In this document: positions 1 through 64,000 of the stretch, one piece after another
Numbering within the stretch: position 1 is the first letter of the stretch
Layout of the letters: each line of letters begins with the position of its first letter
Virus record (IMG/VR): IMGVR_UViG_2912838376_000002
Coordinates: 180,830-244,829 of that record
Reading direction: 5' to 3' (one strand)
Length of the DNA stretch: 64,000 nt
Source: a virus
Lineage: Duplodnaviria; Caudoviricetes
The notes under the pieces: model-generated
What the model saw: only the letters and a program-made list of their open reading frames with translations
Told to the model about the DNA's origin: nothing
Database searches by the model: none
Translations under genes and position numbers: made by a program

Positions 1-30
1 CATCATGATGCCTTCAAAGCCTTTTTGCAT
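1..30 (-). CDS. 5' fragment of a gene running off the left edge (MQKGFEGIMM...)
   Basis: ATG overlaps the TAA of the 30..263 ORF (TAATG coupling) with an upstream GAGGTG RBS; only 10 codons visible. Confidence 0.5.
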   Translation of the reverse strand, partial: MQKGFEGIMM

Positions 31-263
31 TAAGCAACACCTCTGACCGCTTTATCTACTTCTGCATAATCAACCTCCATAAGACCAGCAATCATACGTG
101 ATGCTAGAAGACTTGCAGATTTAAGTACCTTCGTTACGCCATTACAGAAATAAGTGATTTCGATAATACCTTCCTCAATCTTTCTGGCTACTACAGCAAC
201 TAAACCTTTTGTTTCTTCTTTTGCAAGGTAAATAGAATTTTCGTTCGTTGAGATTTCTAACAT
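30..263 (-). CDS. hypothetical phage protein (77 aa)
   Basis: ORF with AAGGTGAG RBS, same orientation as the early block. Confidence 0.7.
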   Translation of the reverse strand: MLEISTNENSIYLAKEETKGLVAVVARKIEEGIIEITYFCNGVTKVLKSASLLASRMIAGLMEVDYAEVDKAVRGVA

Positions 264-303
264 GATGGATTCTCACCTTTCGGATTTAAGTTTTTGTGTA
301 AAT

Positions 304-333
304 AAAAAAGAGAAAAGGGGATGCCTTCTCTCT
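304..333 (-). terminator. intrinsic terminator after the Q-rich gene
   Basis: AGAGAGAAGG/CCTTTTCTCT stem followed by a T-run on the minus strand. Confidence 0.6.
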
Positions 334-1016
334 TAGATTGGTAACTCATCTTCTTTAATTTGTGGTTCAACTTTATCTCCTGTTTCAACTGGTTGCTCTT
401 CTTGAGCAGGCTGTACAGGTTGTTGTTGCTCCATATTTTGAGGTGCAGGTGGCGTATAAGCAGGAGCTTGTTGACCAAACTGCGGGAACTGCATTGGTTG
501 CTGTTGCATAGGCATTTGCTGTTGCGGTTGCATACCAAATTGTTGTTGAGGTTGTTGCATTCCGAATTGTTGCTGTGGCATTTGTTGTTGCATAGGAACT
601 TGTCCTGTCAACATCGCTTCAGCAAAACGAAGAATTTGAGCTTTAACTTGTGGAGTTAAGTTAATGTGCTCCCAATAGTTCTTCTGTCCTGATTGTGCAT
701 CTACTCCATTTTCAGTTGAGATAGTCTGTACGAATGGTGCTTGTGTACGAGGACTCATACGAACTTGGAATGAAATACTACCAATAACAGAACGCAATAA
801 ACCATTGAACAAGATACCATGTGGCACTTGGTTAGCAGATGCAGGTTTTAATGAGATATTCTCAATACCTAACTGCATATTGCTTGGTGCATTCGTTACA
901 CCATACAGATAACTACTATTTTGACGATACCAGAACGGGTCAGACTGTTTCTGTTGCTGTTGACCAAATTGTGGTTGTTGTCCATATTGCGGTTGTGCAA
1001 ATTGTTGAGTTGTCAT
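333..1016 (-). CDS. Q-rich putative single-stranded nucleic-acid-binding protein (SpoVG/PC4-like core, acidic C-tail)
   Basis: Start at 1016 has a GGAGAG RBS; the core pattern (IENISL..., PFVQTIS..G..NYWEHINLTPQVKAQIL) resembles SpoVG; Q/P-rich linkers; SSB-like tail KEDELPI; lies near the helicase. Confidence 0.55.
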   Translation of the reverse strand: MTTQQFAQPQYGQQPQFGQQQQKQSDPFWYRQNSSYLYGVTNAPSNMQLGIENISLKPASANQVPHGILFNGLLRSVIGSISFQVRMSPRTQAPFVQTISTENGVDAQSGQKNYWEHINLTPQVKAQILRFAEAMLTGQVPMQQQMPQQQFGMQQPQQQFGMQPQQQMPMQQQPMQFPQFGQQAPAYTPPAPQNMEQQQPVQPAQEEQPVETGDKVEPQIKEDELPI

Positions 1017-1055
1017 AATAAAATCTCTCCATTTCATAATTAAAATTTTTAAATC

Positions 1056-1410
1056 AAAAAAGGTAGGGGAGTTAGCCCCTTAAGTAGTGCACTTAAACTT
1101 TTACCTACTCTATATTTAATTAGAGGAATTATTACCTCAAGAAAGGTAAAGGAGTTATCCTTTTGGGTACAGAACCAAACGCCCAGTTCTATATCCGAAC
1201 TATTCTTTACATCACTTTCGGATAGGGCGTTAGCCCCTATCCATTACGAGGGCACGTCCAGTTAAAGATTTCCGCTCTACATTTCATAGGCGGAAGTATA
1301 GGCGTTAGCCTGAACGTTAGTGAGGGTGCGTTAGCACCTATACGGTTGACCAATGCGTTAGCAGTGGGCAACAGCCCCGGCCGAAGGCCCGGGTAAATCC
1401 CGTCCTTATA
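1056..1410 (-). ncRNA. candidate structured non-coding RNA with seven UAAC-loop hairpins
   Basis: GC-rich intergenic region between helicase and SSB-like genes; GTTA loops (+ coordinates) at 1071, 1154, 1229, 1304, 1316, 1330, 1357, each closed by complementary arms; ends in a hairpin plus U6 on the minus strand. Confidence 0.65.
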
Positions 1411-1438
1411 TCTACGTTCTTTATATAAACGCACATAT

Positions 1439-1470
1439 AAAAACAGGAGCAGGGAAGAACCCCACTCCTA
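1439..1470 (-). terminator. intrinsic terminator after the helicase
   Basis: AGGAGTGGGG-TTCTT-CCCTGCTCCT stem-loop followed by GTTTTT. Confidence 0.7.
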
Positions 1471-1474
1471 TAAA

Positions 1475-2872
1475 TCATCTTACAATTACTAAGTTTTCTA
1501 CTGCTCGTGTAACTACAGTGTATAACCATCTGTTAGCATTCTTATATCCATCAACTCCACGATTAAATACTCCACTTTCATTAATTACATATACAGTCTT
1601 CCATTGTGAACCTTGAGATGAATGTCCAGTAATAACATATCCAAATTGAACTTCTACACCTATTGGAATCTCACGTTTTCCTTGAACTCTAAGCTCCTTG
1701 TTCTTCTTACGAATCTCAGAAGCTGTCTTTCTTTCAAACAATACATCCTCGTTTACTTCAATGTAACGATGCCCATCGAATGCTTCAGGAGTAAACTTGA
1801 ACTTGATATTTCCATTGTTTAGTTTCTTAATTTCAGATACTGTGCCACGCATACCGTTAGTTACTTGAATTTCACCATTGTTACCACCATCAATATTCTC
1901 TTTGATTACAACAGTTTCACCATCCATAAGAACTGGTTCATTGAAGCCAAGGTGTGAACGAATAGCTTGGTTTAGACTTTGACGAGTCTTATTCATACCA
2001 GCAATCACAACACCACCATTAGCAACTACCTTTGCATATTGGGCAACAGATACTCTACTGCGGTTAACAACAAATACTTTCCCACCAATGTTCTGATCTC
2101 TGTTAGGGAAGATGTAGGGTGTTCCATTTTCTGTAGCCTGACGAATAGCCATTGATAAAGCAACAATTGGATTATCTGCAGCTTGGCGTAATACTTCAGT
2201 AAGGATTGCATCTGGATTAACAAAGAAGTACTCTTCATCTTTAACAGGAGGTAACTGACCAGGATCTCCAACGATTAATACTTTGCATCCAGCTTTCTTA
2301 GCCATAGGAAGAATTTCCTCTGCCATACGTCTACCTGTCATAGAGAACTCATCACCAATGATTAGTCTTACACCGTATAAGTTTTCTGCAGAAGGAACAA
2401 AGCGAGTACGTCCATCTTTCATTAACTCAGGTACAAAGAATAGGCGATGTAGAGTAGAACAAGAATATCCAGGTGTCTTTTCTTTTAATACAAGTGAAGC
2501 AGTACCAGTTGGTGCACACATACGAACTTGGTCCGCTCTAATTCCAAGCTCCTCTAATATAAAATCAACAACAGTAGATTTACCTACACCAGCGAATCCT
2601 GCTAATTCAAACTTTCCATAACCATGAGTAGTAGAGTACCATCTCTTAATCTTGCTAACTACCGATTGTTGACTAGGTGTTAATACAATATCTCTTTTCT
2701 TCTTGCGTTTATTTGGTTGAACCGGTTCAGTAGTTTGATCTACATTGAATACAGGTTTAGGGCTATCTATAATATCTTCTGCTACAGTTACAGCATCAAC
2801 GGGATTAGTAACTGGCTTTTCCTTCTTTGTGTTTAAGTGTTTAATTAATTGGTTTGTTGTCATAATAGTCAT
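1475..2872 (-). CDS. SF1B (Dda/RecD-like) 5'-3' DNA helicase
   Basis: Walker A GFAGVGKS, APTG, DEFSM, GDPGQLPPV, LRQA, YVITGHSSQGSQW, YTVVTRA. Confidence 0.9.
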   Translation of the reverse strand: MTIMTTNQLIKHLNTKKEKPVTNPVDAVTVAEDIIDSPKPVFNVDQTTEPVQPNKRKKKRDIVLTPSQQSVVSKIKRWYSTTHGYGKFELAGFAGVGKSTVVDFILEELGIRADQVRMCAPTGTASLVLKEKTPGYSCSTLHRLFFVPELMKDGRTRFVPSAENLYGVRLIIGDEFSMTGRRMAEEILPMAKKAGCKVLIVGDPGQLPPVKDEEYFFVNPDAILTEVLRQAADNPIVALSMAIRQATENGTPYIFPNRDQNIGGKVFVVNRSRVSVAQYAKVVANGGVVIAGMNKTRQSLNQAIRSHLGFNEPVLMDGETVVIKENIDGGNNGEIQVTNGMRGTVSEIKKLNNGNIKFKFTPEAFDGHRYIEVNEDVLFERKTASEIRKKNKELRVQGKREIPIGVEVQFGYVITGHSSQGSQWKTVYVINESGVFNRGVDGYKNANRWLYTVVTRAVENLVIVR

Positions 2873-2940
2873 ATCGAAATCTCTCCTTATAATTGGCTTT
2901 TTAGTTTTAAGTCTTTAATTTTTATCTGTCTATATAAAAG

Positions 2941-2968
2941 AAAAAGAGCAGGGAAGAATCCCCGCTCT
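2941..2968 (-). terminator. intrinsic terminator
   Basis: AGAGCGGGG-ATTCTT-CCCTGCTCT plus T-run; near-identical to the terminator at 1439-1470. Confidence 0.75.
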
Positions 2969-2969
2969 G

Positions 2970-3818
2970 TTAAATCGGTAGAACGATGTCACCTAAGTCT
3001 AGAGTTGCAGCTTCTGGTTGTGTAGGTGGTTCTGGGTATTTAATTTCTGGAATAAGAATTGACTCATCAAACATTGATGGTGCTGATACAATAGATTGAA
3101 CTGGTCGAGCTTGTTTCACTTCTTCAACTACCTCTAAAATCTCCGCGTATAATCCAGTAAAAGTAGAGTTAGGAACATTCTTCTTTAAATGAGTTAATAC
3201 ACGAACAGTGTGACCCATATACTTTTCTAATTCAGCACGAATTGTTTTGTTCTCTCTATTGTCAGCAAGAGAACCGATAAATTGACCATCTTTATAAACA
3301 AGATAAGATGTTGTCATTGTTTCTTCATTTACCTCAACTTTTACATCCATAACACCTTCATCAACAGCTGCTTCTTTCATGTTCATGATTCCACACTCTT
3401 GTGCAATGTGAGACGCCTTTAAATCACAAGAAGATGCGAATGGACATCCTTTACATGGCTTATCAATACGAACATATAAGTCATACTGTTTGTTACCAAG
3501 TACATATTCTTGTGGTGCAGGATCTTCTACGATATCTTCCACTACTGGTTGTGGAGGAATGAATGGTGCTGGCGTTTCATTTGTATGTTGTACAGCTTCC
3601 GCCGCTTGTTTCATTAAAGTTGGCATCATAGCATCTATTTGTTGTTGTACTAATGTATTAACATCTACAGACTGTTCTTGTTGAACAGGTGTAGTATTTG
3701 ATTGTTGCATCCAAGTTAAGCCTTGTTGTAAAGCTTGTGTTTGTTGATTAAGAGCCTGTGCTTGTTGGCTTAATGTGTTCATATACATTGCAAAGATTTC
3801 GTTGTTATTCATATTCAT
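2970..3818 (-). CDS. hypothetical protein: Q-rich coiled N-terminus, Cys/His cluster, possible HIRAN-like beta domain
   Basis: Start at 3818 has a GGGAGAG RBS; CKGCPFASSC..H...C cluster; YLVYKDGQFIGSL segment; ends DIVLPI. Confidence 0.7.
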   Translation of the reverse strand: MNMNNNEIFAMYMNTLSQQAQALNQQTQALQQGLTWMQQSNTTPVQQEQSVDVNTLVQQQIDAMMPTLMKQAAEAVQHTNETPAPFIPPQPVVEDIVEDPAPQEYVLGNKQYDLYVRIDKPCKGCPFASSCDLKASHIAQECGIMNMKEAAVDEGVMDVKVEVNEETMTTSYLVYKDGQFIGSLADNRENKTIRAELEKYMGHTVRVLTHLKKNVPNSTFTGLYAEILEVVEEVKQARPVQSIVSAPSMFDESILIPEIKYPEPPTQPEAATLDLGDIVLPI

Positions 3819-3842
3819 TTCTCTCCCTTTATCTGATAAAAT

Positions 3843-3871
3843 AAAAGGGTAGCGGATTAACTCCACTACCC
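3843..3871 (-). terminator. intrinsic terminator after the RNAP gene
   Basis: GGGTAGTGGA-GTTAA-TCCGCTACCC stem-loop followed by TTTT. Confidence 0.7.
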
Positions 3872-3889
3872 AAATGATTGTTTTAATTA

Positions 3890-6800
3890 TTAGAAGCGAA
3901 CGATTGCAGTCGTTCCTTCTTCGCCAAATGCGATTTCTGTAACAGGGATTTCGTAGATACCAGCCATGCTGAAGTTTGTTGGAGCAAACCCCATGTATGC
4001 TGCATCTTCACGAGTAACTGTCATAGCGTCAGTAACTTGTGCATCTTTGTTTAAGAAGTACATTACAAGGCGAACAGAGTCTTGCTGTTGTTCTGGTTTA
4101 ATCGCAACTCGCACGTTACGGTTAACAGAAACAGTTTTATTCGCTACTTTTGCAACCGGGTTCATAACACGAACTTTCACTTGGTTAGAAACTGCAGTTG
4201 GAGCTGCAACTTTCTCAACTAAGCTAGATTGTAAAAGAGTGAATGTAATATCTTGTGGAACGAAATAAGTCTCAGAAACTCGGCCAGAGATTAAAGAGTT
4301 CATTTCTTCCGCAAATACTTCGAATGGTAAAGCAATGAATCCGTTAGATGCTACGAAACGATATTCGCGGCCATCTTTACGGTAAGCAGCTTTACCATTT
4401 GTTTTTGCTTCATTAACTAATAGGTATAGAGCACCAACTAATTGACGAACATCTAAACCTAATTCTTTTGCAGTTGCATACATTTCTTTACGAAGTTCTG
4501 CTTTGTATAGGTCACGAGCCATTTTGTATTGAGATAATGTAGCATCGTAGTTAGCACGGATCTTAGCAGTCTTCTTCGCTTTAGTTAGAGATTGCATGTT
4601 TTTCTTACGGAATACACCAGCTTCTTTAAGCTCAGCTTCAGCTTGCATCATGAAGTCTTTCTCAGCAGCCGCGCGAACATTCTCTTTTTGAGTGTAAGCA
4701 TTGTATAGGTTAGCAACATAGTACTTCACTGCATCAATTGATTGTGGAGCAACTTCCATGTGTGTAGCAATACGAGTACGAATCTCATTCTTAGCAGTAT
4801 TGCTGTGACCTGTTTGGAACTTCTCACATAATGCTACGATAGCTTCTTCTGCATAGTTGAATACAAACTCATAAGCGCTATCATTGTTAACTACACCAAA
4901 CTCATCTTTCTGAGAAGCTAACCATTGTGGCTTCTTAACTTCGAAACCAGTGATTACAGCTTGACCAGACATTTTATCTTGACGTACAATTGGGCTGAAG
5001 ATGTGAGCGTAAATACCTTTTTCTTCAGCAAGTAATGCAAACTTAGCCTCATTTGTTAATTCTAATTCAGCTTCCTCAAAGAAACGACCTTCGAAGTTAG
5101 CGAATAGTTTGTTGATAAGAGGCATAGATAGGTAAGCACCACCGTGTTTAGGACGGTCAATTTCCCAACGACCAGCAGTACATAAAGCAAGTAAGTCAGC
5201 TTCAACTTCCGCACGTTGAGCAGCATTTAATACTGAACGAGAAAGAAGGTCAGTTAAGATCATTGCACGGTTAGCAATTACACCGATTAAGCTTGCTTCA
5301 ATTGTATCAACAGTGATTTGTTGAGATAGACCAGCAACTACTTCTAAGAAATCGTGACGGCGAGCAGTACCATTCTCACCTTTTAATTCTTCTGGATTGA
5401 AGATTACATTGTTACCTTGAACGATAAATCCATTTACTTCTTTAGCTTCTGGTTTAGTTTCTTTAGCTTTAGCAGCTGCAGTTACATAAGTAGGACAACC
5501 TGTACCGAATTCAACAGCAACACCATTCTCGTATTTAACATAAGCATCAACGAATGGAAGTACAGCTTGATTACCGTATAATTCAACTTCTTTACGGATA
5601 CGAGCATTAACCATTAACTCATCAAAGATAATGATTGAAGTATCACCATCATGGTCAGCACCAGCTTGTTGTGCAACAACCCAAGAGAAAGCATCGAAGA
5701 ACGTAATACCTTGCCATAAACCTTGTTCAACGAACTCAGCATACTCTGGAGATTGAACAGCAGTTACAACTGGAATCTCATGAGTAACTGTAACAGGGAA
5801 ACGAACAGATAATGCTTTACCAGTTTCTAAGAAGAACTTGTCATCTTTCTTAGATGGAGCAACTACTTCATAAGCACCTAATACAGCATCTTCTTTAGTT
5901 GCAGTGTAACGACCATCTTTCGCAGCATTGTAGATAGCGAATACATCTGTGAACATATAACGAGTACGAGCTTGAGTAGTGAATAGTTTAGAATCTAATA
6001 ATTTGTTAAGCTTCTTAACTCCTAAACCAACAATCTCATCTTTAATGTATTGCTCATCAAGAATGTCACCAAACTCTTGAGCAAGACGTACATAATCAAC
6101 CGCCGCAAATTCTGTTTCTGCTTCTTCTTCAGCAGCATTAAGCATTGTTAAGATATCAGAAGTCATTTTCTCTTCGATAGAATTCTTCACGAAATCAACG
6201 CTGTTTGTAACACCTTGTTTTAATTCTTCAACAGATAATCCCATTTGTTGTGTAGCTTGAGATGCAACCCAGATACCGTCGTTACCATCTTTACGTTGTC
6301 CAACTACGAATAATTGGAATCCGTTTTCTTGGATGTCAGCTAAGATATCTTCTGATTTCACCATACCATCAGTTAAGATGATATCAGCATTGAATAATTC
6401 ACAGATTGGGTTGAACTCGAATGAAGCACCTTTAACTGCGTTAGAGATACGTAATTGGAATGCATCAAAGCTATTGATTACTCCTGCAGAACGTAAACCT
6501 TCAGTAACGCGTCGGTTGTGCCATCCTTGTCCATCTGTAAGGTTACGGAATAGAAGATCTTTAACAGCATCTTTGTTATCCCAGTTATTGAACTTCTCAA
6601 CACCTACAAATGCATTGTCTTTATTTAATACGTTTAACATGAAGTCTTGATCCATTGCGATTTGAGCAGTGAAATCATCAACTAAAGCGATTGTGATTTT
6701 CTCACCATCGTTATTTGTTACTACGATGTAAGCTGGTTTAATTTCACCAATTACATTACGAGTTCCAGCAGGGAAGAACTCAACTGTGTGGTTGTGGCTG

Positions 6801-8062
6801 AATGTGCTTAGTAAACCTTTATCAGCTTTAAGACCATTAGAACCTGCTAACATGAAACGTTTGTAAGACTTAGCAACATCCATTACATTGTATCCAGTTG
6901 CTTCACCATTTAATTTGTGCTTTTTACCATAAGCGCGCTCATCTTGACCAGTTCCTAAGAAGTAAGTAATTACATCTTCTAGAGTTTTGAAACCAACAGC
7001 ACCATTAGAACGAGCTTGAGACATTGATTTAGCATATGTTTTGTAAGAGAATGTTTCTTCTTCAGATACAACAGAACCAATTTCTAATTGACCATCTTCA
7101 CGGTGTAATACAGATACCTCAGAGAATACCGCTTTTAATACCGCGCCGTTTACTTCTTCACCAAATGGTAGAGAAGCAGATCCGTCAAATGTACACATTT
7201 CATCAAGAACAACTGCTTTTTGTGGTTCTTCAATACGTAGAGTCATACCATCTTTGCTGTACTCTTTAACAACATTGATTGTTTGAGTCTTTTTACCTTT
7301 AGCCATTGCGAAACGGTAAGCCGCTAAGCTACCAGACATCTTTTGGAATAGAGAGTTAACATTAGTTAGGTTGCTTACATTAGTATCCTTAGCAATGTAG
7401 AAGCGAACACCATCACGTAGAACTACTTTCTTGTTGTCGTCTTTTCCTACTTGAACCATTACATTCTCCATTAATTCTTCTACATCGAAGTCTACTAATT
7501 TACCTAGTACTTCACCACTAGATACTACATAGATATCACCCATGTTTAATGCTGCCATTAATACAGTCTCACGAGTCTTTTTGCCATGTACTTTAGCCTT
7601 AGCAGTAAGACGGCCTTTTAAGTTTAACTTCTCTAATGCTTTGAACTCTGCTGATTCCATGAACTTAGGGAATAGGCCAGGCATAACTACCATTAAGTAA
7701 TCGATTACTTGCTTACCAGTAGCAGAAGAGAACTGGATAGATACTTCAGTACCATCTTCTTTAGTTACTACGAATTTGTTACGACGAGCATCTACAGTTA
7801 ATGCAGTTGCATCAGTACCAATGAATTGTGAGAATAATGGAGCCTTTACACCCATACCGAATAATGCTTTAGCGATTTGTCCTGAAGCGTTTTGTACTAC
7901 CTGTAAGTTACCTGCTGTGAATACTACTGTTTTGTTTGTCATTTTAATCTCTCCTTTAGTTGTGTTGTTTACAGTTGTGTTAGTGTTGTTAGTCATAGTT
8001 GTGTTCTCTCCTTTGATTGTGTTAGTTCCTTGAGTTGTTGTAGCTGTAGTAGTGTTAGTCAT
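3890..8062 (-). CDS. single-chain two-barrel RNA polymerase, YonO/eukaryotic-RdRP-like (probably non-virion)
   Basis: RdRP-family motifs in order: LTDGQG, AFQLRISNAVKG, SVRFP, catalytic GADHDGD (5642-5662), IGVIAN, EIDRPKHG. Confidence 0.85.
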   Translation of the reverse strand: MTNTTTATTTQGTNTIKGENTTMTNNTNTTVNNTTKGEIKMTNKTVVFTAGNLQVVQNASGQIAKALFGMGVKAPLFSQFIGTDATALTVDARRNKFVVTKEDGTEVSIQFSSATGKQVIDYLMVVMPGLFPKFMESAEFKALEKLNLKGRLTAKAKVHGKKTRETVLMAALNMGDIYVVSSGEVLGKLVDFDVEELMENVMVQVGKDDNKKVVLRDGVRFYIAKDTNVSNLTNVNSLFQKMSGSLAAYRFAMAKGKKTQTINVVKEYSKDGMTLRIEEPQKAVVLDEMCTFDGSASLPFGEEVNGAVLKAVFSEVSVLHREDGQLEIGSVVSEEETFSYKTYAKSMSQARSNGAVGFKTLEDVITYFLGTGQDERAYGKKHKLNGEATGYNVMDVAKSYKRFMLAGSNGLKADKGLLSTFSHNHTVEFFPAGTRNVIGEIKPAYIVVTNNDGEKITIALVDDFTAQIAMDQDFMLNVLNKDNAFVGVEKFNNWDNKDAVKDLLFRNLTDGQGWHNRRVTEGLRSAGVINSFDAFQLRISNAVKGASFEFNPICELFNADIILTDGMVKSEDILADIQENGFQLFVVGQRKDGNDGIWVASQATQQMGLSVEELKQGVTNSVDFVKNSIEEKMTSDILTMLNAAEEEAETEFAAVDYVRLAQEFGDILDEQYIKDEIVGLGVKKLNKLLDSKLFTTQARTRYMFTDVFAIYNAAKDGRYTATKEDAVLGAYEVVAPSKKDDKFFLETGKALSVRFPVTVTHEIPVVTAVQSPEYAEFVEQGLWQGITFFDAFSWVVAQQAGADHDGDTSIIIFDELMVNARIRKEVELYGNQAVLPFVDAYVKYENGVAVEFGTGCPTYVTAAAKAKETKPEAKEVNGFIVQGNNVIFNPEELKGENGTARRHDFLEVVAGLSQQITVDTIEASLIGVIANRAMILTDLLSRSVLNAAQRAEVEADLLALCTAGRWEIDRPKHGGAYLSMPLINKLFANFEGRFFEEAELELTNEAKFALLAEEKGIYAHIFSPIVRQDKMSGQAVITGFEVKKPQWLASQKDEFGVVNNDSAYEFVFNYAEEAIVALCEKFQTGHSNTAKNEIRTRIATHMEVAPQSIDAVKYYVANLYNAYTQKENVRAAAEKDFMMQAEAELKEAGVFRKKNMQSLTKAKKTAKIRANYDATLSQYKMARDLYKAELRKEMYATAKELGLDVRQLVGALYLLVNEAKTNGKAAYRKDGREYRFVASNGFIALPFEVFAEEMNSLISGRVSETYFVPQDITFTLLQSSLVEKVAAPTAVSNQVKVRVMNPVAKVANKTVSVNRNVRVAIKPEQQQDSVRLVMYFLNKDAQVTDAMTVTREDAAYMGFAPTNFSMAGIYEIPVTEIAFGEEGTTAIVRF

Positions 8063-8233
8063 GATAATTCCTTTCATATGCTCTCATTTAATTGGTCAGG
8101 AGCTAGACCTATATTTGTGGGTCGGTAGTAGGGGGTGGGCATCGAAAGTCCACCAAGTACAACCCATATATACCACCTTGCGCCTCAAAAAATTTAAAAA
8201 AATCCAGCCTATATAGGGCAACAAGTCAGGAAG

Positions 8234-8289
8234 AAAGAAGGCGGTTATCCGTAGGGCACAGCCCAACAGCGGACGACTACCTTCTTTTT
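8234..8289 (+). terminator. branched hairpin, possibly a bidirectional terminator
   Basis: AAAGAAGG...CCTTCTTT outer stem, TCCG/CGGA inner stem, GGGC-ACA-GCCC sub-hairpin, then a T-run. Confidence 0.45.
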
Positions 8290-8348
8290 ATTTGTGCCTA
8301 CAGTCAGGAATGAGCGAGCCGGTGATGAAGCCAATAGTATTTGATTGA

Positions 8349-8373
8349 GAAAATGTGACAAATTGGTTAGGTT
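8349..8373 (+). promoter_or_regulatory. candidate phage late promoter, RAAAWT-N9-TGGTTA-NN-TT
   Basis: Same motif and spacing at 29981 and 53691; here it precedes the first plus-strand gene. Confidence 0.45.
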
Positions 8374-8404
8374 ATGGCTGAAGTCAGGAAAGGAGGGTGA
8401 GGAC

Positions 8405-8662
8405 ATGGAAGGACTTATGTATGAACGATTTGAACAAGACCTACTTGATCATTGGGTGAAAAGTCAGGAGTCAGCAAGGGTGGGACTAAAGACCACTGTT
8501 GTATGTCTTCAAATGAACAATGGGTTTGAAGTAGTTGGACAATCAGCATGTGTGAATCCAGATGAGTACGACTATGAACTTGGTGTCTATTACGCTACTA
8601 AAGACGCGCTTAAAAGAATCGCTGACATTGTAGCTTACCTTGAACATGAAGGTACATTTTAG
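8405..8662 (+). CDS. phage N4 gp49/Sf6 gp66-family protein (probable Acb4-like cyclic-nucleotide sponge)
   Basis: TTVVCLQMNNGFEVVGQSACVNPDEYDYELG is the gp49-family signature; AGGAGGG RBS before ATG 8405. Confidence 0.7.
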   Translation: MEGLMYERFEQDLLDHWVKSQESARVGLKTTVVCLQMNNGFEVVGQSACVNPDEYDYELGVYYATKDALKRIADIVAYLEHEGTF

Positions 8663-8794
8663 GCATTAAGTCAGAAGAGAAGAGCGTGGAAAGTAATCAG
8701 TGCTCTTACATGTTTTAATCTTTTCAAAATGAACCGCACTTAAAAACCTCGATATAACATCCACTCAAATAAAACACATACAGGAGGAATCACA

Positions 8795-9067
8795 ATGGAT
8801 TTCGGACAAGCATTGATCTCATTAAAAGAAGGAAAGAAAGTAGCACGTAATGGTTGGAATGGTAAAGGAATGTGGATTGTACTAATGCCTTCATTATTCC
8901 TAGAAGCAGGTGTAGTAAATGGACGTACATCTAAACATTTAGGACAAGGTGTAGATTTAGATTCACAACCTTATATCGCAATGTTCACTGCTGAAAAGAA
9001 ATGGCAACCAGGTTGGTTAGCAAGTCAAGCAGACCTATTAGCAGAAGACTGGGAAGAAGTAGCTTAA
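8795..9067 (+). CDS. tad2: DUF2829 / Thoeris anti-defence 2 (Tad2)-family sponge protein
   Basis: MDFGQAL..LKEGKKVARNGWNGKGMW...PYIAM....WQPGWLASQADLLAEDW is the DUF2829 signature. Confidence 0.85.
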   Translation: MDFGQALISLKEGKKVARNGWNGKGMWIVLMPSLFLEAGVVNGRTSKHLGQGVDLDSQPYIAMFTAEKKWQPGWLASQADLLAEDWEEVA

Positions 9068-9107
9068 CAATAAAGAGAACCAGTCAGGAGAAAAGGAGGG
9101 CGGTAAA

Positions 9108-9812
9108 ATGTCTGTAGAAAAACGTATGGAAGAGTTACGTCAAATAGAAGTAGAAACACCTGAACAGTTAAAGGTAAGAGCTACAAATGAATTAGTGTTA
9201 CCTTCTACTTGGAAAGTGTCTAATGAGACAAGAGGAATGATCAATCAGTCTATGGAGATATACAATACAAAACATGGACTATATGCTTCTGTTCCTATGC
9301 TATGCCAAGGTGAGAGTTGCCCTTATGCAAGTGTTTGTCCGTTACTTGATGGAGGAATGGACCCAAGTGGTTCTCGTTGTCCTCTTGAGATTGGACTTAT
9401 TATGAAACGTGTAGATGAATACCAAAAGGAATTCCATGTTGCTGATGATGACGTAGTTGATATGAGTTTGATTAAGGACTTAGTAGATTACGATGTTCAG
9501 TTATTCAGAGCAGAGAACCGAATTGCCATGCAAGGTGACTTCATCGAAGACGTAGTTGTTAGTGTAACGGATAACGGTCAGGAGATAACAGCCCCTCAAA
9601 TATCTAAGGCAGCTGAGTATAAAGAGAAGATTATGACGAAGAAACATAAGGTTCTTCAATTGATGCACTCTACTCGTTCTGATAAAGCAGGAGATAAGTT
9701 AACTCTTACATTGGACCCAAGTTCTTATGCATCTCAGTTAATGTCTCAAATTGCATCCACTATGGAGCCTGGACAGATATTTGATGCAGAGTTCGACGAG
9801 GTTGGAGAATAG
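9108..9812 (+). CDS. putative terminase small subunit (Cys-cluster protein)
   Basis: CQGESCPYASVCP...RCPLE cluster, helical C-terminal half, position upstream of TerL; function inferred from position. Confidence 0.4.
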   Translation: MSVEKRMEELRQIEVETPEQLKVRATNELVLPSTWKVSNETRGMINQSMEIYNTKHGLYASVPMLCQGESCPYASVCPLLDGGMDPSGSRCPLEIGLIMKRVDEYQKEFHVADDDVVDMSLIKDLVDYDVQLFRAENRIAMQGDFIEDVVVSVTDNGQEITAPQISKAAEYKEKIMTKKHKVLQLMHSTRSDKAGDKLTLTLDPSSYASQLMSQIASTMEPGQIFDAEFDEVGE

Positions 9813-9972
9813 TTTTCAGCCTTGGCAAAAAAACTTTTAGAATTGTATTAATCGTGCTGGGGGCGATTTTTCCCCAGTGCGAGGAATCAATTGTCGAAGA
9901 CGTTTGATAACGCTCTGGATAGCGGCGCTTAGTCGAATCATTTTTATCATACACGGAAAGTAGGTGGTATCT

Positions 9973-10548
9973 ATGACTGCTAAAGAGCATGTAATTGACA
10001 CTTTTGCTACCTCTAAGTTTCTACAAAAGAATAGGTCAAAGATTGCAATGGGTGCTGTTGGTTTTGGAATAGCTAAATCTATTGTCGATGGAGAAGAAGA
10101 TGATTTGCTTACTTCTGCAGGTAAAGGAATCAAGACAGGGGCTGTAGTTGGTGGTCTAGCTTATGGTGCAGAACACTTAATGAAAACTCAAACTGTACAA
10201 GACCTAGTAAAAGGTGAGATTTCTGATGTAGGAAAAGAAGCTATTAAGAAAGTGAGCAAGGGAAGTAAGATGCTTTTTTCAGGTAATAAGCTTGGTACTG
10301 CTATGAAAATGGGTATGTACGCTGTTGGTGCTGCTACTGTTTTAGATGCAGGACAACGCATGGGTGAAAACCGTGAAGCAGAAAAGATTAAGAAAGAGCA
10401 AGAATATCGTCTTAAACAAAAAATGAAGAAACAGAAGGATAAGAATAAGAAGTATTCATATGGAAACATAAATCAAGGAGAAGTCGTATTTGACCTATTT
10501 GAAGCAAGAACAGGTCATCACAAAATGGGCAACGCTAAATTCAATTAA
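9973..10548 (+). CDS. basic Gly/Ala-rich protein with hydrophobic segments (possible internal virion protein)
   Basis: AGGTGG RBS; GAVVGGLAYGA-type glycine-zipper segments; Lys-rich C-terminus. Confidence 0.65.
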   Translation: MTAKEHVIDTFATSKFLQKNRSKIAMGAVGFGIAKSIVDGEEDDLLTSAGKGIKTGAVVGGLAYGAEHLMKTQTVQDLVKGEISDVGKEAIKKVSKGSKMLFSGNKLGTAMKMGMYAVGAATVLDAGQRMGENREAEKIKKEQEYRLKQKMKKQKDKNKKYSYGNINQGEVVFDLFEARTGHHKMGNAKFN

Positions 10549-10561
10549 GGCGGTGTAGTTT

Positions 10562-11398
10562 ATGGCAAGATGGCATAAAAGCGCAGAAAGAGTAATGAAT
10601 GCAGTTAGTAGGAAGATTAATAATAGTCCTGAACTGCTAGAGCGTATGACATCACCAGTTAAAGGTGTTACTAGAACAATAGAAGGTCCTATTGCGCGAA
10701 CTCCTAATTTTGTTCCTTCTAGCTCAACAAACTTGATGGACAACATGATCTCTAAGGCTACTGCGCCTAGAGATAAGATTCGTGCAACAAGGGCACAAGC
10801 AAGAGCAGGACAAGGTTCTAAAAATAAAGGAAGTCTTAGAGATGCAAGCCCAGAACAAATTAGAACTAGGAAAGAAGCAGCAAGAAGAAGTAAGTCAGCA
10901 AGAGAGACAAGAAAAAGAGTAGCAGGTTCACAAGAAGCTCTAAATGGTGCTACTCCAAATGATAAATTTCTTGGCCGTATAGGTGCTACTGCAAAAACCT
11001 TATTCGGTTCAGGTATGGAGAATCTCAGAGCAGAAGGTAATTTAAGAAAAGCAGGTATAGGTGCTTTCCAATCATCAGTTGCTTCAGCAGCTGTAAGTGG
11101 TGGTATTGGTTATTTACAAGGAGATGATCCTTGGGAAGCAGCTAAAACTGGTGCAATACGAGGTGCTTTTGCAGGTGCAGGATACCAAGGTCTAAAGGCT
11201 GCTACACACGCCAATAAAGGCTCTATAAAGGGAAATCTTAAACACATAGGTTCTACTACTAAACAAGTTTACCAAGCTTATACGCCAGCAGGAAACGCTG
11301 CTATGAGGCAGAATGGCGTGTCCAACCAATTAAAACGTGTACTAGAAGCAAATCAGATGACCCAAAGAACAAATAACATATTCGGATTTAATAAGTAG
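10562..11398 (+). CDS. basic Gly/Ala-rich hypothetical virion protein
   Basis: Long ORF with RBS; Arg/Lys-rich; AAVSGGIGYL and GAFAGAGYQG segments. Confidence 0.65.
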   Translation: MARWHKSAERVMNAVSRKINNSPELLERMTSPVKGVTRTIEGPIARTPNFVPSSSTNLMDNMISKATAPRDKIRATRAQARAGQGSKNKGSLRDASPEQIRTRKEAARRSKSARETRKRVAGSQEALNGATPNDKFLGRIGATAKTLFGSGMENLRAEGNLRKAGIGAFQSSVASAAVSGGIGYLQGDDPWEAAKTGAIRGAFAGAGYQGLKAATHANKGSIKGNLKHIGSTTKQVYQAYTPAGNAAMRQNGVSNQLKRVLEANQMTQRTNNIFGFNK

Positions 11399-11408
11399 GA
11401 GGTAGACA

Positions 11409-11855
11409 ATGGCTATTTTAAATTCAGTCAAAAACCTTGCTAAGATAGGCGTTCAGAATACAAAAATCGGCACAAAGATGGCTGCCAGTAGTGTTAAAAA
11501 CAGCCCGAAAACAATTGCCAGTGGAGTTAAGAACGCGCCGAAGAATATTGTTAAGAGCACCTTTGTGGATACAAAGGACAAAGAAAAGAAGTTAAGTAAT
11601 TTCTACACCGGTAAAAAATTAAATCCAAAACATGTTATGGCTGTCGGTGGAGGTTATCTTGCTATTAATCAAGCTAAGTTAGGTTTTGAGCACAAGACAG
11701 TAGAACCTCTTAGACTAGCAACTATGAATAACTATCAGGAGATTGGTGCGCCGGACATCATGATGTATGACGGCGTAGGACAAGAGCGTGCTCCTAAGAA
11801 CCTAAACGCAGATGGTAGCATTGTATTTGGTCTTCACAATAATAGAAGGGGGTAA
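11409..11855 (+). CDS. basic hypothetical virion protein
   Basis: AGGAGG RBS; short internal repeat (SSVKNSPKTI / SGVKNAPKNI). Confidence 0.65.
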   Translation: MAILNSVKNLAKIGVQNTKIGTKMAASSVKNSPKTIASGVKNAPKNIVKSTFVDTKDKEKKLSNFYTGKKLNPKHVMAVGGGYLAINQAKLGFEHKTVEPLRLATMNNYQEIGAPDIMMYDGVGQERAPKNLNADGSIVFGLHNNRRG

Positions 11856-11860
11856 TTTAG

Positions 11861-12307
11861 ATGTCACTAAAAGCAGTTTCTAGTGTATTAAAGTCAGTGG
11901 GATCTAGGGGTGGTAAGAAACTTGCTACAGCTGGTGGTCTTGCATTCGGAGCCGATACTGCAATGAACTTATATGGTGGCGATGACTTAGGTACATCTGT
12001 ATTAAAAGCTGGTGTTACGGGTGCTTTAGCTGCTTCAAACCCTCTATTATTCGGGGGAATAACTGTTGCAAGCATGGCACAAGAGGGCTATTGGGGCATA
12101 CAGCAATTTAATCACCAAAAGAAACAATGGTGGAATGCACAGTATGCAACAAATAACGTAGTTGGTGGTAACTATGTGGATACACAAAGAGCCCAAACTA
12201 TGAGACAGGCAGCTGTACAAGCCATTCAAGGAAGTAAGATGAACGCAAGGAGTGCGCTTGGCGGAGAAGCTAAGATATTAAACCCTTACGCATCTAGAAG
12301 ATATTAA
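11861..12307 (+). CDS. Gly/Ala-rich membrane-associated or virion protein
   Basis: AAGGGGG RBS; hydrophobic AGVTGALAASNPLLFGGITVASMA segment. Confidence 0.65.
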   Translation: MSLKAVSSVLKSVGSRGGKKLATAGGLAFGADTAMNLYGGDDLGTSVLKAGVTGALAASNPLLFGGITVASMAQEGYWGIQQFNHQKKQWWNAQYATNNVVGGNYVDTQRAQTMRQAAVQAIQGSKMNARSALGGEAKILNPYASRRY

Positions 12308-12322
12308 AAGGAGAATAGAAGT

Positions 12323-15217
12323 ATGAGCAAATTTACTAAGTATGACCAGGAGATGCTCGAAATTATTCGTGACCCTGTTAAGTGGACAGAGCATCACTTA
12401 GGGGAAAAACCACGTTGGTATCAAGAGCAAATCCTTCGACATCCGCATCATCGTAAAGTTTTACGTTGTGGTCGTCGTATCGGTAAATGTATAGAAGAAA
12501 ATCAACGAATCATCAACCCGAATACGGGAGAATACCAATCGGTAGGAGAGCTTTACAATGCTCAAGTTAATGGTAGCGCTACACCGCTGCTAACACTAAA
12601 TGAATCCTATCAGTTAGAAAATAGTGAAGCATTCTTTATTGAAGATAATGGTGTAAAAGATACATTCGCTGTTGTAACAAAGCATGGAGCACGAGTTGTT
12701 CTTACAGGAAACCATCCAGTATTAACAGTAGACGGATGGAAAGAAGTAGATGCACTTCGCATCGGTGAAAGTATTGCTACGCCTAAATTCTTACCTGTAT
12801 ACGGAACAAAACAAGTCGATAAAAACAAGCTCCGTATCCTTGCGTACATGCTCGCTGCGGGCCGTTTTAACAAGGATAGTATTAGCTTCCAGGCACGTTA
12901 TGAAGGCGTCAGAGAGACGTTACAGGAGTCCTGTGAGGCACTTGGTATTAGAACATATCGTGAGCGTCATAAGAAGGCGACAATCTACTTAATGAACTTT
13001 AGTAACTTCGAGTTTTACAGAGAAATAGAAGCGAAAAAGATTCCTTCATTTATCTACGAGTTAGATAGAGAACACTTAGCATTCTTCTTAGGAAGTCTGT
13101 ATTCTGCAGGTGGTTGGTTCTTTGCTGGCCGTATCTGTGAAATCGGATATGCTACGAAACATCGTCAATTCGCATTAGACTTAAAACACTTACTTCTACG
13201 TTTTGGTATCCAAGCGAATTTACTTCAAAAAGAAATGAACGATTCTGTTTATTACCACCTTATGATTTACCACCGTTCCTCAATTTTATTATTCCTCGAA
13301 CATTTAGCTACACCAGAGCGCAATTATGAAGAAATTCAACAACGCGCACTTGAAATGAACTCTTCTGAACCAACACTCCCTAAAGAAGTATGGAAATACA
13401 TTGAAGAAGAACGAATTGCTAAAGGAATCAAGAAAGCTGAAGTAGTAGGAAAGGGTAACCGCCGCTACCGTACAGAAAAAGGTATCTCTTTAAGTAACGC
13501 TCGTGTATATGCAGAGAACTTACAGTCTGCAATGTTACATGACTTAATTAACTCTCATGTATTATGGGAGGAAGTAGTGGAGATCATTCCTTTAGGTAAG
13601 AGACAAACTTATGATGTTTTCGTTCCAGAGACTCATAACTTAGTAGTTGAAGATATCCTTGTACATAACACATGGACAATGTGTGCTCATATGTTGTGGG
13701 TAGCATTCACATGTAACGGTGGAACAAGAATGGCAAAAGGAGCAGCTTGTGTTGTTGCGACCCCTTATGATAACCAAGCACGATTAATCTTCGACCAATT
13801 AAAAACCTTCATTGATAATAACCCCGTATTACAAGAATCAATTTCTTCTATTACTAAAAACCCATATGTAATTCAATTCAAAAACAAATCCGTTATTCGA
13901 CTATTTACAGCCGGTACTCGTTCTGGTTCAGAGGGTGGATCTCTTCGTGGACAACGTGCCGATTGGTTGTATATGGACGAGGTTGACTACATGGGCGATA
14001 AAGATTTCGAATCTATTTTTGCCATCGTCAACGAAGCTCCTGACCGTATTGGATGTATGATTGCATCAACTCCAACAGGTCGAAGAGGGATGTTCTACAA
14101 AACATGTACTCAAATGAAATTGAATCAGGAAGTGGAAATGGATGAAAACAACCGCTTCAATATGAAAACATACAACCGTAAGGAATCTGAAGGTTGGGCG
14201 GAGTTCTACTTCCCGACAATGGTTAACCCTGAGTGGGGACCTAAGATGGAACGTGAGTTACGAAAACTATTCTCAGAAGCTGCTTATGAGCATGAGGTAC
14301 TTGCAGAGTTTGGTACAGAGATGGTTGGGGTGTTCAACAAGGATTACGTTGACGAAGCTTCAAGCATTGGTTACAACTACACTACATCACCTACTCATAA
14401 TGGTCCTATTGCAATAGGTATTGACTGGGATAAAGCAGGAGCAGCTACTCAAATTGTTGTTACTCAATACAATCCATTTGAGGTTCGTCGTCCAAGACCA
14501 GAACTTGGAGAAACAGAGCCATCATTTGGACGATTCCAAGTTATTAACCGTATTGAAATCCCTAAAGGGGAATTTACATACGATATTGCAGTTAAGAAGA
14601 TTATTGAGCTAGATAGTGTTTATAATCCATTTGGTATCTATGCTGATGCCGGAGCTGGGGAATACCAAATCGAATTACTACGTAAAACACTAGGCGATAA
14701 AGTTAAACGTGTTCACTTAGGTAGTTCTCAAATGGTAAGAGACCCACACAGTAGAGAATTTGAGAAGAAACCATTAAAAGCATTTATCGTTGACCAAACG
14801 AAATTAATGTTAGAACGTGGACAACTTCGAATTCCTCATCGTGAAAAAGATGAAACATTAGCAAGACAAATGACAAACTATCAAGTAACTCGTTACAGTC
14901 CAAAAACTGGTGAACCTACTTTCACAGATGTAGATGAGCATGCTTTAGATGGATTGATGTTTGGATTACTAGGATTCATTAATGAAAAACCGGAATTAGC
15001 TGCAACTGTTATCAATAAGCCCAATGCTAAAACAATAGCGAAGGTGAAGAAAACATTTACTGATCCGTTTAAACAACAGGAACGTGCAACTAGTTCTAGT
15101 GATTCAGAGCTAAGACAGAAATCAAAAACAACAAAAGTAAGACAAAGAGCTACCCAAGGTTTTGGTTGGGGTAGACGTGGCACTAACATGAATATGCCTT
15201 CCCGCGGAGGGTGGTAA
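12323..15217 (+). CDS. terL: terminase large subunit, intein-containing
   Basis: YQEQIL Q-motif, Walker A GRRIGK[intein]T, Walker B LYMDEVD, IASTP coupling motif, nuclease IGIDWD and DEHALDG. Confidence 0.92.
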   Translation: MSKFTKYDQEMLEIIRDPVKWTEHHLGEKPRWYQEQILRHPHHRKVLRCGRRIGKCIEENQRIINPNTGEYQSVGELYNAQVNGSATPLLTLNESYQLENSEAFFIEDNGVKDTFAVVTKHGARVVLTGNHPVLTVDGWKEVDALRIGESIATPKFLPVYGTKQVDKNKLRILAYMLAAGRFNKDSISFQARYEGVRETLQESCEALGIRTYRERHKKATIYLMNFSNFEFYREIEAKKIPSFIYELDREHLAFFLGSLYSAGGWFFAGRICEIGYATKHRQFALDLKHLLLRFGIQANLLQKEMNDSVYYHLMIYHRSSILLFLEHLATPERNYEEIQQRALEMNSSEPTLPKEVWKYIEEERIAKGIKKAEVVGKGNRRYRTEKGISLSNARVYAENLQSAMLHDLINSHVLWEEVVEIIPLGKRQTYDVFVPETHNLVVEDILVHNTWTMCAHMLWVAFTCNGGTRMAKGAACVVATPYDNQARLIFDQLKTFIDNNPVLQESISSITKNPYVIQFKNKSVIRLFTAGTRSGSEGGSLRGQRADWLYMDEVDYMGDKDFESIFAIVNEAPDRIGCMIASTPTGRRGMFYKTCTQMKLNQEVEMDENNRFNMKTYNRKESEGWAEFYFPTMVNPEWGPKMERELRKLFSEAAYEHEVLAEFGTEMVGVFNKDYVDEASSIGYNYTTSPTHNGPIAIGIDWDKAGAATQIVVTQYNPFEVRRPRPELGETEPSFGRFQVINRIEIPKGEFTYDIAVKKIIELDSVYNPFGIYADAGAGEYQIELLRKTLGDKVKRVHLGSSQMVRDPHSREFEKKPLKAFIVDQTKLMLERGQLRIPHREKDETLARQMTNYQVTRYSPKTGEPTFTDVDEHALDGLMFGLLGFINEKPELAATVINKPNAKTIAKVKKTFTDPFKQQERATSSSDSELRQKSKTTKVRQRATQGFGWGRRGTNMNMPSRGGW
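12488..13669 (+). mobile_element. intein (394 aa) with a degenerate LAGLIDADG endonuclease domain
   Basis: Starts CIEENQ, block B LTGNHPV, ends TYDVFVPETHNLVVEDILVHN followed by Thr; removing it restores Walker A GRRIGKT. Confidence 0.9.
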
Positions 15218-15222
15218 TAAAG

Positions 15223-15259
15223 GGCGACAGGTATCCGCAATGGGCCTGTCGTCTTTTTT
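15223..15259 (+). terminator. intrinsic terminator after terL
   Basis: GGCGACAGG...CCTGTCGTC followed by T6. Confidence 0.8.
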
Positions 15260-15279
15260 AATAAAAGGAGGATAACAAC

Positions 15280-16635
15280 ATGGATGAAGTTTTAGGAAAG
15301 AAAGTTGAAATAGATACCGAATTAGAACGTTCCGTTATAGAGTACAGACCACGAGTAAAGTACGAACCGAATAAACCGTTCACTGTACATTTGCAAACAG
15401 AAGAAGTTATAGGAGAAGACCCGGAAGGACTTGAAGAAGATGGTTCTTTTGTTCCTGAAGAAAAACCTGCTAAACAGTACGATAAGTTTGTCGATACATT
15501 AGAGCAGATTAAAGAACTTATTGATTCTGTTGAGAAGAAGATAAAAGACATGCAGATTCCTATTTCGCAAGAGGACTTAGAAAAAATCTATCAATCACAA
15601 CCATCATTCGACCTAAGCATAGCTAACAATGGTTTTATTGATTTTGATACATACAAGAAGACATTTGAAGATCCAGAAGCTCCTGCAAACTCACTTATCC
15701 AAGACATTGTTCATTCATATGCAGAAGATGTAGAAGGTAATTTGGATCTTGAATTTTATGAAGACCTAAAGGAATTACAATCGACGGTAGAAGAAGGATA
15801 CTTCCTATTTAAAGAAACTGTTTTAAAGAATTACCTTGATGGTGACATTCCTGCTGAACCAGAACGAAATAAGGACTTCACTGAACAAATCGAAGAAGCG
15901 GTTAAGAAACAAAAAGAATGGTTTAGACAAGTAACAAAACTATATAAAAACAATGAAGGTACATACTATGAATCTCTTAGAACAGAATATGGTTCTCCTG
16001 AATTCTTCAAAGCAAGTGATGAGTATATAAAAGCAAAACGTCCTTATGATATCGCAATCCGTGAGGGGAAAACAGTTAATGAAATGATTTCTCTTGTAGA
16101 TGGTCTTCTTATAGGTTCGGAAGATTGTTCCGACTCTATTAAATCCGGATTAGTTTTAGGTAGCGAGATTGACCGCGAAGAGGTTATGAATTTATTAGAA
16201 AATCAAGCTTCTACTAAAGAACAACTTACCGATTTACTCAAATTAACGCAGTTATCCTTGAAGCTACAACTTAACCAACAAATTGAAGATAAAAAACAAT
16301 ATCGAGATGTGTTAAAAAATATCAACAATCTTTCTCGTAAAAAGCGCTCACATGACGAATTACTTATGGCGTTCGAACTTCGAAATAAGATGTATCTAAA
16401 TATGTATGATTCATTGCAACATTTAGAATCTCCAAGTAAGGCACCTGGGGTGGAATCATTCCTGAATCAGATGGCTGGAGGATTAAGTCTTGTACAAGGG
16501 CAGTATGATTCATTCCTGCAAGATGTGTATGCAATGTATATGTCCGAATACGAAGTAAGAAGAGAGAAAATCGATAAAACGTTAAACAAGGAAAATGCAA
16601 GAGCCGGTTATTCTTTGGTATTAGAGTATCTATAA
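15280..16635 (+). CDS. acidic coiled-coil hypothetical protein (head module)
   Basis: Long helical ORF with AGGAGG RBS between terL and portal. Confidence 0.7.
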   Translation: MDEVLGKKVEIDTELERSVIEYRPRVKYEPNKPFTVHLQTEEVIGEDPEGLEEDGSFVPEEKPAKQYDKFVDTLEQIKELIDSVEKKIKDMQIPISQEDLEKIYQSQPSFDLSIANNGFIDFDTYKKTFEDPEAPANSLIQDIVHSYAEDVEGNLDLEFYEDLKELQSTVEEGYFLFKETVLKNYLDGDIPAEPERNKDFTEQIEEAVKKQKEWFRQVTKLYKNNEGTYYESLRTEYGSPEFFKASDEYIKAKRPYDIAIREGKTVNEMISLVDGLLIGSEDCSDSIKSGLVLGSEIDREEVMNLLENQASTKEQLTDLLKLTQLSLKLQLNQQIEDKKQYRDVLKNINNLSRKKRSHDELLMAFELRNKMYLNMYDSLQHLESPSKAPGVESFLNQMAGGLSLVQGQYDSFLQDVYAMYMSEYEVRREKIDKTLNKENARAGYSLVLEYL

Positions 16636-16650
16636 GAGAGGTGTACTAAA

Positions 16651-18756
16651 TTGAATATGATAGAACGAATTCGTAAAGGGGTTCGATTAAGAACTATTAA
16701 TGAAGCACCTTCCGCAACTAAACGTGACCCGAAGAAAATTGCAGTTAAACGTTTAGGACAAGCCATCAAAACTGCAGGTGGGGGAGGAGACTTCGAGAAT
16801 TCACCAGTTGATTTAGCGGAAATTGGCCGTGCGTATTATACGGACAGTTATATTCGCAGAGCTGTAGACAAACATGCAGCCTTAATGTTTAAGAATGGCT
16901 GGGAGATTTCGGGTAAAAACGATCAAGCAGTTGAGTATGTATGGACTCGATTAAAACTAATGTCAGAAGCAACAGGTCAAAGTATAGATTCATTCTTACA
17001 AGAGATCTCTGATAACCTAATTCTTTACGGCAATGCCTACGTAGTAAAAGCTCGTGCAAAGACGGGTGGATTACCATCTGGCGTTACAGCTGTAGGATAT
17101 ACAGGTAAACAACCAATTGCAGGATATTTCCCATTAGCTGCTCCAAATATCACAGTAAGTCGTGATGAAAATGGTAAGATTCTAGCTTATGAAGAAACTG
17201 CAGGTAGTGGTGGTGGAGAAGGTGTCCAGTACAAACCGGAAGACATGATTCACTTCACTTATCGAAAACCAAGTGGTCGTGCATACGGTGTACCATTCAT
17301 TTTCAATGCTTTAGATGATGTTAAGTTACTTCGCCAAATTGAAGAGAACGTAGCAAGATTAATTTACCGCAACCTATTCCCTCTATATTTATACAAAGTC
17401 GGTATCGATAAACCGGGCTTTGAAGCAACAGATGAAGAAATCGAGACACTTCGAGAAGAAATCCGTAACATTCCTGTAGATGGAGCTTTAGTTGTTCCAG
17501 AGCGTCACAATATTGAAGTAGTTGGTTCACAAGGACAAGCTATTGATGCAAATGGATACTTAAAGTATTTCCGTCAACGTGTATTCTCCGGATTAGGAGT
17601 AAGTGACACGATCATGGGTATTTCGGATACCGCTAATAAATCCACATCTGATAACCAATCCTCAGATTTAAATGACTCCGTGAAAGACTTCCAAAAAACA
17701 TTCGCTGATATTGCTAAGTTCTCAATTATCAATGAGCTTCTTTTTGAAGGTGGGTTTGATCCTATTTTAAATCCAGATGATGAAGTGGACTTTGTATTCC
17801 ACGAGATTGAGTTCGATGCAAAAATCAAACGCGAAAATCATGTCGTTCAATTGTTCATGCAAAACACAATTACGTTTGAAGAAATGCGTCAGTTACTTGG
17901 TAAAGACATAACAGTAGATGAATCTCGTCTTTATGGAAATATGTTTAGCGCAGCAACTAGTGCTTCTGCAGATAGTGAAGGTGCTGCTAATCAGGGTAAC
18001 AACAAAGACCAACCAGAAAATCAACATGGTAAGCAGACAAGCCCAGGTAAGCCCAAAACATCTGAGACAAGAAACAAGAGTGTTTCAGTTTCAGAAAACA
18101 CAAAATTGACCGAGGCTGCTCAACTGGTTAACTTGTCTGAGTCATTACAAGTTGGTTCATTCACTGAAAAGATGGAGAAATACTGGTCTGATGCAATGGA
18201 AGATGTCCAAGATAGAGTTTCTAATCAACAGGACACTGAAACCATAAATGCATTTACTACTGGTCTTATTACTCGACTATTCCACGAAAAGGCTCGTCCA
18301 TTTGTAGAGCGTTCATTCCTATACGGATTCCAAGAAGGATTAAACCAAATGGGAAATCAGTTAACGAAATTACAGCCGGGCGATGTAGAGATCGCGGTAG
18401 AGAAACATAGCCAATCATTTAAGAAGTTAACACAGGATATTACAACTTCTGTATCAGCTTGTTATGAGAAAGACACTCCAGTCGCTCATGTCAACCACGC
18501 ATTCACGGCTAACCGTTACCGAATAGGATTTATCGCGAAACGAATTGCTTATGAAGCTTATAACTATGGGGTTGCACTAGCAGCGGAGAGAGCCAAGAAA
18601 GACATGGTTTATGTTAAACATAAACCTAATTGTTGCAAGACATGCTTATCCGCTCCTGCTGAAATCCCCTTAACTGATGGTTGGAGAACACAAATACCAC
18701 CTCATCATACCAACTGCGAATGCACAATCGTAATTACAAACAAGGAGGTCATCTAA
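16651..18756 (+). CDS. portal protein fused to a C-terminal MuF-like minor head domain
   Basis: Portal motifs (LILYGNAY, DMIHF, YGVP, ITFEEMRQLLG); C-terminal CCKTC...PPHHTNCEC MuF-type motif. Confidence 0.8.
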   Translation: MNMIERIRKGVRLRTINEAPSATKRDPKKIAVKRLGQAIKTAGGGGDFENSPVDLAEIGRAYYTDSYIRRAVDKHAALMFKNGWEISGKNDQAVEYVWTRLKLMSEATGQSIDSFLQEISDNLILYGNAYVVKARAKTGGLPSGVTAVGYTGKQPIAGYFPLAAPNITVSRDENGKILAYEETAGSGGGEGVQYKPEDMIHFTYRKPSGRAYGVPFIFNALDDVKLLRQIEENVARLIYRNLFPLYLYKVGIDKPGFEATDEEIETLREEIRNIPVDGALVVPERHNIEVVGSQGQAIDANGYLKYFRQRVFSGLGVSDTIMGISDTANKSTSDNQSSDLNDSVKDFQKTFADIAKFSIINELLFEGGFDPILNPDDEVDFVFHEIEFDAKIKRENHVVQLFMQNTITFEEMRQLLGKDITVDESRLYGNMFSAATSASADSEGAANQGNNKDQPENQHGKQTSPGKPKTSETRNKSVSVSENTKLTEAAQLVNLSESLQVGSFTEKMEKYWSDAMEDVQDRVSNQQDTETINAFTTGLITRLFHEKARPFVERSFLYGFQEGLNQMGNQLTKLQPGDVEIAVEKHSQSFKKLTQDITTSVSACYEKDTPVAHVNHAFTANRYRIGFIAKRIAYEAYNYGVALAAERAKKDMVYVKHKPNCCKTCLSAPAEIPLTDGWRTQIPPHHTNCECTIVITNKEVI

Positions 18757-18757
18757 G

Positions 18758-20167
18758 ATGAACATTTTAAAATGGAAGGGCCTTGATATAGACCCTAAGG
18801 AAATTCATGAATCTGTAACTACGAAAGCTCAAATCTCTCAAATTGATACAACATTCAATGAATCTACTAGCGAAAGTGGAATTACTGTTCTTTATCCAAA
18901 GATTGAAGCAATCCATGAAGGACGAACTCGTAACTTTAACCGCTATACTGCAGAAAAACTAAAAGGAAACCATGAATTAAAAAGTGGTGTTTATAGTTGG
19001 ACGCAACCTTTCCCCAAACCGGTTATCCACAATCACGACGTTAATACAGAAGCTACTGGTCGTGTTTACTCCGCTTCATTCACTGAATACACTTCAGCTG
19101 GTCGCCCCGGCATTATCGTAACTCCTAAAATCACTCAAGAAAAAGCAATCAAAGATATCTTAGAAGGTCGTTTACTAACTGTATCTATCGGTGCAACTAC
19201 AAATGCTGCAGTATGTACAGTTTGTGGAACAGACATCATCAACGAAGGTTGGTGTGGTCATATGCGTGGAGAACAGTATGACGGCAATGTATGTGAATGG
19301 GTTGCTGGTGACTTATTCTTCGACGAATTAAGTTGGGTAAACGTACCTGCTGATTCTGATGCAATGATTACAACGAATGGATTAACTAACAACACAATGT
19401 CTACTGGTGAAGGTGTTACAGATACAGGTGGAGGAATCATCGTAACAGGGACAGTTGAGGGCGCCAAGATCGATACTTCGACTTCAACGTTGACTCCTGA
19501 TTCTGGAGTGGTTAAAAGTGTAAGTGAATCAAATGAAAAGGAGGAAAACATAGTGACGCAAGAGGACAAAAATGTTGTAACAGAGCCAGTGGTAGAAGAA
19601 GCTGCTCCAGTTACAGAAGAGAAAGATGAAGCTACTCAAGAAGCAACTACAGAAGAAACTGTTGTAGAAGAGACAGTAGAAGAAGCAACTCAAGAAGTTA
19701 CAGAAGAAGAAACTCCAGCTACGACTGTTGAAGAAACGCCAGTAGTTGAAGAGCCAGTTGTAACAGAACAAGAAGAAACTCAATCTGCTGAACTTACTCA
19801 AGTTCAAGAAGAGTTAGCTGAAGCTAAAAATACGATTGAAGAACTGACAAGTGCAAATGAGAAACTTGCAAAAGATCTTCATGAATCTACTGTTGGTTTC
19901 CTAGTTGATCTACGCGTGGCAGTAGGTAAAGAATCTAGCCGCGAAGAAGCAACTGCAAAATTTGCTGCTCGTTCTATCGAGTCCTTACGTGATTCTATCT
20001 CTGACATTCTAGCAGAAAAACCATCTATTCAGACGAGTCGTACTGTTGAACGTGTAGAGAAACCAGTTGGAAAAGTTGTTACTGAAAGTAAAACGTTGGC
20101 AACTGAATCAGTAAAGGTTACAAGTAATGAAGAAGCAATTATTCGTCTATTAACTGGACGCAGATAA
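18758..20167 (+). CDS. prohead protease fused to an acidic scaffold
   Basis: KPVIHNHD, TVSIG, CTVCG..CGH, ELSWVNVPAD protease-type motifs; E/T-rich linker and coiled-coil C-terminus. Confidence 0.8.
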   Translation: MNILKWKGLDIDPKEIHESVTTKAQISQIDTTFNESTSESGITVLYPKIEAIHEGRTRNFNRYTAEKLKGNHELKSGVYSWTQPFPKPVIHNHDVNTEATGRVYSASFTEYTSAGRPGIIVTPKITQEKAIKDILEGRLLTVSIGATTNAAVCTVCGTDIINEGWCGHMRGEQYDGNVCEWVAGDLFFDELSWVNVPADSDAMITTNGLTNNTMSTGEGVTDTGGGIIVTGTVEGAKIDTSTSTLTPDSGVVKSVSESNEKEENIVTQEDKNVVTEPVVEEAAPVTEEKDEATQEATTEETVVEETVEEATQEVTEEETPATTVEETPVVEEPVVTEQEETQSAELTQVQEELAEAKNTIEELTSANEKLAKDLHESTVGFLVDLRVAVGKESSREEATAKFAARSIESLRDSISDILAEKPSIQTSRTVERVEKPVGKVVTESKTLATESVKVTSNEEAIIRLLTGRR

Positions 20168-20198
20168 AACCCCCAAATAACAAGGAGGCACATTCAAA

Positions 20199-21455
20199 AT
20201 GGCACAATTCCCAAATGTGAATGGTTCTTACAAATTCAAAGGTAAGACACATACTAACTTAGTAATCTCTGAAGGTATGGCTCCGGCGGAAGATTTAATT
20301 ATCTCTCGTACTAACGGTGCAGAAACTTTCATCTATGAGTACGGCCCAGAGGGTAACCAAACGGTGGTACTTGCAAAAGGTAAAATCGTTGAACTAGTTG
20401 GCGCTGAGTATGATCCTGAGACAGGTCATCAAAAAACAGCTGTTAAACAAGCAACAGATGCAGCTGAAAAAATCGCTGGTGTAAACTTACACAACGTTTA
20501 TTCTCGTCGTCGTGATGGTATGGTTTCTACTTTAACAAAACCAACTGTTATCACTCGTAACTATGTTGAGGTTCCTTTATTCGAAACTGATGGTACTGCT
20601 GATTTAGCTGCTGCTCAAGTACTTGCAAAAGCAATGAAATTCGGTGCTGCTGTTTCTGAAAAGAAACAAGACGCTACAAAATTAATGCCTGGTGACCGCG
20701 TTGTTTCTGACAAAGACGGTAACTTCCGTAAATACGTTAAAGGCACAGATGCTCCAGAAGCTATCGTTGGACAAGTTTGGGCGAAAGAAACTGAACTTCC
20801 ACCAGCTGGATTCCTTCAATACTACTCAGAATTAGTTAACCCTGAAATGGAAGCATTCTTAAAACAAATGTCTCACGCTCCATCTCCAGGTGCTCCTGGT
20901 ACAGGCGTAGGCGCATTCCCTTATGGAACTTCTTACACTGAAAAAGGTTGGAAGCCTGAATTCGAAAAAATGTTAGGTGCTAAAGGCTTAACTGGAATTC
21001 CATTCTTAACTGACGGATTCTTCCGCGCTCAAGAAACTCGTAACTTCGCTGTTGCTACTGGTACTGCTGGTGCAATGACAATGAACGATAACGTTGAAGC
21101 TGTTCGTGGTGCAGAAGGTACTACTTTCGTTGCTACAGATAACAAGGTAGTAGTTGGTGCAGGAGTTAAAAACGCTGCTGTATTCATCAAATTAAAACAA
21201 AAAATCGATACTACTAAACTAGCTGACGTAGCTGCTCAAATCGATGGTAAAGCAGTAAATGCTAACGACATGCATGTTGATGTTACTCACAACACTGTTG
21301 TTATCTACTTACCAATCAACGAAACTGATGCAGCTGTAGAACACACTGGTTTAACTTTAACAGTACCAATGGTAGTTGATCCAATCGCTGGAATTCCTAC
21401 TGCTTGGGACCACAAAGGTTCTGTTGGTGCAGTACGTATTTTACTTCAAAAATAA
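20199..21455 (+). CDS. head decoration / minor capsid structural protein
   Basis: Between scaffold and MCP; beta-rich; codon usage like the MCP. Confidence 0.6.
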   Translation: MAQFPNVNGSYKFKGKTHTNLVISEGMAPAEDLIISRTNGAETFIYEYGPEGNQTVVLAKGKIVELVGAEYDPETGHQKTAVKQATDAAEKIAGVNLHNVYSRRRDGMVSTLTKPTVITRNYVEVPLFETDGTADLAAAQVLAKAMKFGAAVSEKKQDATKLMPGDRVVSDKDGNFRKYVKGTDAPEAIVGQVWAKETELPPAGFLQYYSELVNPEMEAFLKQMSHAPSPGAPGTGVGAFPYGTSYTEKGWKPEFEKMLGAKGLTGIPFLTDGFFRAQETRNFAVATGTAGAMTMNDNVEAVRGAEGTTFVATDNKVVVGAGVKNAAVFIKLKQKIDTTKLADVAAQIDGKAVNANDMHVDVTHNTVVIYLPINETDAAVEHTGLTLTVPMVVDPIAGIPTAWDHKGSVGAVRILLQK

Positions 21456-21578
21456 TCATCTTCGAAATACCCCTCACTTATTCTTCTAAACATGTAATCT
21501 CCTAAACAAATAACCTAATAGTTTAAACTTTACGGTCCTGAGATCAACAGCTTAAAAGATAAGTAGACACAATTCCCA

Positions 21579-21620
21579 TTTAAGGTGGGGGCTGGAAAGT
21601 CTATAATCCCCCACTTTAAA
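21579..21620 (+). promoter_or_regulatory. strong hairpin in the MCP 5' leader
   Basis: TTTAAGGTGGGGG...CCCCCACTTTAAA inverted repeat ~35 nt upstream of the MCP start. Confidence 0.5.
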
Positions 21621-21655
21621 TTTTACCCACAAACACTCAGGAGGATACATATATC

Positions 21656-22762
21656 ATGGAAAACACTCAAAATATTGAACTTCATGAGAAGTACACAAAA
21701 ATGATGGCATATGCAGGAAAAGTACCTGCTAAGCAACGCGTACAAGTAAGTGAAGCATTAACATCGGCTGATGCAAACATTTTAATCCCGAAAGTAATCT
21801 CTACAGTAGTATTAGAAGCTGCTGAACCTTTAACATTAGTTTCTAACCTATTCCAAAAGGTTACATTAAATGAAGGACGTTCAATGGAATTCATCCACTT
21901 CGGAGCAATTCGCGCATTCGAAATTGGAGAAGGACAAGAATATCCAAACCAAGCACTAGACTTAGCTCAAGGCGGAATTGGTTCTGTAGATGTTAAAGTT
22001 AAGAAATACGGTTTAAAAATCGCTATTACTGACGAAATGATTTCAGACTCACAATGGGATGTAATCGGATTACACCTTCGCGCTGCTGGTCGTGCAATGG
22101 CTGCTAAGAAAGAAGAAATTTGCTTCAACGAGTTTAAGAAAACTGGTCACGTAGTATACGATGCTGATTTATTCCCAGCTGGTACTGACGGACACCCTAC
22201 AGGTCGTGGATTCGATGGCGAACTTAACGGTACATTATCTGCTGAAGATATCATCGACATGGCTGTATCAATCATGAGCGCAGGCTACACTCCTACAACA
22301 ATCATCATGCACCCTCTTTGCTGGTCTCTATTTGCTAAGAACGCTGCTCTAGAAGGCACAAGCGTTGCTGCATTTGGACAAGGCACTTCAAACTTTGACC
22401 CTCGTACATTCAACACTTCAAACGCTTTAGGCTTAGAAGTAGTATTCTCTCCATTCGTTCCTTTCGATCAAGCTAACAAGAAATTCGATTTCTTCCTAGT
22501 AGACAAAAACAACGTTGGTGTAATGCTAGTTAAAGACGAGATCTCTACAGAGCAATTCGATGATCCAACTCGTGACATCCAATCTCTAAAATTACGTGAG
22601 CGTTATGGCGTAGGCGTACTAAACGGCGGAAAAGCAATCGCTGTTGCTAAAAACATCAAGTTCGCTAAAACTTACCCAGCTCCAACTCGTAGCTTTGCTG
22701 ATATGCCTTTACCATCTGATATGACAGATGCTACAAAACGTAAAGCACATGACGTTATCTAA
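21656..22762 (+). CDS. major capsid protein (HK97 fold)
   Basis: LIPKVIS, EIGEGQEYP, KKYGLKIAITDEMISDS, IIMHP, RERYG; size and position. Confidence 0.88.
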   Translation: MENTQNIELHEKYTKMMAYAGKVPAKQRVQVSEALTSADANILIPKVISTVVLEAAEPLTLVSNLFQKVTLNEGRSMEFIHFGAIRAFEIGEGQEYPNQALDLAQGGIGSVDVKVKKYGLKIAITDEMISDSQWDVIGLHLRAAGRAMAAKKEEICFNEFKKTGHVVYDADLFPAGTDGHPTGRGFDGELNGTLSAEDIIDMAVSIMSAGYTPTTIIMHPLCWSLFAKNAALEGTSVAAFGQGTSNFDPRTFNTSNALGLEVVFSPFVPFDQANKKFDFFLVDKNNVGVMLVKDEISTEQFDDPTRDIQSLKLRERYGVGVLNGGKAIAVAKNIKFAKTYPAPTRSFADMPLPSDMTDATKRKAHDVI

Positions 22763-22785
22763 TTAAATAACAATTATGTTCCTAC

Positions 22786-22818
22786 GGAGCTCCTACAGTT
22801 GATGTAGGGGCTTCTTTT
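22786..22818 (+). terminator. intrinsic terminator after the MCP
   Basis: GGAGCTCCTACA-GTTGA-TGTAGGGGCTTC followed by TTTT. Confidence 0.8.
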
Positions 22819-22860
22819 ATAGGATAAACCAAAACACAGAACCGAAAGGATGACTTATTC

Positions 22861-23205
22861 ATGACAGAATTAAAAGTATTTGTATCTCCGCATTTTTCAG
22901 AAGAGGAATTTGAAGACACAGTTAGTGGTCTTACATTTAAAAAAGGTCGCTCAATCAATGTTCACTCAATTGATATTGCAGAAAACAAACTATCTGGTAT
23001 CCAATCTGCTTTACGTAAGAACATCTTACTTCCTTATGATAAACAAACTCTTGAATTTGTTAATGGTAAAAACATTGCTAAGGACGAAGAAGTAGTTAAA
23101 CCAGAAGTAGTTGAACCGGCAGAGAAAGAAGAAGTTGTTGTTGAAGCAGCTGAAGTTAAGCCAGTTAAGAAGACTCGTAAAAGTACTAAAAAAGAAACTG
23201 AATAA
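22861..23205 (+). CDS. hypothetical head-associated protein
   Basis: RBS; E/K-rich C-terminal tail; follows the MCP. Confidence 0.65.
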   Translation: MTELKVFVSPHFSEEEFEDTVSGLTFKKGRSINVHSIDIAENKLSGIQSALRKNILLPYDKQTLEFVNGKNIAKDEEVVKPEVVEPAEKEEVVVEAAEVKPVKKTRKSTKKETE

Positions 23206-23219
23206 GCGAGGTGAGGTAG

Positions 23220-24833
23220 ATGCCTTCTAATGCATATCTAGTATTGGGTGTTAATCCGGTATCAAATGAATCAAATGTAGAGCTATCTACTACAATATCA
23301 ATCACGTTCGCTAAACATATCAATCTTGATACGTTAAACAATAATACGATTCGCCTAAGAAAAGTAAATGGTGATTTCGTAGAGTACACTGGGCGATATA
23401 ACAACGTGAACAAAGTGTACGAAATTACTCCTAACGCTCCACTTGAACCTAATACACAGTATCAAACAATGGTAATGGGTGGGGCAAGTGGTGTTGTTTC
23501 AATCGATAACAATTACCTTCCTAGTACAAAGACATATGAGTTTGTAACTGTTCAGAAGAAGGGGATTACCGCTTTAGAGAACTTAGTATTAGCACAAGAT
23601 TATTACTTTGTTTCCGCTAAGTGGGACTTACCTAATGGATTAGTGGATGGGGAAGAGATTTACTTTAATGTTCGACTATCTACATCTAACAATCCTGAAG
23701 CTTATGATTTGTGGCCAAAGAACCCACTAGAGGGTAAAACAACAAGTCTTAGCTTCACTATCCCTTATCGTTTAGAAACAGAGAAGAATTATTATGTACA
23801 TGTTCAAGGTGTTACAGGTAATAAGGAAACAGCTTGGTTAACAAGTCAGATTTATATCGAGAAAAGAGGAGAACAACCCGTAACTCCACCAGTTGTAGAA
23901 CCACCAACTACAGGTGAAGGTGGAGGAAGCGGTGGGGGAGGGACAATAGTTGGTCAGTTATCTATTGTCGATCATTTCCCTCAAACAGGAGAGTTACAAA
24001 AACCTTCGGAAGTAGTTGTTGTGTTTACAGATACTATTGCTAGTAGCTTATTCGGTGAAGACCAACCCGAAACAAACCCTTTATTCTACGTTGTAGAAGC
24101 TCCATACAAACAACAGCTTTCTTTAATTGATATGAGAGGTGCATATAGCCCTAATAAGGCTATAAAGGGTCGTATAAGCCTAGATGAAGAGAATGCTAAT
24201 GTATTAGTCTTTACACCTGCAGAAGGCCCTACAGTCTTTAGACAGGGCAAGGAATATACAGTAGTAGTTTCTAAGAATCTAAAGGGCGAAAACACTTTAC
24301 CTACTGGAATGACTTATACATTTAGTTTTGTAGGTACCCCAGAACATCTACATGGTGACATCACTCAAATCAGAGAAGTGTTGAAACAATTTGGATTAAA
24401 TCCATCAACTCGATTCCTTCAATCACTAATGAGAAAGTACAGTCAGTTTGCATGTGATATATGGTTTGAATCACCAGCATTTGATGAAGAACTTCATAAA
24501 GATGGTGACGCGCCTTATTACATTAATGAATATGTAAACACGCAAGTAACTATCGACTCATTACTAAGTGGAGGAAGTGCTGTTTCTTCAAGTGGTGATG
24601 AGAGCATTAAGTTAGGTGACTTGTCTGTAACGAAGAAAGCAGGAAGCTCAAGCTCAAACAATGTGTCTTCTATGATTAGAAAATTACAAGGAGCATTAAA
24701 GCCTTGGGAAGATCTTATTCATGGCCATCACAATAGAGGATATGCAAAACCAGGTAATGCAGTAAAAGGTGAATCAGTATCACCATATCCTGATTTCGTA
24801 ACAAGAACTACACTAAAAGACTTCGATAAGTAG
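23220..24833 (+). CDS. Ig-like/FN3-domain virion protein with a probable head-tail adaptor C-terminus
   Basis: Big_5-like N-terminus (ISITFAKHI..., ITPNAPLEPNTQY); second Ig-like domain; C-terminal SIKLGDLSV resembles adaptor proteins. Confidence 0.6.
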   Translation: MPSNAYLVLGVNPVSNESNVELSTTISITFAKHINLDTLNNNTIRLRKVNGDFVEYTGRYNNVNKVYEITPNAPLEPNTQYQTMVMGGASGVVSIDNNYLPSTKTYEFVTVQKKGITALENLVLAQDYYFVSAKWDLPNGLVDGEEIYFNVRLSTSNNPEAYDLWPKNPLEGKTTSLSFTIPYRLETEKNYYVHVQGVTGNKETAWLTSQIYIEKRGEQPVTPPVVEPPTTGEGGGSGGGGTIVGQLSIVDHFPQTGELQKPSEVVVVFTDTIASSLFGEDQPETNPLFYVVEAPYKQQLSLIDMRGAYSPNKAIKGRISLDEENANVLVFTPAEGPTVFRQGKEYTVVVSKNLKGENTLPTGMTYTFSFVGTPEHLHGDITQIREVLKQFGLNPSTRFLQSLMRKYSQFACDIWFESPAFDEELHKDGDAPYYINEYVNTQVTIDSLLSGGSAVSSSGDESIKLGDLSVTKKAGSSSSNNVSSMIRKLQGALKPWEDLIHGHHNRGYAKPGNAVKGESVSPYPDFVTRTTLKDFDK

Positions 24834-24844
24834 GTGAATAGATA

Positions 24845-25384
24845 ATGAGAGTAAGTTTCGACCTATCTAATGAATTCAAAAAAATCTTGGAAGAGTACGG
24901 TCATGACGTACTAGTTCTTAGACAAGATAAGAAGCTTTTATGTTCTTGTTATAACGAAGTAACCCAAGAGGCAGATCGTAATTGTCCGATTTGTCTCGGA
25001 CTGGGTTATTCTTTCATTGCTGAAAGGCATACAACAAGAGCCGAAACGATTGCTTTAGAACCACAGTTGGCAGGACTCTTAAAGGAAAATCCTATTGGAG
25101 ATGTATTAACAGGAGGTAGAAAGTATTACTTCCAACCAAACATGATAGCTAACGAAAAAGACTTGATTGTAGAAGTGGATTGGGATAATTTCGGACGACC
25201 TTCTTATAAAGATGAAGGTATATGGAAAATCACAAACGTAGACCACACTCAGGATCTTGGAGAAGGAAAAACAATTTACAAGGTCTACTATGCTACTGTA
25301 CAACCTGTAAGAAGTAAAATACGTGGCATTCGCATTTCAGAAATAAACGGCGTTAAACAATACAATATTTTATTGGAGGGGTAA
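24845..25384 (+). CDS. head closure / neck protein
   Basis: CSC...CPICLGLGY motif; position in the neck module. Confidence 0.55.
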   Translation: MRVSFDLSNEFKKILEEYGHDVLVLRQDKKLLCSCYNEVTQEADRNCPICLGLGYSFIAERHTTRAETIALEPQLAGLLKENPIGDVLTGGRKYYFQPNMIANEKDLIVEVDWDNFGRPSYKDEGIWKITNVDHTQDLGEGKTIYKVYYATVQPVRSKIRGIRISEINGVKQYNILLEG

Positions 25385-25386
25385 GA

Positions 25387-26883
25387 ATGTATAAATACAA
25401 TCAACTTATCTTCCCTTCTCACATGGAAAAGAATACTCGCTTTCTAGTGTTAGCGGGTTTTTCTTTTAATGGGCCAGTAGGGACACCTTTTATTATACGA
25501 GAGAATACAGACCCATCTTATATTCTTGGTGATTGTCGTCTAACGGAAAACGTAAGAATGGCAAGAAAGTATGGGATTACACCACTAATCCTACGATTAA
25601 ATGGAACACATGGGGAATGTGTAGTTAATCATGATGAATTAAACACTCCGGCACTTCGATTTAAAACATTAGAAGCAACGGATGAATCAAACAATATCAG
25701 TATTCACTTATTCCCAACTCATATGGTGGTTAAAGGTATAAATAATAGTTACTCTTATTTATTTGCTGATTATAAAGGCTTAGATGAATTAGCTTTTGCA
25801 ATCAAACAAGATCTCTATTTTAAGGCAGGGGAAGTGGACGTAGAAGTCGTTAATCAGGTTCCTGTAGCAGGATTATGTTTGGCAGAAAGACACGTTCGAT
25901 TTACAGGCGCGGACGATGGATTCCATTATGTAAGTAATCATGATGATTCAGACTCAGACGATAAGCTCCAAATGCAGTTACAACTATTAAGAGATAGTTT
26001 AATTGATGAAGATGGAAGCGAATTGTACTTTACAGGCGAACTAAGTAGCTTTCAAATAGATACACTTCTATTCACAGACATTCCTTACGAAAAAGCATCT
26101 GCTGAACTAACCTCTATATTTGGAGAATTTGCTAAGACGAAAACAAGTGAACAATCTATTTTCTGTTCAGCTGTTTTATGCTCCGACTTGTTCTCAGAAA
26201 GTCGTTATGGAGTGACAGGTGAAGATACATATGAACCTCAGATACAAACACTTCTAGAAAAGGCTTCTATTAATAAGGAAGAAAGTCATCACTTAGAACA
26301 TGTAGAAGTTGTAGTTGGTGTACAGGATTCAGAAAATCCTAAGTACTTATCTATGCCAGCCGCAGCAACTTACGCTTGTATGCGATACAAACTACCTAAT
26401 TTCCACAATTCAGCCACTAATAAGCAGCTACTGTATATAAATACGTTACAAAGTAGGGAACTCAAAAAGGTTGAAGTTGCTAAATTAACAAGTAGTGGTT
26501 ATATATGTATCGTACCATCAATTAAAAAAGGATTTGTTCCTTTTTCCTCAAAAAATCTTTACCCTCAAAACACACTCTATTCAAAACCTCATTACCTTCG
26601 AAGTATAAGTTACGATGTTAACCGAATCGCTGGATTCTTCAATCAATACATTGGAGAGCCATTCAGCTTCGTATTGCTTCAATCCATCATCACACAAGTT
26701 GATGCCTTCATCGATAATCTTTCAGAAGATCATCCAATCTACAGAAATATAAAAATGGAAGTCTTAGATTATGACCAAGTGAATCTTACTCTATCAATCT
26801 CATTTGAGTTGTATGGAGAAATTGAATCGGTTAAAACTTCCTTTACTTATGTTCCATCAAGTGAGGTGAATGTTTCATGGTAG
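25387..26883 (+). CDS. tail sheath-like protein (divergent paralog)
   Basis: GPVGTPFII at the N-terminus; SATNKQL and YIGEP echo APTNKPI and FIGEA of the main sheath. Confidence 0.65.
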   Translation: MYKYNQLIFPSHMEKNTRFLVLAGFSFNGPVGTPFIIRENTDPSYILGDCRLTENVRMARKYGITPLILRLNGTHGECVVNHDELNTPALRFKTLEATDESNNISIHLFPTHMVVKGINNSYSYLFADYKGLDELAFAIKQDLYFKAGEVDVEVVNQVPVAGLCLAERHVRFTGADDGFHYVSNHDDSDSDDKLQMQLQLLRDSLIDEDGSELYFTGELSSFQIDTLLFTDIPYEKASAELTSIFGEFAKTKTSEQSIFCSAVLCSDLFSESRYGVTGEDTYEPQIQTLLEKASINKEESHHLEHVEVVVGVQDSENPKYLSMPAAATYACMRYKLPNFHNSATNKQLLYINTLQSRELKKVEVAKLTSSGYICIVPSIKKGFVPFSSKNLYPQNTLYSKPHYLRSISYDVNRIAGFFNQYIGEPFSFVLLQSIITQVDAFIDNLSEDHPIYRNIKMEVLDYDQVNLTLSISFELYGEIESVKTSFTYVPSSEVNVSW

Positions 26884-27497
26884 TAGAAATCAATAAGCCG
26901 ACTCAAGCAAATGGTTCTATGGACTATGAAGACATGACAAAGACAATCAAGTATTTATTAGATGCCGCATGGGGTCCTAAATGGGGAAGTTTTATTCCCG
27001 ACGGACCAAATGTAACAGATGACAAGCATGTAGAATATCCAATCATCGTTCATTATCTTAGCGTAATGCAACCGGGTTTAATCGGTAAAAACACCAGAGA
27101 AATTAAACCACGTCAACGTTACCTTGCTTTTAATGAGGATTCTAACGGAACTCTACCACCAGCAACTAAGATTTATGGACAGGTATTTGATGCAGAGATT
27201 GTTTTTGAGATTTGGGAAGAAACCAATGCGCGAGTGGACAAGCTCACAAAAGAGTTTCGTCAGACACTTGCAACATACACGGGATTCCTTAAAGAGAAGG
27301 GGCTTAAAGAACTACAATTCGTAAGGATGGAAACAGACTTATCTAAAGCAAATATACGTGATGCGAGCAAGACTCGTAGACTTGTTTATTTTGCTAAGTT
27401 TGAAGAATTAACAGAAGTCCCTGTAGATATCTTCCGTGTGATAGATGTCGTAGAGAAGAGACTCCAAGAAGCAACAAACACTCAACTGGGTGAATAG
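26877..27497 (+). CDS. tail completion/terminator protein
   Basis: YPII, IVFEIW pattern; directly before the sheath. Confidence 0.5.
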   Translation: MVVEINKPTQANGSMDYEDMTKTIKYLLDAAWGPKWGSFIPDGPNVTDDKHVEYPIIVHYLSVMQPGLIGKNTREIKPRQRYLAFNEDSNGTLPPATKIYGQVFDAEIVFEIWEETNARVDKLTKEFRQTLATYTGFLKEKGLKELQFVRMETDLSKANIRDASKTRRLVYFAKFEELTEVPVDIFRVIDVVEKRLQEATNTQLGE

Positions 27498-27543
27498 CGC
27501 TCGGCGCTTTTCAAATACAACAAAATAAAGAGGGGGCAAACCT

Positions 27544-29259
27544 ATGCTTTACGAAAATCTTCCTGGTATTAATGTCACGCTTAAAGATGGTGGCTTAATT
27601 ATCCCAGAACGAGGCGGATCAGAGTCGATCCTAATCATCGCTCCATCTCTTGCGAAAGATGCTCCTGAAGAACCAGTATTAATCCGTAGTTCATCTGAAC
27701 TTGTGCAAGCTGGATTCGGTGATTTCTATGTAGCAGGAGAAATTAACCCGATTGCTGCAGAGTGGAAAGCTGCTACTGATGGCGGAGCTAGAATGGTATA
27801 CCTAGTAGCTCTTAAAGAAATCAGCACAGAGCGCGCTACTGAACTTGAGCAATTTGCAATCGATGCTTATGTAGCTGCAGGACACACTTCAGAAGAAGCG
27901 CAAGCTAAGTTTAAAAACGTTTTAGTGGGTACTACAGAAGCAGTTCGTATCCGTCGTAAGTTTATCTATTTCTATGACTTACTAATGAGCGACTTACTTG
28001 ATTTCACTGTAGATCACGTAGTTCTTAAAGGAGTTACGCTTGAGGACGAAGCAACTAACCTAGTTGGTGATTTCTTCCCAGAAGTTCAAAACTCTGAAGA
28101 CTTCCCTTACATCAGTGGAATGGTTACTTCTTCTTATGTAATGGAATCCAATTCTATTGTTTATCCAGTAGAAATTACAACTGGAACTAACGATAAGCTA
28201 GTAGTAAAAGTTGATGGAAAAGATGTAACGTTTACGCTTCCTGCAAAAACTTACAACGGCAGCACACTAACTATTAGTGACTTAGTAAAAGACTTAAAAG
28301 CTGTTATCGATGCAGATCCAACTGGTATCAAAGCTAACGTAAGAGAAGACAGTGGTAAAATCGTTCTTTACTTCGATGCTCCTGCTTCTGTACAAGCTGG
28401 TACAACAGCTACTGGTCTTCAATTAAGTAATCAAGTAGCAACATGGCAAAAAACTAGCTTTGGTGTAATCCACCGCGGTTCATTCGCTCAAACAGTTGCT
28501 GATTATTGTTCTATGAAGACTTTAATGAAGTCAGCTGCTATCGGATATATCGGTGTTAAATCTCCAGTAGATACGAAAGTTTCTACAATCCGCAAATATG
28601 TGGACGAGCTAGCTAAGCTTGACACAGAAATCTCTCCTTACCTTCAAGTAGTAGGGTCTGAAGTTGGAGTAATCATGCCAACAACAAACTCAATGCACTA
28701 TGTAAATGGTGCGACTCACTACGCTGCATTACTTTCAACTCTTCGAAAAGAAAGTGCTCCTACAAACAAACCAATCAAAGGTGTTAAAGCTATCCGCTTT
28801 GACTACTCTCTTCGCCAACTTTCTAAACTGACTAGCAAGAAAATCGTTACATTCCGCTTGAAAGATTCAACTCAACTAGTTGTTACAGATGGAATCACAA
28901 CTGCTCCATCTATCTTTATGGCTGGAAAAGTACGCGAAAGTGACTTCGCTCGCTTATCTACTCTTCGCATTACACAACTAGCAATCCAAGTTGTTCGTGA
29001 AGCAGTAGAACCATTCATTGGTGAAGCGAACGAAATGCCACAGTACAACGCAATGAACACTGCTATCAAGTCAGCATTAGAAAAAATCCGCGAAGCAGGC
29101 GCTATCCAAGGATACAAATTCTCAATAGGTAATCTTGGAGTTTACTTAGATGAAGCAACAGTTAATTTAGAAATCATCCCGGCATTTGAATTACGTCGTG
29201 TAGAAATTCAAGTTAACTTAGCTCCTCCTGAGTACATGCTGCAAAGCCTTGGCCAATAA
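27544..29259 (+). CDS. contractile tail sheath protein
   Basis: LPGINV N-terminus; APTNKPI, DGITT, FIGEAN, LEIIPAFELRRVEI C-terminal sheath domain. Confidence 0.85.
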   Translation: MLYENLPGINVTLKDGGLIIPERGGSESILIIAPSLAKDAPEEPVLIRSSSELVQAGFGDFYVAGEINPIAAEWKAATDGGARMVYLVALKEISTERATELEQFAIDAYVAAGHTSEEAQAKFKNVLVGTTEAVRIRRKFIYFYDLLMSDLLDFTVDHVVLKGVTLEDEATNLVGDFFPEVQNSEDFPYISGMVTSSYVMESNSIVYPVEITTGTNDKLVVKVDGKDVTFTLPAKTYNGSTLTISDLVKDLKAVIDADPTGIKANVREDSGKIVLYFDAPASVQAGTTATGLQLSNQVATWQKTSFGVIHRGSFAQTVADYCSMKTLMKSAAIGYIGVKSPVDTKVSTIRKYVDELAKLDTEISPYLQVVGSEVGVIMPTTNSMHYVNGATHYAALLSTLRKESAPTNKPIKGVKAIRFDYSLRQLSKLTSKKIVTFRLKDSTQLVVTDGITTAPSIFMAGKVRESDFARLSTLRITQLAIQVVREAVEPFIGEANEMPQYNAMNTAIKSALEKIREAGAIQGYKFSIGNLGVYLDEATVNLEIIPAFELRRVEIQVNLAPPEYMLQSLGQ

Positions 29260-29330
29260 GAACCATTGATAAGAAGAGGGGAATCAACGCCCCTCTCTTA
29301 CATAAAAGAATAACAGGAGGTTACTAACCT

Positions 29331-29933
29331 ATGAGTACAACAGCTTCTCGCTATAGCAAAACATTCACTACTTACGGTGGATCAGACATCGTATGTACAT
29401 TTAATGGACAGGTAGTTGGTCAATTACAAGCTATTACTTACTCAGTTACTCGTGAAAAAGGTCCTGTGTATGTAATGGGTGACCCAAACCCAAAATCTTT
29501 CTCTCGTGGTAAACGTGGTATCGCAGGAAGTTTAGTATTTACTATCTTCGACCGTGATGCACTGTTCAACCTTAAACAACAAGCTACTGTTCACCGTCAT
29601 GGTTTAAACCAAACGGATGCACTTGCTAGTAGCACTACTCAAGTTTTAGATGTAGATGCAAACGCTGCAGCTTTAACTCAACGTAATGACCTTGTACAAG
29701 GATGGCAGACAAAACGTAAAGCCAACTTCATCGACGAAATCCCTCCATTTGATATCACTATCAACTTCCTTAACGAATATGGACAAGCTAGTAAAATGGA
29801 AATCTACGGTGTAGAGATTCTTAATGAAGGAATGGGCTTAAGTGTTGATGACAACACTACAGAAAAAGCTTGTACTTTCATCGCTCGTAACATCGTTGAG
29901 ATGCGTCCACAAGATGATTGGGAAGTAGAATAA
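29331..29933 (+). CDS. tail tube protein
   Basis: Follows the sheath; GQLQAITYS, RGIAGSLVFTIFDR, PPFDITINF. Confidence 0.75.
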   Translation: MSTTASRYSKTFTTYGGSDIVCTFNGQVVGQLQAITYSVTREKGPVYVMGDPNPKSFSRGKRGIAGSLVFTIFDRDALFNLKQQATVHRHGLNQTDALASSTTQVLDVDANAAALTQRNDLVQGWQTKRKANFIDEIPPFDITINFLNEYGQASKMEIYGVEILNEGMGLSVDDNTTEKACTFIARNIVEMRPQDDWEVE

Positions 29934-29941
29934 TAACAACT

Positions 29942-29968
29942 AAAGAGGTGCTTCGGCATCTCTTTTTT
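29942..29968 (+). terminator. intrinsic terminator after the tube gene
   Basis: AAAGAGGTGC-TTCG-GCATCTCTTT followed by a T-run. Confidence 0.85.
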
Positions 29969-29976
29969 GTATTTGG

Positions 29977-30005
29977 TAGCAAAATTATTTTCGAGTGGTT
30001 ATGTT
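29977..30005 (+). promoter_or_regulatory. candidate phage late promoter
   Basis: TAGC-AAAATT-N9-TGGTTA-TG-TT directly after a terminator; same spacing as at 53687. Confidence 0.5.
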
Positions 30006-30038
30006 CCGTTTATAGAAAATAGAAAGGCAGGTGTCTTC

Positions 30039-30536
30039 ATGACAAGTAAATACCAGAAGACTTATACGAGCTTTGCAGGTACGGATATTGTTGCTGTTGT
30101 AACTCCCGAAGGCGGTAAGTCTGTAGTATTAGGTCAATTACAGACAATCTCTTATTCTGTATTTAGACCAACAGCTCCAGTGTATGCCTTAGGACAGATT
30201 GCAGCTAAAGGTGTTGTGCGTGGGGCAAGAACGGTGGCAGGAAGTCTAATCTTCACTGTATTTGACCGTCACGTTTTATATGAAATCATGAGAGAACATA
30301 ATAACAATTCAGGTAATTGTCCTATTAATAAAAGTGATGAACTTCCACCATTCGATATAACGATTAACTTTATGAATGAGTATGGACAGTCTTCAAGATT
30401 AGTAATCTATGGGGTATATCTTATCTCAGAAGGACAAACGATGTCGGTTGAAGACATGATTACGGAAAATACAATGGAGTTCATTGCTTTAGATATAGAC
30501 ACAATGAAACCAGATGTTTTTGATGAAGGGTGGTAA
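30039..30536 (+). CDS. tail tube paralog 2 (tube initiator-like)
   Basis: Clear paralog of 29331..29933 (GQLQTISYS, AGSLIFTVFDR, PPFDITINFMNEYGQ). Confidence 0.75.
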   Translation: MTSKYQKTYTSFAGTDIVAVVTPEGGKSVVLGQLQTISYSVFRPTAPVYALGQIAAKGVVRGARTVAGSLIFTVFDRHVLYEIMREHNNNSGNCPINKSDELPPFDITINFMNEYGQSSRLVIYGVYLISEGQTMSVEDMITENTMEFIALDIDTMKPDVFDEGW

Positions 30537-30541
30537 GAAGT

Positions 30542-31258
30542 ATGAGTGATGGAGCTTACACACCGACAGGTCAATCTAAAAAGGGTTATGCAAATTATTA
30601 CTCAGGAACAGATATTAGAATCTATTTCGGAGACAACTGGATAGATGAAATTGTAGAGATTGAATGGACAATGCAAGAACAACTAGCACCAATCTACGGA
30701 TTTGCTTCATATACATGGGATAAGGTAGCTAGGGGAAATCGTTTTGTTCAGGGTTCTTTTTCTATTAACTTCAAAGAAGCTGGTTATTTACAAACCGTAC
30801 TTAATAGTTTAAGTTCTGAAATGACAGACGAACAAGAGTGGTTCAACCTAGCAGAATTTAACGGTGATGGTGGACAGAGTGCCCACAAAAACACGAAGGT
30901 TGAAGATCTGATAGATAATTTTCAGGCTTTAGCAGATGATTACGAAAATGCACTGTGGGGAACAAACTCTAACTCTTCTAAGTTAATAGATAGTCGTAAA
31001 ACTGATACATTCTTTTATAGCACAAATGAAAATGCAAAAAACAAGGCTTTAAAGGAACATGGTTTCAACATTCTATTAACTTACGGGAATAATCCTTGTG
31101 CTGTTAGAGGAGCAGGAAGCTATAAGACCGCTCAAACAATCGTTGGGGTACAACTAACAGGTGTTTCACAAAGAGTTGATCCATCTGGAAACCCTATTTC
31201 TGAAGTATATACTTTCATTGCAAAAGATATCTCAGGAAATGTACAAAAAGCGTACTAG
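30542..31258 (+). CDS. tail tube paralog 3
   Basis: YSGTDIRI, PIYG, RGNRFVQGSF, YTFIAKDI mirror the tube motifs; alternative GTG start at 30530. Confidence 0.6.
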   Translation: MSDGAYTPTGQSKKGYANYYSGTDIRIYFGDNWIDEIVEIEWTMQEQLAPIYGFASYTWDKVARGNRFVQGSFSINFKEAGYLQTVLNSLSSEMTDEQEWFNLAEFNGDGGQSAHKNTKVEDLIDNFQALADDYENALWGTNSNSSKLIDSRKTDTFFYSTNENAKNKALKEHGFNILLTYGNNPCAVRGAGSYKTAQTIVGVQLTGVSQRVDPSGNPISEVYTFIAKDISGNVQKAY

Positions 31259-31337
31259 GTTAATTACAAGGTTTACATAATAAGATTATAGTAACCTTTA
31301 AATTTTTATATTTATGAGAGAAAGAGGAGGAAACACA

Positions 31338-31781
31338 ATGGCAAAACGTGTTGAAAAAGAAGAAGTTTTTACAGAAGATACGCAAGAAGAAACTCCGGTT
31401 GTTAAAGTAGGAGACAAATTTGATGAAGATGATGTTTCAAAAGCGGAACAAGAAATCTTCCCAGGTGGTCCAACTTATAACGAACTAGAAAAATGGAAGT
31501 CTATGTATGCAGGAGAAGTATACTTGACTGAATTCGATGATGAAAACATTTTTGTATGGCGACCAATTAAGCGTAAAGAGTACAAAGATGTTGCTAAAAT
31601 CCCAAATGCAGATAACTTCTATAAAGAGGAACGTATCTGTGAGAAAGCAGTTCTTTTCCCTGCTAACTACGGTTTCATGCAAATGACAAATGGTAAAGCT
31701 GGTATTCCGACACTATTACACGAATTAGTATTAGAGAAGTCAGGATTCGCAGCTAAAACAGGCGCAATGCGCTTAAGCTAA
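31338..31781 (+). CDS. tail assembly chaperone-like protein 1
   Basis: Between tube and tape-measure genes; FVWRPIKRKEY...AGIPTLL...SGF. Confidence 0.6.
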   Translation: MAKRVEKEEVFTEDTQEETPVVKVGDKFDEDDVSKAEQEIFPGGPTYNELEKWKSMYAGEVYLTEFDDENIFVWRPIKRKEYKDVAKIPNADNFYKEERICEKAVLFPANYGFMQMTNGKAGIPTLLHELVLEKSGFAAKTGAMRLS

Positions 31782-31787
31782 AAGCTA

Positions 31788-31815
31788 AGGAGGCGTAATA
31801 TCGCCTCCTATTTTT
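31788..31815 (+). terminator. intrinsic terminator or attenuator between the chaperone genes
   Basis: AGGAGGCG-TAATAT-CGCCTCCT followed by ATTTTT. Confidence 0.7.
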
Positions 31816-31834
31816 ATTGTAGGGAGGAAACAAC

Positions 31835-32410
31835 ATGTTAATCGATCCTAATTTATTGAATGACAAGGTAGAAGAATTACCTATTGAATTTGAAACATAT
31901 GAAGAAGTATACTTCAAAGAGCAATTGCGTGTTTGGCATGAGGAACACGGACATATCTTTATGCAAGAAATAAGCGACGTACTATTTTTCTTCCGTGCAT
32001 TAAGCAAAGAAGAACTAAAGATTGCACAGGAAGTATACAACGATGAATATGAACGAACGGAATACATTTGTAAAACTTGCGTTATCGAACCAATTATTGA
32101 AGATTACTCGTTAGATATTTTTGCAGGTGTACCAGAGGTTCTTTGTCGTTCTATTTTAGAAGAATCGGGATATACAAAGGCACAAAAAGTTAAGATCATG
32201 ATAGCTAGATGGGAAAAACATATGGAGGATTCAGAAAACCAACTTCCATTAGTAATAAAAGAAGCATTTCAAGATATCCCATTAAGCGAAATAGAATCAT
32301 GGCCAATGGCTAAAACAGCAGAGTATTATGTTAAAGCTAAATGGTTACTAGAAAATCTACGTGGATTACAATTAGTGAATGAAGCAGATATGCAACAACA
32401 GCAACAGTAA
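31835..32410 (+). CDS. tail assembly chaperone-like protein 2 (paralog of 1 with C-terminal extension)
   Basis: FFFRALSKEEL...AGVPEVL...SGY aligns with chaperone 1. Confidence 0.6.
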   Translation: MLIDPNLLNDKVEELPIEFETYEEVYFKEQLRVWHEEHGHIFMQEISDVLFFFRALSKEELKIAQEVYNDEYERTEYICKTCVIEPIIEDYSLDIFAGVPEVLCRSILEESGYTKAQKVKIMIARWEKHMEDSENQLPLVIKEAFQDIPLSEIESWPMAKTAEYYVKAKWLLENLRGLQLVNEADMQQQQQ

Positions 32411-32424
32411 GGTGGTGAATAAGT

Positions 32425-35400
32425 ATGGCTGATAAACGCTATACGGGTGAAGAGAAAGAGAAGAGTCATCTGCTTAGTAATATAGCAAAAACAGGTTCCC
32501 TTATCGGTGGAGGAGTAATGGCTTACCGTAACCGAGCAATGATAGGTAAAGCTATGTCTGATTTATCTAGTAATGCAGCGGTCACTGGAAGTAGGGTATT
32601 AAGTAAGGATGGACATGCATACAGTGCTTTATCCGATGCTAAAGTATTTATGAAAGGAATATCAGACGCTCTTGGTGACAACCCATCTGTTATTAGAACA
32701 TTACGTGGTGGGTTCGATAGTAATATACAGGAGAAAATGCATAAAAACTTCGAAGCTTCTGTCCGTAACAGTATCAAGAAGAGACAAATGCTTACGAATC
32801 GCCCAGGTCAAAATAATACAGAATTCGTTAGTCGTTACTATAAAGAATTCCACAAAAGAAACATGGGTGGTCTGAATAAGTTTGAATATGCTGCTACTCA
32901 ATCATTCCGTCAAAATAAAATCCTTGAAAACCTACGAAAACAATCCTCTATTAAAAACAATGGTGGGGACAAGATTCTTAATGCTCTTACCCATTACCAC
33001 AATCAAAATAAAGGTATTTTCAACAGTCCTGCTGATCACGTTGATGACTTCATAAAGCAACTTGAGGATGGGAAGTACGCTCATAAGGTTAAATTCCAAG
33101 ATGATTCACAACGAAATGCATTTCAGAAACAAATGCTTCAGACTCTTGAACAGTATAAAGATACTAAAAAAGTATTTGAAGGGAATAAAGGCTCAATCCT
33201 ATCTCAAGCGAAAGCGATGGAGACTGCTTCTGCTTATGGTTTCATTCAAGATGCACTCAAGCAAACTGATGTATTAAGTACTCAATTTAAGAAAAAAGGG
33301 TTTAATCATACTACGTTAAAAGATGCTGAGAAGTTTGACATAGCTACTAAACGTAAATATGGATTAATTGTTGATGATATTGATGAAAAAGGAAATGAAA
33401 AGTCTATTGATGTTACTAAGGAGTTAAGAAAATTCTTAGACAACAACAAGCATAATGACGATTTAAATGCACTGTTAGGTAAAAAGGGAATATCTTTTAA
33501 CTTTGAAGATATGATTCTTGATAAGAATTTATACACTCATGCAAAAACAGGTGAGATGATAGATAACCGACATTTAAAATCCGGTGCTGTTAGTGCAATA
33601 GATTCTTTCCAAGAAAGTGTTAAGGTTCCGTTCCTTAATATTAACCCGGTTGATTTAACACCTTGGCAAGCATTCCGTTCTGGTCAAGCAAAAGAGGGGC
33701 TTCAAGTATTAGGTGCTGGACAGGTTCATGGTTTTGTAAGGAACTTAGGCGAGCAATCTTTTGATGGGGTAGCTAAAGCAACTCAAGAAGGAGCTATCCG
33801 AAACCCTCTAAAGAATAGTGATCATTTCTATACTGGTGGAAATGTTTTTCGTTATACAGAAACAGGTGGGCTAGATTTAGTTGATGAAGGCCTGTACTTA
33901 GCTCCATCACAATTTGGTGCATTCTCACGTATGCATAAAAACATGACTAACTACAGTGAGAAAGATGTAATAGACGAACGCGGATGGGTTAAGAAACTAT
34001 TCGATGTTGGATATCAGGAAAATGAAAGCCGAGCAGAAACATACAGAAAAGCATGGGATAAGCTTGCAGATCCAATGTACGGACCAAATGCATTAAGAGG
34101 TTTAGTATATGATTTACATACCTCTAAAGAAAACCAGTCAGATATGATTCGTGATGTTTACAATGTAATGCGTGTTGGTATGGATAAGAGCGCAACAAGT
34201 CTTACTCGTGAAGCTACAGAAGTTCTTTCTCCTCACGTAAACAAGTTATTCGATCATATCAAAGTAAATGGAGAAGCCTTCGACTTTGCTAGATTAACTG
34301 ATGACGACTATGTAAAAGATGCAGCTCTTGTATTTAATAAAGAACTTAAAAATCAATCATCTAACATAGGAATGTACAAGTCTCATACTCGTTCTGTATA
34401 CAATGAAGACTTGTCAGGTAGGGATGCTTTAAAACATTATGAGGATCCATCTGTTAAAGAATTAGGAAGATGGACGCAGAAATACATCAATGACCCTGAA
34501 GGATTTAATTCCTCAAGGGAAGCAGCAGTCGATAAAAACCTACCATCTTTAATGGAATTTATGGTTCCTACATTTGGTGATGATGCAGCACTTATTCCTG
34601 CAACTGAAAAACTTCGACGTTCATTCCATCAATATGCTTTAAGGGCATTAGATAATGAAGCAGGAGACTTTGCTCCGGATGTCGTTAAAAATGGAGCAAG
34701 AAAAAGAAGTTCTCTTGCGTATTTAATCGATGCAAGAAACAAAGGTATTCTATCTGAATCAGATGTAAAGAATGCGAAGGACTTAGAAACATTAACTGAC
34801 ATTTTAGGTTATGACAATATCCACAATATTGATGCAAGACCTCGTGAAGCGAAGACATTCCTTGAGGATGTAATGAACATCCATAAAGGCGATGTTGGTT
34901 ATGACGATACTAAGCTAATGTTTGAAAGCGGCGGAGTTAGTCTAAATGGCTTTGGTCAAGACCTTCAAGAAGGTATTTTGCGTGCTCAACCTATTACAGG
35001 TAGGGCCCCAGAAGCAGGAAAACCTTCTCCTAACGGTGCAGACTTCATCATCATGCGTAAAAGTGGATTAGGTAAAGCTGGTAAGGAAATCGTATCAGAG
35101 TTAAACATAAACAACCTAAAAAATTATGGTCCAATTGATGATGGTTGGGATCTTGCGATTAATACAGAAATGTATGCAAGAAACGCTTCCTCAACATTAG
35201 TTCAACAAGGTCTAGCAGTTTCAAAAGAGATGTTAGCAGGAAGACACATTAATGGAGATTCCTTAGAAAATGTAACTACTTCAACTGCTATTATGTACGG
35301 ATTAGCAGAGCGTCTAGATAACCAGTTAGGTAACTTCGGATTGAGTTTATCTCAGAAGAATCTAGGTTCTTTCCAAAGTATTATCGGCAATCAATACTTA

Positions 35401-38400
35401 CGTCGTATTGTTCTTCCATACGCAGCATACCAACAAGCTGTTTACTTTGATGGATTAACAGGAGATACGGTTAGTGATACAGCTGCAGATGCATACGTTA
35501 ATACTCATACAACTCTTCAAAGTATTAAAGAAGGACTTGGTATTAATAAGGCATTACGTCCTTGGGCAAATGTATTTAAAAATGCAGGTGCTGACCAAGT
35601 AGGAGAATGGCTGGGAGTTAAGCAATTAGACTTCTTAACATTTGGCATGTTTAGTGATTTCCGTAGCGGTGAAGACACTAGAGAGTATTATGAATCTGGT
35701 GAAGATGCAATCCGTAAAAATAGATACTGGGGAATCGGTTCTCCTTCTCCTTGGGCTGGTGGAGGAATCGACCACTTTGAAGCCAACTGGTATCGTAAAT
35801 TAAAGTCTGATTACAAATTTACAGACACTATGTATGGTAGTGAAAGTGAATATTGGGCGAATAACTGGATGCCTACCTTAACTCATCCGTTTGCTCCTAT
35901 TAAACACTTCTTAACAGACCCTTATCATTATGAAAATAAACATGAATTAGACAGACCATATGCAATCACTGGTGGTTTTAGTGAACTACAAAACATTCCT
36001 ATCGTAGGTAATCTTATTGATGGTACAGTTGGACGAATCCTAAAACCTCGTAAAGAACACAAGGGGTTAGAAAAAGCGCATGAAGAATACATTTCTTCTA
36101 TTAACCAATACATCCAAGATAAATACAGTCCAGTTAAGGATGGTTCTTATGTAGGTATTTCTGGAACAGGTGCAGTCACGCAGTACAATATGTATGCCGA
36201 TCAAGGGACAGGCGATTACTTTGGAGGTTCAGCAGCTAACTATGGTGCTGATGCTGGTATTGTTAACTACGGTAATGGAATTACACCTGCTTACAAAACA
36301 AACGTTGCTGGTGGTGGAATAGGAGGCCCTGTAGGTGATATAGGAGGCTCAGGTGGAACCGCAGTAGGTGGAAGTCTTATTGGTAGGGGCATGAGTGGTG
36401 CTACAAGAGCTCAAAACATTCTAGCTGAACAAAACTATGCACTTGCTCAAATGGGTGATGGTGTAGAAGCTGGAACAGTTAACAGCTTAATGAAACTTAG
36501 AAACATGGGGATCCCTCAGGATCTTGACAGTATTGGTCAACTTGATAATTTAACAGGTTTGCTTAAAGACGGATTCTACAGTGCATCCGAGTTAGGTGGT
36601 ATCTATGGTTTCTTAACAAAAACAGGAATTGGATATGAAGAGTCATGGCGTGGAACAACACTTGCTCCATCAACATTAATGACTTCTCCAAGTCGTGCTT
36701 TTTGGGATATGAACCTTGGTGGTGCCGGTGGTGCACTATCGGAGATTGGTCGTCGTTATGTTCCTCGTGACCCTAACAAAGATTATTATTCTCCAATTCG
36801 AAATACAATGCCTGAATGGTTGCCAGGTATAGACTCATCAACAGATTTCTTACATGGTGATCCATATACGAAAATACAGAAGGGTGAAATAAGGCTTCCT
36901 GGTAAAGCATATGAAACTCTTTACAAACTTCATCCGGACGGAACTGGTTCTGGTGAATTTGCAAACTATGGTGTGTTTGACCGATTCCGTATCTTAGCAG
37001 ATATCGATCCTGATAGTGAACAGTACAAAGTAGCTAAGCATCAAATCTCATTACTACGTCAATCTGGTGGTCTTACAGAAGATATGGCCAAAGAAGTTGA
37101 GGAGATTAAGCAACAGGTTCACGATAAACAGGACACATATCACTGGTACGATAAGAAGTTTTCAAATGCTGATATCCAAGAGAAGAATGTAACAATCTCT
37201 AAAGTTATCGATGCAAATACGTTCATGGTTCGAGAGTTCGATGCTCCAATTAAATTAGCTGGTATCAAATTAACACAAAAAGATAACCAAGATGTAATTG
37301 ATTGGATGGGACAGTATTTAAAAGTTGGTGCGAGAGTTAAGATTGGTATTGCCGATGATCCTGTTGCACGAATGAATAATGATACATATGGCTCAATGGA
37401 TGCTGTTGTGTACACGAACCAAAATGAAGAAGGTCGTTTCTGGTTTGAGACGAACAAAGGCCAGTCATTAAATGCTCTTATCGCAAACAGAACTTGGAAG
37501 AATCCAGTTCAGATTAAAGATGATGGCAGCCCAACTTCTACAAGAGCTCTTTATTCAAATGACATGGTAACTGTCGGTAAGTATACTGAAATGTTAACGC
37601 ATGATATTCTCCCTAAAATACCTTTCGTCGGAATCTTAGCTGATAAGTTCTTACAGGTACGTACACCGATTGAAAGTTATAAGAGAGATCAAGTATATGG
37701 TTCAGACTGGAGACCTTGGACACAGCCATATGAAGGCTGGATTAAACCAATGGTAAATACGGTTGCTTCTCAAAACCCACTTATTGCAGGTGCAGAAATG
37801 GCAGCCATTGGTCACCTTTGGGGAAAGACAACAAAAGCTAAAGGTTTAGGACGTGTCGCTGGATTTGCTATCGGTGCCGGACTTTCTACTCTTCGTGTAC
37901 TAGATGAAGGAGCAGGAAGAATTCTTCCGGGCTTAGACAACGTTTGGATTCCACAAGAACGTGAAGACGAACGAGAAATCAATCAGTACTTTGACCGTTT
38001 AAAATACGTTAAGTATCGTGGTCTTTACGAGAAAGCTAGCCAACTTGCTAAAAGTGAAGAGGGCGTAGATGTAGAAGAATTCTTTGATGCTGCAGCAGAA
38101 AAAGGGCGAAAAAACAAAGGCTTAAAACGTTACCTAACAGACAAGAAGAAAACATTGTCGTGGGCTAAAAAAATGGGTTATGGTGACACCGAAGCCGTTA
38201 AATCACAAATCCATGAACTCTCTGGCGAAATAGAAGATATTTCGTCTGCAAAAGAAGCCTATCAAGCAGGTAAGTACACATCTTTAGCTATTAAGTATCG
38301 ACAAGAATATGAAGGTACTCTGTATAGTATGGGTGAAACTGGAGCCTCTGATAGAACATCGTTAATGAGAGCCTTAACACCAAAAGAGCGAGAATACATT

Positions 38401-38907
38401 CCACGATTCCTTGAGACGACTAGCAGTAAAGAGCGTCAAGAGATTCTAAAGTATGTTCCTGAGGACATTAAGAGAATCTTACAAGGTAGCTGGGGACTTA
38501 AAGTAGATAAGCAAGAAGACATTGAAGATTACTTTGATAGTCATTATCTGCCGAGTGAAAATTGGTCCGGATGGAACGCAAGTACAAATCTTGATGATAT
38601 AAAAATCAAGGTTATGAAAAAGCAAGGTGTAAATCCAACTACTTCTGGTTATTGGAGTAAAGACCAAGCTAGAGCGGAGAAGTCAGGAGAAAAAGCAATA
38701 CCAATACACTCTTTAAGTAGTTTGATCGATACAGGTCGCTTGCGTGAGGTGTTATCAGGAATGGGATTATCAGATGTAGATGTCCAATTAACAACTTCTT
38801 ATGGAGAGGGACCAGGTGGAATCAATACTTCCATCGACATCATGAAAGATATGCGAAATGAAATTTTAGATGGTCTTAATGCAGGAGTACATTCCTCATT
38901 ATTCTAG
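32425..38907 (+). CDS. tape-measure-like giant tail protein with a degenerate SNase-like domain
   Basis: First giant ORF after the chaperones; helical with Gly-rich and hydrophobic segments; ISKVIDANTF...IKLAGI...DTYGS SNase-like fold at ~37180-37490. Confidence 0.6.
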   Translation: MADKRYTGEEKEKSHLLSNIAKTGSLIGGGVMAYRNRAMIGKAMSDLSSNAAVTGSRVLSKDGHAYSALSDAKVFMKGISDALGDNPSVIRTLRGGFDSNIQEKMHKNFEASVRNSIKKRQMLTNRPGQNNTEFVSRYYKEFHKRNMGGLNKFEYAATQSFRQNKILENLRKQSSIKNNGGDKILNALTHYHNQNKGIFNSPADHVDDFIKQLEDGKYAHKVKFQDDSQRNAFQKQMLQTLEQYKDTKKVFEGNKGSILSQAKAMETASAYGFIQDALKQTDVLSTQFKKKGFNHTTLKDAEKFDIATKRKYGLIVDDIDEKGNEKSIDVTKELRKFLDNNKHNDDLNALLGKKGISFNFEDMILDKNLYTHAKTGEMIDNRHLKSGAVSAIDSFQESVKVPFLNINPVDLTPWQAFRSGQAKEGLQVLGAGQVHGFVRNLGEQSFDGVAKATQEGAIRNPLKNSDHFYTGGNVFRYTETGGLDLVDEGLYLAPSQFGAFSRMHKNMTNYSEKDVIDERGWVKKLFDVGYQENESRAETYRKAWDKLADPMYGPNALRGLVYDLHTSKENQSDMIRDVYNVMRVGMDKSATSLTREATEVLSPHVNKLFDHIKVNGEAFDFARLTDDDYVKDAALVFNKELKNQSSNIGMYKSHTRSVYNEDLSGRDALKHYEDPSVKELGRWTQKYINDPEGFNSSREAAVDKNLPSLMEFMVPTFGDDAALIPATEKLRRSFHQYALRALDNEAGDFAPDVVKNGARKRSSLAYLIDARNKGILSESDVKNAKDLETLTDILGYDNIHNIDARPREAKTFLEDVMNIHKGDVGYDDTKLMFESGGVSLNGFGQDLQEGILRAQPITGRAPEAGKPSPNGADFIIMRKSGLGKAGKEIVSELNINNLKNYGPIDDGWDLAINTEMYARNASSTLVQQGLAVSKEMLAGRHINGDSLENVTTSTAIMYGLAERLDNQLGNFGLSLSQKNLGSFQSIIGNQYLRRIVLPYAAYQQAVYFDGLTGDTVSDTAADAYVNTHTTLQSIKEGLGINKALRPWANVFKNAGADQVGEWLGVKQLDFLTFGMFSDFRSGEDTREYYESGEDAIRKNRYWGIGSPSPWAGGGIDHFEANWYRKLKSDYKFTDTMYGSESEYWANNWMPTLTHPFAPIKHFLTDPYHYENKHELDRPYAITGGFSELQNIPIVGNLIDGTVGRILKPRKEHKGLEKAHEEYISSINQYIQDKYSPVKDGSYVGISGTGAVTQYNMYADQGTGDYFGGSAANYGADAGIVNYGNGITPAYKTNVAGGGIGGPVGDIGGSGGTAVGGSLIGRGMSGATRAQNILAEQNYALAQMGDGVEAGTVNSLMKLRNMGIPQDLDSIGQLDNLTGLLKDGFYSASELGGIYGFLTKTGIGYEESWRGTTLAPSTLMTSPSRAFWDMNLGGAGGALSEIGRRYVPRDPNKDYYSPIRNTMPEWLPGIDSSTDFLHGDPYTKIQKGEIRLPGKAYETLYKLHPDGTGSGEFANYGVFDRFRILADIDPDSEQYKVAKHQISLLRQSGGLTEDMAKEVEEIKQQVHDKQDTYHWYDKKFSNADIQEKNVTISKVIDANTFMVREFDAPIKLAGIKLTQKDNQDVIDWMGQYLKVGARVKIGIADDPVARMNNDTYGSMDAVVYTNQNEEGRFWFETNKGQSLNALIANRTWKNPVQIKDDGSPTSTRALYSNDMVTVGKYTEMLTHDILPKIPFVGILADKFLQVRTPIESYKRDQVYGSDWRPWTQPYEGWIKPMVNTVASQNPLIAGAEMAAIGHLWGKTTKAKGLGRVAGFAIGAGLSTLRVLDEGAGRILPGLDNVWIPQEREDEREINQYFDRLKYVKYRGLYEKASQLAKSEEGVDVEEFFDAAAEKGRKNKGLKRYLTDKKKTLSWAKKMGYGDTEAVKSQIHELSGEIEDISSAKEAYQAGKYTSLAIKYRQEYEGTLYSMGETGASDRTSLMRALTPKEREYIPRFLETTSSKERQEILKYVPEDIKRILQGSWGLKVDKQEDIEDYFDSHYLPSENWSGWNASTNLDDIKIKVMKKQGVNPTTSGYWSKDQARAEKSGEKAIPIHSLSSLIDTGRLREVLSGMGLSDVDVQLTTSYGEGPGGINTSIDIMKDMRNEILDGLNAGVHSSLF

Positions 38908-38916
38908 AATACATTA

Positions 38917-38954
38917 AGCGGCGTTCAGTCTTTTTAGACGGGCGCCGTTATTTA
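38917..38954 (+). terminator. hairpin / weak terminator
   Basis: AGCGGCGTTC...GGGCGCCGTT followed by ATTT. Confidence 0.5.
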
Positions 38955-38967
38955 TTAGGAGGGTATT

Positions 38968-41900
38968 ATGGAAGGAATCGAAAGAGTACCTATAAAAAAC
39001 AGGGCATTAACACCTGCTTATGAATCTGCTGATGGTTCAAGCAAGATCAAACTGGAGAACGCAGCAGAACGTACAGCTGCTGAATATAGACAAAGCGCAA
39101 TAGCTCAAACATATAACGAATTAACAAAAGACAATCGTATTAGTTCATTAGGCATTTGGGAGTCAGCTCGTACTCCAAATAGTTTTAATGTTAATGCTCA
39201 ACAAGCATTGAATCCTTTTATGAATTTAAAAGGTAACGACAACGTATTGTTCTTTGATATAGAAGCAATCGGTACACCTGAACACATGAGAAGTAATAAA
39301 GGTCTAGATCTATTTGCTATGACTGAGTTATCTTTTGGTGGAACTAAGTTTAACGGGAAAGACTTTGTTAAAAATAAAGGTTCTATCGTATCGATGGCAG
39401 TTGCTCCAGGAAAAGATGAATATGCTCGATTAAAGCAACAAATCAATAGATTAAAACAAAATCCGATGATGGCAGTTTCACAGGATATGCACCGTACATT
39501 ATTAGACTTAGCTAAGTACTCTGATGCAAATAAATTCAAGAGTGCTACAAGTAACGGTAAAGCTTATATGTCATTATTAGGGCATTCTCGTGTCCCTTCT
39601 GCAGGTACAGCTTTTACAAGAAATACAATAGACGAAATCGAGAGAGGTCTTAACAACCTTTACCACAAAGGAACAAAGGTTGAAGATGCACTATCTATTT
39701 TCCAGAATCATATCAAATCTACGAATTCAAAGTTAGGTGGATACAACATTCATCACTATGACTTACCAGCTATTATTGGTGCTGCAGGAAATAAAAGTAC
39801 AAAAGAATTCTTTAGAAGTGTGGCAAAGGATTCATTAGATTTTTATCACGGATATTCTGCTACTGCTAAAGATCCTTATTCATTAACAGGTTCAAGTTTA
39901 CGCCAAGAACATATCCACCAATCTTTATTAAGCAAGAAAAAGATTAAAGCTAATCAATCTTCTTATTTATATCACTTAGCAAAAGACGATATCCAAGCGA
40001 ATATTGAAATTGCAGGATTCACCCACAATAAAATCAAATCATTCATTCAAGAAGCGAAGAAATCTCCAGCTTACGCCCTTAACCCTTCTACATTAAAAAC
40101 AGAAATCCTAAAAGCAGGACAAGACGTATTCTCTTATCAAAGTGGTTATTTTGACAAAGAGAAGCACAAGTACAATCTTGTAGGAACGGTTGATGGAGAT
40201 GGAAAGATGAGTCCTCGATGGGCAAACTTAAATACATCTCTTCCTTCAAATGAAAATTTTACAATTAAAGAATTCTTACAAGACGTAGCACTACCAGGAA
40301 CAAAGAAGAAAGGATTCGGTGCAAGACTTGATTCTAAAGATATAAAGGGTAAAAGCATCTTATTAATGTCTGAAACTCAAGAAGGACTAGCACAACAAAT
40401 TCATGGTTCTTTCATGCCAATGGATGATGCAATTTCTAAAAGCCTGCGTGACTTAAAAGTAAAACATGACGCTTCCTTCCGTGAATATGAAAGAATGTTC
40501 GATAATAACGGATGGAAGAAGATGAATGAATACTACAACTATCTAGATAAAGCAGGTAGTGTAGGAGAAGGTTTTGACTGGAAATCACACGTTGTTAAAA
40601 ATGGAGGAACAGAAGAACTAGCTATGAAGTTCCCTCATATGGTCGCACGACTAGAAGGGGAAAGAGATGTATGGGGAACAGCTATGAGTACTCTAAAAGC
40701 TTCAGGATTAAGCGACGAACAGAAATCAATTGCTCTTCGACACATTAAAAACAAGTTAGATGAACAAGGTGATAACAAAGCTCATGTAACTGCTAAAGGA
40801 AATAGATTTTTCGATTTTGCTTTCGGAGAAGAAGATAAAACAATTTTCAATGCAAAAGATACGAACTCAATCAAAGGTTCTTTCCGTTCTTACATTAATG
40901 GAAGAAGAAGAGGAGATCGTATTGGAAATCCTGAGAAGTCATATAAGATGGCTCGTATTGATGAATTACAGGATATTATCATTAACAACTTCAAACTTTC
41001 ACCAGAAGGTAAAGCTTCTAACGATGTGAAATATCTTATCGGTCAGATGAAGCAGGAAGTTATGTCGGGTAATAAAATCGAAACAGCTCTTACTGAAATG
41101 TCTAATCTTGTTCGTGACAAGGTAGAAAATATGGGTACAGATAATTTCGTTCGTGAAGTAACTAATCAAATGACGGACAACCGAACAACTGCAATCAAAG
41201 GACTAATGAAGAACCTACCAGATGTTATGCATGAAAGCATTGAGAACGCTCGTTCATACAAAAATGCTAAAGACATATTAAATGGTAATAGCCCACTAAA
41301 AGGATTTTTAAGAGAGCAGGATAGTCGCATCAAGAGATTATTTGAGAAGAACTTCGGCACACATGGAATGAACGATGCAGACACAATTAGTAAAGCAAGT
41401 GGTATGGCTGCTAAGTATGAGGATCTTGTTGGTAAGATTTTATCGTCTTACAGCAACGACTTTAATACTCAAATTCGATTCATGGATGGCGGAAACCCAT
41501 TGCTTATCTTAGCTGATAAAAAGAGCGGTATGGACTTAAGTGAAGTAAAGACATATGAAGAACTAGTTCGTAACCCTAGATTAGCGACTATTGAACTTCC
41601 ATCCTTCGATAAAGACATGAAGGTGAAATACGGTGGAAACCGAAAAGCTTCTGTTATTCGCTCTGGTATTGGTGCAAAAGGAGCTTATCATAGTACATCA
41701 GTTACAGATGCTCTAAATATGATTCTTGATTATTCTAAGAAAGCAAAAGAGTTAGCTGAAATTGCTGAGGGTACTGGAAATAAGAATGCATTTGTTCAAA
41801 TCAGACAAGGACTTCGTTATCGCGTTGGAAGACAAGTAGACCCTGTTCCTACTGATGCAAGTCGAAAGCTACATTTCGATGATAAAGAAATGTTTGATAT

Positions 41901-44900
41901 TAAATCAGCTATTAGTGGTGAGGTTCGTTCAAGTAAATGGGATATCACAGGCTATGCAGAAGCTTGGTATAAAGCAAATCAAAAAAGATTAGGTTTGAAC
42001 ACCTCTGCTGATGTTATTGCTCAAAATGCAAAAGAAAAAGGAATCACATTCTTTGAAGCAATGGGACAAAGAGCAAAAGGTTACGCTACTGCCGGAGGAC
42101 TTCTTGATTTCGCAAATGGTACTTCTGGATTAAAAGGAAGTATGTTTGGTATCAATAACCGTTCTGCTTCAAAAGGTTTTGTTGGTACTGCAAATACAGA
42201 TGCTCGTACTTATATGGCATTAGGTAATTATTATGCTGATTCAGTAGAGAACCCACATAAGACAATCAACTACCGAAAAGTAGACCAAGAAGTTGCGTCA
42301 AGAGTATTACGTGGATCTGGTAAAGACCAATCGTTCCGTACAAAAAACAGCTTTATTTCATCTGCTGCATTTAAAGCACTTGATGATGCAAATGAAGTCC
42401 GCGGTATCACAATGCAAACAGGTTATATGACGGATGAAGAAATTGCATTAAAGCTAAAAGATGCTAACAAAATCAGTGAATACAAAAATATGATTGATAA
42501 AGCACAAGCTAAAAATCAAATCTCTCCTGTTGAAGCAAGACAGATGAAGAAGTCTTTAGATATGGGTATGCTTTCTACAAGTGAAGGTTTAGCATTCATG
42601 GACCACAGACTAATGAAAGCTTTTGATGGAATGGATGAAGTTCGTATTAATATGAACGCTGAGAAAGTAATGTTTAACAACTCCATTGAAACAGCCATTG
42701 AAAAAGAAGCAGAGAAACAAGGGCTTGGTAATGGTTTGTGGAAAGATAAAGGAATCACTTTTGACAAACCACTAGAAGTTGATATTAATTCAATGTTTAA
42801 TGAGAAAAATCATCTTACTCTTGGAAAATATGAAATTAACAATATCAAAAACGAGATTGTTGATGAAAAACGTTTTAAGAAAGGTGATAAGGTATCTATC
42901 CTTGGATTCAACGCAGATGACATTGATAAGAGATCACTTGTATTAGGTAGACAACGTAAAACAGGACATGGTTTTAAAGCCGTAACTGAAGGTGGTTTCC
43001 GTGCTACTATGACTCCTATGCTTGGAGAAATTATGAGTGATTTATATGGCGTAGAAGGAGTAGAACAAGTAATTTCTCATCTAGGAGAAAAGAAAGGTGC
43101 TATTGACCTACCTGCATTAATTCGTGGTTACGATACTCAGATTCGTCAACAATTCGGCGGTACAGTTGAAAAGAAAATCACCGGTTATGGTTCAGAAGAT
43201 AAAGCATTGTCTTCATTCTACAAAGACGTTGAGCAAATGCTTGGTATTGAAACTACTAACCAAAATGGTCAATACGTTGTAGATTCCAACTTTGGTTTAG
43301 ACGGAAAACAGTTGGATCAAAAAGGCCGTGAAAAACTTTCAGCTAAGTGGATGAGTGAATTAGGACTAAATCGTGAAGTATTCGCCGATATTACAATGGC
43401 CCATGATGTTTGGAATCGTCAGGGTGGAATTGACCGCGGTAAGATAACTGTTAAAGAGATAGACATGTTAGATCGTTCTTACACTCGAACAGGTATATAT
43501 AAACCAGGAGAATCTTCTGCACATGCTAACTTCATGCGTGATATGGTTTATGGTTCTCAAACTTCACCAGAAATTAAAGCACAACAAAAAGTGTTTAATG
43601 AAATGGTTAAAGTTGCTGGTAACTATGATAGCGGTTGGACCCCTAAGGCAGGGGATGTAGTTATTGATTACACTTCTGATGGTATGGGAGTAATGACTGA
43701 TGTAAATGCACAGATGAAAGATGGAGTACTTCATGTAAGTAAGGATTCGTTCGAAGCAATTCCTCAAAAGTCTGGTCATAGTCAAACATTCACTGTTGGT
43801 GACTACAATAAAACCATCATTAATGCCGGAGCAACTGAGTTTAATCTAGAGTCTGGTGGCAAAGGTAAGAAGATTCAAGAACACTTACTTAGCACAAAAG
43901 GAACAGCGTACTTAAAACTTCCGGAGTTCGCAGCGAACCAACACATTCCTCTTCTTGACATCAATTCAATGAAGCTACCTGGTGATGTTAACTATGTTGA
44001 GAAAACAGAGTTCCTTGATACATTAAAAGGTCACTATGCTTCTATTGCGAGAAAAACAGAAGAATATAATGGTTTATTTACAACAGATAAGTTCTCTGCA
44101 GAAGATGTAGCTAAACGACGTGGAGTTCTAGAAACAGAAATAAACAGAGAGATAGCTAATCTTACTACAACTCTTGGTGATTCAACTTCAAAAGAAGGTA
44201 TGGCTAAGATCATGGCAAGAAGACTTCCAATGTCTTCTCAATACCAATTCGGAGGCGTTAACCCTGCTCTAGCTTATCAGAAAGAGGGCGAAAAGTGGGT
44301 AAACAACGGTATCGCTAAAGAAGGCGAAGTTTACATGAACGAGAAAGATGTTCGTAATTTAATTGGAGACAAAGCTGAAAACATTGCGAAATCTTGGGGT
44401 ACAGATACAACGAAAATCAAACCAGAGGACATGACAGAGTATGTTATGAAAAACTGGAACAAAAACGATGTATTCTCAACTACTATTCGTTATCCATCGA
44501 TTGACGTTGGTACGACTCAAGCTCTTAAACTGAAAATCAGTGATGCTGTTGGTGAAGGGCAAGTAGTCGGATTACGTGGTATGGCTGAACGTATTTCTGG
44601 TGACTTCGATGGAGATAACTTGGCGGTATTCTTGACTCATTATGGAATAGATGATGAGAAACAACGAAGTGCGGTATTGAATGATATCACTAAGCTACAT
44701 AATTCTGATAAAGCGAAGAACCAATTAGCTGCTGATGTAATCATGAATAGTATGGAAAAAGACTTCCGTACAAGCGTATCAAGTGCTACTGGTTTAGATG
44801 CAACTCATAAAGATGTAATCGCTGCTTCTGAAGCGTTCTTCTCAGGGAATAGTACTAAAAATCTTACTCTCGGAAATCTACATGGCGCTGAAGCACATGA

Positions 44901-46239
44901 AAAAATCCGTGAATCACTTCAAAGTACAGGCGTGTACGATGATTGGGGAACAGTTAAGAATGGTGAATTCGGACTAGGTAAAGCTGAACACGAGAAATCA
45001 ATCTTAGCTCGTGCAACTTCTTCTACAATTGGTAGCGTAGATAATACACGTATGAGAATGTCTGCAGCGTTTATGACGATGGCGGAAACAAAATACAAGC
45101 TATTTAATGAAGCAGAAGGAGCAATGAAATACTCTAGGGACGATTATGTGCGAGAAACTGCAATGGTGGATGAGTTCCTTCGTGAGTACTCTCAGAAGTC
45201 TATCTCGGCTAAGAAAGTAGAAGGTTCAAAGCAAACTGCAGAAGAAGTAATGGGCGACCTTTACAGCATGATCGATAAAATCAATAATCCTAGCAACGGA
45301 TTGGATTATGATTTAGCTGCAGCTGACCTAGTTGAGCGTGGTCTATTTAAGAGCAAGCCATTCCTAGAAGTAGGAAAAGGTGAAGTTTACAAAGGATCAA
45401 ATCAGGAATTCATTAAGAAATCTCTTCAAATCTTAGGTGGAGCAGAAGAAGTTTACAGTGAAATGGGTGTTCAAGGATACCGACAATCAAGTTTACTTGT
45501 AGCTGCTTCTCAAGGTATTGGATTCCATAACTTCTCCAACATGGTTAAAACAGGTGAGCACATCCCTGGTATGGATGCTGTAACTGAAATCTCTAACATT
45601 GCAAAAGAGTATGGCAATGCAAGAATGGCTAAACACCAGGAATTCTTCGAAAAATCTGTTCAGCGAATTCATGAGCGTAGATACGCAAACATTGAAGATC
45701 GTTTAGATGATGCAGTTAGTTCTGTTGAAATCATGGGAGAAAGAAAAGCTGTTGAACCAAAAATCATGTCAAATGAAGCAATGCCGCTTCATCGTACAAT
45801 GAGAGATGAAATGAATGAGTCTCTTTCAGATATTGCAACTGCTGGTAAGAAAGCATTTAGTGGAAGCGCAGCAAGTTTTGCAGGGGTTGGACTTCTTGGG
45901 TTCGGTGCATTATGGGCAACAAATGCTCTAATGAAAGGCGCACCTACACCAGAAGGACTACAAGAAATGGCACCAGTATCACCAGAAACTTTAGGAGCTC
46001 CTACAGCGCGTGTAACACCTAACCAGAACGGTGAATATATCAATATATCTGTTAAGGCTTCAGCTGCTAAGAGAATGAATCATAATGATCTAGCAGCAAT
46101 GCTAAACAACGAAATCATGGCTATGTCGAATGTCAAAATGAGCACGAATGTGAACGTAAATGATAATTCGAGAAACATAGATAACAAGTGGTTAGAGGGC
46201 GCAGTTGCAAATGCAATGAATAAGGGTTATGCATATTAA
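38968..46239 (+). CDS. putative virion RNA polymerase (two-barrel, single chain) fused to an N-terminal DEDDh exonuclease
   Basis: FDIE (39253-39264), GYNIHHYD, HLAKDD (39973-39990) exonuclease motifs; ARRLPMS, IRYPSI (44485), GDFDGD (44599-44616) beta'-like motifs; located in the tail module. Confidence 0.75.
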   Translation: MEGIERVPIKNRALTPAYESADGSSKIKLENAAERTAAEYRQSAIAQTYNELTKDNRISSLGIWESARTPNSFNVNAQQALNPFMNLKGNDNVLFFDIEAIGTPEHMRSNKGLDLFAMTELSFGGTKFNGKDFVKNKGSIVSMAVAPGKDEYARLKQQINRLKQNPMMAVSQDMHRTLLDLAKYSDANKFKSATSNGKAYMSLLGHSRVPSAGTAFTRNTIDEIERGLNNLYHKGTKVEDALSIFQNHIKSTNSKLGGYNIHHYDLPAIIGAAGNKSTKEFFRSVAKDSLDFYHGYSATAKDPYSLTGSSLRQEHIHQSLLSKKKIKANQSSYLYHLAKDDIQANIEIAGFTHNKIKSFIQEAKKSPAYALNPSTLKTEILKAGQDVFSYQSGYFDKEKHKYNLVGTVDGDGKMSPRWANLNTSLPSNENFTIKEFLQDVALPGTKKKGFGARLDSKDIKGKSILLMSETQEGLAQQIHGSFMPMDDAISKSLRDLKVKHDASFREYERMFDNNGWKKMNEYYNYLDKAGSVGEGFDWKSHVVKNGGTEELAMKFPHMVARLEGERDVWGTAMSTLKASGLSDEQKSIALRHIKNKLDEQGDNKAHVTAKGNRFFDFAFGEEDKTIFNAKDTNSIKGSFRSYINGRRRGDRIGNPEKSYKMARIDELQDIIINNFKLSPEGKASNDVKYLIGQMKQEVMSGNKIETALTEMSNLVRDKVENMGTDNFVREVTNQMTDNRTTAIKGLMKNLPDVMHESIENARSYKNAKDILNGNSPLKGFLREQDSRIKRLFEKNFGTHGMNDADTISKASGMAAKYEDLVGKILSSYSNDFNTQIRFMDGGNPLLILADKKSGMDLSEVKTYEELVRNPRLATIELPSFDKDMKVKYGGNRKASVIRSGIGAKGAYHSTSVTDALNMILDYSKKAKELAEIAEGTGNKNAFVQIRQGLRYRVGRQVDPVPTDASRKLHFDDKEMFDIKSAISGEVRSSKWDITGYAEAWYKANQKRLGLNTSADVIAQNAKEKGITFFEAMGQRAKGYATAGGLLDFANGTSGLKGSMFGINNRSASKGFVGTANTDARTYMALGNYYADSVENPHKTINYRKVDQEVASRVLRGSGKDQSFRTKNSFISSAAFKALDDANEVRGITMQTGYMTDEEIALKLKDANKISEYKNMIDKAQAKNQISPVEARQMKKSLDMGMLSTSEGLAFMDHRLMKAFDGMDEVRINMNAEKVMFNNSIETAIEKEAEKQGLGNGLWKDKGITFDKPLEVDINSMFNEKNHLTLGKYEINNIKNEIVDEKRFKKGDKVSILGFNADDIDKRSLVLGRQRKTGHGFKAVTEGGFRATMTPMLGEIMSDLYGVEGVEQVISHLGEKKGAIDLPALIRGYDTQIRQQFGGTVEKKITGYGSEDKALSSFYKDVEQMLGIETTNQNGQYVVDSNFGLDGKQLDQKGREKLSAKWMSELGLNREVFADITMAHDVWNRQGGIDRGKITVKEIDMLDRSYTRTGIYKPGESSAHANFMRDMVYGSQTSPEIKAQQKVFNEMVKVAGNYDSGWTPKAGDVVIDYTSDGMGVMTDVNAQMKDGVLHVSKDSFEAIPQKSGHSQTFTVGDYNKTIINAGATEFNLESGGKGKKIQEHLLSTKGTAYLKLPEFAANQHIPLLDINSMKLPGDVNYVEKTEFLDTLKGHYASIARKTEEYNGLFTTDKFSAEDVAKRRGVLETEINREIANLTTTLGDSTSKEGMAKIMARRLPMSSQYQFGGVNPALAYQKEGEKWVNNGIAKEGEVYMNEKDVRNLIGDKAENIAKSWGTDTTKIKPEDMTEYVMKNWNKNDVFSTTIRYPSIDVGTTQALKLKISDAVGEGQVVGLRGMAERISGDFDGDNLAVFLTHYGIDDEKQRSAVLNDITKLHNSDKAKNQLAADVIMNSMEKDFRTSVSSATGLDATHKDVIAASEAFFSGNSTKNLTLGNLHGAEAHEKIRESLQSTGVYDDWGTVKNGEFGLGKAEHEKSILARATSSTIGSVDNTRMRMSAAFMTMAETKYKLFNEAEGAMKYSRDDYVRETAMVDEFLREYSQKSISAKKVEGSKQTAEEVMGDLYSMIDKINNPSNGLDYDLAAADLVERGLFKSKPFLEVGKGEVYKGSNQEFIKKSLQILGGAEEVYSEMGVQGYRQSSLLVAASQGIGFHNFSNMVKTGEHIPGMDAVTEISNIAKEYGNARMAKHQEFFEKSVQRIHERRYANIEDRLDDAVSSVEIMGERKAVEPKIMSNEAMPLHRTMRDEMNESLSDIATAGKKAFSGSAASFAGVGLLGFGALWATNALMKGAPTPEGLQEMAPVSPETLGAPTARVTPNQNGEYINISVKASAAKRMNHNDLAAMLNNEIMAMSNVKMSTNVNVNDNSRNIDNKWLEGAVANAMNKGYAY

Positions 46240-46248
46240 TAGACAAAT

Positions 46249-46280
46249 GAGAGTTAACATTTTGTTAGCTCTTTTTGTTT
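46249..46280 (+). terminator. intrinsic terminator
   Basis: GAGAGTTAACA-TTT-TGTTAGCTCTT followed by a T-run. Confidence 0.75.
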
Positions 46281-46305
46281 TACTACAACAAAAGAGGTGA
46301 CCGGA

Positions 46306-49300
46306 ATGAAAGAGAAAATATTAATTACCTCTCTAACTAGAGTTAGAAAAGATGCGCCTTGGCGTGTTGGTATATACATAAATCAGAACTACACGTTCAT
46401 TAATGTAGGGAGCAAAGGAAATGTGGCTACTAGCCCAAGATTTAATATGTTCCTTGCAGAAGTGGAAAAGAAAGTATCTCGCTACCCTGTAGATATTAGT
46501 TTTTATTCAATAGCGGATAATAGAGAGATGGAAGTCACTACGATGCGTAACCAAATCATCTATTTAGATTGTGGTTATAATTCTCACAGACTATTATCAA
46601 GTGCTAAATTTTACTACGAAAAAGAAGTACTTGGTAATCCATTAGAAATAGCGCAACAAAAACCAGAAGAAGAAAACAATGAATTCTTTAGTGTGATGGA
46701 AGAGCATAAAGAACAAGTTGAGACTTCGGATTACATTGCAATCGGAAGAGTAGAGAAAGTTACAGATGGTGATACAATTGATGTAAAATTGGTAAAGCTA
46801 TCTGACTTCTTATCTACTAAGTTAAATAAAGAACAAACAATTACAATTAGATATAACGGTGTAGACACACCAGAAACACTTCAACCTGGAGAAGAATCAT
46901 ACAAAGACCCTAAAAACACTAAGTTTGGGAAAACGTACGGTGTTACAATGCAAGACATGTATGAGGTAGGAGCAGAAGCACATACATATAACAAGGATCT
47001 CTTAGGTTGGAAAGACAACCAAAAGCCACTCGTGATTGTGCATTTTGACCGTAATAAACATGGAGAGGCACCTAAGCAAGACAATGGTTATGGTCGTTAC
47101 ATAGCAGATGTTTATGCAACGAATGAAAAAAGTGCTGATATTGTATTCGATAAGATCATTAACAAAAATGATAATAAATTTTTACACGTAAACAAATCTC
47201 TTTTAGTAACGAAATCTAAGAAGTTTCCTCAAGTCCCTCTTGGTCTTTTCCCATTTGAGCATGCAAATACTTTAACGGTTCTTAATCCTTTAAACTGGAT
47301 TGTTGAATTAGGATTAAAAGCATATGACACAGGTGCTGGTTCTCCTTCAACAGGTGCAAATGATGAAGAGAGTACTCCTGATATTGGTAGTGACGAACCC
47401 TACGATGAAGATATCAATCCTGAAACGACAAACATAAAAGGAACAACAACTCCTGCACACAACGCTTTAGACTTTTTTAGCCCTTATGATGATAGAGTGT
47501 CGATTTTTGCAGAAGGTATAACTTCAGTCGAAGATTTAAAAAGACATTCCAAAGTTAGGATTGGTGATGTAATTCTTACAATTCCACCTACTGCTATTGA
47601 TGTAAACAAAACTTCGAACATCTCCAAAATAAAAACACTTCGTACAAAATCCTCTGTATTAGTTAACCGCGGTCAAACACTTACTACGTTAAGCATGGAT
47701 CTTTATTTCCACGACTTAGAATCAATTAACGGTAAGAAATACCCTTGGAAGAAAGAATACGGAAAAGGAGAAGAAGCTAAGTATTTTTATGTGGATGGAC
47801 TTAGACCACTACTTGCACAATTCGCTAAAGCGCCGTTTCTTCCTATTGATAACTACTACATTAATGATGTGTTAGGCATTCGTGATGTAGCTTTAATGAA
47901 TATCGAAGTAACAACAGTCCCTAATTTTCCAGAGTCCTTAACTGCCAAATTAACGCTTATTGAATTTAATTCAGAAGCATACTTGATGGATAAAAGTACA
48001 CTCGGCGATTCTATAAACTATCCAATGCTAAGATGGTATTACAACCAATCCCTAGCACCTCGCGGAGATAAGTACCGTTACTTCAAAGGATTAGAAGGCC
48101 AGCTTAAAAGTGACATCAAATTTACCCTTGCTGATGAATCATTCCTTACAGCTCGAAGAGACGCTATTAATTACATGAAGAATGCAGATTCTCCAGAATT
48201 AAGAAAAATCGAATTAGAGACAAAGGATGAGGGGTACAAAAATAAAAAAGAAGATGCTTCTGTTGTTAAAGAAATCTTAGATCAATACGACCGTTATAAG
48301 GCTTCTAAACCTAATGAAAAAACAATTATTGATGATCTTCGAATGGGTTTTGGTGATACTAACTATTGGTACATGGTTAACGAACTCAAAAAGAATTACA
48401 AATTAAAAACGGAAGAAGCAGAAAATATTTTACGTGAAGGAGCAGAAATATTTTCTACGATTTATGATGGCAAATACAAAGGTTCGTTTGTTTCTCTTGT
48501 TAATCATGAAATCTTTATCCCATACCAGTCTCGCATGTACTTTAAGATTCGATTTGATTGGTCAGGTTTATCTGCTGGGCTTAATTATTATGATGAAGAT
48601 CCTCCGGTAGATTATTCAAAAGATCCATACAAGGGGAAAGAAACACAAGGTCTTATCATCTTAAAGAAACTTAAAGATGCAGGTAATCAAAAAATTCTTG
48701 AAAACAAATTCAAGAAGTATTATGAGAAAGAAAAATTCCGTATTCCTGCTAATGATGATGCAATAAAAACACTTAAAGAAATTGCAGGTAGCGCAAAGAA
48801 AATGGAAGATGAATTAGCTAAGTACAAAGATGAATTTGATGAGTATATGAGAGTTATTGAAGCTAGTGAGCGTATGATTCCAATGAGAGAGTACCCGATT
48901 TCTGGTAAGGTTATCCCAATCTCTATCAATGCTCGTTTCTCAAATGAGTTTAGCATATCTCATGTTCAGTCTAGTGAAGCTGCAACTCTACAATACATGG
49001 GTGGTGGAGATCCATACATTGATTTACTCTTGGAAGTAGATGAAGATGGTGCGAGGGATTTCAACAACCTTATTGCGACCTCTGACCAATACGCTAAGAA
49101 ATTTAATCAAGGTATTACAAATGGGTATATCGGTATTGAAAATGATCTTTCTCAATTATTTGGTATTCGATATGTAATGTTTGAAAGTATTTCTGTTAAT
49201 ACTGTTCCTAACTTCCCAGGAAGATACCAAATCATGTTACAAGGTATTGGGTTTGATAAAACACAGCGTCAACGTGAAGAACTAACTGCATTACCTGGTA

Positions 49301-52300
49301 ACAGTAAGCAAATGGATCTTGAGAAGTTGAAGATTAACAAGACAGCATTTATGAATGACCGCATGATAGAAGCTAGACTTCATAAGCTAGAAGTTTATCC
49401 GGACATGGAACTTCCTACTTACGCTCAAATTAATGCAGTATTACCAGAGCTGGATGCAGGTATAAAAGAATATCCGAACATAACAAATGGAACATATCTG
49501 GATCCAGATTTCTATTTCTCTACAGGTAACACATTAAGACAGTTAATTGAAGAGTCATACCTTGGGAACCATCAACTGAACATGTTTGATGCTACAGGTG
49601 TAGCTGCTTTCACAAGCAATCAGTCAGAAAAACTATTTGACACAACTGAAGAGGATTGGGCAAAGCTTAAGGAACTAGAAAAAACTGAAGGTGTAGGGCC
49701 TCTTGGCTGGAATTTTAGTTGGGGTAAACAGGAAGAGGCTAAGAAAGCCGACGCTCCAAATACATCAGCAGGAACTGTTATGGCTGACCAAGGCGGTGCT
49801 GCAACGGTAAAGAATGCAGACGTTCAAAAGTTTTTAACAGATAAAAAAGATGATAAATTTGCTTATGAAACTTTCCCGACTATGGAAGAATGGAAAACAC
49901 TCTTCCCTGATGGAGGAAATGATTATGGTACATTATCTCAAAAACCTAGTGGGGATGAAGCACTTATCTATCAAGAGCTTAATAGTCTAGTTGATAAGTA
50001 CTTTAAGAAATATTATTCAGCTCCTGATTTCATTGAAGAGTGTCGCGGGGATTTAAAAGAGGCGGACAAAACTAAAAAGGTAGTCTCTTATCAACCTGCG
50101 GAAGATATTTATTATGCAAGTTTCAAAGTAAGAAGAAGTAAGATGAGAGGCCCAGATACTACTGCGATTGGTGATTTAATCAAGAAAGAAGTCATTAAAG
50201 AGCCTAAAAAACCGAATGGTATGGATCATATGGACTTCGCTAAAACAGAATCAAAAATCACAAAAGAGAGATTCATGACACTTATGAAAGCATTCCTTGA
50301 TAAGACAAGTCAGTGGAAGCATTTTAAAGGGACAAAACCTAACGTTAGTAAGGCTGGACGTGTAGGGTTAGCGCAAGTAGATGTTTCTTCAGCTGATATA
50401 AAGGTTGATGAAGTAAAACGTTTAATGTACAACTGGAGATACAATTTACAAACAGCAGTTAAGCAACTTGCGGAACACTACGAGAAGCTAGATAAGTTAG
50501 ACAAGGATCGTGAGAACTATGAATCTTATTGTCGTCCTTGGGATGGAATGTTCGCTCTATATGAAAAGCCAGATGCTAAAATTAAATTTTCTAAGGATAT
50601 CGAAGATAATAGTTTTGCAAGCGGCGTTATGAACCGTTTCAACCATTATGCGACTAAGCCATTTAATACATTTAGTGGTTACAATAAGGATGTCTATAAA
50701 GGATATGCCGGATTAACTCTAGATGAGGGCATTACGATGGGTGATGGAAACAAAGATGACTATGTTGATCAACTCTTAGAGCTAGAATACTACGACTTAT
50801 CAGTATTAAAAGCGAATAATTTAAAAGTTGATTCTGATAAGAAAAATATCAAGAAGGTCATGAAAAAGCATCTAGAAACCCTGGATAAACAATCACTGTA
50901 CTCGATTTATGAGAAGCATTTAAAAATGCTATATGAATTAAGTAAGACAGATGGATGGGTTGAAAAAGGTATAGACTTTCTCGGGAAATACAATCCAGGT
51001 AACCTTGCTACGTTTGGTGCACTTGGAAAAGCCACCGATAAATTAACAGACAAATTCGCGGGTAGTAAAAAAGATAAGAATGGATACGAGTATTCACAAA
51101 AAATCTATGAAAAAGGTGCTAAACTTTACGAAACAATTCATGATGTTGATAAGACAGCTGTAGCCTCAACAGAATCAACAGACCTTCGTTTGTATAATGA
51201 TGTTGATCCACGAGTACTGTATGAGGAAATGTTCTACGACTTAAGATACCATGACCAACGCGGAAGAATGCTTCGTGCATTCCCAGGATTCCAGATGTTT
51301 ATTATCCATGAAGGTGATTACTTTGGTAAATATAAGTTTTGGGATAATATGTACGGTTTCAATGCTATTCAAAGTATAGACGTTCACCGTTCTCGTAAAA
51401 TTGCTGCAGATACTGCAGTAATCTCTATGACTAACGTATACTCAAACTTAACAACTCGTCGTACCGATGTTGACTACGTAGACCGTCAGTTAAAATGGTG
51501 GGATAACTATATCTGGAATGAAATTCCTCAGGATTTAATTGATAAAAAGGAAAACGAAATTCACAAGAACCTTTTCCTAGAAACAGGAGCACGTATTCAT
51601 TTAAGAATGGGTTATGGTGCTACAGCTAGTGCGTTACCAATTGTCTTTAATGGTACAATTTCAGAACTTGAGATTGGCGATGTAATTGAAATAGTTGCTC
51701 AAGGTGATGGGGTTGAATTAGGAAACGTAGTATCTGGTGACCCTGATGATAACAACGATGGAATCTTCAGTGTTACTGAACCACGAGATTTAATTTGTAG
51801 TCTTATGAGTTCAAAAGGAAGTTGGTCTAAAGACTTCATGAACGGCGTAGTAGATGAGCGATTATTTAAAGACAACCCTCTAGGAATCATGCATTTTGGA
51901 CAACCATTTGATTCAAAGGGGACAATTGATTCAAAACCTCTTGGTAATTTAATATGGTTCAACGATGAATATGGAGAAGTTGCTCAAAATATCTACTCTT
52001 CAAATGGTACTCCTACATTTTCGGAATGGTTGCACCCTAATGGAGAACGAAATAATATTTTCGAAGATTTTAGCTGGAAACGTCTATCGGAAAATAAGTT
52101 TAAAATCTTTAACCCAGGAGATGCAGACAATGTAGTTGTTAAATTCTACAACAACACAGTTTGGGATATTATACAAACGATTACCTATTCGACTCCGGAC
52201 TATATATCTGCTGTTCATCCGTTCGAATTACGATCAACATTATTCTTTGGTAAGCCATACTGGCGTTGTGCTTTTGAGTACGATTCTCGATATGAGTTTG

Positions 52301-53640
52301 ACCCTATACAGAAAACATGGTCAAGATATCTTACAGGACAACCAAGACGTCCATACATGCAAAATAAATTCTATATGTCGGCTTATGATATTATAGAGAA
52401 CAATATTAAAGCTAGTGAGGATAATGTTTTCACAAACATTATCGTAAACTATGACGGAAAACAAACACCTGTATTGTATGCGGATGCGGATATTCGTTTG
52501 GACAAACAGAAAACAAGAGTAGTAGAAGCTGACATTGTAGCAAAGTTTGCTGACTTCTACACGTCAGAAGTAATGGCTACATACTTTGGACAGTCTACTC
52601 TTAGAGATAGCATGAAAGATATGTACAAAGGAAATCTGTTGGTATTAGGAGATCCTACTGCTAAACCTCATGACATGATGTATATCAATGATGAGATTAA
52701 CGACCTTCAAGGAAATGCGTTAATTAAATCGGTAACACATCATTTCAGTATGGATACAGGATTCGTCACTTCTATTGAACCAGACTTACTAGTTGTAAAC
52801 GATGACCAAGTAATTCTTGAAATGAGCAAGTGGTACATGAGTTTTGGACAGTCATTGGCTGCTACAGCTGCAATACGTGCAGCAGCCAATAAAGCTGGAA
52901 GAAACTTAACTAAATGGCTTACGAACTCAAAAGGGGTCCCTGCTAGTGTAGGTAAATGGGTGTCTACTAAAGGATTTAGGCATACAATAAGTATGGCAAA
53001 TAGTAGTGGAGACATGGATAAAATCCTAAAGACTCTTGATGAGATTGTCTCAAAAGGAGATGGAGATGTTAAGGCTCTACAACAGAGGTTAGTAACCGAG
53101 TTCGAAGACGCAGCTAAAAACATGACCAAAGCTCCTGGAAAATCAGGTTTCCTTAAGAACACAAGTAAAAAGGCTATTCTACAATCAGGAGCTGCCTTTG
53201 CAAAAGTTCTATCAAGCTCTGATGATATAGCGAAGATTGGTAAAGGAGCATTAAACATGGTTAGAGGAGCAGCTTCCTTTACACCAGTCGGATTCATTAT
53301 TAATGCAGGAATATGGATTGGTACAGAAATGCTGTTTGAACACTATCGCCGATTCAAAGAAAACCTTCAGTGCGTTGTGGCGATTCCGTTAACGTATAGA
53401 GGGAAGGAATTGACGGCAGGTATTAATAACCATGCAGGTATGATCTATGGTGATGCACCAGGTCGATACGATAAAATGTTCAGTGCAACGTTATTCCATG
53501 ATGATGGGGATGCAGAGTTCTTCGGTAATGCATTCATAGAAATAGCTAACTTCTTTACCGGTTCCGGAGGAGAAGATGGTGTGTATGCAAAAACTGAAAA
53601 AGCCTATCAACTAAATAAATTAGCTAAGAATCAACAATAG
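46306..53640 (+). CDS. giant baseplate hub-like protein with an intact thermonuclease (SNase) domain and a degenerate lytic-transglycosylase-like segment
   Basis: TDGDT / IRYNGVDTPE / GYGRYIADVY; GLAQV..YNWRYNLQTAVKQL; hub-like C-terminal part (IHLRMGYG..VFNGTI, GNLLVLGDP..KPHD, IKSVTHHFSMDTGFVT). Confidence 0.7.
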   Translation: MKEKILITSLTRVRKDAPWRVGIYINQNYTFINVGSKGNVATSPRFNMFLAEVEKKVSRYPVDISFYSIADNREMEVTTMRNQIIYLDCGYNSHRLLSSAKFYYEKEVLGNPLEIAQQKPEEENNEFFSVMEEHKEQVETSDYIAIGRVEKVTDGDTIDVKLVKLSDFLSTKLNKEQTITIRYNGVDTPETLQPGEESYKDPKNTKFGKTYGVTMQDMYEVGAEAHTYNKDLLGWKDNQKPLVIVHFDRNKHGEAPKQDNGYGRYIADVYATNEKSADIVFDKIINKNDNKFLHVNKSLLVTKSKKFPQVPLGLFPFEHANTLTVLNPLNWIVELGLKAYDTGAGSPSTGANDEESTPDIGSDEPYDEDINPETTNIKGTTTPAHNALDFFSPYDDRVSIFAEGITSVEDLKRHSKVRIGDVILTIPPTAIDVNKTSNISKIKTLRTKSSVLVNRGQTLTTLSMDLYFHDLESINGKKYPWKKEYGKGEEAKYFYVDGLRPLLAQFAKAPFLPIDNYYINDVLGIRDVALMNIEVTTVPNFPESLTAKLTLIEFNSEAYLMDKSTLGDSINYPMLRWYYNQSLAPRGDKYRYFKGLEGQLKSDIKFTLADESFLTARRDAINYMKNADSPELRKIELETKDEGYKNKKEDASVVKEILDQYDRYKASKPNEKTIIDDLRMGFGDTNYWYMVNELKKNYKLKTEEAENILREGAEIFSTIYDGKYKGSFVSLVNHEIFIPYQSRMYFKIRFDWSGLSAGLNYYDEDPPVDYSKDPYKGKETQGLIILKKLKDAGNQKILENKFKKYYEKEKFRIPANDDAIKTLKEIAGSAKKMEDELAKYKDEFDEYMRVIEASERMIPMREYPISGKVIPISINARFSNEFSISHVQSSEAATLQYMGGGDPYIDLLLEVDEDGARDFNNLIATSDQYAKKFNQGITNGYIGIENDLSQLFGIRYVMFESISVNTVPNFPGRYQIMLQGIGFDKTQRQREELTALPGNSKQMDLEKLKINKTAFMNDRMIEARLHKLEVYPDMELPTYAQINAVLPELDAGIKEYPNITNGTYLDPDFYFSTGNTLRQLIEESYLGNHQLNMFDATGVAAFTSNQSEKLFDTTEEDWAKLKELEKTEGVGPLGWNFSWGKQEEAKKADAPNTSAGTVMADQGGAATVKNADVQKFLTDKKDDKFAYETFPTMEEWKTLFPDGGNDYGTLSQKPSGDEALIYQELNSLVDKYFKKYYSAPDFIEECRGDLKEADKTKKVVSYQPAEDIYYASFKVRRSKMRGPDTTAIGDLIKKEVIKEPKKPNGMDHMDFAKTESKITKERFMTLMKAFLDKTSQWKHFKGTKPNVSKAGRVGLAQVDVSSADIKVDEVKRLMYNWRYNLQTAVKQLAEHYEKLDKLDKDRENYESYCRPWDGMFALYEKPDAKIKFSKDIEDNSFASGVMNRFNHYATKPFNTFSGYNKDVYKGYAGLTLDEGITMGDGNKDDYVDQLLELEYYDLSVLKANNLKVDSDKKNIKKVMKKHLETLDKQSLYSIYEKHLKMLYELSKTDGWVEKGIDFLGKYNPGNLATFGALGKATDKLTDKFAGSKKDKNGYEYSQKIYEKGAKLYETIHDVDKTAVASTESTDLRLYNDVDPRVLYEEMFYDLRYHDQRGRMLRAFPGFQMFIIHEGDYFGKYKFWDNMYGFNAIQSIDVHRSRKIAADTAVISMTNVYSNLTTRRTDVDYVDRQLKWWDNYIWNEIPQDLIDKKENEIHKNLFLETGARIHLRMGYGATASALPIVFNGTISELEIGDVIEIVAQGDGVELGNVVSGDPDDNNDGIFSVTEPRDLICSLMSSKGSWSKDFMNGVVDERLFKDNPLGIMHFGQPFDSKGTIDSKPLGNLIWFNDEYGEVAQNIYSSNGTPTFSEWLHPNGERNNIFEDFSWKRLSENKFKIFNPGDADNVVVKFYNNTVWDIIQTITYSTPDYISAVHPFELRSTLFFGKPYWRCAFEYDSRYEFDPIQKTWSRYLTGQPRRPYMQNKFYMSAYDIIENNIKASEDNVFTNIIVNYDGKQTPVLYADADIRLDKQKTRVVEADIVAKFADFYTSEVMATYFGQSTLRDSMKDMYKGNLLVLGDPTAKPHDMMYINDEINDLQGNALIKSVTHHFSMDTGFVTSIEPDLLVVNDDQVILEMSKWYMSFGQSLAATAAIRAAANKAGRNLTKWLTNSKGVPASVGKWVSTKGFRHTISMANSSGDMDKILKTLDEIVSKGDGDVKALQQRLVTEFEDAAKNMTKAPGKSGFLKNTSKKAILQSGAAFAKVLSSSDDIAKIGKGALNMVRGAASFTPVGFIINAGIWIGTEMLFEHYRRFKENLQCVVAIPLTYRGKELTAGINNHAGMIYGDAPGRYDKMFSATLFHDDGDAEFFGNAFIEIANFFTGSGGEDGVYAKTEKAYQLNKLAKNQQ

Positions 53641-53646
53641 TAATTG

Positions 53647-53676
53647 AAGAAGAGGTGAATAGCCTCTTCTTTTTTT
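53647..53676 (+). terminator. intrinsic terminator
   Basis: AAGAAGAGG-TGAATAG-CCTCTTCTT followed by a T-run. Confidence 0.85.
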
Positions 53677-53686
53677 GTGTTAACTA

Positions 53687-53715
53687 TAGCGAAAATCAAA
53701 ATAAATGGTTAGCTT
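53687..53715 (+). promoter_or_regulatory. candidate phage late promoter
   Basis: TAGC-GAAAAT-N9-TGGTTA-GC-TT directly after a terminator. Confidence 0.5.
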
Positions 53716-53739
53716 ATCAAAATAAGGAGGTATAACTTT

Positions 53740-55788
53740 ATGGCACAAAAAGACAAACAAACCTATAACACGGAAATGTATATAAAGAAAATAAAAGCAG
53801 CAAAAGAAGTGTATGAAGAACGTAAGAAATTCTTGCAGAGTTTCTCACTTAAAAAGACAAAAGAGAAACCAAAAGAAGGTGGTGGGGAAGTTGCGGCATC
53901 AGGTGGTGGCGGTTCAGTAAACTTCAATGGAGAATTGCCTACGGTTGCTCAGTATACTGGACCAGATAATTATTATGACGAAATGATAAAAGACACCTAT
54001 CAAAAAGGAATTAAAGCTAAGGTAGCTGGTACTGATGAATGGAATCAACACATTAAAGAACAAGCAGCAAAAGCTGGCGTCAATCCTCTTATGGTTAAAG
54101 TAATTATGGCAACGGAATCTGGTGGAGAACACAGTTCAACGCCAAACCCTTGGAACTGCGTTGGCTTGATGCAGACGGAAAAAACTATCACTGGTGAACT
54201 CGGTTTAGACTTCGCCAAAGCATGCAGTGATCCAATCTATAATATCTATGTAGGGTGCATGATTCTTAAAGAAAAACATAATTATGCTGGAGGCGTTATC
54301 TCTAGGGGTAAAAATCCATATGCAGATTTTAAAAGCCGAGGGTATGAGTTAAAGCAAAATGTCCACGGTATCGCTTGGTTATATAACGGTTTTAGTGTAC
54401 CAAAGAGTGCAGCTAACAAGGTTTTAAGTGGTGGTTATATTTATGGAAACCAAGTAGCTGCAATGTACAGAGGTTTTGGAAGAGATCCACTTGCAGACAC
54501 AATTTTATCTCTAGACGTTTTATCTGGTGGCGGTGGTGGAAGCCCATCCTCTGCTGGCGGTAAAGGAACAGGTGGAAAGTGGGAGTACAACAAAATTTTT
54601 GCAAATGGTGATGAAGTAGTTAAATTCTTAAACACTGTAGATACGAGTATGATTAATGGGGTTTTTGTTCACCACACCTTCGACCCAGACCATACAAAGG
54701 CTAAAGGTCAGACACTAACAAAACTAAACGATGATATGAAAAAGTTCCACACAGTATACCAAGGCTGGGATAATATCGCGCAACACTTCACTATTGGTGT
54801 GGATGGACAAGTAATTCTTGGGCGTGATATTGCATCTGTTCCATGTAGTGCATCAGGATATAACGGTACAACTTCTAGTCATCCCGCCATGTATGAAATG
54901 GTAGGTAACTTTGATATAGGTAAAGACAAGTTGGAAGGTAAACAGTTAGAATCTGCTGTTGCTATTGCAAAATACTTTGCTCTTAAAGCGAAGGGTGTAC
55001 AGTTCCACCGTGAAGGATTAGTTAATGGTAAAGAACCGAAAAGTTGTCCTGGTAGTGGAATTAATAAAGACTGGTTTATGGGATTAGTTAAAGGTAGTGC
55101 GAAAGCAAGTGCATTTTCTGCTCAATCAACAACTTTATCGGATAAAGATATCGAAGAGAATTATGCAGCAGGCTGTGACCTTTCTCAAGATCCGATAATA
55201 GAAGATGTCATGGATACACCATACAGGTTACCACCAACAGAAGATGAATTAGCACATGCTAGAAGTTTTGCAACGAAGATAAGTATCCCTACTGCACAAT
55301 TAAAAGAGAGCAGAATTATTGCTCCAAAGTACCCAAGGTCAAACTATGTGGAAGACTTTAAACTGTCATCCAGTTATGACATGAAGAAAAATTACTCCCC
55401 ATTACCTCCAAATGAGTTTATTCATCTAAATGGCCCTCAAGAGAATTTCTATACAAGTGAAGCAAGACAAGCTTTCCGTCTTCTTAAAGATCGACTTGGA
55501 TATAAAACCTTAAGAATAGCTAGAGGGTTTGATCCTTCTGATGGAGAGTCTTCTCATTCTATTGGTATTTCTATGGACATATATGCTGATTCAACAGAAG
55601 AAGCAATTTATATAGGTGATACTGCATGGTTGACAGGATTCCGGGCTATTGCGGTTGGTCCTAAGTTTGTTCATGTTGATATTGGTCCTGAATCAGCTTG
55701 GGGATATGACAATCTACCAATTTATCAAGGACCAGGTACATTAAGGGCGGGTGAGTTCAGTTATGGCTACAAACAAAGAAACCTATAA
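53740..55788 (+). CDS. tail-associated cell-wall hydrolase: SLT transglycosylase + amidase_2 + M15-like peptidase
   Basis: ATESGG/GLMQ/LYNG; VHHT..QHF..YE..FHRE..KSCPG; SHSIGISMD..HVD. Confidence 0.82.
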   Translation: MAQKDKQTYNTEMYIKKIKAAKEVYEERKKFLQSFSLKKTKEKPKEGGGEVAASGGGGSVNFNGELPTVAQYTGPDNYYDEMIKDTYQKGIKAKVAGTDEWNQHIKEQAAKAGVNPLMVKVIMATESGGEHSSTPNPWNCVGLMQTEKTITGELGLDFAKACSDPIYNIYVGCMILKEKHNYAGGVISRGKNPYADFKSRGYELKQNVHGIAWLYNGFSVPKSAANKVLSGGYIYGNQVAAMYRGFGRDPLADTILSLDVLSGGGGGSPSSAGGKGTGGKWEYNKIFANGDEVVKFLNTVDTSMINGVFVHHTFDPDHTKAKGQTLTKLNDDMKKFHTVYQGWDNIAQHFTIGVDGQVILGRDIASVPCSASGYNGTTSSHPAMYEMVGNFDIGKDKLEGKQLESAVAIAKYFALKAKGVQFHREGLVNGKEPKSCPGSGINKDWFMGLVKGSAKASAFSAQSTTLSDKDIEENYAAGCDLSQDPIIEDVMDTPYRLPPTEDELAHARSFATKISIPTAQLKESRIIAPKYPRSNYVEDFKLSSSYDMKKNYSPLPPNEFIHLNGPQENFYTSEARQAFRLLKDRLGYKTLRIARGFDPSDGESSHSIGISMDIYADSTEEAIYIGDTAWLTGFRAIAVGPKFVHVDIGPESAWGYDNLPIYQGPGTLRAGEFSYGYKQRNL

Positions 55789-57091
55789 TCTCGAATCATA
55801 TAAGAAGAAAATTAAAGCAGGTAAGGAAGAATATCAAAAAAGAAAAGAATACCTTGCTAAATTTGAACTTCCTAAAACTAATGATGAAGAGGAAGAAGAA
55901 GTAGAAGCTCCTGATGCTAGTAAAAAGCCTGAAGACCAAGGAAACGCCGTAAAAGAACCTGAGGGAGGAGTTGGTAACTTCACAGGTTCGGGCGAACTAG
56001 GCGTTCCTGCAGAACCGAAGTCGTATAGATTTACTTCCGTTATGGGAGCACGTTGGGGAACAAACCATAATGGAGTGGATTTAGCTCCAAACACACCTGG
56101 CGATACCAACTGCAAGATACTTTCTGCAGGTGATGGGGTTGTTCTTCAAGCTAGAAGTGGGGTAGGTGGATTTGGTACTTGGATAGTTATTAAGCATAAG
56201 GATGACTTGTATACGATTTATGGACATATGCCCCCTAATACACTAAAAGTAAAAACCGGAGACACTGTAAAAAGAGGACAACATATTGCAAATATGGGTA
56301 TGCAAGGGCAGTCAACGGGTGTCCATTTACACTTTGAGGTTTGTACAGACTTTGTTAATAACAGAAGGGGAACTACAAAGAACCCTGAAGACTACGTTGA
56401 TATTCGAGGCAGTGCTTCAGCTATCCAAGTAAATTCTATTACACCCAAGGCTAGCTTCTCAGCAAAAGCAAATGAGAAAGAAGAAGGTAATGAAAAACCA
56501 ATGCATGCTCTTTATGAAAAGGATGGAATAGAACTATCAGAAGAAGAAAAACTAATTGATCAGACATACAGAAGTTCTTTCCCATACCAATCTGTTCAAT
56601 TCATAGGGGATTCTATTAAGAAGAGTGACATGACAAGAGAGTACTTTCTTCTTAACCGTATTGGTTGGGCTCGAACTACCAAGTATGAAAAGATGGTTCC
56701 CTTAAATAAGGAAAGGTTTATTCATAGTGATAAATACGATGGTCATGAAGGAAATCTTTATTCACCAGATGCAAAAAGGTTGTTTGAAAGCTTGCTTTTA
56801 AAAACCCAAAAACCTTATTTTGAGGTTATTAGTGGTTTCCGCTTTAGCAATCCCGGACAACTTTCACCACATGAAGCAGGTTGTGCAATTGATATTCTTG
56901 TTAGAAGTATAGACGAAGTAAGAGAAATTGCAGACTGTGCATGGCAATTAGGTGTAAGATCAATTGCGATTGGTGGAGACTTCGGAAACAACAAAGGGTT
57001 CATTCATATAGATATTGCTCCAAAAGGAAAAGACATTAAATATGATGGAGTTCCTATCTACGGTGGACCAGGAAAGTGGGTAACTCAATGA
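55763..57091 (+). CDS. tail-associated cell-wall hydrolase: M23 peptidase + M15-like peptidase
   Basis: HNGVD, YGHM, STGVHLHFE; SPHEAGCAID..HID. Confidence 0.85.
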   Translation: MATNKETYNLESYKKKIKAGKEEYQKRKEYLAKFELPKTNDEEEEEVEAPDASKKPEDQGNAVKEPEGGVGNFTGSGELGVPAEPKSYRFTSVMGARWGTNHNGVDLAPNTPGDTNCKILSAGDGVVLQARSGVGGFGTWIVIKHKDDLYTIYGHMPPNTLKVKTGDTVKRGQHIANMGMQGQSTGVHLHFEVCTDFVNNRRGTTKNPEDYVDIRGSASAIQVNSITPKASFSAKANEKEEGNEKPMHALYEKDGIELSEEEKLIDQTYRSSFPYQSVQFIGDSIKKSDMTREYFLLNRIGWARTTKYEKMVPLNKERFIHSDKYDGHEGNLYSPDAKRLFESLLLKTQKPYFEVISGFRFSNPGQLSPHEAGCAIDILVRSIDEVREIADCAWQLGVRSIAIGGDFGNNKGFIHIDIAPKGKDIKYDGVPIYGGPGKWVTQ

Positions 57092-57453
57092 ACTTTAATA
57101 GCCAAATACATCAGTCTATTTATAGTAAGGTAGTCTTACCTTCTTTAAATAGATTACAAGGAACAATCGAAGGTTATGTGATCCAAGTGGATTATACAAA
57201 ACTAACATGTGAAGTGGTCTACTCCGATGAAAACAGTCATGCTTTACGAACAATGAAGAACGTATCTTTACCTAAAGATGGAGATGGAGTATTTACACAA
57301 GCTGTTAAAAATGGTGACAGGGTTTCTATCTCTTTTAAAAACAAATCAAAAGAGTCCCCCTATATATCTACAGTGTACAAGGCGAATCATAGTGACGAAA
57401 ATTATCTAAGTCCATACGGCGGAAGAACAATTCGTCAATCCCGTATTTTTTAG
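57088..57453 (+). CDS. baseplate spike / gp5 OB-fold-like protein
   Basis: EGYVIQVD...NGDRVSISF...PYI pattern; ATGA coupling to the upstream gene. Confidence 0.5.
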   Translation: MNFNSQIHQSIYSKVVLPSLNRLQGTIEGYVIQVDYTKLTCEVVYSDENSHALRTMKNVSLPKDGDGVFTQAVKNGDRVSISFKNKSKESPYISTVYKANHSDENYLSPYGGRTIRQSRIF

Positions 57454-57467
57454 AAAGGAGGATTCCG

Positions 57468-58037
57468 ATGAGTGAAGCATATGTAAACAAGACATATGGA
57501 GATGGAGATAAGGACATTCATTACCCTTATTGGCGACAAGTATTACAGAATGAACTTGTTAACTTCAAGACTAAGAGCTTAGAAAAGGAATTGGAGAACT
57601 GGCAATTTATCAGCGAAGACGAAATTGCACTTAAACATCCAATTACAGGATCAACCTTTAAACTTTGCGATGATGGTTCGATTGAAATGTTTGTGAATGA
57701 AGACACAGGTATTCGATTGGATGCTAAAGATAATGGAATCATCTTTTATGGTGACAGTATTCATTTTGCTACAAAGGAAATGAGGATGCACACAAAACCA
57801 TACGGATTCATTTGGAATAATCACAATCTAAATCCTTATCTGTATTATGGCGATAAGGTAGGAGAAAAGAGAAACATTCCAAAAGCTTCAATGGTTTCTA
57901 TGTTACAAGATGGGCCAAGCAATATTAATGTTCCCTTGTTCCAAGAGCAAAAGAGAAAACATTATTACGATGAAAAAGTTACATCTATGATTGAAGATCT
58001 AGGAATAGAAACTTCAAGAATAAAGAGGGGAGGCTAG
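57468..58037 (+). CDS. baseplate/spike-associated protein
   Basis: HPITGSTFKLCDDGSIEM beta-repeat, like gp5/gpV C-terminal parts. Confidence 0.5.
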   Translation: MSEAYVNKTYGDGDKDIHYPYWRQVLQNELVNFKTKSLEKELENWQFISEDEIALKHPITGSTFKLCDDGSIEMFVNEDTGIRLDAKDNGIIFYGDSIHFATKEMRMHTKPYGFIWNNHNLNPYLYYGDKVGEKRNIPKASMVSMLQDGPSNINVPLFQEQKRKHYYDEKVTSMIEDLGIETSRIKRGG

Positions 58038-58039
58038 TC

Positions 58040-58363
58040 GTGGACTATCGATTAATTGGCCTTGAAACATATGGCCATCGATGTGAAATTTGCGGACACT
58101 CTCTAGTAGAAGTTCATCATATCGACTATCAAGAACAGCAAACATTGGAGATTCAAATTCGAAAGGCTATCAAGGCGGGACAAGATATAACAGAATTATT
58201 AGAAGCCGCAAAAGAACAAGGATACGAGGAGTGGGATGGAAATCAACTATCGAAAAATAATCAATCCACTAATCTATCAGTATTATGCGGTAACTGTCAT
58301 TATCTTATTCACCGACTTGACGCAGGCAAGAAGTTACTAAAGGTATTAGAAAGAAGGAGATAA
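58040..58363 (+). CDS. HNH endonuclease (zinc-finger type)
   Basis: CEICG...EVHHID...NLSVLCGNCHYLIH. Confidence 0.8.
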   Translation: MDYRLIGLETYGHRCEICGHSLVEVHHIDYQEQQTLEIQIRKAIKAGQDITELLEAAKEQGYEEWDGNQLSKNNQSTNLSVLCGNCHYLIHRLDAGKKLLKVLERRR

Positions 58364-58365
58364 AA

Positions 58366-58854
58366 ATGAAAGTCGATTTTCGTTTTACACCGGAAGGAGA
58401 TTTAGAACTTGGTTCTCCTAGTTACAACGACTTTGATGAATTACTCTATGTTGATTCAGTAGGGAATATCTCAACAGATAGCTCAGAAGGGTTGTTAATA
58501 AGAGATATCCCACTACAAGTATCTTACTTAAGCGAGAAACAAGTAATACTCAATCGATTAAGAACAGACAATCCGGATTGGTTTATTCATAAGGATATTG
58601 GAGCAGACTTATCTGAATTGATTGGTCTTCCGAATACAAGAGAAACAGGCGAATTAGGAAAGTCCCTAATTGAGAAAAGTTTAACTAGTGACAAGTTTAT
58701 ACTTCCTAGTGACTTAAATGTTAGGCCCGTTCCTGTAAGTTCTAGTGAAATACTCTTCTATATAACTGTTAGAAGAAAAGTAGCGGATCTAGTTGTGCCA
58801 GTTCTATTTGACTTAGAACATGGTTTGTTATCAGAATATGAGGTGAACAGTTAA
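58366..58854 (+). CDS. baseplate wedge protein, gp25-like
   Basis: RLRTDNPDWFIHKDIGADL gp25/XkdS-like motif; position. Confidence 0.65.
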   Translation: MKVDFRFTPEGDLELGSPSYNDFDELLYVDSVGNISTDSSEGLLIRDIPLQVSYLSEKQVILNRLRTDNPDWFIHKDIGADLSELIGLPNTRETGELGKSLIEKSLTSDKFILPSDLNVRPVPVSSSEILFYITVRRKVADLVVPVLFDLEHGLLSEYEVNS

Positions 58855-59654
58855 TGAGAAAATCAAAAAATGAAATGCTCGAAGCCGTTTTAACTCGACT
58901 TCGAACAGAAGGTGGAATTACTGAAACAAGTCCAGGTTCCATCGCTCGAATGTTTTCAGAAGTAATGATAGAAGAATTTAGTCCTTTCTACGATGAATTA
59001 GAGTTAATTATTCAAATGGGCTTTATTTCAACATCAACAGGTGGATACTTAGACCTTATTGGTGAACTGTTAAATTGTACTCGTGATGGAGATGAATCTG
59101 ACGATAACTATCGTGCAAGAATCTCTAATCAAGTATCTGTTGAGCAGAATGCAAATTTAATTGCTATCCGCTTAAAAACACTTAGAATAGACGGCGTTGC
59201 AGATGCTCAATTCAAAAGATTTACAAGAGGGACAGGCTCATTTACCTGCTATGTTACTCCTCAGGTTTATCCAATTGAAAATGACCTATTAACCCGTGTA
59301 GAAAGCGTTATAGATGAAGTAGCTGCTTATGGTATGAATGTAGAAGTAAAAACAAGTGAGTATAACCCCGTGGATATCACCCTCAACTTAATTTTCCACT
59401 CAAAAACAACTACTCTTGAAAGACAACACATCCGTAACAAAGTCATTCAAAATGTTGGAGCGTACATGAAACAATTAAACATGGGTTCTCCAATTATTAT
59501 CAATGAAATTATTCAGCGAGTAATGGAAACAAGTGATCAGATTTTAGATATGGAATTTAAAAAACTTGTTGTTAATGAAAAGGAATACTTCATTAAGAAT
59601 GTTGAGCCTTCATTAGAAGAACGATACTTCCTAAGAAAAATTAACGTAGCATAG
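58854..59654 (+). CDS. baseplate J-like protein
   Basis: GSIAR, GGYLDLIG, GDESDDNYRARI, GVADA, GTGS. Confidence 0.8.
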   Translation: MRKSKNEMLEAVLTRLRTEGGITETSPGSIARMFSEVMIEEFSPFYDELELIIQMGFISTSTGGYLDLIGELLNCTRDGDESDDNYRARISNQVSVEQNANLIAIRLKTLRIDGVADAQFKRFTRGTGSFTCYVTPQVYPIENDLLTRVESVIDEVAAYGMNVEVKTSEYNPVDITLNLIFHSKTTTLERQHIRNKVIQNVGAYMKQLNMGSPIIINEIIQRVMETSDQILDMEFKKLVVNEKEYFIKNVEPSLEERYFLRKINVA

Positions 59655-59661
59655 AAAGCAG

Positions 59662-61254
59662 GTGGCACCATTGTTAAACAAGCATACAACAAGTATGATG
59701 TCCATGCTTCCGCAATGGATGAAGATGGCCAAAGACCCGAAATCGGTAGGGGCCTTATTTTTAGATGCATTTGGTGTTGAGCTATCAGATATTGAACGTT
59801 ACATAGAGCAAGCTTGGAACAATATGTACATCGGTACAGCAAACTTACAAACAGCTGACTATTGTTATAAGATTCCGCTTGCTACTCGTGACGTTGTAGA
59901 TATTGAAACACTAGATCTTCACGTTCGTTTAGTTATTGATGGTGTACGAAGAGACTGTATGCCATCGGATAGTTTACGACTATTTTTTGAGAGTGATGAT
60001 AACACCTACATGATTGATACTATTGAAGGTTATGTGTATATCAAAGTAATGGATTATTACATGAAAGATAATATTTTTAAACCATTCGATGCAATTGAAG
60101 TAGGGGATACCCTTCACTATGAGTATATGCTTCATCATATCTGGAATGTATTTGACGAGTTTGGTATGTTGCTAGGCATTTCTAGGTTGCCGGGCGAAAG
60201 AAACGAACCTTTTAAGAATCGTATCTTAGATGTTTTTAAGAATCCTGGTGGAGCAACAAAACAAGGGCTTATTAATGGTATTAGTAGAGAACTAGGTATT
60301 GATAAGTCACAAGTCAAATTAGGTTCATTATCTGATGATCAATATGTTCAAACAAAACTTATGAATACAGATGGCACTCCTTCTGAAACATATATCCAAT
60401 ACGTAAATCAGATTAATAGTAATCTAGGTTTCTCTTGGGATCATATGAACTGGGGAGAAGCTTATTGGCGTAGTATTGAAGAAAACAATATGGGGTTTCA
60501 TTATTTACCTCATATCTGGGATGGATTCTCTGCTTCATGGAAAGATAACGAAGTGCAATCAGGTATTGGTAGTGGTGATGACTTATTAGTAACTGCTCCA
60601 AAAGAAGAGTCTTCTGTTAGGGAATTTAAGACCTATGTTGGACTACATGGTACAGAAGAACAAATTGAAGAGAACCACCCAGAGATTCAATTCAAATATA
60701 AGATAGTGGCAAAAGGGAAAATACCAAATGATGAATACGATTTAGAGGATTATAAATATACAGTAATGGCTTCTGAAATTATTCCGCTTCATTACGTATT
60801 AGTAGCTTTACGTGAATTCCTATATCAAACTCACATCACTTGGGACAATCGTTACGGTTATACTTTTAGCGATAATACATCTCCTGGTATGGAAATTGTT
60901 ACAGGAGAAGATGTTCTTCACAATAATGAAGAGCCACAAATTAAAATCCATGTAGAAATGAAAACTGCTGATAGAACAGTGACACCTGTTTTAGAAGAGC
61001 TTATAGTGGACTGGATCGATCAGAGTGATGCACCACAGTCTTACAAATTAACAACTGATGAGGACTTTACTCTAAACAATACAATGATCCAAACAACGTT
61101 AGCCGATGTAGAAGTTGGTAACGGTTCTGTAACTCTTGGTAGAGGTTCATTCTCTGCTGTAATAGATACAGAGGGTTCATTTTTAAGAGGATCACAAGGT
61201 ATATCCGTAAGAGTTAACCGAGAAGGTTCTTTATCTCTTAACCTACCAAAATAA
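59662..61254 (+). CDS. baseplate wedge / tail protein
   Basis: LPQW; FDEFGMLLGISRLPGERNEPFKNRI; follows the J-like gene. Confidence 0.65.
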   Translation: MAPLLNKHTTSMMSMLPQWMKMAKDPKSVGALFLDAFGVELSDIERYIEQAWNNMYIGTANLQTADYCYKIPLATRDVVDIETLDLHVRLVIDGVRRDCMPSDSLRLFFESDDNTYMIDTIEGYVYIKVMDYYMKDNIFKPFDAIEVGDTLHYEYMLHHIWNVFDEFGMLLGISRLPGERNEPFKNRILDVFKNPGGATKQGLINGISRELGIDKSQVKLGSLSDDQYVQTKLMNTDGTPSETYIQYVNQINSNLGFSWDHMNWGEAYWRSIEENNMGFHYLPHIWDGFSASWKDNEVQSGIGSGDDLLVTAPKEESSVREFKTYVGLHGTEEQIEENHPEIQFKYKIVAKGKIPNDEYDLEDYKYTVMASEIIPLHYVLVALREFLYQTHITWDNRYGYTFSDNTSPGMEIVTGEDVLHNNEEPQIKIHVEMKTADRTVTPVLEELIVDWIDQSDAPQSYKLTTDEDFTLNNTMIQTTLADVEVGNGSVTLGRGSFSAVIDTEGSFLRGSQGISVRVNREGSLSLNLPK

Positions 61255-61271
61255 CAAGGAGTGGATAAATA

Positions 61272-62387
61272 ATGGCTGAAACTGGATCAGTACAAAATGC
61301 AGTTGGGAATAATATTTATCCCGATTTAGTTCTTACTCGTTTCCCTGAATTATTCGATGAGCGTAGTGGTTCTAAATCAAATCCCAACTTGCTGCGATGG
61401 ACAAACCTTAAAGACTATAACATGGCTGAGCACGTAAACTCCCTACAAGATGCTGTAATGGCGGTACAACGTATGCTAGGAGAATTAGCTCAAATGCCAG
61501 CTGCACCAAAGGATGTAAACGGAAAACCGATTACAGACCCAAACGTGTTAATAAACCTTAAACGAACTTCTACTGTTAAGTCTCGTATAGACGCACTTGA
61601 GACTCATGATTGGTATGCTGAATTTGATAAACGATACGGAGGACCTACATGGGCTTTCGATAAGGATAAGACTACAAATGCTACAATTCAGCAGCACCGT
61701 CATTTAGGTAGTGCTTCAGGAATCCCTGGTATGCCAGAGAAGATTATGCTTACACAAGAAGTACAGGGTAAACTTCCAAAGGCAAACGTTGATTTAACAA
61801 AGACTACTACAGGTATCACTGGTTCAGATATTTATGTAGAATCAACTTCAAATACAAAAGTAGCTGATGCGATTAACGACAAAATTTCTGAAACAACAGG
61901 TGGAACAATTGCACAAAATGCAGAGCTGAAAGTATTAGGGAAGACAAACACTCGATGGACAAGAGAGTTCGATTCGAATGATGCATCTTCAACTGGTAAC
62001 ACTGCAGTAGCTGACTCAAAAACATTATTAAACAAAGCAATTGAAAGTGGTGCTACTACTGCGTCAGACCTGCTAAATGCTCCATTGGATGGTATGCATT
62101 ATGGTCGTTATGTTGCGATTGTAAGATTATCAGCAAGTAGTCTTCCTTCTAATGCGGTTGTTGAGATTTCTGCAGTTAACTCAAAGACAAGCCAAGTTAT
62201 TAACAAAGCTACTTTAAACGGAACAGACTTCGATACAAGTGGACAATATAAAACATTCTACTTGATCTTCAATCATGACGGTTCTACAAAACTACGTGTT
62301 CGAAAATTAGCTACAACTTCTTCTGTAAAAGTTCGTTTCGATAATGCAATTGTTGAACCAGTTCACCCAGCGGTATTTGATCGCTAA
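61272..62387 (+). CDS. tail fibre/baseplate protein with a C-terminal beta-sandwich (CBM-like)
   Basis: AEHVNSLQDAVMAVQ coiled segment; QHRHLG; beta-rich C-terminus. Confidence 0.55.
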   Translation: MAETGSVQNAVGNNIYPDLVLTRFPELFDERSGSKSNPNLLRWTNLKDYNMAEHVNSLQDAVMAVQRMLGELAQMPAAPKDVNGKPITDPNVLINLKRTSTVKSRIDALETHDWYAEFDKRYGGPTWAFDKDKTTNATIQQHRHLGSASGIPGMPEKIMLTQEVQGKLPKANVDLTKTTTGITGSDIYVESTSNTKVADAINDKISETTGGTIAQNAELKVLGKTNTRWTREFDSNDASSTGNTAVADSKTLLNKAIESGATTASDLLNAPLDGMHYGRYVAIVRLSASSLPSNAVVEISAVNSKTSQVINKATLNGTDFDTSGQYKTFYLIFNHDGSTKLRVRKLATTSSVKVRFDNAIVEPVHPAVFDR

Positions 62388-62404
62388 GAAAGGATGTTAT
62401 ATAA

Positions 62405-64000
62405 ATGGCAAAACGACCAGAAGGGTTATCTCCTAATTTTAACTCCATCGTTTCTCCAGACGTTCCTTCCTCATTGATTTTTTCATGGACATTCATTAAA
62501 GAAAACTCTGGTGATTATCAGAAGAATGCAGAAGTAAAGGTATATAAAACGGGCTCTAACACAGCCCTTATTACCTTCTCTACAGGAACAGATCAACAGG
62601 TAGACATAACCTCTCATCAGGGTGTTCTTGACCTAGAGCAGACTTATGAATGGGAAGTAAAGGTAACAGCTGCTAACGATTCCACTGCTTTTAGTGGAAG
62701 AAAAAGATTTAAATTTGGACCTGTATTTTTACAAGATGGACTTGTATGGCCAGATGGACCAAACGCATATGAATACATCGGGACTCGTAAATACTTTGAG
62801 GAAATTAGAGAAAATGCTGCCTCAGTATTAGAGGATTACGTAGTAGATTCTATAGAAGAAAACGATGCACTAGAAAAAGCTTTGGCTTTATTTACTCGTG
62901 AAACTGTTCCTAGTCGTACCGATTTTGAAAACCTCGAAAGTATTCTATGGTTAATTGCAAAAAAAGAAGATACGTATCGAGATGAAATTCAAAGACTTAT
63001 TGAAGATGGTCTAGGTGCTCAAGATATTCATAAGATATATACACTCTTTGACCGTCTTGTTAGAATTCCACCAAAAGAACCAAGTAACGTGTACTTAACA
63101 TTTGGAGGTTTTGAACCGCTTTATGTAAAAAGTGGACGGGCATACAATAATGGTAAAGAGGATTTATCTGTTGATGTTAATTGGCAGCCCTCAGATCTTA
63201 AACCAGGTACATGTACAGTTAACTTTTTAAATGAGCTATCAGAAGATGTATCGTATTATAAGGTTGAGCTAGAGGCTGGTTTCACTGATAAGGCTTGTAC
63301 TCATACATTATTTTATCGAGTAGAAGATGTAGAATCATTAGGAAGAAAAATTAATATCCCAATGGATCACATCAACTTTTTGCATCTTTCTTCCTCAAAA
63401 GAAACACGTTATGTTTTACGAGTTTCTGCAGTAGATAAAAGAAAAGAACAATCAGTACCTTACTACAAGCCCTACAAAGTGGATAATGTTCCCCTTGGTG
63501 TAGCAAGTTACAATCTGCGTGTTCAACAATACGATTTATCAAATCAATGGATTACCCAGTCTTACTACGACATTTACAATGGTCCAAATACAGCTTATGT
63601 TCATAATGTAACGGGCAATGTAGATGGTGTTTACCATTATGCTGTTCGTGTATTTGATATAAACGGACATGTAAGTGATTGGTTTTGGATCTTAGATTAT
63701 ATAAAAATTGATCCGTTAAAACCTCCCGCAGCTCCAAAACCTCGTATGGCATGGTCTTCACAACATGAACTGAATTTCGTTTGGGATGCTGTTCCTACCG
63801 CTGAGTATTATGAATATTTACCTACGTGGTGGTCAAATCCATCTATACAAAGAACAAATAACCTAGACTCACCTCATGAATGGTTAAATCCAGATACAAC
63901 ATATGTTGAAAAAGTAAGAGCTGTAAACCGAGCAGGCGCATCACCTTGGGCTACTGTTAGTGGTAAAACACAACCAAGACCAATCATTGAAAAGGTTCAA
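62405..64000 (+). CDS. FN3-domain tail fibre/baseplate protein, truncated at the window end
   Basis: ATG at 62405 with AAGGA RBS; reads open to 64000; FN3 pattern FVWDAVPTAEYY...LNPDTTY..KVRAVNRAGASPW. Confidence 0.75.
   Translation, partial: MAKRPEGLSPNFNSIVSPDVPSSLIFSWTFIKENSGDYQKNAEVKVYKTGSNTALITFSTGTDQQVDITSHQGVLDLEQTYEWEVKVTAANDSTAFSGRKRFKFGPVFLQDGLVWPDGPNAYEYIGTRKYFEEIRENAASVLEDYVVDSIEENDALEKALALFTRETVPSRTDFENLESILWLIAKKEDTYRDEIQRLIEDGLGAQDIHKIYTLFDRLVRIPPKEPSNVYLTFGGFEPLYVKSGRAYNNGKEDLSVDVNWQPSDLKPGTCTVNFLNELSEDVSYYKVELEAGFTDKACTHTLFYRVEDVESLGRKINIPMDHINFLHLSSSKETRYVLRVSAVDKRKEQSVPYYKPYKVDNVPLGVASYNLRVQQYDLSNQWITQSYYDIYNGPNTAYVHNVTGNVDGVYHYAVRVFDINGHVSDWFWILDYIKIDPLKPPAAPKPRMAWSSQHELNFVWDAVPTAEYYEYLPTWWSNPSIQRTNNLDSPHEWLNPDTTYVEKVRAVNRAGASPWATVSGKTQPRPIIEKVQ

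What the first reader, a model, noticed from the sequence alone, without database searches (positions are those of the whole stretch)
1056..1410. Candidate ~360-nt multi-hairpin RNA displaying seven UAAC loops
Seen on the minus (sense) strand: hairpins GGAUAGGGGC-UAAC-GCCCUAUCC (1220-1242), AGGC-UAAC-GCCU (1300-1311), AC-UAAC-GU, GGUGC-UAAC-GCACC (1325-1338), an interrupted 1345-1372 stem with a UAAC loop, AAAGGA-UAAC-UCCUUU (1148-1163), and GGGG-CUAACU-CCCC near a final U6 tract. Three loops sit in a junction closed by GUAUA/UAUAC (1339-1343/1296-1300). Stem sequences vary while the loop is invariant, which points to selection on structure. The region is much more GC-rich than the flanks and has terminators on both sides. 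Inference: a multivalent protein-sponge RNA (CsrB-like logic, or a decoy against an RNA-binding defence/toxin), or a DNA hairpin array read by the phage RNAP, primase or SSB. It matches no RNA family I recognise.
Basis: partly seen in the sequence, partly recalled or inferred. Interest (0 to 1): 0.87.

Follow-up and report, generated by a model that had tools for sequence, protein, structure and literature searches.

The report
UAAC-capped structured RNA in jumbo phage-plasmid
A real, conserved and heavily folded non-coding RNA element of about 400 bases lies between a helicase gene and an SSB-like gene in pBtic235-type Bacillus jumbo phage-plasmids, but its repeated UAAC loops are the hairpin cap this phage group uses on its terminators genome-wide, so they do not by themselves show a protein sponge.

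Summary
On the minus strand, window 1055-1470 is an unannotated 437-nt gap packed with hairpins. It folds far better than shuffles (z -6.6) and has the lowest energy per base of the 32 intergenic gaps tested. No Rfam family matches. The element occurs in six distinct sequences from four clades of Bacillaceae jumbo phage-plasmids, including pBtic235. Helices are kept through compensatory changes: 10 of 49 homologous pairs.

Two results change the interpretation. First, GGC-UAAC-GCC is this phage clade's standard terminator cap. It occurs 14, 10 and 11 times in three genomes, against 0-1 for controls and none in AR9 or BpSp. One clade uses UGAC in two of the hairpins. Second, in the Cytobacillus relative a type III hammerhead ribozyme that passes Rfam's threshold sits exactly where the window has hairpin P0, at the element's 5' boundary.

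Best reading, at moderate confidence: a new structured leader or ncRNA in the helicase-to-SSB-like operon, bounded by two terminators and processed at its 5' end. The sponge idea is neither supported nor excluded. The DNA-hairpin idea is poorly supported. I found no expression data that could show a discrete transcript.

The parts
1475..2872 (-). Upstream gene: Dda/RecD-like SF1 helicase (465 aa)
   Evidence: PHROG 325 Dda-like helicase, E 8e-78. Pfam AAA_30, AAA_19, UvrD_C_2 and PIF1.
1435..1468 (-). T1: intrinsic terminator after the helicase gene. A 9-bp stem GGAGUGGGG/CCCUGCUCC is followed by UGUUUUUAUAU.
   Evidence: Terminator scan. All 9 pairs are kept in 6 of 6 sequences, with 1 compensatory and 2 one-sided changes.
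1403..1443 (-). P0: long hairpin whose 5' strand is the U-tract of T1. It is the positional counterpart of the hammerhead ribozyme found in the Cytobacillus relative. The window copy has no ribozyme core.
   Evidence: 15 pairs are kept in W, L003, L004 and L198, with 2 compensatory changes. Alignment A6. Hammerhead_3 at L219:1708-1766 scores 51.3 bits against a cut-off of 48.5. No hammerhead was found in the window.
1375..1393 (-). P1: CCCGGGCC-UUC-GGCCNGGG. This is the most sequence-conserved helix of the element.
   Evidence: 5 of 8 pairs are invariant in 6 sequences, and the 12-mer GGGCCUUCGGCC is identical in all.
1345..1372 (-). P2: interrupted hairpin GUUG-C-CCA-C-UGC[UAAC]GCA-U-UGG-U-CAAC
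   Evidence: The base helix has 2 compensatory pairs between clades. In L004 and L198 the same helix encloses the three-way junction instead of a simple hairpin.
1296..1343 (-). Three-way junction module. It consists of closing stem GUAUAGG/CCUAUAC, hairpin a (UGC-UAAC-GCA, 1327-1336), hairpin b (CCU..AC-UAAC-GU..AGG, 1309-1325) and single-stranded CUAACG (1303-1308). A mutually exclusive alternative fold has GGUGC/GCACC plus AGGC/GCCU.
   Evidence: The same architecture, with different closing-stem sequences, is seen in L004/L198 (CGCCCA/UGGGCG) and in pAD3 (CCGAGG/CCUUCGG). Hairpin b has 4 compensatory pairs out of 5 (sequences).
1270..1295 (-). P4: hairpin UUCCGC-CUAU..GUAG-A-GCGGAA. It is specific to the window clade.
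   Evidence: 11 pairs, with a G.U to U-A double change between the window and L003.
1254..1264 (-). Conserved, mostly unpaired block UAACUGGACGU
   Evidence: Identical in W, L003, L004 and L198 (the last base of the longer AACUGGACGUG differs in L198). ACUGAACGUG occurs twice in the Cytobacillus copy. The block is not kept in pAD3.
1220..1242 (-). P5: GGAUAG-G-GGC[UAAC]GCCCUAUCC. It carries the genome-wide GGCUAACGCC cap but has no U-tract.
   Evidence: The longest T-run within the next 24 nt is 1.
1166..1196 (-). P6: 10-bp hairpin UAUAGAACUG/UGGUUCUGUA flanked by GG/CC
   Evidence: MFE and MEA folds. 10 pairs are kept in W and L003. The other clades have a different long hairpin at this position.
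1148..1163 (-). P7: AAAGGA[UAAC]UCCUUU followed by UACCUUUCUUGAG. It resembles a weak copy of T2.
   Evidence: 6 pairs. The loop-closing pair is A-U, U-A or C-G in different clades. The loop is UGAC in the Cytobacillus copy.
1080..1140 (-). P8: long-range helix UUGAG/CU(U/C)AA enclosing a variable domain
   Evidence: 5 pairs are kept in W, L003, L004 and L198, with G.U to G-C between W and L003. The helix is extended to 9 or more bp in L004. It is not recovered in pAD3.
1055..1080 (-). T2: intrinsic terminator AGGGG[CUAACU]CCCCU followed by ACCUUUUUUG, about 40 nt upstream of the SSB-like start codon
   Evidence: Terminator scan. 5 of 6 pairs are invariant in 6 sequences. The loop-closing pair is C.U, A-U or C-G. 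The loop is UGAC in the Cytobacillus copy.
333..1016 (-). Downstream gene: 227-aa protein with a folded N-terminal domain, a Q/P/M-rich disordered linker and a conserved acidic (D/E)(D/E)LP(I/V/L) tip. This is an SSB-like architecture. The RBS GGAGAG lies 8 nt upstream of the ATG at 1016.
   Evidence: There is no Pfam or PHROG hit. In the AF2 model only residues about 41-140 are confident. SpoVG-like fold is a weak lead only.

Best explanation
Window 1055-1470 (minus strand) encodes a previously undescribed, highly structured RNA element of pBtic235-type jumbo phage-plasmids of Bacillaceae.

Shown:
- It is a conserved array of helices: T1, P0, P1, P2, a three-way junction, P5, P7 and T2.
- Most helices are capped by UNAC tetraloops, mostly UAAC.
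- It sits between a leaky-looking terminator after the helicase gene and a second terminator just before the SSB-like gene.
- The UAAC cap is the clade's general hairpin cap, not a locus-specific signal.

Inferred:
- The element is transcribed by read-through from the helicase operon, since no sigma-70-type promoter was found on this strand.
- Its 5' end is set by processing at P0. This is self-cleavage by a hammerhead in the Cytobacillus clade. In the window's clade the P0 hairpin occupies the same slot and may be a target for a host RNase.
- Its 3' end is set by T2.
- It acts in cis as a structured leader or 'punctuation' module. In this role it uncouples the upstream mRNA from the downstream one, stabilises the downstream RNA with 5' and 3' hairpins, and meters how much transcription passes T2 into the SSB-like gene.
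- The encoded nucleic-acid-binding protein may feed back on it, in the way T4 gp32 and gp43 regulate their own messages (recalled).
- A terminated, stable RNA of about 350-400 nt would accumulate as a by-product or as a second function.
For: Structure:
- z is -6.6.
- At -0.346 kcal/mol per nt, this is the lowest energy per base among 32 gaps tested on both strands.

Conservation:
- The element is present in 6 distinct sequences of 4 clades and in 8 B. thuringiensis 235-kb plasmids at 95.9% identity.
- The RNA is 78% identical at aligned positions between the window and L004, against 50% at four-fold degenerate sites of the helicase gene.
- Among 49 homologous pairs, 10 show compensatory changes, 4 one-sided changes and 27 are invariant.

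Strand:
- The window's helices hold 11 G.U pairs.
- The sense strand folds to -151 kcal/mol and its complement to -136.
- The U-tracts lie on the sense strand.

Boundaries:
- T1 and T2 are terminator-like.
- A hammerhead (51.3 bits against a cut-off of 48.5, E 3.5e-9) sits between T1 and P1 in L219.
- A second terminator-plus-hammerhead module (40.6 bits, below the cut-off) lies before another gene in pAD3.

Linkage:
- The element is always directly upstream of the SSB-like gene. An extra small ORF separates it from the helicase in two clades.
- No promoter-like site was found on the sense strand of 900-1700, and only about 40 nt separate T2 from the RBS.

Loops as a general cap: plus literature passages.
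Against: - There is no expression evidence. The only RNA-library contigs covering the site are contigs of 3.5-20.7 kb that span everything and cannot show a discrete transcript or an end.
- No antiterminator pairing that competes with T2 and is conserved across clades was found, so conditional termination is conjecture.
- P1 and the block UAACUGGACGU are conserved in sequence beyond what pairing needs. That fits a specific ligand or a trans function as well as a cis role.
- The hammerhead is present in only 1 of 4 clades.
- A phage-specific sigma factor is reported for pBtic235 (passage). It could drive a promoter that the sigma-70 scan cannot see.
- The covariation counts come from manual registers on few sequences, without a statistical test.
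Confidence: 0.4

Rival explanations
1. A trans-acting, stable ncRNA that serves as a multivalent platform or sponge for a phage or host protein that recognises C-UAAC-G-capped hairpins. In its extended form, the same protein acts on the UAAC-capped terminators across the phage genome, and this RNA buffers or concentrates it.
For: - 6-7 UNAC-capped hairpins sit within about 350 nt in every clade.
- The same cap lies on 12 further hairpins in the genome, and it is specific to the clade: 14, 10 and 11 copies against 0 in AR9 and BpSp, with no excess over the control in 23 Bacillales genomes.
- A phage protein that reads such a loop is known: the phi21 N peptide with the boxB CUAACC hexaloop (passage of PMC12550061).
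- The hammerhead and T2 would release a discrete RNA.
- P1 and UAACUGGACGU are conserved in sequence.
Against: - No candidate binding protein was found.
- Two homologous hairpins carry UGAC instead of UAAC in one clade.
- The loop-closing pair varies (A-U, U-A, C-G, C.U).
- Many structured RNAs reuse one stable tetraloop class without being sponges (established knowledge).
- No transcript data exist.
Confidence: 0.28
2. An accreted array of duplicated terminator-type hairpins that works only as a strong insulator or RNA-decay barrier between two transcription units, with no higher-order fold and no ligand.
For: - P5 and the AGGC-UAAC-GCCU hairpin carry the exact terminator cap GGCUAACGCC without U-tracts.
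- P7 with its tail resembles T2.
- Hairpin number and order differ between clades: hairpin then junction in the window, junction then hairpin in L004. The Cytobacillus copy also holds a large extra insertion. This suggests growth by duplication.
Against: - The three-way junction, with a single-stranded CUAACG at the same place, is kept in three clades on unrelated closing stems.
- The long-range helix P8 is kept in two clades.
- Non-hairpin sequence blocks are conserved.
- The region is more conserved than four-fold degenerate sites.
Confidence: 0.17
3. A DNA-level element, such as a replication origin, a single-strand initiation site or a hairpin array read by a polymerase, primase or SSB. 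The hairpins would then form in single-stranded DNA.
For: - It lies in a replication-gene neighbourhood, between a helicase and an SSB-like gene.
- Both strands fold better than shuffles.
Against: - 11 G.U pairs would become A.C mismatches on the other strand.
- The motif is strongly strand-biased and co-oriented with the genes: 12 of 14 copies.
- U-tract terminators and a hammerhead ribozyme bound the element.
- There are no tandem direct repeats or iterons.
Confidence: 0.05

Closest known systems
boxB hairpins of lambdoid nut sites, especially phi21 boxB (CUAACC hexaloop bound by N)
   Same: A phage RNA hairpin whose loop contains UAAC and adopts a GNRA-like (UMAC) fold (passages of PMC12550061). 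T2 in the window has a CUAACU hexaloop. The hairpins sit in operons interrupted by terminators.
   Different: No boxA and no N-like protein were identified. Here the same loop caps the terminators themselves. The element has 6-7 hairpins and a junction, where a nut site has a single hairpin. The host phage is a Bacillaceae jumbo phage-plasmid, not a lambdoid phage.
CsrB/RsmZ-type sponge RNAs
   Same: Many hairpins present the same short loop motif on variable stems.
   Different: The loop motif is UAAC, not GGA. No CsrA-like partner is known. The motif is the genome's general hairpin cap. The element is bounded by a terminator and a processing site inside an operon.
Structured leaders of phage replication genes (T4 gene 32 and gene 43 translational operators; recalled)
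   Same: A structured RNA lies immediately upstream of a nucleic-acid-binding replication protein. The region between T2 and the RBS is AU-rich.
   Different: This element is much larger, at about 400 nt. It ends in an intrinsic terminator and does not overlap the RBS. No binding was tested.
Hammerhead ribozyme type III (Rfam RF00008)
   Same: In the Cytobacillus relative a full hammerhead occupies the slot of hairpin P0. Its stem III uses the U-tract of T1, just as the outer helix of P0 does.
   Different: The window copy lacks CUGAUGA, stem II and GAAAC, and gives no Rfam hit. It is not a ribozyme of this class.
Large ornate phage-associated RNAs (GOLLD, ROOL)
   Same: A large, conserved, phage-borne RNA with many helices and no known function.
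   Different: No Rfam match to either family. This element is smaller and is not next to the tRNA cluster, which lies about 65 kb away.

Membership tests
Any Rfam 15 family | Covariance-model score at or above the family's gathering threshold | tested here: not met
   There were 0 matches in the 64-kb window at gathering thresholds. At E up to 10 on 900-1600 there were only 9 far-sub-threshold matches; the best was mir-1277 at 26 bits against a threshold of 81. L003, L004 and L198 gave none.
Hammerhead ribozyme type III (RF00008) | Conserved core (CUGAUGA, GAAAC, NUH cleavage triplet) with stems I-III | tested here: not met
   For the window there was no match in G000 at E up to 0.01, and the core is absent in P0. 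The Cytobacillus homologue meets the criterion: 51.3 bits against a cut-off of 48.5 at L219:1708-1766.
Intrinsic (factor-independent) terminators (T1 and T2) | G+C-rich hairpin followed directly by a U-tract on the transcribed strand | tested here: met
   Scan hits at 1471-1443 and 1080-1065. There were 4 sites against 0.5 expected in shuffles.
CsrB/RsmZ-like sponge | Repeated (A)GGA motifs in hairpin loops | tested here: not met
   The loops are UAAC or CUAACU.
CsrB/RsmZ-like sponge | Titration of a cognate RNA-binding protein | not testable with these tools
   No partner was identified, and no RNA-protein predictor was available.
nut site (boxA + boxB with N) | boxB hairpin with a GNRA-like loop | tested here: inconclusive
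   UAAC and CUAACU loops are of the UMAC class that phi21 boxB uses. The same loops also cap terminators here.
nut site (boxA + boxB with N) | Conserved boxA, and an arginine-rich N-type antiterminator encoded by the phage | not tested
   A CUUUAAC stretch at 1258-1264 resembles boxA from memory, but it is not kept in L004. No N-like gene was searched for.
tRNA / tmRNA | Cloverleaf or tRNA-like domain detected by ARAGORN | tested here: not met
   0 genes in the window. The phage's 18 tRNAs lie at G000 113-117 kb.
Type III toxin-antitoxin RNA antitoxin | Tandem direct repeats of about 34-45 nt | tested here: not met
   Tandem Repeats Finder returned 0 rows for 1000-1500 at a minimum score of 30.
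SpoVG family (downstream protein) | Pfam PF04026 match or a clear fold match | tested here: inconclusive
   No Pfam hit at E up to 0.01. Atlas structure rows give TM 0.44-0.48 by query. Foldseek found no match at E up to 0.001, and SpoVG chains appear at E about 0.6-0.7. VIA Z is 5.0 for 2i9z_A, below the tool's caution level of 8.

The most novel reading that the evidence does not exclude
In pBtic235-type phages the C-UAAC-G cap may be a lineage-specific RNA 'address label'. A phage-encoded factor would read it on the 3' hairpins of phage transcripts, to control termination, antitermination or 3'-end stability genome-wide. The helicase/SSB-like intergenic RNA, released by ribozyme or RNase processing and carrying 6-7 such caps on a conserved junction scaffold, would be the factor's multivalent hub or sponge. 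Through it, replication-module expression would be coupled to the global state of phage transcription.
Probability: 0.15. Interest if true: 0.85.

Novelty: new variant of a known kind. Interest (0 to 1): 0.55.

Why it matters
pBtic235 is the jumbo prophage-plasmid carried by the B. thuringiensis israelensis cluster (12 strains), the most widely used mosquito biopesticide (abstract listing). Its regulation is little studied.

This work defines a new, conserved structured RNA in its replication module. It also shows that a whole phage lineage has standardised on a UAAC-capped hairpin for its terminators. The decamer GGCTAACGCC occurs about 57 times per Mb in the phage. In 23 Bacillales genomes it is no more frequent than the control. 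A third result is a terminator-plus-hammerhead 'punctuation' module in relatives.

If the element is a leader, it is an unusually large attenuator in front of an SSB-like gene. If the cap is read by a protein, it would be a new RNA recognition code for phage gene control. Both questions can be tested directly with existing strains and published RNA-seq libraries.

Tried and rejected
1. Expression.
- The look-up of sequencing runs listed 24 runs.
- I laid four: X15, X17, X19 and X9. All are Logan contigs. The X15 and X17 contigs (20.7 and 3.5 kb) cover the whole stretch. The two X19 pieces cover only 700-1102 at depth 2. None can show a transcript end, so there is no evidence either way.

2. 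More homologues.
- IMG/VR protein and pattern scans recovered only L003 and L004.
- The metagenome scan recovered L198 and L199, which are identical to each other in this region.
- GTDB genome scans found no relative of the protein. The motif-pattern scans there returned only unrelated or chance matches: 47 loci and 11 loci in unrelated, mostly G+C-rich MAGs.
- The phage collection gave no DNA match and no match to the SSB-like protein or the 1395-aa protein.
- A search of 23 genomes of one Bacillales family for the P1...GCTAACGC pattern gave 0 of 23.

3. The loose pattern GCTAACG x3 in IMG/VR gave 121 loci. None of the 121 holds an array with varied stems; the four with 3 or more UAAC hairpins are tandem repeats.

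4. The 17 IMG/VR hits to AACTGGACGTG-N11-GCTAACGC are a conserved coding region, not this RNA.

5. AR9 and BpSp, whose helicases are 32-34% identical, have no syntenic gap.

6. A promoter motif around TAGATATAAG is not recurrent in the genome. No sigma-70-like promoter was found on the sense strand.

7. I recalled that CUAACG carries a stability bonus in the Turner 1999 tables. The parameter switch in the script changed nothing, so this stays unverified. Under the parameters actually used, UAAC ranks 159 of 256 tetraloops, so the predicted folds are not an artefact of a loop bonus.

8. The first helix table had wrong registers for T1, P0 and T2 and is superseded. In one search the rows 'L-only P6' are one base out of register and should be ignored.

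9. The RNAalifold run on the 4-sequence MAFFT alignment mis-aligned the rearranged 5' half. It also proposed a 5'/3' closing helix built from A-rich and U-rich tracts, which I do not trust.

10. Fold of the downstream protein: no significant match was found, and SpoVG-likeness is only a lead.

Full report
**What the window is.** The window is bases 180,830-244,829 of a 244,829-bp IMG/VR virus record, G000. The finding lies on the minus strand in a 437-nt gap without ORFs (1038-1474).
- Upstream is a Dda/RecD-like helicase gene at 1475-2872 (PHROG 325, E 8e-78).
- Downstream is a 227-aa ORF at 333-1016 with no Pfam or PHROG match.
- Relatives of the downstream protein sit on 220-247-kb contigs of the Bacillus cereus group, Bacillus subtilis, Gottfriedia, Cytobacillus and Priestia (31 proteins at E up to 1e-3 among 40 candidates).
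- The gap itself is 95.9% identical over all 465 query bases to eight 235-kb B. thuringiensis plasmids. One of them is pBTHD789-2 (NC_018509), which is pBtic235, the circular jumbo prophage-plasmid of serovar israelensis (passages of PMC6199540, passages of PMC9700832). In that record the gap carries no listed gene (PLSDB tables omit RNA genes).

**Observation.**
- The sense strand of 1040-1480 contains 8 UAAC and no GUUA.
- Five of the 12 minus-strand CTAACG copies in the window lie within 134 nt, although CTAACK is not enriched window-wide (64 found, 63 expected).
- The RNA fold is -152.6 kcal/mol against -116.8 +/- 5.4 for 100 dinucleotide shuffles (z -6.6).
- I folded 32 of the genome's 35 gaps of 250 nt or more on both strands; the three gaps over 700 nt were skipped. 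This gap has the lowest energy per base (-0.346 kcal/mol/nt), lower than the tRNA clusters.
- With only 20-25 shuffles per gap, its z-score is not unique. Gaps at G000 161679-161932 and 117651-117904 score as well or better, and 152338-152981 scores within the same range.
- Terminator-like sites flank the element: 4 found against 0.5 expected.
- Under the energy model used, UAAC gets no loop bonus (rank 159 of 256).

**No known family.** Rfam gives nothing at gathering thresholds for the window, for the rest of the genome apart from 17 tRNAs, or for the relatives L003, L004 and L198. A permissive scan of 900-1600 gives only noise. ARAGORN finds no tRNA or tmRNA in the window. There are no tandem repeats.

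**Relatives and structure.** I obtained six distinct copies from four clades:
- the window (W) and L003, whose helicases are 96% identical;
- L004 and L198/L199 (70%);
- B. velezensis pAD3 (V; helicase 62% identical by my alignment);
- Cytobacillus oceanisediminis pN497-ZHONG (O; 57%).

Between W and L004 the RNA is identical at 297 of 380 aligned positions, against 50% identity at 157 four-fold degenerate helicase sites. Global-alignment identity is inflated by gaps, since shuffled controls reach 0.54-0.69, so I treat this as supportive only.

Using manual registers checked by script, the helices shared by all clades are T1, P1, the P2 base, junction hairpins a and b, the P5 core, P7 and T2. 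They comprise 49 pairs: 10 with changes on both sides, 4 one-sided, 27 invariant and 14 with at least one non-pairing cell (leaving out the six closing-stem rows).

The most telling module is a three-way junction. It consists of a closing stem, hairpin a (GC-UAAC-GC), hairpin b (variable stem, UAAC loop) and then a single-stranded CUAACG immediately before the 3' strand of the closing stem. This layout recurs with unrelated closing stems: GUAUAGG/CCUAUAC in W, CGCCCA/UGGGCG in L004 and CCGAGG/CCUUCGG in V. These stems are not homologous column by column, so they show convergence on an architecture, not classical covariation.

In W an alternative fold (GGUGC/GCACC plus AGGC/GCCU) competes with the junction, but it is not available in L004.

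Clade-specific helices are also maintained. P4 shows G.U to U-A between W and L003, and P6 has 10 pairs. Hairpin order differs between clades, and the O copy has a much larger gap than W (955 nt against 437 nt) with a large extra insertion. The element therefore evolves by accretion of hairpins.

The power is low, with four clades and no R-scape run, and the registers are mine.

**RNA, not DNA.** The helices of the W copy contain 11 G.U pairs. The sense strand folds 15 kcal/mol better than its complement. The U-tracts are on the sense strand.

**The loops.** Across G000, UAAC is the commonest tetraloop of G+C-rich hairpins that are followed by a T-run (9 of 86; the next commonest has 4).
- The decamer GGCTAACGCC occurs 14 times in G000 (12 on the gene-sense strand), 10 times in the L003 record (72% complete) and 11 times in the L004 record. 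It is absent from AR9 and BpSp. The reversed-pattern control gives 0-1.
- Of the 12 copies outside the element, 7 are followed by a T-run of 5 or more (9 by a run of 4 or more), and 5 lie within 14 nt of the nearest upstream same-strand ORF end. The two copies inside the element have T-runs of 1 and 2.
- In 23 Bacillales genomes of 3.5-4.9 Mb the decamer occurs 0-12 times per genome, and the control 1-16 times. The B. cereus-group hosts themselves were not tested.
- In O the loops of P7 and T2 are UGAC.
- The pair closing the P7 loop is A-U, U-A or C-G in different clades.
- The literature passages I read say that UMAC loops adopt a GNRA-like fold in ribosomes and in phage boxB RNAs. They cite the CUAACC hexaloop of phi21 boxB bound by the N peptide (PMC12550061). 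They also report UAAC tetraloops in SSU rRNA and a lariat-capping ribozyme (PMC12306022).

The invariant loop is therefore first of all the clade's preferred structural cap. It remains possible that a protein reads it.

**The 5' boundary.** In O, Rfam finds a type III hammerhead at L219:1708-1766, scoring 51.3 bits against a gathering score of 48.5 (E 3.5e-9). It has CUGAUGAG, CGAAAC and a GUC triplet. It sits between T1 and P1, exactly where W, L004 and V have hairpin P0 (alignment A6). Its stem III uses the U-tract of T1, just as the outer helix of P0 does. P0 itself has 15 conserved pairs and 2 compensatory changes but no ribozyme core.

A whole-record search found that one hammerhead in O. 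It also found a sub-threshold hammerhead (40.6 bits) in V, again directly after a terminator, upstream of the homologue of the window's 1395-aa gene. None was found in G000, G001 or G002. These phages thus use a terminator-plus-hammerhead module to cut read-through transcripts. That implies the element is made as RNA with a processed 5' end in at least one clade. Whether P0 is a decayed hammerhead or an RNase site is inference.

**The downstream gene.** Eighteen aligned homologues share three features:
- a conserved N-terminal domain;
- a Q/P/M-rich low-complexity linker;
- a C-terminal (D/E)(D/E)LP(I/V/L) tip, with L and P invariant.

This is the architecture of bacterial SSBs, as I recall it. 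The AF2 model is confident only for residues about 41-140, with a sheet of five strands and a helix. Foldseek finds nothing at E up to 0.001. SpoVG appears as a weak lead in the Atlas (TM 0.47) and in VIA-align (Z 5.0). The element is always directly upstream of this gene, whereas V and O have an extra ORF of about 59 aa between the helicase and T1.

**Mechanism.** I found no sigma-70-like promoter on the sense strand, and only about 40 nt separate T2 from the RBS. The SSB-like gene therefore most likely depends on read-through of T1 and T2. My best reading (confidence 0.4) is a cis-acting structured leader or punctuation module that is processed at P0 and ends at T2. It would set the stability and the amount of downstream message, possibly with feedback from the encoded protein.

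The rivals are a trans-acting multivalent RNA (0.28), a functionless-beyond-insulation hairpin array (0.17) and a DNA-level element (0.05). None of these could be tested against expression data. The only RNA-library material available was long contigs that span the whole region.

**Novelty and verdict.** This is a real feature and a new RNA family candidate, restricted so far to pBtic235-type phage-plasmids. I searched for papers on pBtic235 (12 papers listed; passages of two were read) and on UAAC, UMAC and UNAC loops. Neither search turned up a description of this element. Its functional inference is weakened, though not excluded, by the genome-wide use of the same cap.

Noticed in passing
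G000:C1 117651-117904, 161679-161932 and 152338-152981 (outside the window): Three other intergenic gaps fold far better than shuffles: z -6.8/-5.4, z -9.0/-7.1 and z -5.7 on the minus strand. None has an Rfam match. They may be further structured RNAs or long inverted repeats.
   Followed up: partly
L231:1501-1555 (B. velezensis pAD3, 37927-37981): A sub-threshold type III hammerhead (40.6 bits; cut-off 48.5) sits directly after a terminator and about 110 nt upstream of the homologue of the window's 1395-aa gene. It is a second terminator-plus-hammerhead module in this phage group.
   Followed up: partly
window 8078-8344 (-): The gap upstream of the 1395-aa gene (GC 0.46) holds three TTCCTGACT repeats. 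It also has a leader block, ATATAGGTCTAGCTCCTGACCA...AATGAGAGCA, that is nearly identical in pAD3.
   Followed up: no
window 3890-8077 (-): A 1395-aa ORF has no Pfam or PHROG hit and no tblastn match in 50,697 phage records. It contains a DHDGD motif.
   Followed up: partly
L003:6363-6704 and L004:6565-6924: A short paralogue (113-119 aa) of the N-terminal domain of the SSB-like protein lies about 1 kb downstream of it. It lacks the Q-rich linker and the acidic tip.
   Followed up: no
L218:2247-2420 and L219:1497-1676: pAD3 and pN497-ZHONG carry an extra ORF of about 58-59 aa between the helicase gene and T1. The window clade lacks it.
   Followed up: no
L128, L131, L134, L141 (small IMG/VR contigs): An identical non-coding stretch has a hairpin around AACUGGACGUG, followed by GCGGCGC-UAAC-GCGUCGC. 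It shares two motifs with the element but is probably unrelated.
   Followed up: no
L236:1501-1570 (Bacteroidales MAG): A run of G+C-rich hairpins capped by UUCG and UAAC, with 5 TAAC in 500 nt. It is an unrelated hairpin array that turned up by pattern.
   Followed up: no
L219:2000-2380: The Cytobacillus copy of the element contains an extra structured insertion of about 380 nt with its own terminator-like hairpin. A 105-aa ORF overlaps it but is not annotated in the record. There is no Rfam match.
   Followed up: partly

What the first reader, a model, noticed from the sequence alone, without database searches (positions are those of the whole stretch)
38968..46239. Tail-module RNA polymerase fused to an intact DEDDh 3'-5' exonuclease
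Seen: ExoI FDIE, ExoII GYNIHHYD and ExoIII HLAKDD are all intact. Later come beta-like (SEGLAFMD; GFKAVTEGGFRA) and beta'-like (ARRLPMS; IRYPSI...QALKL; AERISGDFDGDNLAVF, cf. NRQPTLH...NADFDGDQMAVH) motifs, then a hydrophobic helix (FAGVGLLGFGALWA) and a tape-measure-like C-terminal tail. The gene sits between the TMP-like and hub genes. Inference: an injected, possibly membrane-anchored RNAP whose exonuclease could resect the incoming genome end to expose ssDNA promoters, proofread or trim RNA, or degrade host nucleic acids. I know of no characterised vRNAP with this fusion.
Basis: partly seen in the sequence, partly recalled or inferred. Interest (0 to 1): 0.9.

Follow-up and report, generated by a model that had tools for sequence, protein, structure and literature searches.

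The report
Tail-slot RNA polymerase–exonuclease fusion protein
A giant Bacillus-type phage encodes, in the place where its closest studied relative has the tail tape-measure gene, a 2,423-residue protein that joins a 3'-5' exonuclease to a cell-like two-barrel RNA polymerase, probably delivered with the genome to start viral transcription.

Summary
The catalytic residues are invariant in homologs down to about 20% identity.

AlphaFold2 models are confident (pLDDT 80-84). Residues 85-365 match complete DEDDh exonucleases (Z 12-14). Residues 1080-1489 match RNA polymerase beta, and about 1550-2211 match beta' (Z 12-14). The closest matches are the phiKZ and AR9 non-virion polymerases. The DxDGD loop lies in a double-psi barrel.

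The gene does not sit beside the tape-measure gene. It occupies the slot of 0305phi8-36 orf146, the "hypothetical tape measure protein". Both flanking giant genes are orthologous to orf145 and orf147. Only the last ~60 residues of the target align with gp146 (weakly), and gp146 has no DxDxD motif.

A precedent exists: Thermus phage P23-45 gp96, a tape-measure protein fused to a virion RNA polymerase (Chaban 2024). This protein differs in four ways:
- no detectable sequence homology to gp96;
- a contractile-tailed jumbo phage;
- the polymerase lies in the C-terminal half;
- an added exonuclease.

My searches found no report of this exonuclease fusion. Virion delivery, activity and the exonuclease's role remain inferred. 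Verdict: a new variant of a known kind.

The parts
38968..46239 (+). Whole gene: 2423-aa (about 269 kDa) exonuclease-RNA polymerase fusion in the tape-measure slot of the tail module
   Evidence: ORF and translation. Shine-Dalgarno AGGAGG upstream. dN/dS 0.044 against a 96%-identical relative.
39220..40062 (+). DEDDh (DnaQ-like) 3'-5' exonuclease domain, aa 85-365. Exo I is D97/E99 (nt 39256-39264), Exo II is N260/D265 (nt 39745-39762), Exo III is H336/D341 (nt 39973-39990).
   Evidence: AF2 model pLDDT 83.9. VIA-align Z 12.3-14.2 to ExoI, Pol III epsilon, TREX1/2 and RNase T. All 50 top rows of the Foldseek-independent search are DnaQ-type exonuclease folds. Catalytic residues invariant in 21 of 21 sequences.
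40063..42204 (+). Middle region, aa 366-1079: confidently folded alpha/beta domains with no assigned fold
   Evidence: pLDDT mostly 80-95. No structural match was listed outside 85-375. The region was not folded or searched on its own. ESM Atlas gave no usable hit. dN/dS 0.031.
42205..43434 (+). Beta-like module with the first double-psi barrel, aa 1080-1489. Includes [E/D]-G at 1206-1207 and the invariant K1337 and R1345 (nt 42976-43002).
   Evidence: VIA-align Z 14.4 to phiKZ nvRNAP 7ogp_C, 14.1 to AR9 7s00_C, and 12.8-13.9 to bacterial, plastid and eukaryotic beta/Rpb2. Invariance.
43615..45600 (+). Beta'-like module, aa about 1550-2211. Its double-psi barrel is at about 1755-1890, R1841-x-P1843 at nt 44488-44496, and the metal-binding D1879-F-D-G-D1883 at nt 44602-44616. 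Conserved G2022/D2025/R2028 and S-Q-x-S-I-S-x-K (2075-2082) lie in the long helices that follow.
   Evidence: All 50 listed Foldseek PDB rows are RNA polymerase entries, best AR9 7s00_d at E 3.3e-5. VIA-align Z 11.9 to M. tuberculosis beta' (427 residues aligned) and 11.8 to Pol II Rpb1 (511 aligned). A designed DPBB, 7dww, matches model residues 676-811. The family profile hits phiKZ gp55 over R-x-P...DxDGD at E 4.7e-4.
45877..45933 (+). Glycine-rich hydrophobic segment, aa 2304-2322 (FAGVGLLGFGALWATNALM), a candidate membrane-inserting helix
   Evidence: It is the single most hydrophobic 19-residue window of the protein, mean Kyte-Doolittle 1.44. The pattern GAxxFGAxWAxSAL is conserved in the family consensus.
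45934..46236 (+). Conserved C-terminal tail, aa 2323-2423 (PTPEG...PTARV...NGE.INI...VNDN..ID..W). This is the only part that aligns with 0305phi8-36 gp146.
   Evidence: P2328, E2329, P2345-T-A-R2348, D2399 and N2400 are invariant in 26 sequences. hhalign of the last ~60 aa to gp146 gives E 0.009 and probability 4.5%. Hardies 2007 reports the same last-60-residue conservation for orf146 homologs.
31314..32410 (+). Two small genes in the position of the split tail-assembly chaperone pair (orf143/144 of 0305phi8-36)
   Evidence: Position downstream of three tube paralogs. phrog_29362 and phrog_29368 hits. WH1 homologs are annotated as tail chaperonin. Hardies 2007 passages.
32425..38907 (+). Upstream giant gene (2160 aa), ortholog of 0305phi8-36 gp145 virion protein
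   Evidence: BLASTP 33% identity, E 5e-97.
46297..53640 (+). Downstream giant gene (2447 aa), baseplate hub, ortholog of 0305phi8-36 gp147. It has an N-terminal nuclease-like domain.
   Evidence: BLASTP E 2e-45 to gp147. phrog_20474 at E 1.5e-187 and phrog_452 endonuclease at aa 133-276.
3890..8077 (-). Second candidate two-barrel RNA polymerase of the phage (1395 aa, YonO/RdRP-like, GADHDGD at aa 806-812)
   Evidence: PF05183 match at E 4.4e-5, below the curated cut-off. DxDGD motif. The catalytic loop aligns with 0305phi8-36 orf99, E 0.002.

Best explanation
The gene encodes a virion-borne, multi-domain ejection protein of a 0305phi8-36-like jumbo myophage of Bacillaceae. It sits in the tape-measure slot, directly upstream of the baseplate hub gene.

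Domain order from the N-terminus:
- a DEDDh 3'-5' exonuclease (85-365);
- about 700 residues of folded domains of unknown function;
- a single-chain two-barrel RNA polymerase, with a beta-like module (1080-1489) followed by a beta'-like module (about 1550-2211, DFDGD at 1879-1883);
- a glycine-rich hydrophobic segment (2304-2322);
- a conserved ~100-residue tail.

Shown: the folds, the intact and invariant catalytic residues, purifying selection on every domain, and the synteny.

Inferred:
- The conserved C-terminus docks the protein to the hub or tail tube, as tape-measure C-termini do.
- On sheath contraction the protein leaves ahead of the DNA.
- The hydrophobic segment engages the membrane.
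- The polymerase transcribes the first genes of the entering genome without host RNA polymerase, as shown for P23-45 gp96. Those genes may include that of the phage's second, YonO-like polymerase.
- The N-terminal exonuclease would lie nearest the DNA end in a tape-measure-like arrangement. It acts on a free 3' end, either of the genome terminus or of RNA. Which substrate it uses is open.
For: Fold, RNA polymerase:
- AF2 model of aa 1080-2250 has pLDDT 80.3 and pTM 0.78.
- All 50 listed Foldseek PDB rows are RNA polymerase entries; 43 matches have E <= 0.001.
- VIA-align against 48,161 chains finds 40 with Z >= 8. Ranks 1-19 are all two-barrel polymerases: phiKZ 14.4, AR9 14.1, M. tuberculosis beta' 11.9, QDE-1 10.1, P23-45 gp96 9.8.
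- The beta-type match covers model residues 1-410.

Fold, exonuclease:
- AF2 model of aa 1-1100 has pLDDT 83.9.
- Z 12.3-14.2 to DEDDh enzymes, for example 171 of 176 residues of Pol III epsilon at rmsd 2.8.
- 50 of 50 top rows in the wide search are DnaQ-type folds.

Sequence:
- The family profile hits phiKZ gp55 (E 4.7e-4) and DEDDh exonucleases (E 0.0016-0.0075) in the PDB.
- The residues named as invariant in all two-barrel RNAPs by Ruprich-Robert and Thuriaux (passage read) have counterparts here: R-x-P, D-x-D-x-D, and two basic residues 8 apart (K1337/R1345). These are invariant in the family.
- DxDGD is present in 26 of 26 full-length homologs.

Selection: dN/dS is 0.03-0.055 in every domain against a relative with dS 0.33.

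Context:
- Gene order is sheath, three tube paralogs, chaperone pair, giant 1, target, hub.
- The same order occurs in KLEB27-3, WH1 and 0305phi8-36. The homologs are annotated as structural or virion structural protein. gp146 was identified in virions by mass spectrometry according to its GenBank note.
- The flanking genes are orthologous to gp145 and gp147.

Precedent: the P23-45 tape measure gp96 is an active virion RNAP that precedes a non-virion RNAP (PMC10770324; abstract and sections 6, 7, 11-13 read).

Second RNAP candidate in this phage.
Against: - No Pfam, PHROG or single-sequence PDB hit for the protein. Scanning 14 members found RNA_pol_Rpb1_2 in 1 of 14 (E 0.015) and RNase_T in 1 of 14 (E 0.041), both below significance.
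- Foldseek on the N-terminal model gave no match at E <= 0.001. The best was ExoI at 1.2e-3, and Hsp70 chains are mixed into the list.
- hhalign found nothing to P23-45 gp96(1-1200) or to the phage's own YonO-like ORF.
- Virion presence is taken from annotations of homologs that are 23-25% identical, not from data on this phage.
- Both halves are predicted to be large globular folds. This is hard to reconcile with storage in a narrow tail-tube lumen and with a ruler function.
- Two homolog clusters, P0007 (2083 aa) and P0009 (2082 aa), keep the reading frame but have lost the beta' barrel. In them GDFDGD has become GNFSRD. The protein can therefore persist without polymerase chemistry.
- 0305phi8-36 gp146, in the same slot, has no DxDxD motif.
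- A simple k-mer search found no phage-specific promoter motif.
- KLEB27-3 and WH1 have the fusion but no detectable YonO-like gene. The two-polymerase relay is therefore not general.
- The models rest on shallow alignments (26 and 21 sequences). I could not inspect coordinates, so the residue-level geometry of the active site is unverified.
Confidence: 0.65

Rival explanations
1. The protein is primarily a structural tail component, either the tape measure or a tail-lumen or baseplate plug. Its enzyme-like domains are relics or serve assembly, with no transcription after infection.
For: - It sits in the slot of the 0305phi8-36 gene assigned as tape measure. Its length (2423 aa) is close to gp146 (2537 aa), and the extreme C-terminus is shared.
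- gp146 has no DxDxD motif.
- The P0007 and P0009 variants keep a 2082-2083-aa frame after losing the catalytic loop.
Against: - All five exonuclease residues and the R-x-P, DxDGD and K/R residues are invariant down to about 20% identity. DxDGD is present in 26 of 26 full-length homologs.
- dN/dS is as low in the enzyme domains (0.03-0.055) as in the C-terminal tail (0.027).
- The predicted structures are compact globular domains (pTM 0.68-0.78), not an extended helical ruler.
Confidence: 0.12
2. The two-barrel module is a DNA-synthesising or primer-extending enzyme, not a transcriptase. The fused 3'-5' exonuclease proofreads it, as in archaeal PolD, a two-barrel polymerase with a separate exonuclease subunit. 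A possible task is repairing or filling genome ends on entry.
For: - A DnaQ-type exonuclease fused to a polymerase is the standard proofreading arrangement.
- The closest structural matches of the N-terminal domain include Pol III epsilon, a PolC-type exonuclease region and ExoI.
- PolD shows that two-barrel enzymes can be DNA polymerases (abstract of PMC4996933 in the listing).
Against: - The nearest structures of the polymerase module are RNA polymerase beta and beta' chains. 427-511 residues of beta'/Rpb1 align beyond the barrel.
- No PolD chain appears among the 50 listed rows (Z >= 7.7) of that search.
- About 700 residues separate the exonuclease from the polymerase.
Confidence: 0.08
3. 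The protein is an active polymerase-exonuclease that is not packaged. It would be a late-expressed non-virion enzyme that happens to be encoded inside the tail operon.
For: There is no direct virion data for this phage. The size and globularity argue against passage through a tail tube.
Against: - Synteny between the chaperone pair and the hub is conserved in four phages.
- Depositors annotate the homologs as structural proteins.
- The C-terminal tail is shared with a protein found in 0305phi8-36 virions by mass spectrometry.
- Other giant injected polymerases exist: P23-45 gp96, and the fusions in crAss-like and N4-related phages as discussed in section 13 of PMC10770324.
Confidence: 0.08

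Closest known systems
Thermus phage P23-45 gp96, tape-measure-fused virion RNA polymerase (Chaban et al. 2024, PMC10770324; PDB 8H2N/8H2M)
   Same: - A giant tail-module protein in the tape-measure slot.
- It contains a single-chain two-barrel RNAP with a DFDGD loop and hydrophobic segments.
- The phage also encodes a second, non-virion two-barrel RNAP.
- The RNAP cores superpose: Z 9.8, 286 residues, rmsd 4.0.
   Different: - No detectable sequence homology (hhalign).
- gp96 is 5002 aa in a siphovirus, with the RNAP at the N-terminus followed by a long tape-measure body and a metallopeptidase domain.
- Here the phage has a contractile tail and the RNAP is in the C-terminal half.
- There is no long ruler region or peptidase here; the M23 peptidase is a separate gene at 55751-57091.
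- The structure here is closer to multisubunit beta/beta' (Z 12-14) than to the flat gp96.
- A DEDDh exonuclease is added.
phiKZ and AR9 non-virion RNA polymerases (PDB 7OGP, 7S00), and bacterial, plastid and eukaryotic beta/beta'
   Same: - These are the best structural matches for both modules: Z 14.4 and 14.1 for beta-like; Foldseek E 3.3e-5 and profile E 4.7e-4 for beta'-like.
- The motif pattern R-x-P-[ST]-[IL]...Q...DxDGD is shared.
   Different: - Those enzymes are multisubunit, with beta and beta' split over several chains. Here one chain carries both modules in the order beta then beta', inside a tail protein.
- Sequence identity is 8-14%.
YonO / QDE-1 / crAss-like phi14:2 gp66 single-chain two-barrel RNAPs
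   Same: A single polypeptide with two barrels. gp66 is a virion-delivered giant protein, according to the discussion in PMC10770324. QDE-1 matches at Z 10.1.
   Different: - Structural scores are lower than to the multisubunit-type enzymes.
- PF05183 does not match the target. It matches the other ORF of this phage, 3890-8077.
- None is known to carry an exonuclease. That statement rests on recall and on searches.
DEDDh exonucleases: E. coli ExoI, Pol III epsilon, TREX1/2, RNase T, oligoribonuclease
   Same: The complete fold is matched (Z 12-14, rmsd 2.8-3.4). The motifs Exo I D-x-E, Exo II N-x4-D and Exo III H-x4-D are all present.
   Different: - There is an insertion of about 160 residues between Exo I and Exo II.
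- No Pfam RNase_T hit over threshold.
- The domain is fused to a polymerase of the two-barrel class.
- The substrate (DNA or RNA) cannot be read from the matches, which are tied within one Z unit.
0305phi8-36 gp146, 'hypothetical tape measure protein'
   Same: Same slot between orthologous neighbours, similar length (2537 against 2423 aa), and a similar last ~60 residues.
   Different: No DxDxD motif, no exonuclease motifs, and no alignable body.

Membership tests
Two-barrel (double-psi beta-barrel) RNA polymerases | Two double-psi beta-barrel modules, one beta-like and one beta'-like, forming one catalytic core | tested here: met
   Model residues 1-410 match beta/Rpb2 barrels (Z 12.8-14.4). 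Residues 471-1132 match beta'/Rpb1 (Z 11-12). A designed DPBB matches 676-811.
Two-barrel (double-psi beta-barrel) RNA polymerases | Metal-binding D-x-D-x-D loop in the beta'-like barrel, preceded by R-x-P | tested here: met
   D1879-F-D-G-D1883 and R1841-Y-P1843 are invariant in 14 of 14 sequences. DxDGD is present in 26 of 26 full-length homologs. These residues align with phiKZ gp55 HRNPT...NADFDGD.
Two-barrel (double-psi beta-barrel) RNA polymerases | Two conserved basic residues in the beta-like barrel (Rpb2 K979/K987, spacing 8), and an acidic residue upstream | tested here: inconclusive
   K1337 and R1345 are invariant, 8 apart, and lie in strands of the beta-like module. [E/D]1206-G1207 is conserved.
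Two-barrel (double-psi beta-barrel) RNA polymerases | Template-dependent RNA synthesis | not testable with these tools
   Needs an enzyme assay.
DEDDh (DnaQ-like) 3'-5' exonucleases | RNase-H-like exonuclease fold | tested here: met
   Z 12.3-14.2 over 167-191 aligned residues. 50 of 50 top rows in the wide search.
DEDDh (DnaQ-like) 3'-5' exonucleases | Exo I D-x-E, Exo II D, Exo III H-x4-D catalytic residues | tested here: met
   D97, E99, D265, H336 and D341 are invariant in 21 of 21 sequences.
DEDDh (DnaQ-like) 3'-5' exonucleases | Match to Pfam RNase_T (PF00929) above the gathering score | tested here: not met
   No hit for the target at E <= 0.1. 1 of 14 family members hits at E 0.041. 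Membership is by fold and catalytic residues only.
Tail tape measure proteins | Gene between the tail-assembly chaperones and the baseplate hub or distal tail genes | tested here: met
   The gene lies directly upstream of the hub gene and one gene removed from the chaperone pair, as orf146 does in 0305phi8-36.
Tail tape measure proteins | Mostly extended alpha-helical, low-complexity ruler body | tested here: not met
   Residues 1-2250 are predicted as compact alpha/beta domains, pTM 0.68 and 0.78.
Tail tape measure proteins | Length proportional to tail length; protein located in the tail lumen | not testable with these tools
   No virion images or proteomics exist for this phage.
P23-45 gp96-type TMP-fused virion RNAP | Sequence homology to gp96 | tested here: not met
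   hhalign of the family profile against gp96 residues 1-1200 gives no relevant alignment (probability 0.85%).
P23-45 gp96-type TMP-fused virion RNAP | Two-barrel RNAP embedded in the tape-measure-slot protein of the tail module | tested here: met
YonO / eukaryotic RdRP family (PF05183) | Match to PF05183 | tested here: not met
   The search of the whole phage genome matched only ORF 3890-8077, not the target.

The most novel reading that the evidence does not exclude
The protein is kept in a non-native, extended state inside the long contractile tail, where it doubles as the length ruler. After ejection it refolds at the membrane into a combined machine. The N-terminal exonuclease engages the 3' end of the incoming genome terminus or of nascent RNA. 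The beta-beta' polymerase transcribes, and so helps pull in, the first kilobases of DNA. This would be the first RNA polymerase with a built-in DEDDh nuclease. It would also show that tape-measure-embedded polymerases arose independently in contractile-tailed jumbo phages. Structural look-alikes in an uncultured siphovirus 'minor tail protein', Acinetobacter phage ME3 and Microcystis phage MaMV-DC hint at a much wider, unrecognised class.
Probability: 0.3. Interest if true: 0.85.

Novelty: new variant of a known kind. Interest (0 to 1): 0.72.

Why it matters
Virion-delivered RNA polymerases let phages start gene expression independently of the host. Only a few kinds are characterised: N4, crAss-like gp66, the phiKZ-type virion enzyme, and P23-45 gp96.

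This protein would extend the tape-measure-fused type from one group of Thermus siphoviruses to jumbo myophages of Bacillaceae. It does so with an unrelated sequence family that current Pfam and PHROG models do not see.

It would also provide the first two-barrel RNA polymerase physically coupled to a DEDDh exonuclease. That coupling makes a concrete question testable: does an injected transcriptase need to process a DNA or RNA 3' end?

The finding re-opens the identity of the "tape measure" in the 0305phi8-36 lineage as well. The same slot holds either a motif-less protein or this enzyme fusion.

Tried and rejected
- Single-sequence searches of the target found nothing: Pfam, PHROGs, PDB phmmer.
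- tblastn against 50,697 phage records found 3 records only: KLEB27-3, WH1 and Edson. Repeating with the WH1 homolog found the same 3.
- An exhaustive phmmer of the polymerase core against 1.84 billion representatives found 31 proteins. All belong to the same family or are fragments of it, and none is a known polymerase.
- hhalign of the family profile against the phage's own YonO-like ORF gave nothing, and likewise against P23-45 gp96.
With the single protein it returned 3 close relatives.
- ESM Atlas on residues 370-1080 gave no usable hit.
"No known fold" is therefore not claimed for them.
- Search for phage-specific promoter motifs: 8-mers enriched upstream of 128 genes were only A/T runs. 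10-mers in intergenic DNA gave only a conserved terminator hairpin.
- Literature: searches for KLEB27-3 and vB_BceM_WH1 found no paper. 'virion RNA polymerase' + 'tape measure' + 'exonuclease' returned 2 papers that appear unrelated (listing only for one; term passages only for the other). 'DEDDh' + 'vRNAP' returned 0. 'two-barrel' + 'RNA polymerase' + 'exonuclease domain' + 'phage' returned 6 papers; none of their listed titles and abstracts concerns such a fusion.
- Thomas et al. 2007 (PMC2171028) is not held.
- Supplementary Data 3 of Chaban et al., the alignments of their 23 RNAP families, is a .7z archive that cannot be read here. I cannot exclude that this family is in it. Their 'Two RNAPs' table has no row for 0305phi8-36, WH1, KLEB27, ME3 or Microcystis phages.
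Full report
**What is there**

The window is the right-hand 64 kb of a 244,829-bp virus record. It holds a head-and-tail module of a contractile-tailed phage: terminase, portal, major head protein, two sheath paralogs and three tube paralogs.

Downstream lie two small chaperone-position genes and then three giant genes:
- 32425-38907 (2160 aa);
- the target, 38968-46239 (2423 aa);
- 46297-53640 (2447 aa).

After these come an SLT/amidase gene, an M23 peptidase gene and the baseplate genes.

The target has a strong Shine-Dalgarno sequence and is followed by a terminator-like hairpin.

**The family**

The target has no Pfam, PHROG or PDB hit by single-sequence search. Its relatives are few:
- 19 proteins in the word-indexed search. 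Source names point to Gottfriedia, Priestia, Bacillus mycoides, Cytobacillus and B. subtilis, mostly on contigs of 220-247 kb.
- 31 proteins in an exhaustive scan of 1.84 billion representatives with the polymerase core.
- Three cultured Bacillus phages, KLEB27-3, WH1 and Edson, at 23-25% identity.

Invariant positions in a 14-sequence alignment reaching 19-25% identity:
- D97/E99, D265 and H336/D341, the DEDDh pattern;
- K1337 and R1345;
- R1841-x-P1843;
- D1879-x-D-G-D1883;
- a set of C-terminal residues.

With 21 sequences the exonuclease residues stay invariant. D-x-D-G-D occurs in 26 of 26 full-length homologs, and the second position is free: F, H, Y, W, N or V.

Against a 96%-identical relative (dS 0.33), dN/dS is 0.044 overall and 0.03-0.055 in each domain.

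**Folds**

Two AlphaFold2 jobs covered residues 1-1100 and 1080-2250. They gave pLDDT 83.9 with pTM 0.68, and pLDDT 80.3 with pTM 0.78.

*The polymerase half.*
- All 50 listed Foldseek PDB rows are RNA polymerase entries. The best are AR9 non-virion RNAP, Thermus beta' and phiKZ non-virion RNAP. 43 matches have E <= 0.001.
- VIA-align on Foldseek's list places model residues 1-410 on the barrel region of beta/Rpb2, with Z 12.8-13.9 and 254-306 residues aligned.
- The Foldseek-independent search of 48,161 chains finds 40 with Z >= 8. Ranks 1-19 are all two-barrel polymerases:
  - phiKZ and AR9 beta-like chains, Z 14.4 and 14.1;
  - M. tuberculosis beta', Z 11.9, 427 residues, model 471-1131;
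  - Pol II Rpb1, Z 11.8, 511 residues;
  - QDE-1, Z 10.1;
  - P23-45 gp96, Z 9.8.
- A designed double-psi barrel matches model residues 676-811, which is protein 1755-1890. That stretch contains R-Y-P and DFDGD.
- The family profile also finds phiKZ gp55 in the PDB by sequence, E 4.7e-4, aligning R-x-P...DxDGD.
- The residue set that Ruprich-Robert and Thuriaux list as invariant in all two-barrel enzymes (passage read) has counterparts here with matching spacing.

*The N-terminal half.*
- Residues 85-365 superpose on complete DEDDh exonucleases: ExoI Z 14.2, Pol III epsilon Z 13.8 with 171 of 176 residues at rmsd 2.8, and also TREX1/2, RNase T, Orn and 3'hExo.
- All 50 top rows of the wide search are DnaQ-type exonuclease or exonuclease-like domains.
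- Foldseek alone was weaker. Its best hit was ExoI at E 1.2e-3, with Hsp70 chains interspersed.

Residues 366-1079 are confidently folded but unassigned. They were not searched alone.

**Context changes the reading**

In 0305phi8-36 the order is chaperonins orf143/144, orf145, orf146 ("hypothetical tape measure protein", found in virions by mass spectrometry), and orf147, the hub (Hardies 2007 passages).

- The upstream giant is an orf145 ortholog (33% identity, E 5e-97).
- The downstream giant is an orf147 ortholog (E 2e-45).

So the target is the positional equivalent of the tape measure, not its neighbour.

Only its last ~60 residues align with gp146 (E 0.009, low probability). That agrees with Hardies' remark that only the last 60 residues of orf146 are conserved in its relatives. 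gp146 itself has no DxDxD motif and no exonuclease motifs.

The target's single most hydrophobic stretch, 2304-2322 (mean Kyte-Doolittle 1.44), precedes this conserved tail.

**Known precedent**

Chaban et al. 2024 (PMC10770324; abstract and sections 6, 7, 11-13 read) showed that the 5002-residue tape measure gp96 of Thermus phage P23-45 has an N-terminal two-barrel RNA polymerase with DFDGD. The enzyme is present in virions and transcribes pre-early genes. Those genes include that of a second, non-virion polymerase.

The present phage also has a second candidate. ORF 3890-8077 (minus strand, 1395 aa) has a sub-threshold PF05183 match and a GADHDGD loop that aligns with orf99 of 0305phi8-36. 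It is the first gene of the leftward non-structural arm.

The relay is not general. KLEB27-3 and WH1 have the fusion but no detectable YonO-like gene. 0305phi8-36 has the YonO-like gene but no polymerase motif in gp146.

**How it most likely works**

Shown: the domain folds, the intact catalytic residues, purifying selection and the synteny.

Inferred by analogy with tape measures and with gp96:
- The conserved C-terminus anchors the protein at the hub.
- The protein leaves first on contraction.
- The hydrophobic segment engages the membrane.
- The polymerase transcribes the entering DNA end.

The exonuclease's substrate is open. Its structural neighbours act on ssDNA, on DNA primer ends and on RNA, and they are tied within one Z unit.

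**Points against**

- The compact globular predictions sit badly with storage in a tail lumen.
- Two homolog clusters, P0007 and P0009, keep the reading frame after losing the beta' barrel and the DxDGD loop.
- There is no virion data for this phage.
- No promoter motif was found.
- The active-site geometry could not be inspected.

**Novelty**

The kind of protein, a tape-measure-slot virion polymerase, is known from one phage group. This family differs in five ways:
- It is unrelated in sequence.
- It is structurally nearer to multisubunit beta/beta' than to gp96.
- It sits in a jumbo myophage.
- It has a different domain order.
- It carries a DEDDh exonuclease.

My searches found no report of such a fusion. 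The 'Two RNAPs' table of Chaban et al. lists none of these phages. Their family alignments could not be read.

BFVD matches suggest that more such embedded polymerases await recognition:
- a 'minor tail protein' of an uncultured siphovirus, E 1.1e-18, TM 0.43 over 1030 columns;
- proteins of Acinetobacter phage ME3 and of Microcystis phage MaMV-DC.

Noticed in passing
window 3890-8077 (-): A 1395-aa ORF with a sub-threshold PF05183 (RdRP/YonO-type) match and a GADHDGD loop at aa 806-812. It is probably the phage's second, non-virion two-barrel RNA polymerase. It is the first gene of the leftward arm, next to the divergent region. It has no tblastn match in 50,697 phage records.
   Followed up: partly
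window 46297-53640 (+): The baseplate hub giant (ortholog of 0305phi8-36 gp147) has an N-terminal nuclease-like domain (phrog_452 endonuclease, aa 133-276). The injection apparatus therefore appears to carry a second nuclease. The likelier start codon is the ATG at 46306, which has a better-placed Shine-Dalgarno than the GTG at 46297.
   Followed up: partly
homolog clusters P0007 (2083 aa) and P0009 (2082 aa): These variants are about 80% identical over residues 1-1747 and over the C-terminus. They have internal deletions that remove the beta' barrel, and GDFDGD is changed to GNFSRD. The reading frame is kept. P0009 stands for 140 member sequences. They may be decayed or domesticated copies.
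   Followed up: partly
L004:22623-30236 (0305phi8-36 orf146): The protein long annotated as the tape measure of 0305phi8-36 shares only its last ~60 residues with the polymerase fusion and has no DxDxD motif. In this lineage the same slot holds two unrelated bodies of similar length.
   Followed up: partly
L007, near position 12835: A 96%-identical copy on another viral contig has a frameshift near codon 2015, in a CTTCTTC run. The rest of the protein continues in another frame. This could be a sequencing error or a broken copy.
   Followed up: no
whole genome; in the window at about 1226 and 1301: 14 copies of a conserved GC hairpin (core GGGGCGTTAGCCCC or its complement). Most are followed by a T-run when read on the minus strand, and most lie in intergenic DNA of the leftward arm. 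They look like intrinsic terminators with a fixed tetraloop.
   Followed up: partly
BFVD hits: The polymerase model matches several unannotated viral proteins: a 'minor tail protein' of Siphoviridae sp. ctnpt50 (E 1.1e-18), two proteins of Acinetobacter phage vB_AbaM_ME3 (E 5.7e-9 and 9.6e-5), and one of Microcystis phage MaMV-DC (E 1.1e-7). These may be unrecognised embedded RNA polymerases.
   Followed up: no
window 32425-38907, 38968-46239, 46297-53640: Each of the three giant tail proteins has one glycine-rich, moderately hydrophobic segment 100-350 residues from its C-terminus. The segments start at aa 1808, 2304 and 2324, with mean Kyte-Doolittle 1.27-1.44.
   Followed up: no
window 58040-58363 (+): A small HNH endonuclease gene sits inside the baseplate gene block.
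   Followed up: no
proteins P0024 (1514 aa) and P0036 (1809 aa): These homologs begin at the equivalent of residues about 950 and about 650, so they lack the exonuclease. I could not tell whether they are split genes, natural short forms or contig-truncated calls.
   Followed up: no
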